From: an uncultured virus (IMG/VR IMGVR_UViG_3300044716_000940)
Lineage: Duplodnaviria; Heunggongvirae; Uroviricota; Caudoviricetes
Direction: 5' to 3' (one strand)
DNA length: 20,000 bases
Virus record (IMG/VR): IMGVR_UViG_3300044716_000940
Shown in pieces: positions 1-20,000 of this stretch. The notes below the pieces were generated by a model. That model was not told where the DNA came from. It ran no database searches and saw nothing but the letters and a program-made list of their open reading frames with translations. The stretch's first letter is position 1, and every line of letters starts with the position of its first letter. Made by a program: the position numbers and the translations under genes.

Positions 1-1
1 T

Positions 2-943
2 GAGCTTAAGCGTTACTTTATTTTAGATAAGGTAATTGGTATGATTGCTGAAGGCAAAGGCGCTTGGCTTACTCTTGTTGGTAACGATGGTCGTATGCAT
101 GGTCGTATCAATACGATTGGTGCTGCAACTACTCGCTGCACGCATAGTGGCCCAAATATGGCGCAAGTTCCGTCAGTTCGTAAACCGTTTGGTGAAGACT
201 GCCGTAGCTTCTTTCACGCTCCAAAAGGTTATAAACAAATCGGCACCGACTTGAATGCTATTGAGTTGCGCTGCTTTGCTCATTACCTTGGTGCTTATGA
301 TGATGGCGAATATACCAACATTATCTTAGGTGGTGATATTCACTGGGCTAACGCGGTAGCGGCAGGATTCCATCCTCCATTACCAGAAGGCCAAGCATAT
401 GATTCATCTAATAAAGAGCAAAAGCTTGCTCGTGATAGAGCAAAGACTTTGATTTATGCTATGATTTATGGCGCTGGCGATCCAAAGCTTGGACAGATTA
501 CTGGTGGTGGCTCAAAAGAAGGCAAAGCGATTCGTAAGAAACTTTATGAAAACTTTCCAGCGATTGAGAAACTTACCAATGATGTGAAGAAAGCTGCTGA
601 AAGCCGTGGCTCCATTAAACTTATGCATGGTGCACAGATACCTATTCGTAAAGCGTTTGCTGCTCTTAATACCTTATTACAAGGTGCTGGAGCTGTGATT
701 GCTAAAGAATGGTTGAACGTTGCTCGTGAGATGGCGGACGCTAAAGGTTGGGTTTATGATAAAGACTTTTGGTTCGCTGCACATATTCATGACGAAGTGC
801 AGGCATTTGCTAAAGATGAAATCGCAAAAGACTTTGCATATTTGATGGAAGCGGCTGCTCAAGAAGCAGGTGCAAGATTAGGTATGCGTTGTCGTGTTGA
901 TGCTGAAGCCAAAATTGGCACTAATTGGGCAGATTGCCACTAA
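2..943 (+). CDS. polA: Phage family A DNA polymerase, T7 gp5-like (C-terminal polymerase domain; 5' end lies outside the window)
   Basis: Frame is open from position 2. Motif A DLNAIELRCFAHY, motif B RDRAKTLIYAMIYG, motif C HIHDEVQ. GRINTIGAATTRCTHSGPNMAQVP and the C-terminal NWADCH closely resemble T7 gp5. Confidence 0.97.
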   Translation, partial: ELKRYFILDKVIGMIAEGKGAWLTLVGNDGRMHGRINTIGAATTRCTHSGPNMAQVPSVRKPFGEDCRSFFHAPKGYKQIGTDLNAIELRCFAHYLGAYDDGEYTNIILGGDIHWANAVAAGFHPPLPEGQAYDSSNKEQKLARDRAKTLIYAMIYGAGDPKLGQITGGGSKEGKAIRKKLYENFPAIEKLTNDVKKAAESRGSIKLMHGAQIPIRKAFAALNTLLQGAGAVIAKEWLNVAREMADAKGWVYDKDFWFAAHIHDEVQAFAKDEIAKDFAYLMEAAAQEAGARLGMRCRVDAEAKIGTNWADCH

Positions 944-956
944 TAGGAGAAACGCT

Positions 957-1223
957 GTGGAAATTAAACATATTCACATTATGCCGTTTATTGAGAATGG
1001 TGAATTGGTCGTAGATTTAAATATTGATGGCCAAGAAGTTGCTCCTGTAGCTCAAAAGCTTGAGATGATATTCGAAGAGTATTTAGATTATCGCCGTAAT
1101 CCTCACGATAGTAATTTGGATTCACAATATCGAGAAGAAACTGTAAATCTAATCGCAACTTTACGCTACATTGCTAAACAGCTTGAAGTTGAGACTGATG
1201 GCATGAGAAGGGAACTGCATTGA
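957..1223 (+). CDS. Hypothetical phage protein (88 aa, probable GTG start)
   Basis: AGGAGA RBS upstream of GTG at 957; fills the gap between polymerase and exonuclease; 4-nt overlap with the next gene. Confidence 0.7.
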   Translation: MEIKHIHIMPFIENGELVVDLNIDGQEVAPVAQKLEMIFEEYLDYRRNPHDSNLDSQYREETVNLIATLRYIAKQLEVETDGMRRELH

Positions 1224-1951
1224 AACTCGCCATCGATACTGATATTATCTTATTTCAAGCCTCCTTTGGAGCGCAAAATGTGCTTGATTGGGGAGACGTA
1301 AAATCGGTTGACGCTGATATTACGAAAGCAAAGAACACTGTTCGCTCTACGATAAAAGAATACCAATCTTTTACTGGAGTTAAAGAGTTTGTCCTATGCT
1401 TATCTTCGCCATCAAACTTTCGTAAAACAGTCTGGAAAGATTATAAAGCTAACCGTGTTAATGGCGATCGACCTGTTCTATTAGAAGAATTAAAAGAATG
1501 GGTTAAAGAGTCTTATCCCACAACCACGATTGAGCATTTAGAGGCTGACGATGTGCTTGGCATTTTAGCTACGAAATATCCTGGAGAATATATCCACTGT
1601 AGTATGGATAAAGACCTTCAGTGTATTCCTGGTAAAATGATGCACGTTAAGAAAAATCACAAACACTTACTTCTGGATATTACTCCTGAAATGGCTAAAC
1701 GCTTTCATTATCTACAAACAATGACAGGCGATGGCTGTGATGGCGTTCCGGGTATTTATGGTGTAGGTCCTGCAAAGGCAAATAAATATATGGATAAGTA
1801 TGGCGTTAAGTGGTCAACCGTCTTAAAATGCTATGAAGATAATAATGTTCCAGCCGAAGAAGCCGTACGTAATGCTATAATGGTTAAGATTTTAGACCAT
1901 GCGCATTATAACGATGGCGATATTAGGATTTGGGAGCCGCCGAATGATTGA
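1220..1951 (+). CDS. 5'-3' exonuclease / flap endonuclease, T7 gp6-like
   Basis: LAIDTD, NFRK...YKANR, LEADDVLG, SMDKDL, GDGCDGVPGIYGVGP (H3TH) motifs; adjacent to the polymerase. Confidence 0.95.
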   Translation: MKLAIDTDIILFQASFGAQNVLDWGDVKSVDADITKAKNTVRSTIKEYQSFTGVKEFVLCLSSPSNFRKTVWKDYKANRVNGDRPVLLEELKEWVKESYPTTTIEHLEADDVLGILATKYPGEYIHCSMDKDLQCIPGKMMHVKKNHKHLLLDITPEMAKRFHYLQTMTGDGCDGVPGIYGVGPAKANKYMDKYGVKWSTVLKCYEDNNVPAEEAVRNAIMVKILDHAHYNDGDIRIWEPPND

Positions 1952-2201
1952 GCAAAGTATTACTGAATTGCTTTCATCATATAATAAAACGTTTCTGGAG
2001 GTGCATGGATACAGAGCACCGTATTTTCCACCGACAGTTACGCATGAATGGCTATTAGACCAGCTACACGCTCTTCAATGGTATGCTCGCTATGAGCATG
2101 CTTTGATGGGCACAAGAGCAGAAGAAGCTGAAAAGCGAAAGCCAAAAGAAGTTGTGCAAAAGAAACGTAAAGTAGAAAAGAAAGTAAACCCATTTATATA
2201 A
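1944..2201 (+). CDS. Hypothetical protein with Lys-rich C-terminus (85 aa)
   Basis: ATG at 1944 overlaps the exonuclease end and follows GGGAG; operon packing. Confidence 0.65.
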   Translation: MIEQSITELLSSYNKTFLEVHGYRAPYFPPTVTHEWLLDQLHALQWYARYEHALMGTRAEEAEKRKPKEVVQKKRKVEKKVNPFI

Positions 2202-2208
2202 GGATTTT

Positions 2209-3276
2209 ATGACTAAACCAAAGTTGTTGATAACCGGTATGAATAAATCGCAGTGCACTCCAAACTTTTGGAAGCGCCAGCAGATTAAACTTGCTACACA
2301 TTACTCTATTTTAGCAGCATTGCCCGATATGGGTTATGATGTTGAACAGAGGCCTGTAGAATTAGGCGAAGATTTATCGAAATATGACAAAGTTATTGTG
2401 TATATCCACTCGCCATCAGGCTTTGCTGGGTTTGTATATAACTCGTTGTATGCGATTGCTAAACGACCTGATTGCATTGTCGCCATTGATGATTGGCAAA
2501 CAGATAGCATCTTTAAAGGTGTGGCTGATTTAACCGAGGATGTGCGATTATTTAGGCAATATGTAGTAGATAGCCATGAATCGCTTCCACCAAATTGGGA
2601 GCAATACAAGCAAGTTATTCGTGATGGCGTAGCCGCTGTCGTCGGTAAAACGCATAAGATGCTCTTCCCAGTATTTGCTGGTGGAGAAGTGTCTAAGCTC
2701 TTACCTGTAGAATATAATAAAGACTTGCTCTTTGGTTATAATCCAAATCCATATCATTTAAACCGCAAGCCGGGTGCTTATGGTGATAGTATGGAACCTG
2801 ATGGGACCTCACACGTTCCGTTCGAGGCTAAAGAAAAGGTATTCAACTTCGCTTCTCTCGTGCAAGGCAAGACCGCTAAGTGGTTGAAAAAGCAAGAGAT
2901 TAAGAATTGGGATACGAAGTATTATGGCTCTCGTAAAGATGGCCAAGATCGCTTAACAGATGAAGAGATGTGTAAAGTATTTGCTCAACATTGGGCTAGC
3001 TTATTGCCGGGTTATTGGCATGCTGGATCCGGTTGGTGGAGATTCCGCCATTTGCAAGTAGCTGACGCTAACTCTATCTTAATTGGCGATCCAACTGAGC
3101 TTAAGATTTTATACCGCGATGAGTCGTTGTGTAATCTTAAAGCCTCTGATCTTGAAAGTATGGACTTAGCGCAGCTTACCGCCATCGCATTAGGCCAAAA
3201 AGAAGCGTTATATGCAAACCATCCATTAAGTAAAGAGACCGAGCGCTTAGAGCTCCGAGCAGCTCTTGAATCATAA
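2209..3276 (+). CDS. Putative GT-B glycosyltransferase, T4 beta-glucosyltransferase-like (possible DNA base modification)
   Basis: 355 aa; Rossmann-like N-terminus (LLITG...YDVE...YDKVIV...IVAIDD); C-terminal ASLLPGY...WWRFRHLQVADANSILIGD resembles the BGT/CgeB-type R-x-x-E/Q-x-x-x-x-x-x-hhh-D segment; located in the replication module; AAGGA RBS. Confidence 0.55.
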   Translation: MTKPKLLITGMNKSQCTPNFWKRQQIKLATHYSILAALPDMGYDVEQRPVELGEDLSKYDKVIVYIHSPSGFAGFVYNSLYAIAKRPDCIVAIDDWQTDSIFKGVADLTEDVRLFRQYVVDSHESLPPNWEQYKQVIRDGVAAVVGKTHKMLFPVFAGGEVSKLLPVEYNKDLLFGYNPNPYHLNRKPGAYGDSMEPDGTSHVPFEAKEKVFNFASLVQGKTAKWLKKQEIKNWDTKYYGSRKDGQDRLTDEEMCKVFAQHWASLLPGYWHAGSGWWRFRHLQVADANSILIGDPTELKILYRDESLCNLKASDLESMDLAQLTAIALGQKEALYANHPLSKETERLELRAALES

Positions 3277-3277
3277 C

Positions 3278-3401
3278 CAGGTTGACTAGATGGGCACCTA
3301 TCACTCTCAACGGCATTCCTTATAGTAACATATAAGCTATGCTATTGATGGCGACCAGGACCCATTTAAGAGAAATTCTCCTGGAAATTCAAGTGCACCT
3401 G
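3278..3401 (+). ncRNA. Candidate structured (pseudoknotted) intergenic RNA
   Basis: Nested stems 3278-82/3397-3401, 3290-94/3361-65, 3298-3303/3346-51, 3312-16/3339-43, 3319-24/3331-36, plus crossing pair CCAGGA 3355-60/TCCTGG 3379-84. Confidence 0.4.
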
Positions 3402-3455
3402 TAATGGGCTTTGCCCGTAGACCTCATAAATCAATATTTACAAGGAATAAATAAT

Positions 3456-3728
3456 ATGAATCAACCAACAGAACGCGAAGCGCTGCCACCAGAAGTAGTG
3501 GAAGCTGCTCGCAAATCGCTAGTGATTAGTCTGCCTGACGCATTAGCTGCTTTGTCAGCTTATGACTCAGCGTTTGTCCCTATCCTTACTGGTGCGGTTG
3601 CCGAAGCCGAGACGAACTTAAAACTTCGTGCTGCTTTAAATCGCTTGCTATTCTCAAGCCGTAATCAGACATTTGCTTATAGCTGCAAAGAAGAATTAGC
3701 GAAGTATAAGGAGAAACAGAATGGCTAA
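3456..3728 (+). CDS. Hypothetical protein (90 aa)
   Basis: AAGGA RBS before ATG 3456; overlaps the start of the next gene. Confidence 0.75.
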   Translation: MNQPTEREALPPEVVEAARKSLVISLPDALAALSAYDSAFVPILTGAVAEAETNLKLRAALNRLLFSSRNQTFAYSCKEELAKYKEKQNG

Positions 3729-4098
3729 GAAAAAGCCAATCACTAAAACCTATAAGACCATCACCGAAAATCCCGAAGTCTTTGATCCAGGCTATACGCT
3801 TGTCTCAGAGATTGTGGACAATCCTGACGGTTCTTCAACTATCCAACTCGAGTTTACTCAAGACCAAAAAGATATTCTATTTGACGTATGCCTTCGCAAC
3901 GGCTTAGTCAATGGTCTTAAAGCACTTGACGCGGACTCCGCTCATTATGCGAATTTGCTTGGCGCTGTTGCAGCAGCCAATCAGTTTGCAAAGCTAGCGA
4001 CCAAATGGGAGACATCTGACACAATGGACTGGTCTCCTAAGGTTTCTAAAGCACTCTCCAAGTTGAATGAAGCATTGGAGAAAATAGAGCGCTCATAA
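3721..4098 (+). CDS. Hypothetical protein (125 aa)
   Basis: AAGGAG RBS; operon packing. Confidence 0.8.
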   Translation: MAKKKPITKTYKTITENPEVFDPGYTLVSEIVDNPDGSSTIQLEFTQDQKDILFDVCLRNGLVNGLKALDADSAHYANLLGAVAAANQFAKLATKWETSDTMDWSPKVSKALSKLNEALEKIERS

Positions 4099-4108
4099 AG
4101 GAAATATT

Positions 4109-4609
4109 ATGCGAAGAAGTATCATTGCATTGCTAATGTCATTATCGATTTCATCTTCTGCCATCGCAGAGGAAGTGTTATTCAAACACAAAGTAGTAGA
4201 GTTTATTGAAAACACGTATAAAATCAGTAATGCCAAAACCATCGTTGATTATGTATTCGAAATAGCAGATCGAAAGAGGATTGACCCAACACTAGTTTTA
4301 GGTATCATCACCGTTGAGTCGAGATTCCAAACAAATGCGAGAAACCCGAGTGGTGCGACAGGCCTTATGCAGGTTTTATTGCCTATGCATTGCAAACGTT
4401 TTCCAGCCCCAACTCAAAGAGAATGTAAAGCATTAGCTCACGATCCATATCAAAACATCGATGCTGGAACGGACATTCTAATAGAGTTTAATGGCGACTT
4501 ACGTCGTTATTCTGGAGGAGCTACAGCATATAAAGCCAAAGTAACAAAGGCACAAGATGAATTTTATAAACTATATAAGGAAATAAACAATGGAGCAGGT
4601 TATTATTAA
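4109..4609 (+). CDS. SLT-family lytic transglycosylase with N-terminal signal peptide
   Basis: IDPTLVLGIITVESRF (catalytic Glu), GATGLMQV, DPYQNIDAGT, RRYSGG motifs; signal-like MRRSIIALLMSLSISSSAIA. Confidence 0.9.
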   Translation: MRRSIIALLMSLSISSSAIAEEVLFKHKVVEFIENTYKISNAKTIVDYVFEIADRKRIDPTLVLGIITVESRFQTNARNPSGATGLMQVLLPMHCKRFPAPTQRECKALAHDPYQNIDAGTDILIEFNGDLRRYSGGATAYKAKVTKAQDEFYKLYKEINNGAGYY

Positions 4610-4817
4610 ACACAGAGTCGAAGCTGATATCAATAATCCAAATTGGGTGTATATTCCATCGAACCAAACGAACGTTAAAGAGCGTTTCGAAGACGCAGGT
4701 CATAAATTTAAAGACGTAATGTTTCGTAAGGTCTATGATTTCACAGGCTTAGACTATTGGGCATGGCAAATTACACACTTAGAGGAAAAAGATGAGCGTT
4801 CCAAAGCAGCTGCTTGA
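4590..4817 (+). CDS. Hypothetical protein (75 aa)
   Basis: AAGGA RBS; overlaps neighbours in operon fashion. Confidence 0.7.
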   Translation: MEQVIIKHRVEADINNPNWVYIPSNQTNVKERFEDAGHKFKDVMFRKVYDFTGLDYWAWQITHLEEKDERSKAAA

Positions 4818-4956
4818 CGAGTACGAAGAATTCTTTATTCTACCAAACGTCGCTCTCTTGTTTAAGAAAGTGCCTAGTGCACAGACTTTACAAGAGCTGC
4901 GCGAGCTAATCGATGTATTAGAAGAAACAAATAAAGAATTTCCAATAGCATATTAA
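4792..4956 (+). CDS. Small hypothetical protein (54 aa, not in ORF track)
   Basis: GAGGA RBS, ATG 4792, MSVPKQLLDEYEEFF...FPIAY*; fills the gap. Confidence 0.6.
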   Translation: MSVPKQLLDEYEEFFILPNVALLFKKVPSAQTLQELRELIDVLEETNKEFPIAY

Positions 4957-4974
4957 ATTTTATAAGGAAATATT

Positions 4975-5445
4975 ATGACGTGTATTATTGGTGACGCAGA
5001 GCGTATGATATTAGTCTCAGATTCGCAAGTTTCTGATGAAGATTCAAGCACTAAATCATACAAATGTGAGAAGATATTTAAACTTAACGATGGCTCCTTA
5101 CTCGGAGTAGCGGGTGATATTCGCTCTGAAGAGAAGGTCATTGATTGGTTTAATAAAGGTTGTCCAAAAGGCGACAAACCAGAAATCAAAGAAGAGCATG
5201 ATTGTGATTTTATGCGACTTACTGAAGATGGTTTATTCTTATCTGATAAGAGTTTAGAATTTTGGCGAGTTAAATCTCACGATGGAATAGGAAGCGGACA
5301 AGCGATTGCGCTAGGAGCTATGCTCTTAGGCCATTCAGCTGAAGAAGCCGTATGGGCTGCTACGCAAATTGATATGCACACTGGCGGAAACGTTGTTGTG
5401 TATGAGATTGGTAAGCGACCAAAGATTTATCATAAAAAGAGCTAA
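4975..5445 (+). CDS. Proteasome-beta/HslV-like Ntn hydrolase (Thr nucleophile)
   Basis: M-T-C-I-I-G start (Thr1 after Met removal), SDSQ, conserved Lys in CEKIF, GVAG, GIGSG...ALGAM, DMHTGG motifs. Confidence 0.85.
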   Translation: MTCIIGDAERMILVSDSQVSDEDSSTKSYKCEKIFKLNDGSLLGVAGDIRSEEKVIDWFNKGCPKGDKPEIKEEHDCDFMRLTEDGLFLSDKSLEFWRVKSHDGIGSGQAIALGAMLLGHSAEEAVWAATQIDMHTGGNVVVYEIGKRPKIYHKKS

Positions 5446-5489
5446 TGGCGTTTGCCATACAGACTATAACCAACTAAGGAGTATTAAAT

Positions 5490-5762
5490 ATGTTTGATTT
5501 TTTCAACACAAAACAGAATTTCGAAACCGCAATGCGCGATATCGAAGCTCGCTTTGAAGCCGCCCTCGAAGGCTTTAAGCAAGCCCAAGTAATGCCAATC
5601 GTAACGCAAAGCGATGACTTAGTGACCATGACTTTTCGCGGTCCTAACGTTACCACAACCATCACCACTACACAGGTGAAAATGCCTGAAGTATTAAAGC
5701 AATTTGGCTTGGAAATCCCAACCGTTGCTAAAAAGAGTAGGGCTAAAAATGCCAAATCCTAA
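5490..5762 (+). CDS. Hypothetical protein (90 aa)
   Basis: TAAGGAG RBS. Confidence 0.75.
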   Translation: MFDFFNTKQNFETAMRDIEARFEAALEGFKQAQVMPIVTQSDDLVTMTFRGPNVTTTITTTQVKMPEVLKQFGLEIPTVAKKSRAKNAKS

Positions 5763-5856
5763 GATCGAAGATAAGTTTAGCGAGCGTCAGTTTTACGCGC
5801 TAAGCGTATTAGCCATTGGTCTGACGATTGTAGGCTTTTATTTATTATTTAGTTAA
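5749..5856 (+). CDS. Small single-TM protein (35 aa, not in ORF track)
   Basis: MPNPKIEDKFSERQFYALSVLAIGLTIVGFYLLFS*; overlaps the previous stop. Confidence 0.5.
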   Translation: MPNPKIEDKFSERQFYALSVLAIGLTIVGFYLLFS

Positions 5857-5858
5857 GT

Positions 5859-5899
5859 AATACACCGAGTCCATTCGCAAGAGTGGGCTCCAATGTATT
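5859..5899 (+). promoter_or_regulatory. Extended GNRA-capped hairpin (terminator or RNase III-type processing site)
   Basis: GAGTCCATTC-GCAA-GAGTGGGCTC 10-bp stem (2 G-U) plus lower stem AATACA/TGTATT, followed by a T-rich run. Confidence 0.5.
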
Positions 5900-5924
5900 T
5901 CTTTAAAAGCACTTGGAGATTATA

Positions 5925-6170
5925 ATGACAGTGAACTTTGCACGACTTAATTGCGAAAGTGGATGTTGCCTTGATAAGGTAAAGCATCTCTCTGAGCAAA
6001 TATTTAACCAGCAGGATGAGATGTATAACGCTCTTGCTGAAGAGAATATCGAGTTAGGTAATTTCGTAGTTGATGAGATTATGCCTTACTTAGAAGCACG
6101 CGCTCAGTCGCACGATCATAGAGCCCAAGATTTAATGGTCGCTTTAATGACCCTATTGAGAGGCGTATAA
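5925..6170 (+). CDS. Hypothetical protein (81 aa; CxxxCC near the N-terminus)
   Basis: GGAG RBS before ATG 5925; TAATG coupling to the desaturase. Confidence 0.7.
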   Translation: MTVNFARLNCESGCCLDKVKHLSEQIFNQQDEMYNALAEENIELGNFVVDEIMPYLEARAQSHDHRAQDLMVALMTLLRGV

Positions 6171-6874
6171 TGATTGAATTACTTTACTTACTGATAACAA
6201 CTCATATAACGATCGTCTGCGTAACTTTGTATTTACACAGAGGTCAGGCCCATAGAGGTTTTACGTTTAATCGGTATGTAGAGCACTTCATGCGATTTTG
6301 GCTATGGTTAACGACAGGTATGGTGACTAAAGAATGGGTCGCTATACACCGCAAACATCACAGCAAATGCGATAAGCAAGGCGATCCACATTCACCGCAT
6401 AATGAAGGCATTTGGAAGATTCTGTTTGGTGGCGCGTTTTACTACGCTAACGCCTCAACAGATAAGCAAATGGTAAACTCTTATGGTGTTGGAACGCCAG
6501 ACGATTGGATGGAACGCAACGTATATAGTAAATATCAGTTAGCAGGAGTAATGCTGCTGTTGGTTATCAATACACTCTTGTTCAATGGATGGGGCATAGT
6601 AATATGGCTTATTCAGATGGCATGGATTCCGTTCTGGGCTGCTGGCGTCGTGAACGGTCTTGGACATTACATTGGCTACCGCAATACTGACACAAAAGAT
6701 TACTCAACTAACTTGAGTCCTTTTGGAATTATTATTGGTGGCGAAGAGCTCCACAACAATCATCACGAAAACCCAGCAAATCCCAAGCTAAGCCGTAAAT
6801 GGTTTGAGTTTGATATTGGATGGATGTGGTATAAGATACTCAATCGATTTGGGTTGATGAAATTAAGGAATTAA
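6170..6874 (+). CDS. Membrane fatty-acid desaturase (delta-9/DesA-like), copy 1
   Basis: His boxes HRGQAH, HRKHH, GEELHNNHH; DPHSP; WFEFDIGW; hydrophobic TM segments. Confidence 0.95.
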   Translation: MIELLYLLITTHITIVCVTLYLHRGQAHRGFTFNRYVEHFMRFWLWLTTGMVTKEWVAIHRKHHSKCDKQGDPHSPHNEGIWKILFGGAFYYANASTDKQMVNSYGVGTPDDWMERNVYSKYQLAGVMLLLVINTLLFNGWGIVIWLIQMAWIPFWAAGVVNGLGHYIGYRNTDTKDYSTNLSPFGIIIGGEELHNNHHENPANPKLSRKWFEFDIGWMWYKILNRFGLMKLRN

Positions 6875-6875
6875 C

Positions 6876-7259
6876 ATGGCTTATTCAGACAAAGTAATAG
6901 ACCATTACGAAAACCCACGCAACGTAGGCTCATTCGATAAAGGCGATCCAACGATCGGCACTGGAATGGTTGGCGCTCCTGCTTGTGGTGACGTAATGAA
7001 ACTCCAAATAAAGGTAGAAGATGGTATTATTAGAGATGCTCGTTTCAAGACATATGGATGCGGTTCAGCAATTGCGTCAAGCTCGCTCGTCACGGAGTGG
7101 GTCAAAGGTAAAACGTTGGCTGAAGCTGGCGCTATTAAGAACAGTGAGATTGCAGAAGAACTGGCCTTACCACCTGTAAAAATCCATTGCTCAATCTTAG
7201 CAGAAGACGCTGTGAAAGCAGCAATACACGATTACGAGGTAAAATGCAAATGCTCATAG
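6876..7259 (+). CDS. iscU: Fe-S cluster scaffold IscU
   Basis: MAYSDKVIDHYENPRNVG, GAPACGDVM, GCGSAIASSS, LPPVKIHCS (HscA-binding LPPVK; three conserved Cys). Confidence 0.98.
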   Translation: MAYSDKVIDHYENPRNVGSFDKGDPTIGTGMVGAPACGDVMKLQIKVEDGIIRDARFKTYGCGSAIASSSLVTEWVKGKTLAEAGAIKNSEIAEELALPPVKIHCSILAEDAVKAAIHDYEVKCKCS

Positions 7260-7555
7260 TAACAGATAGCGCAGCAAATCAAATTAGCGAAGTGCTTACC
7301 GACGGCGGTAAATACGTTAGAGCTTTTATAGAAGGTGGCGGTTGCTCAGGATTTAATTATGGGTTTAGCATTGAAGATGAGAAAGAAGACGATGACTTTG
7401 TTATCGGCCAACTCATTGTAGACTCTATGAGTATGCAATACTTTACCGGTGCCACGATCGATTACATTAGTGACCGATTAAAAGGCTCGCAGTTTACCAT
7501 CAATAATCCTAACGCCAAGTCTACATGTGGCTGCGGGAGCTCATTCGCAGTATAA
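7250..7555 (+). CDS. erpA: A-type Fe-S carrier (ErpA/IscA family)
   Basis: GGGCSGFNYGF, VDSMSMQY, NPNAKSTCGCGSSF; GAGGT RBS; start at 7250 or 7244. Confidence 0.92.
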   Translation: MLIVTDSAANQISEVLTDGGKYVRAFIEGGGCSGFNYGFSIEDEKEDDDFVIGQLIVDSMSMQYFTGATIDYISDRLKGSQFTINNPNAKSTCGCGSSFAV

Positions 7556-7571
7556 ATAATATAAGGACAAA

Positions 7572-7973
7572 ATGAAAACACAAACCTATATAGAGATTGC
7601 TAATATTATCTCTAAAGAAAGTAAAGCGGTTAACGCTAAAGTAGGAGCCATTGCGGTTGTAGATGGACGTATTGTAGCATGTGGCTATAATGGCACGCCA
7701 CCTGGATTTAATAATAAATGTGAGGATGAAAATGGAGTTACTAAAAAAGAAGTTATTCATGCGGAATCTAACATTGTCGCATTTGCTAGCAAGCATGGTG
7801 TCAGCCTTCGCGGTGCTGATGTGTATTGCACTCTATCTCCTTGCGTTCCCTGTGCTGCTCTGCTTAGCGCTGCTGGAGTCTCTCGTTACTACTACCGGGA
7901 CGCTTATCGTGATAGCACTGGGCTGCATTTACTTGCTGACCTTGGTATAGAAGCCATTCATGTGGATGGTTAA
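7572..7973 (+). CDS. dCMP deaminase (ComEB/T4 cd family)
   Basis: VGA...GYNGTPPG, HAE and TLSPCVPC zinc motifs. Confidence 0.95.
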   Translation: MKTQTYIEIANIISKESKAVNAKVGAIAVVDGRIVACGYNGTPPGFNNKCEDENGVTKKEVIHAESNIVAFASKHGVSLRGADVYCTLSPCVPCAALLSAAGVSRYYYRDAYRDSTGLHLLADLGIEAIHVDG

Positions 7974-8124
7974 GAAGTTTTTGTTAGAGCTGTTGGAGTC
8001 TATAATACTCTCCATTATTCTTATAGCGCTGGTCGCTGGAGGATTATGGATTGCATTTAGTGTAGCAATATTTATTATGGATGTTCTTCCAACCCTTAAT
8101 TTTTTGGAGCACTTTGACAGATGA
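7966..8124 (+). CDS. Small membrane protein (52 aa, not in ORF track)
   Basis: MVKKFLLELLESIILSIILIALVAGGLWIAFSVAIFIMDV...; overlapping start/stop junctions. Confidence 0.55.
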   Translation: MVKKFLLELLESIILSIILIALVAGGLWIAFSVAIFIMDVLPTLNFLEHFDR

Positions 8125-8246
8125 AAAACAATTGGAAGTGGGGCAGCGATGCCTGTAACGAACGCCGACTATATCGCATTAAAGGCACAATGATTATTAT
8201 TGGAGCAGCGATAGTCGCAACATTTATAATTGCAGTACTAAGTTAA
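8121..8246 (+). CDS. Small membrane protein (41 aa, not in ORF track)
   Basis: ATGA overlap; C-terminal TM segment MIIIGAAIVATFIIAVLS. Confidence 0.55.
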   Translation: MKNNWKWGSDACNERRLYRIKGTMIIIGAAIVATFIIAVLS

Positions 8247-8254
8247 GGAATAAT

Positions 8255-8860
8255 ATGAAAGTCTATATCTCTAAGTATAAATCAAATTGGATTTCACCTT
8301 ACACCATTAAAGAGAAATTCTTCTTTTGGAAAAAGGACTACGACGCCTATGAGAATGAGCCACCACAATGGCTTAGCTCAATTTGCAATGGAGTCCACGC
8401 TGTGCGCAATAAGCTTGGACCACGTATTGAATACGTCAAGATTGACCGATACGATACATGGAGTATGGACCATACATTAGCACTTATCGTTCTACCGATG
8501 CTAAAGCAGCTACGTCTTGAAAAGCATGGAATTCCAGGCTCATTTATCAAGGCCGGTGATGATAGCAATAATGCGTTTGAGCAAGCTGAGCTTGAGTGGA
8601 ACGCCGTAATGGACGAAATGATTTGGGCGTTTGAAGAGCATTGCAAAGACGACGGTGAATCGCAGTTCTATAGCGGTGAGCACGATCGCCTTACAGTCCC
8701 AGTAGAATGGGATGATAAAGGTAAAGCAACACTCTTTGAATGGAAGAAAGGCCCAAACGACACCTTTAAAATCGATATGAAAGGCCTTAAAGCCTATCAA
8801 AAGCGTAAGCAAAAAGGATTTGAGTTGTTTGGCAAATACTATCAGAATCTGTGGGACTAA
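8255..8860 (+). CDS. Hypothetical phage protein (201 aa)
   Basis: TAAGGA RBS; IDRYDTWSMDHTLALIVLPMLKQL...HGIP...MDEMIWAFE...GFELFGKYYQNLWD resembles a widespread uncharacterised phage family. Confidence 0.85.
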   Translation: MKVYISKYKSNWISPYTIKEKFFFWKKDYDAYENEPPQWLSSICNGVHAVRNKLGPRIEYVKIDRYDTWSMDHTLALIVLPMLKQLRLEKHGIPGSFIKAGDDSNNAFEQAELEWNAVMDEMIWAFEEHCKDDGESQFYSGEHDRLTVPVEWDDKGKATLFEWKKGPNDTFKIDMKGLKAYQKRKQKGFELFGKYYQNLWD

Positions 8861-9241
8861 ATGGCAACAACTAAATTCACCTTTGATACGGCGTATCTTA
8901 GGATTCTCTATGAAATGCTACACTCTACTGTAATGGTGCCGCTTGATATTCGCTTACCGCCTGAATGGTTAATCCAATTTGTGATTACCAAAGACGATGA
9001 AGCTTATGGTTGGGTAAATCCTGAAGATGACTTTAACGAGCCATTCGGCGAATATACCGTCGACATCAGTAAGGTTAAAAACGCCACATACAAAGACTTA
9101 ATAGAAACATTATTACACGAAATGATCCACATCCACGCACACCATCTAGGTTTATCCGATTGGGACGAGCATGGCTTAGAATCGCCTTTCGATAAGACGA
9201 GAATAAGAGTGGAGCAATTTACAGGATTATCGATATCTTAA
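8861..9241 (+). CDS. SprT-like zinc metallopeptidase domain protein
   Basis: ETLLHEMIH (HExxH) followed by HG...F. Confidence 0.75.
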   Translation: MATTKFTFDTAYLRILYEMLHSTVMVPLDIRLPPEWLIQFVITKDDEAYGWVNPEDDFNEPFGEYTVDISKVKNATYKDLIETLLHEMIHIHAHHLGLSDWDEHGLESPFDKTRIRVEQFTGLSIS

Positions 9242-9253
9242 TGGAGAATAGAT

Positions 9254-9322
9254 ATGCTATGGTTTGTAGTTATCGCTCTCATAATAATTATCTTAATGTA
9301 TTTAGAATTAGGCGATGATTGA
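9254..9322 (+). CDS. Tiny hydrophobic peptide (22 aa)
   Basis: GGAG RBS; MLWFVVIALIIIILMYLELGDD*. Confidence 0.4.
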   Translation: MLWFVVIALIIIILMYLELGDD

Positions 9323-9331
9323 AAGGAAAAA

Positions 9332-9799
9332 ATGACAGATAAAAATAAACATGACGCTACGCTTGCAAACCTTGAGAGTGCCTTAGCTGGCGAATCAATG
9401 GCTCATATTAAATACCGCTACTTTGCTAAGCTCGCTAGAGCTGAAGGCTTTGAAGAGGTAGCAAAACATTTTGAGCACACGGCAGATCAAGAAATCTTAC
9501 ATGCTTGGGGCCATTTGGAATTACTGATTGGTAAGCCATCGACTCAACGTTGTTTAGAGATGGCCATCGAAGGTGAGACATATGAGTTCGAAGAAATGTA
9601 TCCACGCTTTGAGATTCAAGCGCGTTTAGATGGTGCAAGCCATTGGATGGCAGAGATCAGAGATCAGATTAGCGAAAGCAAAGAGCACGCACAGCAATTT
9701 CAAGATATGCTTGTGAAAGCTGAGAAACGATTTGCAGCGCTAAAGAGGGTTGAAGAGCGCCATGCTAACGCTTACACTAAAGTATTGGAGAAACTATAA
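9332..9799 (+). CDS. Rubrerythrin (ferritin-like di-iron domain, no fused rubredoxin)
   Basis: [32 protein letters not shown] di-iron ligands. Confidence 0.93.
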
Positions 9800-9930
9800 T
9801 GGAATATCAAGAGATGCAGCAGTGCATTGTCTGTGGGTATCTGATTAAAGATGAAGAGTTTAAAACTCTGCCCGACGACTTTGAGTGCCCTGACTGCGGC
9901 GTAGGTAAAGACGAATTCGAATTAGTTTAA
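9799..9930 (+). CDS. Rubredoxin (43 aa, not in ORF track)
   Basis: [43 protein letters not shown]: CxxCG...LPDDFxCPxCG; TAATG coupling to rubrerythrin. Confidence 0.93.
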
Positions 9931-9941
9931 AGGAGTAGTGT

Positions 9942-10118
9942 ATGAATATCATTGTTGAACGATTAATGTCACAAGGTTTTGAACGTATGGAAGCTATCAA
10001 GGAATTAAAAGTCCAGCGCAATATGGCAAAACGAGATATCATACCGATTGAAGAATGCTTAATGGATATGGGTTGCCCGCCAACCGAAGATTATTATTAC
10101 GCATTTAAAGAAGAATGA
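9942..10118 (+). CDS. Small hypothetical protein (58 aa, not in ORF track)
   Basis: AAGGAG RBS; MNIIVERLMSQGFERMEAIKEL...YAFKEE*. Confidence 0.65.
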   Translation: MNIIVERLMSQGFERMEAIKELKVQRNMAKRDIIPIEECLMDMGCPPTEDYYYAFKEE

Positions 10119-10906
10119 ATTATTGGTAGGTCCATTGGGCGGCATTCAATGGAGGCAACCATAGGCAGACCCACAAACTCTTGTAATGCCTACTGATAAT
10201 CGTCTTGGACACGCAGACGTTAAAGTGAAGTGCGCGTAGGTGGAAAGCCTGCTGGTCAAAAGTGGAGCCAGGTCCTACTGCGACGAGAGTATTCCTGAGA
10301 ACGCTGAGCAACGATAATGCTCCACGGTCAATGGCTATATGCGTTGGAAGCGTAATAGCAGATACCACAAAGGCCATCTTACAACGGAGCAGTAGCAAGT
10401 ATCCTTCTTATGGAAGGGAATGTGGTGTTCGACTCCCACTGGCAACAAGGCAATGGCTGAAGTCTTTTGAGGATTGCGGATTCGCGGTCGAAGAAGCCAC
10501 CAACACGGCTCGCTCCTCTACGTCGCAAGACGCACGAGTAAGTTATCGTAGTAAATTAGTATTGGCTCGCTGGCGAAAACGTAAAGCCAACCTTGTCCGA
10601 AGCGGAAAGCCTACAGTTCTAGACACCTGTTAGGTAGCAAGAGGATAGTAAACCAATACGAAACAATGGTCGCCCACCACCATTACCAAAGGTGGGCACT
10701 AATGAATACGCGTAAAGACACATCAACCCAATCTATCTATGGGAAATTATCCTAGCCAACTTCCACCTCTAACGAGGCATCGATCAGCTGATTACTTATC
10801 GAATAAAGGCTACCGCTAGGAGAAGCGATGCAATCGGCTCGAAAGAGTAACCTTAAACGTTCACGACCATACGCTCTTAAACGTATACGATAGAGTATTC
10901 ATTAGT
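10119..10906 (+). ncRNA. Candidate large structured ncRNA or array of structured RNAs upstream of the tRNA
   Basis: No credible ORF in an otherwise gene-dense strand; back-to-back closing stems 10119-30/10189-200, 10262-68/10319-25, 10559-65/10653-59, 10672-78/10691-97, 10698-709/10895-906; GNRA tetraloops; T-loop-like hairpins. Confidence 0.6.
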
Positions 10907-10912
10907 AACTAT

Positions 10913-10987
10913 TTCTCGATAGTGTTAACGGTAGCACGTCTGTCTCCAAAACAGAAGGTTGCGGTTCGAATCCGTATCGGGATGCCA
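10913..10987 (+). tRNA. trnW: tRNA-Trp (CCA)
   Basis: Acceptor TTCTCGA/TCGGGAT, D-arm GTGT...GCAC, anticodon stem TCTGT/ACAGA with loop CTCCAAA, T-arm TGCGG-TTCGAAT-CCGTA, G73, encoded CCA. Confidence 0.93.
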
Positions 10988-11006
10988 CAATTATAAAGGA
11001 AAATAT

Positions 11007-11711
11007 ATGGCCATTGTTTTATACACGATCTTTGTTACCCAACTTAGTGCAGTGTTTATGAGTATTTACGTGCATAGAAGTATTGCACACAAAGGAGTTG
11101 AGTTTCATCCGGTTGTAAGTCATATAATCAGAACATGGTTATGGTTGACAGAAGGCGTCATCATTAAAGAGTGGGCAGAGATGCACAGGTGGCATCACAA
11201 GTTTGCTGACACGTCTAGAGACCCACACCTATCGTTAAAGAATGGATTATGGCGAGCAGCATGGCTTAACTTTTGGCAGCACGTTGTAAGTAAGTTTTCA
11301 AAGCGTAAAGAGTCTCGCGATCGCTACGACCCAGCTGAAGATTGGGCAGATAAGAATATCTATAACAAACACTATCTCGTAGGTTTATTCCTAATGCTAG
11401 CGATTGATGTAGCCTTATTTCAATGGTGGGGCATAGTCGTATGGGTTATACAGATGGCATGGAGTCCAGTTGCCGTAAGTATCGGAGCGAATGTGCTTGG
11501 CCATTCAATAGGCTATCGAAACTATAACTCAAAAGACAATAGCCATAACTATTTCCCATTTGGTTTAATGGCAGGCGGAGATGAGTTTCACAACAACCAC
11601 CATTACTCACCTGGAAATCCAAAGTATAGCCAAAGATGGTTTGAGTTCGATATTGGTTGGGGATTTATTACCTTACTTAGATGGGCTGGATTAGCAAAGC
11701 TAAAAAGATAA
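11007..11711 (+). CDS. Membrane fatty-acid desaturase, copy 2
   Basis: AAAGGA RBS before ATG 11007; His boxes HRSIAH, HRWHH, GDEFHNNHH; WFEFDIGW. Confidence 0.93.
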   Translation: MAIVLYTIFVTQLSAVFMSIYVHRSIAHKGVEFHPVVSHIIRTWLWLTEGVIIKEWAEMHRWHHKFADTSRDPHLSLKNGLWRAAWLNFWQHVVSKFSKRKESRDRYDPAEDWADKNIYNKHYLVGLFLMLAIDVALFQWWGIVVWVIQMAWSPVAVSIGANVLGHSIGYRNYNSKDNSHNYFPFGLMAGGDEFHNNHHYSPGNPKYSQRWFEFDIGWGFITLLRWAGLAKLKR

Positions 11712-11713
11712 AC

Positions 11714-11745
11714 ATTGTAAACTTTTCACGAAAGATTGTAAACTT
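11714..11745. repeat. 11-bp direct repeat ATTGTAAACTT x2 (21-bp period)
   Basis: Exact copies at 11714-11724 and 11735-11745, abutting the ATG at 11746. Confidence 0.6.
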
Positions 11746-11946
11746 ATGACAACATTAACTTTAAACAGAAAGCAAGTGGATAAGCTTGTTGAAATTGTAA
11801 CGCACTTCCATGAGATAGAATTCTTTACTATTGATACTGAGAATAAAACCGGTATTGGCGACGAAATAACGGTGAGCTTTCAGTTGTTCGAAGACTCTTT
11901 CGATAACGATGCAAAGATAAATATAACGGACGTTGAATCATGGTAA
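11746..11946 (+). CDS. Hypothetical phage protein (66 aa)
   Basis: ORF in operon; ends ITDVESW. Confidence 0.7.
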   Translation: MTTLTLNRKQVDKLVEIVTHFHEIEFFTIDTENKTGIGDEITVSFQLFEDSFDNDAKINITDVESW

Positions 11947-12161
11947 CCGACCTTGAATTAAAAGAGCTCCAAGAAGAGCATGCCTTTATGAAGGATACCT
12001 TAGCTAAGCTTTACGGTATAGATAGAATGTTTATCTGTGGCGGCAGCAAGGAATTAGGAGAAGATAATCTACCTGATATGATTATGGTATGCCCAGCCTT
12101 TGGCGCTGATGGCTTTGCAATCTATAAAAAGCATCGAGACTACGACGCACCGGGATATTAA
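11940..12161 (+). CDS. Hypothetical phage protein (73 aa)
   Basis: FICGG...LPDMIMVCPAFGADG; overlapping junction. Confidence 0.7.
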   Translation: MVTDLELKELQEEHAFMKDTLAKLYGIDRMFICGGSKELGEDNLPDMIMVCPAFGADGFAIYKKHRDYDAPGY

Positions 12162-12162
12162 C

Positions 12163-12657
12163 ATGATAGAATATAAACACAACATAATTTCTGCAGAAGA
12201 TTGTAGAAAGATTATTGAGATCGCCGAAGGATTGCCTAAGTGGAATAGAGTATACCAAGGCTATTCTTCTGTAGACATCATTAAGTGTTATATTAAACCG
12301 CATATTGGTGAGATTCTCGAGCGACTTGAGATGGATATACCAGAAAATTGTAGCGTAGAGGTTCTTAAATATAGAGCGGGCTCGTCGAATGGTATTCATT
12401 TTGATGGTGAAGGCGACCATACATTATCTCAAACATCAACTGTCCAAGCTGAGTGGAAGCAAACAGGTATTGTCTTGCTAAACGACGGCTTCGACGGTGG
12501 TGAGCTATTCTTTCCTAACTTGGCAATGGGCTTTGACAAAACCTCAAAAGGTAGTTTAGTATTATTTACTGCTGGAAATAGCAAAGACTCACTCGCACAT
12601 GGTGTTAATAAAGTATTAAACGGCACGCGATACACTTTAGTATTTAGATATATTTAA
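12163..12657 (+). CDS. 2OG-Fe(II) dioxygenase (prolyl-4-hydroxylase-like)
   Basis: LKY...HFD, IVLLNDGFDGGELFF, GSLVLF, HGVNKVLNGTRYTL (HxD...H...R); start at ATG 12163. Confidence 0.92.
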   Translation: MIEYKHNIISAEDCRKIIEIAEGLPKWNRVYQGYSSVDIIKCYIKPHIGEILERLEMDIPENCSVEVLKYRAGSSNGIHFDGEGDHTLSQTSTVQAEWKQTGIVLLNDGFDGGELFFPNLAMGFDKTSKGSLVLFTAGNSKDSLAHGVNKVLNGTRYTLVFRYI

Positions 12658-12667
12658 TGGAGATATT

Positions 12668-13126
12668 ATGAGACAGGAATTAGACGAGGCGTTATGCGCT
12701 AAGTATCCTAAGATGCTACGCGATCGACATAAAGACAAGCGCGATACAGCGATGTGCTGGGGATTCGAGTGTGGTGATGGTTGGTATAATCTATTAGACG
12801 CTTTAATGGCAAACATCCAAGGTCATATAGATTGGAGAGAGCGCCAACGAGCGTATGCCATAGAGCAAAAGAGCAAGAAGATTCCTGATGAAGTGCCACA
12901 AGTCGTTTTGTCTCAAGTCAAAGAGAAGTTTGGCACGCTAAGCTTCTACTATAGCGGCGGCGATGAGCGCATATTCGGTATGGTCATGTTGGCAGAAACT
13001 ATTAGTGGTCAAACTTGCGAATGGTGTGGTAGCCCAGGTCAACGCCGTAATGGCGGTTGGATTAGGACGCTATGCGATAAACATGAAGAAGCACATCAAC
13101 AAGGAGAGTATGATGAATCGGCTTAA
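12668..13126 (+). CDS. Hypothetical phage protein (CGDGW / KEKFG / CxxC...C type)
   Basis: GFECGDGW, QVKEKFGTLSFYY, CEWCG...LCDKH possible metal site; GGAG RBS. Confidence 0.85.
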   Translation: MRQELDEALCAKYPKMLRDRHKDKRDTAMCWGFECGDGWYNLLDALMANIQGHIDWRERQRAYAIEQKSKKIPDEVPQVVLSQVKEKFGTLSFYYSGGDERIFGMVMLAETISGQTCEWCGSPGQRRNGGWIRTLCDKHEEAHQQGEYDESA

Positions 13127-13343
13127 CGATGATTTGATTTATAGACTACGCAAGCGAGCCGATATTAGGCGCCAGATTCCAAGCCGCAAGTCGGTGCAAA
13201 ACAATGAGCCTGATCGCATTGCTGATCTCTTAGAAGAGGCTGCAGATGCTATTGATCGGTTGGAGATGGTTATTATCTCTTATGAGAGCCATGATAAGGA
13301 TAGAGTGGCACAATATATTAAACAAATAAAAGGATTATTATGA
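13113..13343 (+). CDS. Hypothetical phage protein (76 aa)
   Basis: AAGGAG RBS at 13101; LIYRLRKRADIRRQIPSRKSV...DRIADLLEEAA. Confidence 0.75.
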   Translation: MNRLNDDLIYRLRKRADIRRQIPSRKSVQNNEPDRIADLLEEAADAIDRLEMVIISYESHDKDRVAQYIKQIKGLL

Positions 13344-13678
13344 GCGATTATACACCAGACAGGTGGGAAGTAGTAGAGATACAAAGCGATGGGCACGACA
13401 CATTGCGCAAGATTTTAGGAAGCTGGTATGGTGGTTACGCTAGCTCAGACTCTTGGCGCTTTAGCTCTGGCATTACTCGCGTTACGGATAAAGATACGTA
13501 CTGGGAAGTAGAGAATTATTCTGGAAGTATTTACACATGCTATAAAGAGTCGCAAGGAATGAGTGCGTATACTGCGAGCGTCTTTAATAGTATGGCCGAA
13601 AAGGCTAAAGAAGTTGGAGCATCACTAACTATAGTTGATATTGTTGATATTCAGAAACCTGTGATAGGATACTTATGA
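13340..13678 (+). CDS. Hypothetical phage protein (112 aa)
   Basis: YTPDRW...GSWYGGY...SWRFSSGI...SGSIYTC; ATGA overlap. Confidence 0.8.
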   Translation: MSDYTPDRWEVVEIQSDGHDTLRKILGSWYGGYASSDSWRFSSGITRVTDKDTYWEVENYSGSIYTCYKESQGMSAYTASVFNSMAEKAKEVGASLTIVDIVDIQKPVIGYL

Positions 13679-13833
13679 TAACCCAAACTAAAGAAGAGTT
13701 AGACGCTGCGTTTAAGAGCGCAGTGGACCAGTACTTTCAACTACAGCGTGACTATGCTTTTCTAAAAGCGCAGCGTGATAGGCTTCAGCGAGAGAATGAC
13801 GACCTAAAGAAGTTGATTGGTGTTTATGTATGA
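13675..13833 (+). CDS. Small coiled-coil protein (52 aa, not in ORF track)
   Basis: ATGA overlaps at both ends; MITQTKEELDAAF...QRENDDLKKLIGVYV*. Confidence 0.65.
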   Translation: MITQTKEELDAAFKSAVDQYFQLQRDYAFLKAQRDRLQRENDDLKKLIGVYV

Positions 13834-13973
13834 GCGATATGTCCCAGCGTAGGATAGCTATCTGTGCTGCCTGTCCTGAATATTCGTTTGTAGGGCTATG
13901 TAAGAAGTGTGGGTGTATGATGGCTATTAAGACTCATATGGTCACGGCTAAATGCCCGCTTAAGAAGTGGTAA
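13830..13973 (+). CDS. Cys-rich peptide, DUF6171-like (47 aa, not in ORF track)
   Basis: RRIAICAACP...CKKCGCMMAIKT...CPLKKW pattern. Confidence 0.75.
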   Translation: MSDMSQRRIAICAACPEYSFVGLCKKCGCMMAIKTHMVTAKCPLKKW

Positions 13974-14084
13974 TACGAGAAGGAAATGCACTTTCGAGAA
14001 CCGAGAGTGTTGTTGTGGTCGGCGCCAGAGAGCTCTGGAGACCAATGTTTAGGATAGTATATTAGTTACTATTCAGTGAAGTAA

Positions 14085-14117
14085 AGGAAGGCACCAGGGA
14101 TCTCCTGGTAGCCTCCT
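14085..14117. terminator. Strong hairpin between convergent transcription units
   Basis: AGG-(A)-AGGC-ACCAGG...CCTGGT-(A)-GCCT-CCT; lies between the + strand early/middle genes and the - strand tail genes; no clear U-tract. Confidence 0.4.
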
Positions 14118-14190
14118 ATCAATACTCCTAGGCTGTAGCCTAGCGATTCTAGGTCGTTCTGACCATCAAATCTAAATCAAACTTATATTG

Positions 14191-14793
14191 TTATGAATAT
14201 GCACTAACGTTGCCAGCTGCGGTAATGTCAGAGTTAACACGAAGCGGTCCACTAAGCGTACCACCTGCCAAAGGCAAATAGTTAGCTACGCTGGCCGCAA
14301 CCACTGCTGCGATACGCGCTTCAACCTCATCTTTGGTATATACTTCTTTACGGCGATAAGTATTCGCACGCAAGATATTATCAAAGACGTTAGGCATTTC
14401 TGCCCAATCACCGATCTGAAATACCTTTGGAGGTAAATCAGTACGAGCAGCATAATACTTCTTGGCCGCTGGGTCGAAAATAATATCGCCAGCAGTGTAA
14501 GCCGCAAGGTCGCTAAACTGGTTAGCTAATGGATAGACATAGTCACCAATAACGCTTTCGTTTCCGACAACGGTACCAATAACAATGTCTTGCACGCCAT
14601 TAAACATCATAAGAACGAGTGATGCGCCGTCGACTAAGGTCCATAGACCGCCTGTCTGAATGTCAGGTGGCCTTGCAGCGTTGGCTTGATTTGTTTGAAT
14701 AGCGCCATACAACCTATTCAAGATATCAGCTAGCGCATTACCACTAGTCGATGCAGCTATGATTGGAAAATCATTAGCATTTGTAATAGACAT
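14191..14793 (-). CDS. Tail fibre-associated/structural protein
   Basis: Directly downstream of the gpJ-like gene; AAGGAG RBS; YTKDEV and YLPLAGGTLSGPL motifs typical of fibre proteins. Confidence 0.7.
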   Translation of the reverse strand: MSITNANDFPIIAASTSGNALADILNRLYGAIQTNQANAARPPDIQTGGLWTLVDGASLVLMMFNGVQDIVIGTVVGNESVIGDYVYPLANQFSDLAAYTAGDIIFDPAAKKYYAARTDLPPKVFQIGDWAEMPNVFDNILRANTYRRKEVYTKDEVEARIAAVVAASVANYLPLAGGTLSGPLRVNSDITAAGNVSAYS

Positions 14794-14802
14794 AAATACT
14801 CC

Positions 14803-17800
14803 TTAAATAGATTCAATACGCTCACGGCCTTGGCCACGAACAACTACGTCAACTTGCCCAGCACTTGTAGCTGCGGTCATAATATCAAACAGCTCAACAT
14901 CAAAGCTTAAGCGAGTTTTATTATAGACTTTAGCGGTCAAAGGCTTCTCATCACCATCAATTGAGATAGCTACGGCAATGTCATCAAACATAAATGGAGG
15001 ATCCATATAGATTGTCGAAATGCCTAATGGTAACTCGATATTATTCTTAGACCATGTGCGATCCATTGCGTCGATAATAACTGAGCCATCGGTCACAACG
15101 ACTTTTACATTAGGATCGTAAGACACCGCGATGAGGCGCATTTGAACGAGCTTAGACGTAACGTCACCAACCATCATGCGACGCCAATCAGACCACTCAT
15201 TGCCGCCTGTGCCGATCATGTCGGGTTGCGCTGCCAAAGTATCCCATTTAGATATAGTGTTTAGTGTGCCAGTGCCGCGCACTTCTAACCAACAATCCCA
15301 CTTTTCTGTAGGCGCAGCTTCGCCGCTCTCATATTCGCCATGAGCCTGTATCTTTGAAGAAATCCTTACCTCATAAATATCGTTGAAGTCGATAATCTCG
15401 TCATAGACATACATACTTTGAGAGGCCACACTTCCCCATTCACCGCTGCTAACAAGATCTCCGATACCGCCACCAACCTCATCCATAAAGCCGAGATCAG
15501 ACAGCTTATACCACTCACTCATTGGTTTATTTCTAGCGACAGCTCGAACGTCAAAGTTCGTTTTATCACCAGGCCAAAGAATCAATCTATCATCGATATC
15601 TTGAACGATCTCAGTGTTAGGAAGTTTTACAACCGTTGTCCTACGCTGCTCGATATTAGAGGCATTGCCTGTGGTATCAACAGCACGAATAAAGTATGTG
15701 CCTGTTCTCGCGCCAACAGATACGGTTGTAGAGTTCCACGGCGCAATGGCCAATGGTTGACTATACTTCCACTCAGGAGCGCGAACATCAGGTGAATATC
15801 TTATTTCATAGTAAGAAAGGTCAGGATCAGTTGACTTAGTCCAAGATAATTGGATAGTCTCTGACTGAACGTTTAGCGTATAATCTTTAATATCTTCTGG
15901 AGGTGTAGAATCTTTTGTCAGCGTAATTGTTACAGATGCTGAGCGGCCTTCTACGCCACCTGCAGTTAATGGCACCACTAAGAAAGTCAATGGCATACCG
16001 ATTAAAGCCGGGTTTCCTAAGAGATCTACTAAATATTGATAATTGAGTGACGATGAGTCACCAAGATATTTAACTGATCTAGAGTTATCAGGCGTTGATA
16101 AATAAATATCTGCTTTAGAATAACCAAAGCCGCCAACAGTCCAGTTCAAATCGATCGTGGCGTATGGACGACGGTCAACATATGTAAAGGATTGTTTAGC
16201 TTCTAGCGTAGCGATGTAGAGTGTCGCTGAGTCGATCAAATCTTGAGAAATCTCAGCGTCCCAAGGAGGAATTGCGCCAGTTTCTGCTTGATAGACTTCA
16301 GGAGAATATTTCACTAATAAAAGTTCGGCTGAAAGGTCGGCACCAGGAGTAATCGCTTGTACAATATACTTCCCAACTACGCGCTCTGTAACTCCTACAA
16401 TAATCAGATCGTCTGACTCTATATCACTCGCATTATCCAGCGTAAGCACGGTGCCGTACTGCTCTGGTTTCGCGGCGGTAATCAATCCTGTACGAATCTC
16501 TCCATCCTGCTTTCTAACTGAGTAACCGTTAGGTTGAGTAGAAAGCGTTTGATCGATAATAACTATATTACCATCTACGCTGACAACTCTCGAAGGCATT
16601 CCACCGATCTTAGCAACGTCACTAGATACATGGACTAAATCGCCACGCTGAACGGCTAAGTTTTCTATATCCATGCTTACAGTGAATTGCTCACTGCGAT
16701 GGACACCTTGCGCCAGCATGTAACGGCCATACCGCCACGCCTGATCAGGATTAGTGATACCAAACGTCTCTAGCGTCTCAAAAGTTGTTGCATTAGTCTC
16801 GTCATAACCGTCGTTATAGACTATACGCTCTTCCTTGACCCAGTTGATTTCTGGAGCATTCTCGTTGTACGTGCCAGAAGGCTCACCGTTAATGAACGTG
16901 ACAAGTAGCGCATGAGGAACGTCAGAGAATGTCCTACTTCCTTTGAAACCCCAAGAGTTTGCAGGAGTAATCAACTGACGAGGAGTTGTACGCTCTTCAT
17001 CAAGAAGAATTCCATATTTACCGCTGGTCGTAAAGAGCATCGCTCCGTGACCAGTAGATAATACTGCAGCCAATAACTCAGATACAGTTGTCTTATAGTC
17101 TACTACGAAGTTGGCAAAATATTTCTTGTCTTGGCAAAACTTGGCAAACTTTATGAAGCTTGGCCAATCGATTAATTCATCCTTAATAGGCTTACGATTG
17201 CCTTCACCAGTTAGAATATCTAAAGCGATCCACGCCGGATTGCTTGTAGCCTCAGTGATAAAGTTTACACCATCCTGCGTTGTGCGCAAGATAGACTGTG
17301 CAATACCATTTAGAGTTTGGACAGTGCCTGATAACTTTTCAGACGCATTAACACGCATCTCAAGCATCGTATGTTTCTTATTGAGATTGACAACAGATCC
17401 ATCCTTGTAGGATTTCATCATTGTAACTACCATCTCTTCAGCTACACGTGTGCTTGTATTATCTCCACTACCTTTAATAATTCTAAATTCAAATTCACCT
17501 ACATCAGGAGGTACAATCGAAACTACAGCAACAAAGCGCCCTTGCTGCGCTCCTGATAGACCGATGCGTTGATTAGGATCTCCTGTCCAAACCTTATCTC
17601 CAAATAGTTTATTTGGCATGCCTTTCCAAGATTTTCCACTGAAAAATACTTCTTCTGGTGGAATTTCTGGATCAATTGGAGGAGGATCTTGCTGTTCCCA
17701 AGAGTTAATACCTCTAAAGTTAGCAGCAGGCACGTCACGCCATATCGTTTCACCTACTAATCGATACTGCGCGTTCACGTATATACTATGGGTTGTAGGA

Positions 17801-18756
17801 TTACCTTGATCGTTGAAATAGCATAGACCACGAGGGAATGTAATATCGACGTCAAACGCGGTTGTCGCCTGTTTAGTGCGAACAATTAACTCTGAACCAC
17901 TCTTCAATTCATAACTATATTGGTCGTAGCCGACGCGTCTCGTAAGGAACGTGGTATTCGTCACATAGCTATCATGGTGCCAGATTAATTCAGGACTAAA
18001 GGTGCTAGCAAGCGTATCACCAATTTTTAAATCTGTAACAGTTACATCGCCTAGACCGAAATCATACAAAGCTGAGACTGAAGACTGTGTGCCTTGATTT
18101 GTGACCAATGGATTGGCGGCCAACTGCGGAAACACCTTATGTCTACCGTAAATTTTGGCAACTGGTCCATACTTACGCATGCCGTTTGATTGGCCACCTA
18201 AGCTATACGTAGGTGATGAGGTAGAGCCCATTCCAGAGGAGCCACCATTATCGGTGTTTGTCTTTGGAGGTGGAATCAAGGCGGTGATCGCGAGTGTCGC
18301 AACCATCGATACGCCAGCCACGAATACCATACCCATAGTGGTCATAGTCGCGGTAACCATACCACCGGCACCAATTGTAGCGGTACTTAGGCCCATCGCG
18401 GCACCTGCGGCGCCACCTGTAAAGACTACTGCTGCAACGACTACAGCAATAATCAAGACAGATGCTAGGATTCCTTTGCCGCCACCGCCACCGCCACCGC
18501 CTTGCGGAATAAGTGCTAGTAAGACGTTATCTTCTTCACGAATCCAGAAGTTTTCAGGCTCTTCAATCTTCATGCCATGGTTAAATAGAGTCACATAGCC
18601 GCGCAACTCTTCTTTAACGGCGCGGTTGATAAACTCTCGCGCATTCTCACCATCTCGAGCGACTACTGCAAGCTCTTGTGGGCCACTTGGCGTCAACAAG
18701 CGTGTCAACCGTTTCTTTTGCGTCAGCGGCGCATCTAATACTTCTAACTCATCCAT
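14803..18756 (-). CDS. Tail tip / central tail fibre protein (lambda gpJ-like) with gpI-like N-terminus
   Basis: 1317 aa; poly-Gly plus hydrophobic segment; GPVAKIYGRHKVFP, TSNPAWIALDIL, GITNPDQAWRYGRY, QRGDLVHV; FN3-like domain QLSWTK...YYEIRY...YFIRAVDTTGNAS. Confidence 0.9.
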   Translation of the reverse strand: MDELEVLDAPLTQKKRLTRLLTPSGPQELAVVARDGENAREFINRAVKEELRGYVTLFNHGMKIEEPENFWIREEDNVLLALIPQGGGGGGGGKGILASVLIIAVVVAAVVFTGGAAGAAMGLSTATIGAGGMVTATMTTMGMVFVAGVSMVATLAITALIPPPKTNTDNGGSSGMGSTSSPTYSLGGQSNGMRKYGPVAKIYGRHKVFPQLAANPLVTNQGTQSSVSALYDFGLGDVTVTDLKIGDTLASTFSPELIWHHDSYVTNTTFLTRRVGYDQYSYELKSGSELIVRTKQATTAFDVDITFPRGLCYFNDQGNPTTHSIYVNAQYRLVGETIWRDVPAANFRGINSWEQQDPPPIDPEIPPEEVFFSGKSWKGMPNKLFGDKVWTGDPNQRIGLSGAQQGRFVAVVSIVPPDVGEFEFRIIKGSGDNTSTRVAEEMVVTMMKSYKDGSVVNLNKKHTMLEMRVNASEKLSGTVQTLNGIAQSILRTTQDGVNFITEATSNPAWIALDILTGEGNRKPIKDELIDWPSFIKFAKFCQDKKYFANFVVDYKTTVSELLAAVLSTGHGAMLFTTSGKYGILLDEERTTPRQLITPANSWGFKGSRTFSDVPHALLVTFINGEPSGTYNENAPEINWVKEERIVYNDGYDETNATTFETLETFGITNPDQAWRYGRYMLAQGVHRSEQFTVSMDIENLAVQRGDLVHVSSDVAKIGGMPSRVVSVDGNIVIIDQTLSTQPNGYSVRKQDGEIRTGLITAAKPEQYGTVLTLDNASDIESDDLIIVGVTERVVGKYIVQAITPGADLSAELLLVKYSPEVYQAETGAIPPWDAEISQDLIDSATLYIATLEAKQSFTYVDRRPYATIDLNWTVGGFGYSKADIYLSTPDNSRSVKYLGDSSSLNYQYLVDLLGNPALIGMPLTFLVVPLTAGGVEGRSASVTITLTKDSTPPEDIKDYTLNVQSETIQLSWTKSTDPDLSYYEIRYSPDVRAPEWKYSQPLAIAPWNSTTVSVGARTGTYFIRAVDTTGNASNIEQRRTTVVKLPNTEIVQDIDDRLILWPGDKTNFDVRAVARNKPMSEWYKLSDLGFMDEVGGGIGDLVSSGEWGSVASQSMYVYDEIIDFNDIYEVRISSKIQAHGEYESGEAAPTEKWDCWLEVRGTGTLNTISKWDTLAAQPDMIGTGGNEWSDWRRMMVGDVTSKLVQMRLIAVSYDPNVKVVVTDGSVIIDAMDRTWSKNNIELPLGISTIYMDPPFMFDDIAVAISIDGDEKPLTAKVYNKTRLSFDVELFDIMTAATSAGQVDVVVRGQGRERIESI

Positions 18757-19144
18757 ATCTAAATACTCCTGTTAGACGCGTGCGCCAATTGATGTGAGAC
18801 AAGTCCTCAATACAGGACATGCGACCTTTGAGACTGTGGAGAAACTCCGAACCGTTCAACATAATACCGCAATGAATCTCTTGACCCATAATGCGGAACG
18901 TGACTATGTCACCATGTTGTGGCACTTCGACTTTCGTCCAAGAGGCGCCAAGGCCATGCTGTGCAGACTTAATCGCCAGCTCGGCGACTGCTTCATTATC
19001 TAAACTTGAATACATATATTGTGGCAACTCTTTATGCAAGATTTCGCGAGAATATAAGCGCGCTATGCCGTAGCAGTCCGCCGCCTCATAACTCTCACCA
19101 CCAACCGTATAAGGAATTCCTATGAAACGATTTATCGATACCAT
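18749..19144 (-). CDS. NlpC/P60 tail assembly protein (gpK-like)
   Basis: IGIPY...GG...DCYG, GDIV, HCGI, FLHS (Cys-His-His); typical tail-tip position. Confidence 0.9.
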   Translation of the reverse strand: MVSINRFIGIPYTVGGESYEAADCYGIARLYSREILHKELPQYMYSSLDNEAVAELAIKSAQHGLGASWTKVEVPQHGDIVTFRIMGQEIHCGIMLNGSEFLHSLKGRMSCIEDLSHINWRTRLTGVFRYG

Positions 19145-19668
19145 ATTCTACCTTTGACAAAGCCTTCAGGCTGAGTCTTGCTACGGCGATTGATTGAGCC
19201 ATTATTCCACCAAATCGTGCCTTGCAAAAACTCGCTAACCTTCTGTTTCGCAGCGTCAGTATGTTTTCTACCTTTATTTGTCTTACCACCAATACTTCCA
19301 GCATAAGCCTGATGCTCAGTGGTCCGCAGTGCCGCTAAATGGCCTGACTCAACGTTACGTCTACCTTGAATTTGTGCCTTTAGTTGGCGCAACTTTTTAC
19401 CTTGTAGAGTTTGACCTGACATCATTGCCGCAGCATGGACATCCTTTGGATGCCGAGTAATTTTAGCACGTAAGACATGGATTAGTCGATGCCATCTATA
19501 TGGCAGCCAAACTAAATTCTCTTTAGTGTTATTACCGTTTGCATGGCGAGGAATAATATGGTGATGCTCAAAATCTTCGCCCGGTTTATTCTGTTGGTAA
19601 GGGTGTTTACCATGTAATTCTTGAAAGTGCATAATAATTTTATCATGCCTATTTTGAAGGATGCTCAT
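19132..19668 (-). CDS. Free-standing HNH homing endonuclease with NUMOD3-like motif
   Basis: EHHHIIPRHANGNNTKENLVWLPYRWHRLIH (HNH); NKGRKHTDAAKQKVS (NUMOD3-like); WWNNG...PEGFVKGR; AAGGAG RBS before ATG 19668. Confidence 0.9.
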   Translation of the reverse strand: MSILQNRHDKIIMHFQELHGKHPYQQNKPGEDFEHHHIIPRHANGNNTKENLVWLPYRWHRLIHVLRAKITRHPKDVHAAAMMSGQTLQGKKLRQLKAQIQGRRNVESGHLAALRTTEHQAYAGSIGGKTNKGRKHTDAAKQKVSEFLQGTIWWNNGSINRRSKTQPEGFVKGRIWYR

Positions 19669-19722
19669 CCTAACTCCTTGTAAATAATTTACCATAGCTC
19701 TCTTGTGAAGAGCTACAGTCAA

Positions 19723-20000
19723 TCATCTGAATAATCCGGGAAAATGGACCGGATCGTATGACTCCGCTGGGAAGCCACTTGACATAACATTGGTAACTTC
19801 TAAATCACCTGTAATCGAGTTAGCATCGTAAGTGACGTTCCGCAAAACTAAGAAGTCTAGACGCTTTTCAATAATATCTGGATACGAACTGCTTACTAAG
19901 TCAACGGTTAATACAGGCGGCACAGACTGAGATCTGATCGCGTCAATAATCTCGTTCGATATGTTTGCGATAACCAACTGAATGCGAGGTAATCGCTCAC
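19723..20000 (-). CDS. DUF1833-like minor tail protein (gpL-position; 5' end lies outside the window)
   Basis: Frame open to the window edge; ends FPAESYDPVHFPGLF; located upstream of NlpC/P60 and gpJ. Confidence 0.75.
   Translation of the reverse strand, partial: ERLPRIQLVIANISNEIIDAIRSQSVPPVLTVDLVSSSYPDIIEKRLDFLVLRNVTYDANSITGDLEVTNVMSSGFPAESYDPVHFPGLFR

Follow-up and report, generated by a model that had tools for sequence, protein, structure and literature searches.

In phage T4, the tRNA cluster gives rise to small stable species that are not tRNAs; these come from the same precursor as the tRNAs and are released by tRNA-processing enzymes. Large phage RNAs of two families, GOLLD and ROOL, lie near tRNA islands according to a preprint on the two (bioRxiv 10.1101/2024.12.08.627333). 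In GOLLD, as described there, the 3' region is conserved and the 5' region varies (Weinberg et al. 2009, via bioRxiv 10.1101/2024.12.08.627333). Among shorter elements, the HK022 put RNA, as outlined in its report (PMC9378689), is a two-hairpin phage element that needs no phage protein; it is approximately 70 nt long and has a triplex as well as two long stems. For twister-sister (RF02681), the loop pattern of SL4 is given as G-UGNAAGY-C (PMC5660989).

The locus examined here lies in a 20,000-nt stretch of DNA (the window) that is part of a lytic-type siphophage from a lake. Like GOLLD, it is approximately 0.8 kb long, phage-encoded and found in lake metagenomes, adjoins tRNA genes and carries many tetraloops. 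Its 3' domain is conserved (72 to 95% identical across relatives) and its middle is 29% identical, in keeping with the published outline of GOLLD. It also resembles ROOL as characterised in the preprint, namely as a large, abundant RNA of phages and prophages that is often near tRNA islands (bioRxiv 10.1101/2024.12.08.627333). A conserved 3' region, phage origin and proximity to tRNAs are not peculiar to a single family, so membership of GOLLD is not decided by these shared traits. Its differences from GOLLD are that the Rfam model fails to match the locus at E up to 10 and that the units occur separately in other phages; unlike ROOL, it has no match to the Rfam model of that family. The locus is an uncatalogued member of the structured phage RNAs beside tRNA genes, with a GOLLD/ROOL-like context and no covariance-model match. 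The stable non-tRNA species of T4 are much shorter than the window RNAs, and the two are likened by description only.

Genomic setting and relatives

Genes on the + strand of the window are close-packed from 41 to 13973, and the single long gap among them is at 10119-10912. The gene content of the window includes DNA polymerase I, an exonuclease, dCMP deaminase, a NifU-like protein and an HslV-like peptidase, along with rubrerythrin, two fatty-acid desaturases, a central tail fibre and minor tail proteins. The gap is 794 nt long and gene-free. It is bounded by the stop codon (10116-10118) of a 58-aa ORF (9942-10118) and by a tRNA-Trp gene (CCA; 10913-10987, + strand), which was called by ARAGORN and scored 53.4 bits with the Rfam tRNA model. 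The closing helix at the 3' end of the locus lies 6 nt 5' of tRNA-Trp. None of the ORFs between the stop codon and the tRNA has a family match. The ORF map and the tRNA call bear out the statement in the preliminary description that this is the sole long gap in a packed strand.

GC content in the gap peaks at 0.51, compared with approximately 0.41 nearby. No promoter-like site was found at the 5' edge of the locus, the nearest on the + strand being at 9771-9800, before the small ORFs, and no terminator-like site was found on the + strand within or 3' of the locus. The preliminary description had counted a folding energy no better than that of dinucleotide-shuffled controls as an argument against a structured RNA. 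This is what we found for the whole gap: against 20 shuffles per strand, z was -0.31 for the + strand and -0.90 for the - strand. Since the folding energy is ordinary, the case for the locus rests on comparative evidence, and the comparative evidence outweighs it.

Relatives were collected from pattern scans, from a protein-anchored scan (the best 80 loci of 597 relatives of a 201-aa protein) and with nhmmer over 229 loci. A megablast search with 5 kb against the phage records in GenBank gave no match, and the nearest record (G001) lacks the region. The complete locus was found in two other viral contigs only, L009, where tRNA-Trp follows it, and L042, where tRNA-Thr sits between the RNA locus and tRNA-Trp. 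The tRNA-Trp sequence is 100% identical between the window and L009.

Searches for known RNA families and coding potential

Rfam 15 was searched with cmscan at the gathering threshold and at E up to 10, using stretches of 20 kb, 1.2 kb, 421 nt and 161 nt. This search, proposed in the preliminary description, returned tRNA only; there was no GOLLD, ROOL, ribozyme or other named family in the window. On 14 related loci, Rfam gave tRNAs and weak sub-threshold matches only. Inside 10119-10912, no tRNA or tmRNA was called by ARAGORN at its default, at 90% or at 80%, which includes the T-loop-like arms described earlier; at 70%, six low-grade calls were returned, on both strands. An array of tmRNA or pseudo-tRNA sequences was dropped, as there was no call at 80 to 90% and no Rfam tmRNA match. 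A sponge of the CsrB/RsmZ type, which would act on CsrA/RsmA, was also rejected: 14 GGA were counted, where shuffled sequences have 12.2 ± 2.6 and a count of 14 or more is seen in 297 of 1000.

The longest candidate for a protein is a 123-aa frame at 10262-10633 on the + strand. Neither this frame nor the one at 10120-10398 on the - strand has a PHROG or Pfam family. Both the window and its near-identical relative L042 have the 123-aa frame open. It is lost in L009, in which the + strand ORFs of this region reach 59 aa at most, although the conserved modules are still 89 to 95% identical. Between the window and L042, the frame (372 nt) has 10 substitutions, distributed 3/2/5 by codon position and altering 5 residues, whereas two flanking genes have 0/1/10 and 4/2/40, with 6 to 10% of their bases differing. 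A variant contig from an RNA library carries six single-base indels within the frame. Codon-level conservation of the frame, named earlier as a sign against an RNA, was thus looked for and is not seen, and the protein gene was dropped because the frame is lost in L009, shows no third-position bias and has no family match.

Architecture of the locus and support for its helices

The locus is made of three kinds of unit: a 5' unit (a stem-closed domain, a two-hairpin motif and a conserved domain), a hypervariable middle of swappable hairpins, and a 3' domain of approximately 245 nt. The stem-closed domain, module A (10119-10200, + strand, approximately 80 nt), starts immediately after the stop codon that ends the 58-aa ORF. 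Its closing helix, 10119-10130/10189-10200, has 12 pairs in the window, two of them G.U. This stem had been described from the window, and both relatives support it: in L009 one G.U becomes A-U and a 49-nt insertion lies inside the domain, while in L042 the domain is about as long but unrelated in sequence, and is again closed by a stem, CUAGCA/UGCUAG.

Downstream of the two-hairpin motif, which is treated below, module C (10253-10370, + strand) is a conserved domain with hairpins at 10261-65/10275-79, GAGCA/UGCUC and GCUAU..AUAGC, and its sequence is almost the same in the window, L042 and L009. A stem proposed here at 10262-68/10319-25 is present in the window but is broken in the relatives by one-sided changes (two of seven pairs in L042, three of seven in L009), and it was dropped. 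In its place, the local hairpin 10261-65/10275-79 covaries, with two-sided changes at two of its pairs when the window is compared with L042/L009, and one mismatch in L009.

The hypervariable middle (10371-10660, + strand) holds a GNRA cassette (10509-10538), a stem at 10559-65/10653-59 and a hairpin at 10610-10634. The inner hairpin of the cassette, 10521-24/10529-32 with loop GCAA, is the previously noted GNRA hairpin and was found at 10521-10532. It covaries, as G10522-C10531 is replaced by A-U and GCAA by GAAA in L042, L150 and L151 (CGUC-GCAA-GACG to CAUC-GAAA-GAUG). The stem at 10559-65/10653-59 surrounds an insert of approximately 115 nt; L150 and L151 lack 10546-10660 (approximately 115 nt). 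This stem and the one at 10672-78/10691-97 are present as first described, and they do not vary where they occur, hence there is no covariation either way. In the hairpin at 10610-10634, the loop bears the 9-mer GUUCUAGAC, which is kept in L009 amid otherwise different sequence. The palindromic loop UCUAGA at 10618-10623 is conserved.

The 3' domain (10661-10906, + strand) begins with the hairpin 10672-78/10691-97, followed by a 12-bp helix, 10698-10709/10895-10906, that encloses a multi-helix core. The core has an invariant 52-nt stretch (10819-10870), two CUUAAACGU repeats and a GAAA hairpin at 10838-10847; the last of these is the CTC-GAAA-GAG hairpin of the preliminary description and is invariant. 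The domain was found in L009, L042, L150, L151 and the fragment L235. In a five-sequence alignment of it (A5, two effective lineages), the 59 predicted pairs are 98.6% paired and nine have two-sided changes; seven of the ten helices never vary and are uninformative either way. The strongest support falls on the 12-bp helix, already singled out from the window, in which seven of the 12 pairs are changed on both sides and none is broken. As controls, sliding the partners by one to three columns left zero or one two-sided pair, and none of 500 shuffles reached the covariation score. The wobble pairs (G.U, U.G) fit the + strand, on which the tRNA and the flanking genes are also encoded. Covariation in homologues, a check that had been named at the outset, is seen in at least five helices of the locus.

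A two-hairpin motif shared with Pseudomonas phages

The two-hairpin motif (10201-10252, + strand, 56 nt) consists of hairpin 1 (10201-05/10215-19), a linker (10220-10235) and hairpin 2 (10236-40/10248-52). The loop of hairpin 1 is UGGACACGC, that of hairpin 2 is UGGAA(A)G, and the linker is invariant (UUAAAGUGAAGUG...). In a blastn search, the gap matched 41 records, all of them Pseudomonas phages, over 47 nt only (10199-10245) and at 87% identity. Among IMG/VR contigs, the motif is present in 75, or in 76 if any letters are allowed in the stems. Most of these look like Pseudomonas D3-like prophages, and the rest are the two relatives of the window and L102. In the D3-like prophages the motif is usually found ahead of tRNA clusters, and in L102 it occurs alone, between a gene for an ssDNA-binding protein and an Arc-like gene. 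In phages D3 and Marin it heads an ORF-poor stretch of approximately 300 nt that extends up to tRNA-Gly-Asn-Thr and lies downstream of ninG-like genes. This stretch is also a mosaic, with optional stem-closed inserts.

The motif occurs in 24 distinct 66-nt versions. Of these, 15 were aligned, comprising most of those that differ within the 58-nt motif; the others mostly differ only downstream, and L073, in which part of hairpin 2 is deleted, was left out. Both loops (UGGACACGC and UGGAA..) and a 13-nt linker are invariant in the aligned versions. Two-sided changes are seen in five of the ten stem pairs, 98.7% of the cells are paired, and none of 500 shuffles reaches the score. The U.G pairs of the motif are compatible with the + strand only. 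A covariance model of the motif (R1), run on 82 sources (813 kb of related lake-phage DNA), found the window copy only, the next best match having E = 1. A literature search by sequence for the letters of the motif gave one unrelated primer match.

The conserved loops and linker, the covarying stems and the spread over phage GC of 42% versus approximately 62% suggest a unit that binds a partner, either a host component or a ligand, and that would act in trans. Judged from the alignments, conservation of the unpaired parts is the pattern that would be expected of an RNA in contact with a conserved partner (host enzyme, polymerase, ribosome or small ligand) or of a catalytic core.

Conservation and modularity

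In L150, L151 and the fragment L235, the non-coding region consists of the GNRA hairpin cassette and the last approximately 245 nt and nothing more. In L150 and L151, which have no tRNA here, the 3' domain comes after the homologue of the 58-aa ORF and stands directly 5' of a protein gene's ribosome-binding site. Five contigs only were found to carry some portion of the large RNA; they amount to two or three effective lineages, and most of the predicted helices never vary. Pattern scans for the 3' core returned four viral contigs, all among the known relatives, and two metagenome records, which are the L009 contig and one fragment. In 185,579 representative genomes, the 3' core pattern had four matches, the relaxed motif one and the strict motif none. 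These matches were set aside as chance, as their flanks are unrelated and the relaxed-motif match lies inside a 302-aa ORF. No further copies were found elsewhere on the four related contigs.

Identity to L009 is 29% in the middle of the locus and 89 to 95% in the flanking RNA modules. Compared with L151, the 3' domain is 72% identical, and the flanking genes are 53% and 65% identical. By this measure the conserved units are better kept than the flanking protein genes. A long-range pair between GUGAA in the motif linker and UUCAC in the 3' core was considered and dropped, as it has 5 bp only and its two halves belong to units that are found separately.

The locus is a mosaic of separately evolving folded units and not one indivisible giant RNA. 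The preliminary description had offered two versions, one large RNA or a processed array. Our analyses favour the array of modules and not the single indivisible RNA, because the 3' domain is found alone in L150 and L151, the motif is found alone in L102 and in the Pseudomonas phages, and RNA cover is deeper over the 5' part.

Evidence from RNA libraries

All or part of the stretch is contained in 20 public runs, most of which are labelled as lake-water metagenomes and six of which are recorded as RNA. Between 58 and 97% of the sampled words of the stretch are present in 14 DNA runs. Four RNA runs were compared through assembled contigs only, from which the strand and the true ends of the RNA cannot be read and which have a single depth value each. 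Three of these runs (X15-X17) are lake metatranscriptomes from 2017, possibly from one campaign, and the fourth (X20) is a freshwater run from 2025. Each of X15-X17 has one contig of 328 to 423 nt at a depth of 13 to 15, covering 10199 to 10451-10546. These contigs have 71 to 75 extra letters at the 5' end, the last 30 of which are module A of the L042 type, and their starts are 12 to 16 nt past the upstream stop codon in the L042-type version. In X20, a variant contig of 345 nt with a depth of 78.6 lies over 10301-10579 and differs from the window upstream of 10301.

Pieces of the flanking genes have a depth of at most 2.2 in X15-X17 and of 3.5 to 7.5 in X20. The 3' domain is represented in the RNA libraries by one piece, 10717-10867, at a depth of 2, and the depths of the 5' and 3' parts are approximately six-fold apart. 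The interval 10644-10911 has no contig cover in X16, X17 and X20; coming from contigs only, this carries no weight as evidence. One read-length piece spans 10455-10605, and together with the piece at 10717-10867 it means that the whole stretch could be one transcript. DNA contamination would cover the phage evenly, so RNA seems to accumulate, chiefly from the 5' approximately 430 nt. The libraries thus hint at an accumulation of the 5' part in lake RNA to levels well above those of the neighbouring genes.

Proposed function and alternative explanations

We consider it likely that the gap is a transcribed non-coding locus, arranged on the + strand as a chain of separately evolving folded RNA units. 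The products are most likely stable RNAs that are processed from a tRNA-containing transcript and that belong to uncatalogued families. The view of the region as a structured non-coding RNA locus, put forward in the preliminary description, is supported by covariation, by the absence of a coding signature and by the absence of an Rfam family. In our model, the units would be co-transcribed with the upstream small ORFs and tRNA-Trp. A cut by RNase P at the 5' end of the tRNA, 6 nt past the last helix, would set the 3' end, and additional cuts would free a stable 5' RNA of approximately 430 nt. The RNA products would then act in trans during infection. By analogy with the stable species of T4, we think that the ends of the window RNAs may arise through tRNA-processing enzymes.

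A different reading is that of one large ornate RNA of the GOLLD or ROOL kind, in which the whole approximately 0.8 kb would self-assemble, for example through the UCUAGA loop, into a cage or scaffold near the tRNAs. Size, phage origin and the tRNA-adjacent position are as in GOLLD and ROOL, and the combination of a conserved 3' region with variability in the 5' part and the middle fits the published description of GOLLD; several GNRA loops, the conserved palindromic loop and the RNA-library piece that bridges 10455-10605 also agree with it. We regard this reading as unlikely, given that GOLLD, ROOL and all other models fail to match at E up to 10 even in short stretches, that the units are separate in other phages, that the 5' and 3' parts differ by approximately six-fold in depth, and that the palindrome hairpin of L009 is not the preferred fold of the isolated segment. 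At the other extreme, the gap could hold no functional RNA and be a protein gene (10262-10633 on the + strand or 10120-10398 on the - strand), decayed tRNA genes or junk. An open 123-aa frame in the window and L042, an unexceptional folding energy and the fact that decay occurs in phage tRNA clusters would all be in line with this. It is nevertheless very improbable and for the most part already ruled out: the frame is missing in L009 despite the 89 to 95% DNA identity of the conserved modules, it has neither third-position bias nor a family match, it carries six single-base indels in the variant RNA-library contig, there are zero pseudo-tRNA calls at ARAGORN thresholds of 80 to 90%, and the conserved units exceed the flanking genes in conservation.

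Two further readings centre on the motif. It could belong to a cis-acting leader, altering the polymerase or sensing a ligand so that read-through reaches the tRNA and downstream genes, with the hairpins guiding RNase cuts. In Pseudomonas phages it has ninG-like genes on its upstream side and the tRNA cluster and later genes on its downstream side, a position that would suit such a leader, as would the intrinsic-terminator-like hairpin with a U run that directly follows the motif in some variants. The resemblance to HK022 put RNA, as far as its report describes it, is in layout only, with two hairpins and some copies ahead of terminator-like sites, and the 5-bp hairpins of the motif are unlike the long stems of put RNA. 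A leader seems unlikely. In the window, no terminator-like site lies on the + strand in or after the locus; the downstream contexts of the motif also vary (terminator, tRNAs, protein gene, inside a long RNA), and the high steady-state level in RNA libraries suits a stable product better. A self-cleaving cassette, in which the motif or the 3' domain cuts its own transcript, would explain the invariant loops and covarying stems, which are typical of ribozyme cores. A hammerhead-like core is found 107 nt downstream of the motif in nine of the 75 Pseudomonas-type loci, with a partial match to Rfam HH9 (18 bits, E 0.098), and hairpin 2 of the Pseudomonas versions, as in L013, matches positions 31-47 of the twister-sister model (14.9 bits, E 2.7). 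The Pseudomonas hairpin 2, GCCGG-UGGAAGC-CCGGC, has a loop that fits the SL4 pattern G-UGNAAGY-C as published (PMC5660989), whereas the loop in the window, UGGAAAG, differs in its tail. Both Rfam matches are far under the gathering scores (52 for HH9 and 34 for twister-sister) and lie outside the window. In the window itself, no hammerhead core (CUGANGA...GAAA with three stems) and no twister-sister match was found, P1, L1 and P2 of twister-sister were not found in the Pseudomonas versions either, and the RNA-library contigs pass uncut through the motif, all of which makes self-cleavage quite unlikely. The chain of separately evolving, processed RNA units remains our preferred reading.

Conclusions

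GOLLD- and ROOL-like structured RNAs beside phage tRNA genes are abundant, and this locus adds uncatalogued families to the class. It also shows that a tRNA-adjacent RNA region can be a mosaic of portable units and not one molecule. A more far-reaching proposal, which we put forward as a long shot, is that the motif, with its invariant 9-nt and 7-nt loops and 13-nt linker, would be a new catalytic or ligand- or polymerase-binding class common to phages of unrelated hosts, and that the 0.8-kb RNA would join it to a new ornate 3' domain and oligomerise via the palindromic loop, as a third RNA-only assembly beside GOLLD and ROOL. The motif is the most useful handle on the locus, being short and having strictly conserved loops. 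Its presence in cultivable Pseudomonas phages such as D3 means that genetics and biochemistry are possible there.

Short sequence elements in the RNA locus

The hypervariable middle of the RNA (window 10371-10660) shares the 9-mer GUUCUAGAC with that of a related viral contig, L009. The 9-mer, which includes the palindrome UCUAGA, occupies window positions 10616-10624 and approximately 1608-1616 in L009, where it is embedded in dissimilar surrounding sequence. Since GUUCUAGAC is located in a hairpin loop in the window, this loop is a possible kissing-loop site. In the 3' domain (window 10661-10906), CUUAAACGU occurs twice with a spacing of 25 nt, at 10851-10859 and 10876-10884, and both copies lie inside the invariant core of the domain. 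UUAAAG is also found in the linker of the two-hairpin motif.

Likenesses to known ribozymes

In the Pseudomonas versions of the two-hairpin motif, hairpin 2 (L013:1181-1197) can be aligned with the Rfam twister-sister model at model positions 31-47, scoring 14.9 bits with an E-value of 2.7. The loop of this hairpin matches the SL4 pattern; besides the SL4-like hairpin, none of the remaining twister-sister ribozyme parts was found.

A hammerhead-like core is situated 107 nt 3' of the motif in 9 of the 75 Pseudomonas-type loci (L013:1080-1124 on the minus strand, and 8 further loci with the same feature). Its parts are ordered as CUGAUGAG, a stem, CGAAAC and a short hairpin, and it matches Rfam HH9 only partially, with 18 bits against a gathering score of 52. 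Some Pseudomonas versions have, just 5' of the motif, a 32-aa hydrophobic ORF that others lack; it is orf85 in phage D3 (L002:1324-1422), and phage Marin has the same ORF.

tRNAs and neighboring genes

The tRNA-Trp of the window (10913-10987) has an encoded CCA end, and the top of the acceptor stem contains a U.U mismatch. Immediately 3' of the L009 tRNA-Trp is a weak tRNA-like element (L009:1996-2063) with the T-loop GGUUCGAAUCC, called by ARAGORN at the 80% threshold only. The tRNA annotation of Pseudomonas phage Marin (OR683406) seems to be shifted: its deposited coordinates for tRNA-Gly, tRNA-Asn and tRNA-Thr are approximately 345 nt upstream of the ARAGORN/Rfam positions.

A homing-endonuclease-like gene (phrog_655; window 19132-19722, minus strand) adjoins the tail genes. 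Two paralogous fatty-acid desaturase genes, assigned to the same PHROG, are encoded at 6170-6874 and 11007-11711, the latter confirmed by Pfam FA_desaturase. Together with nearby rubrerythrin, NifU-like and HslV-like genes, the desaturases form an auxiliary metabolic gene set of this lake phage.
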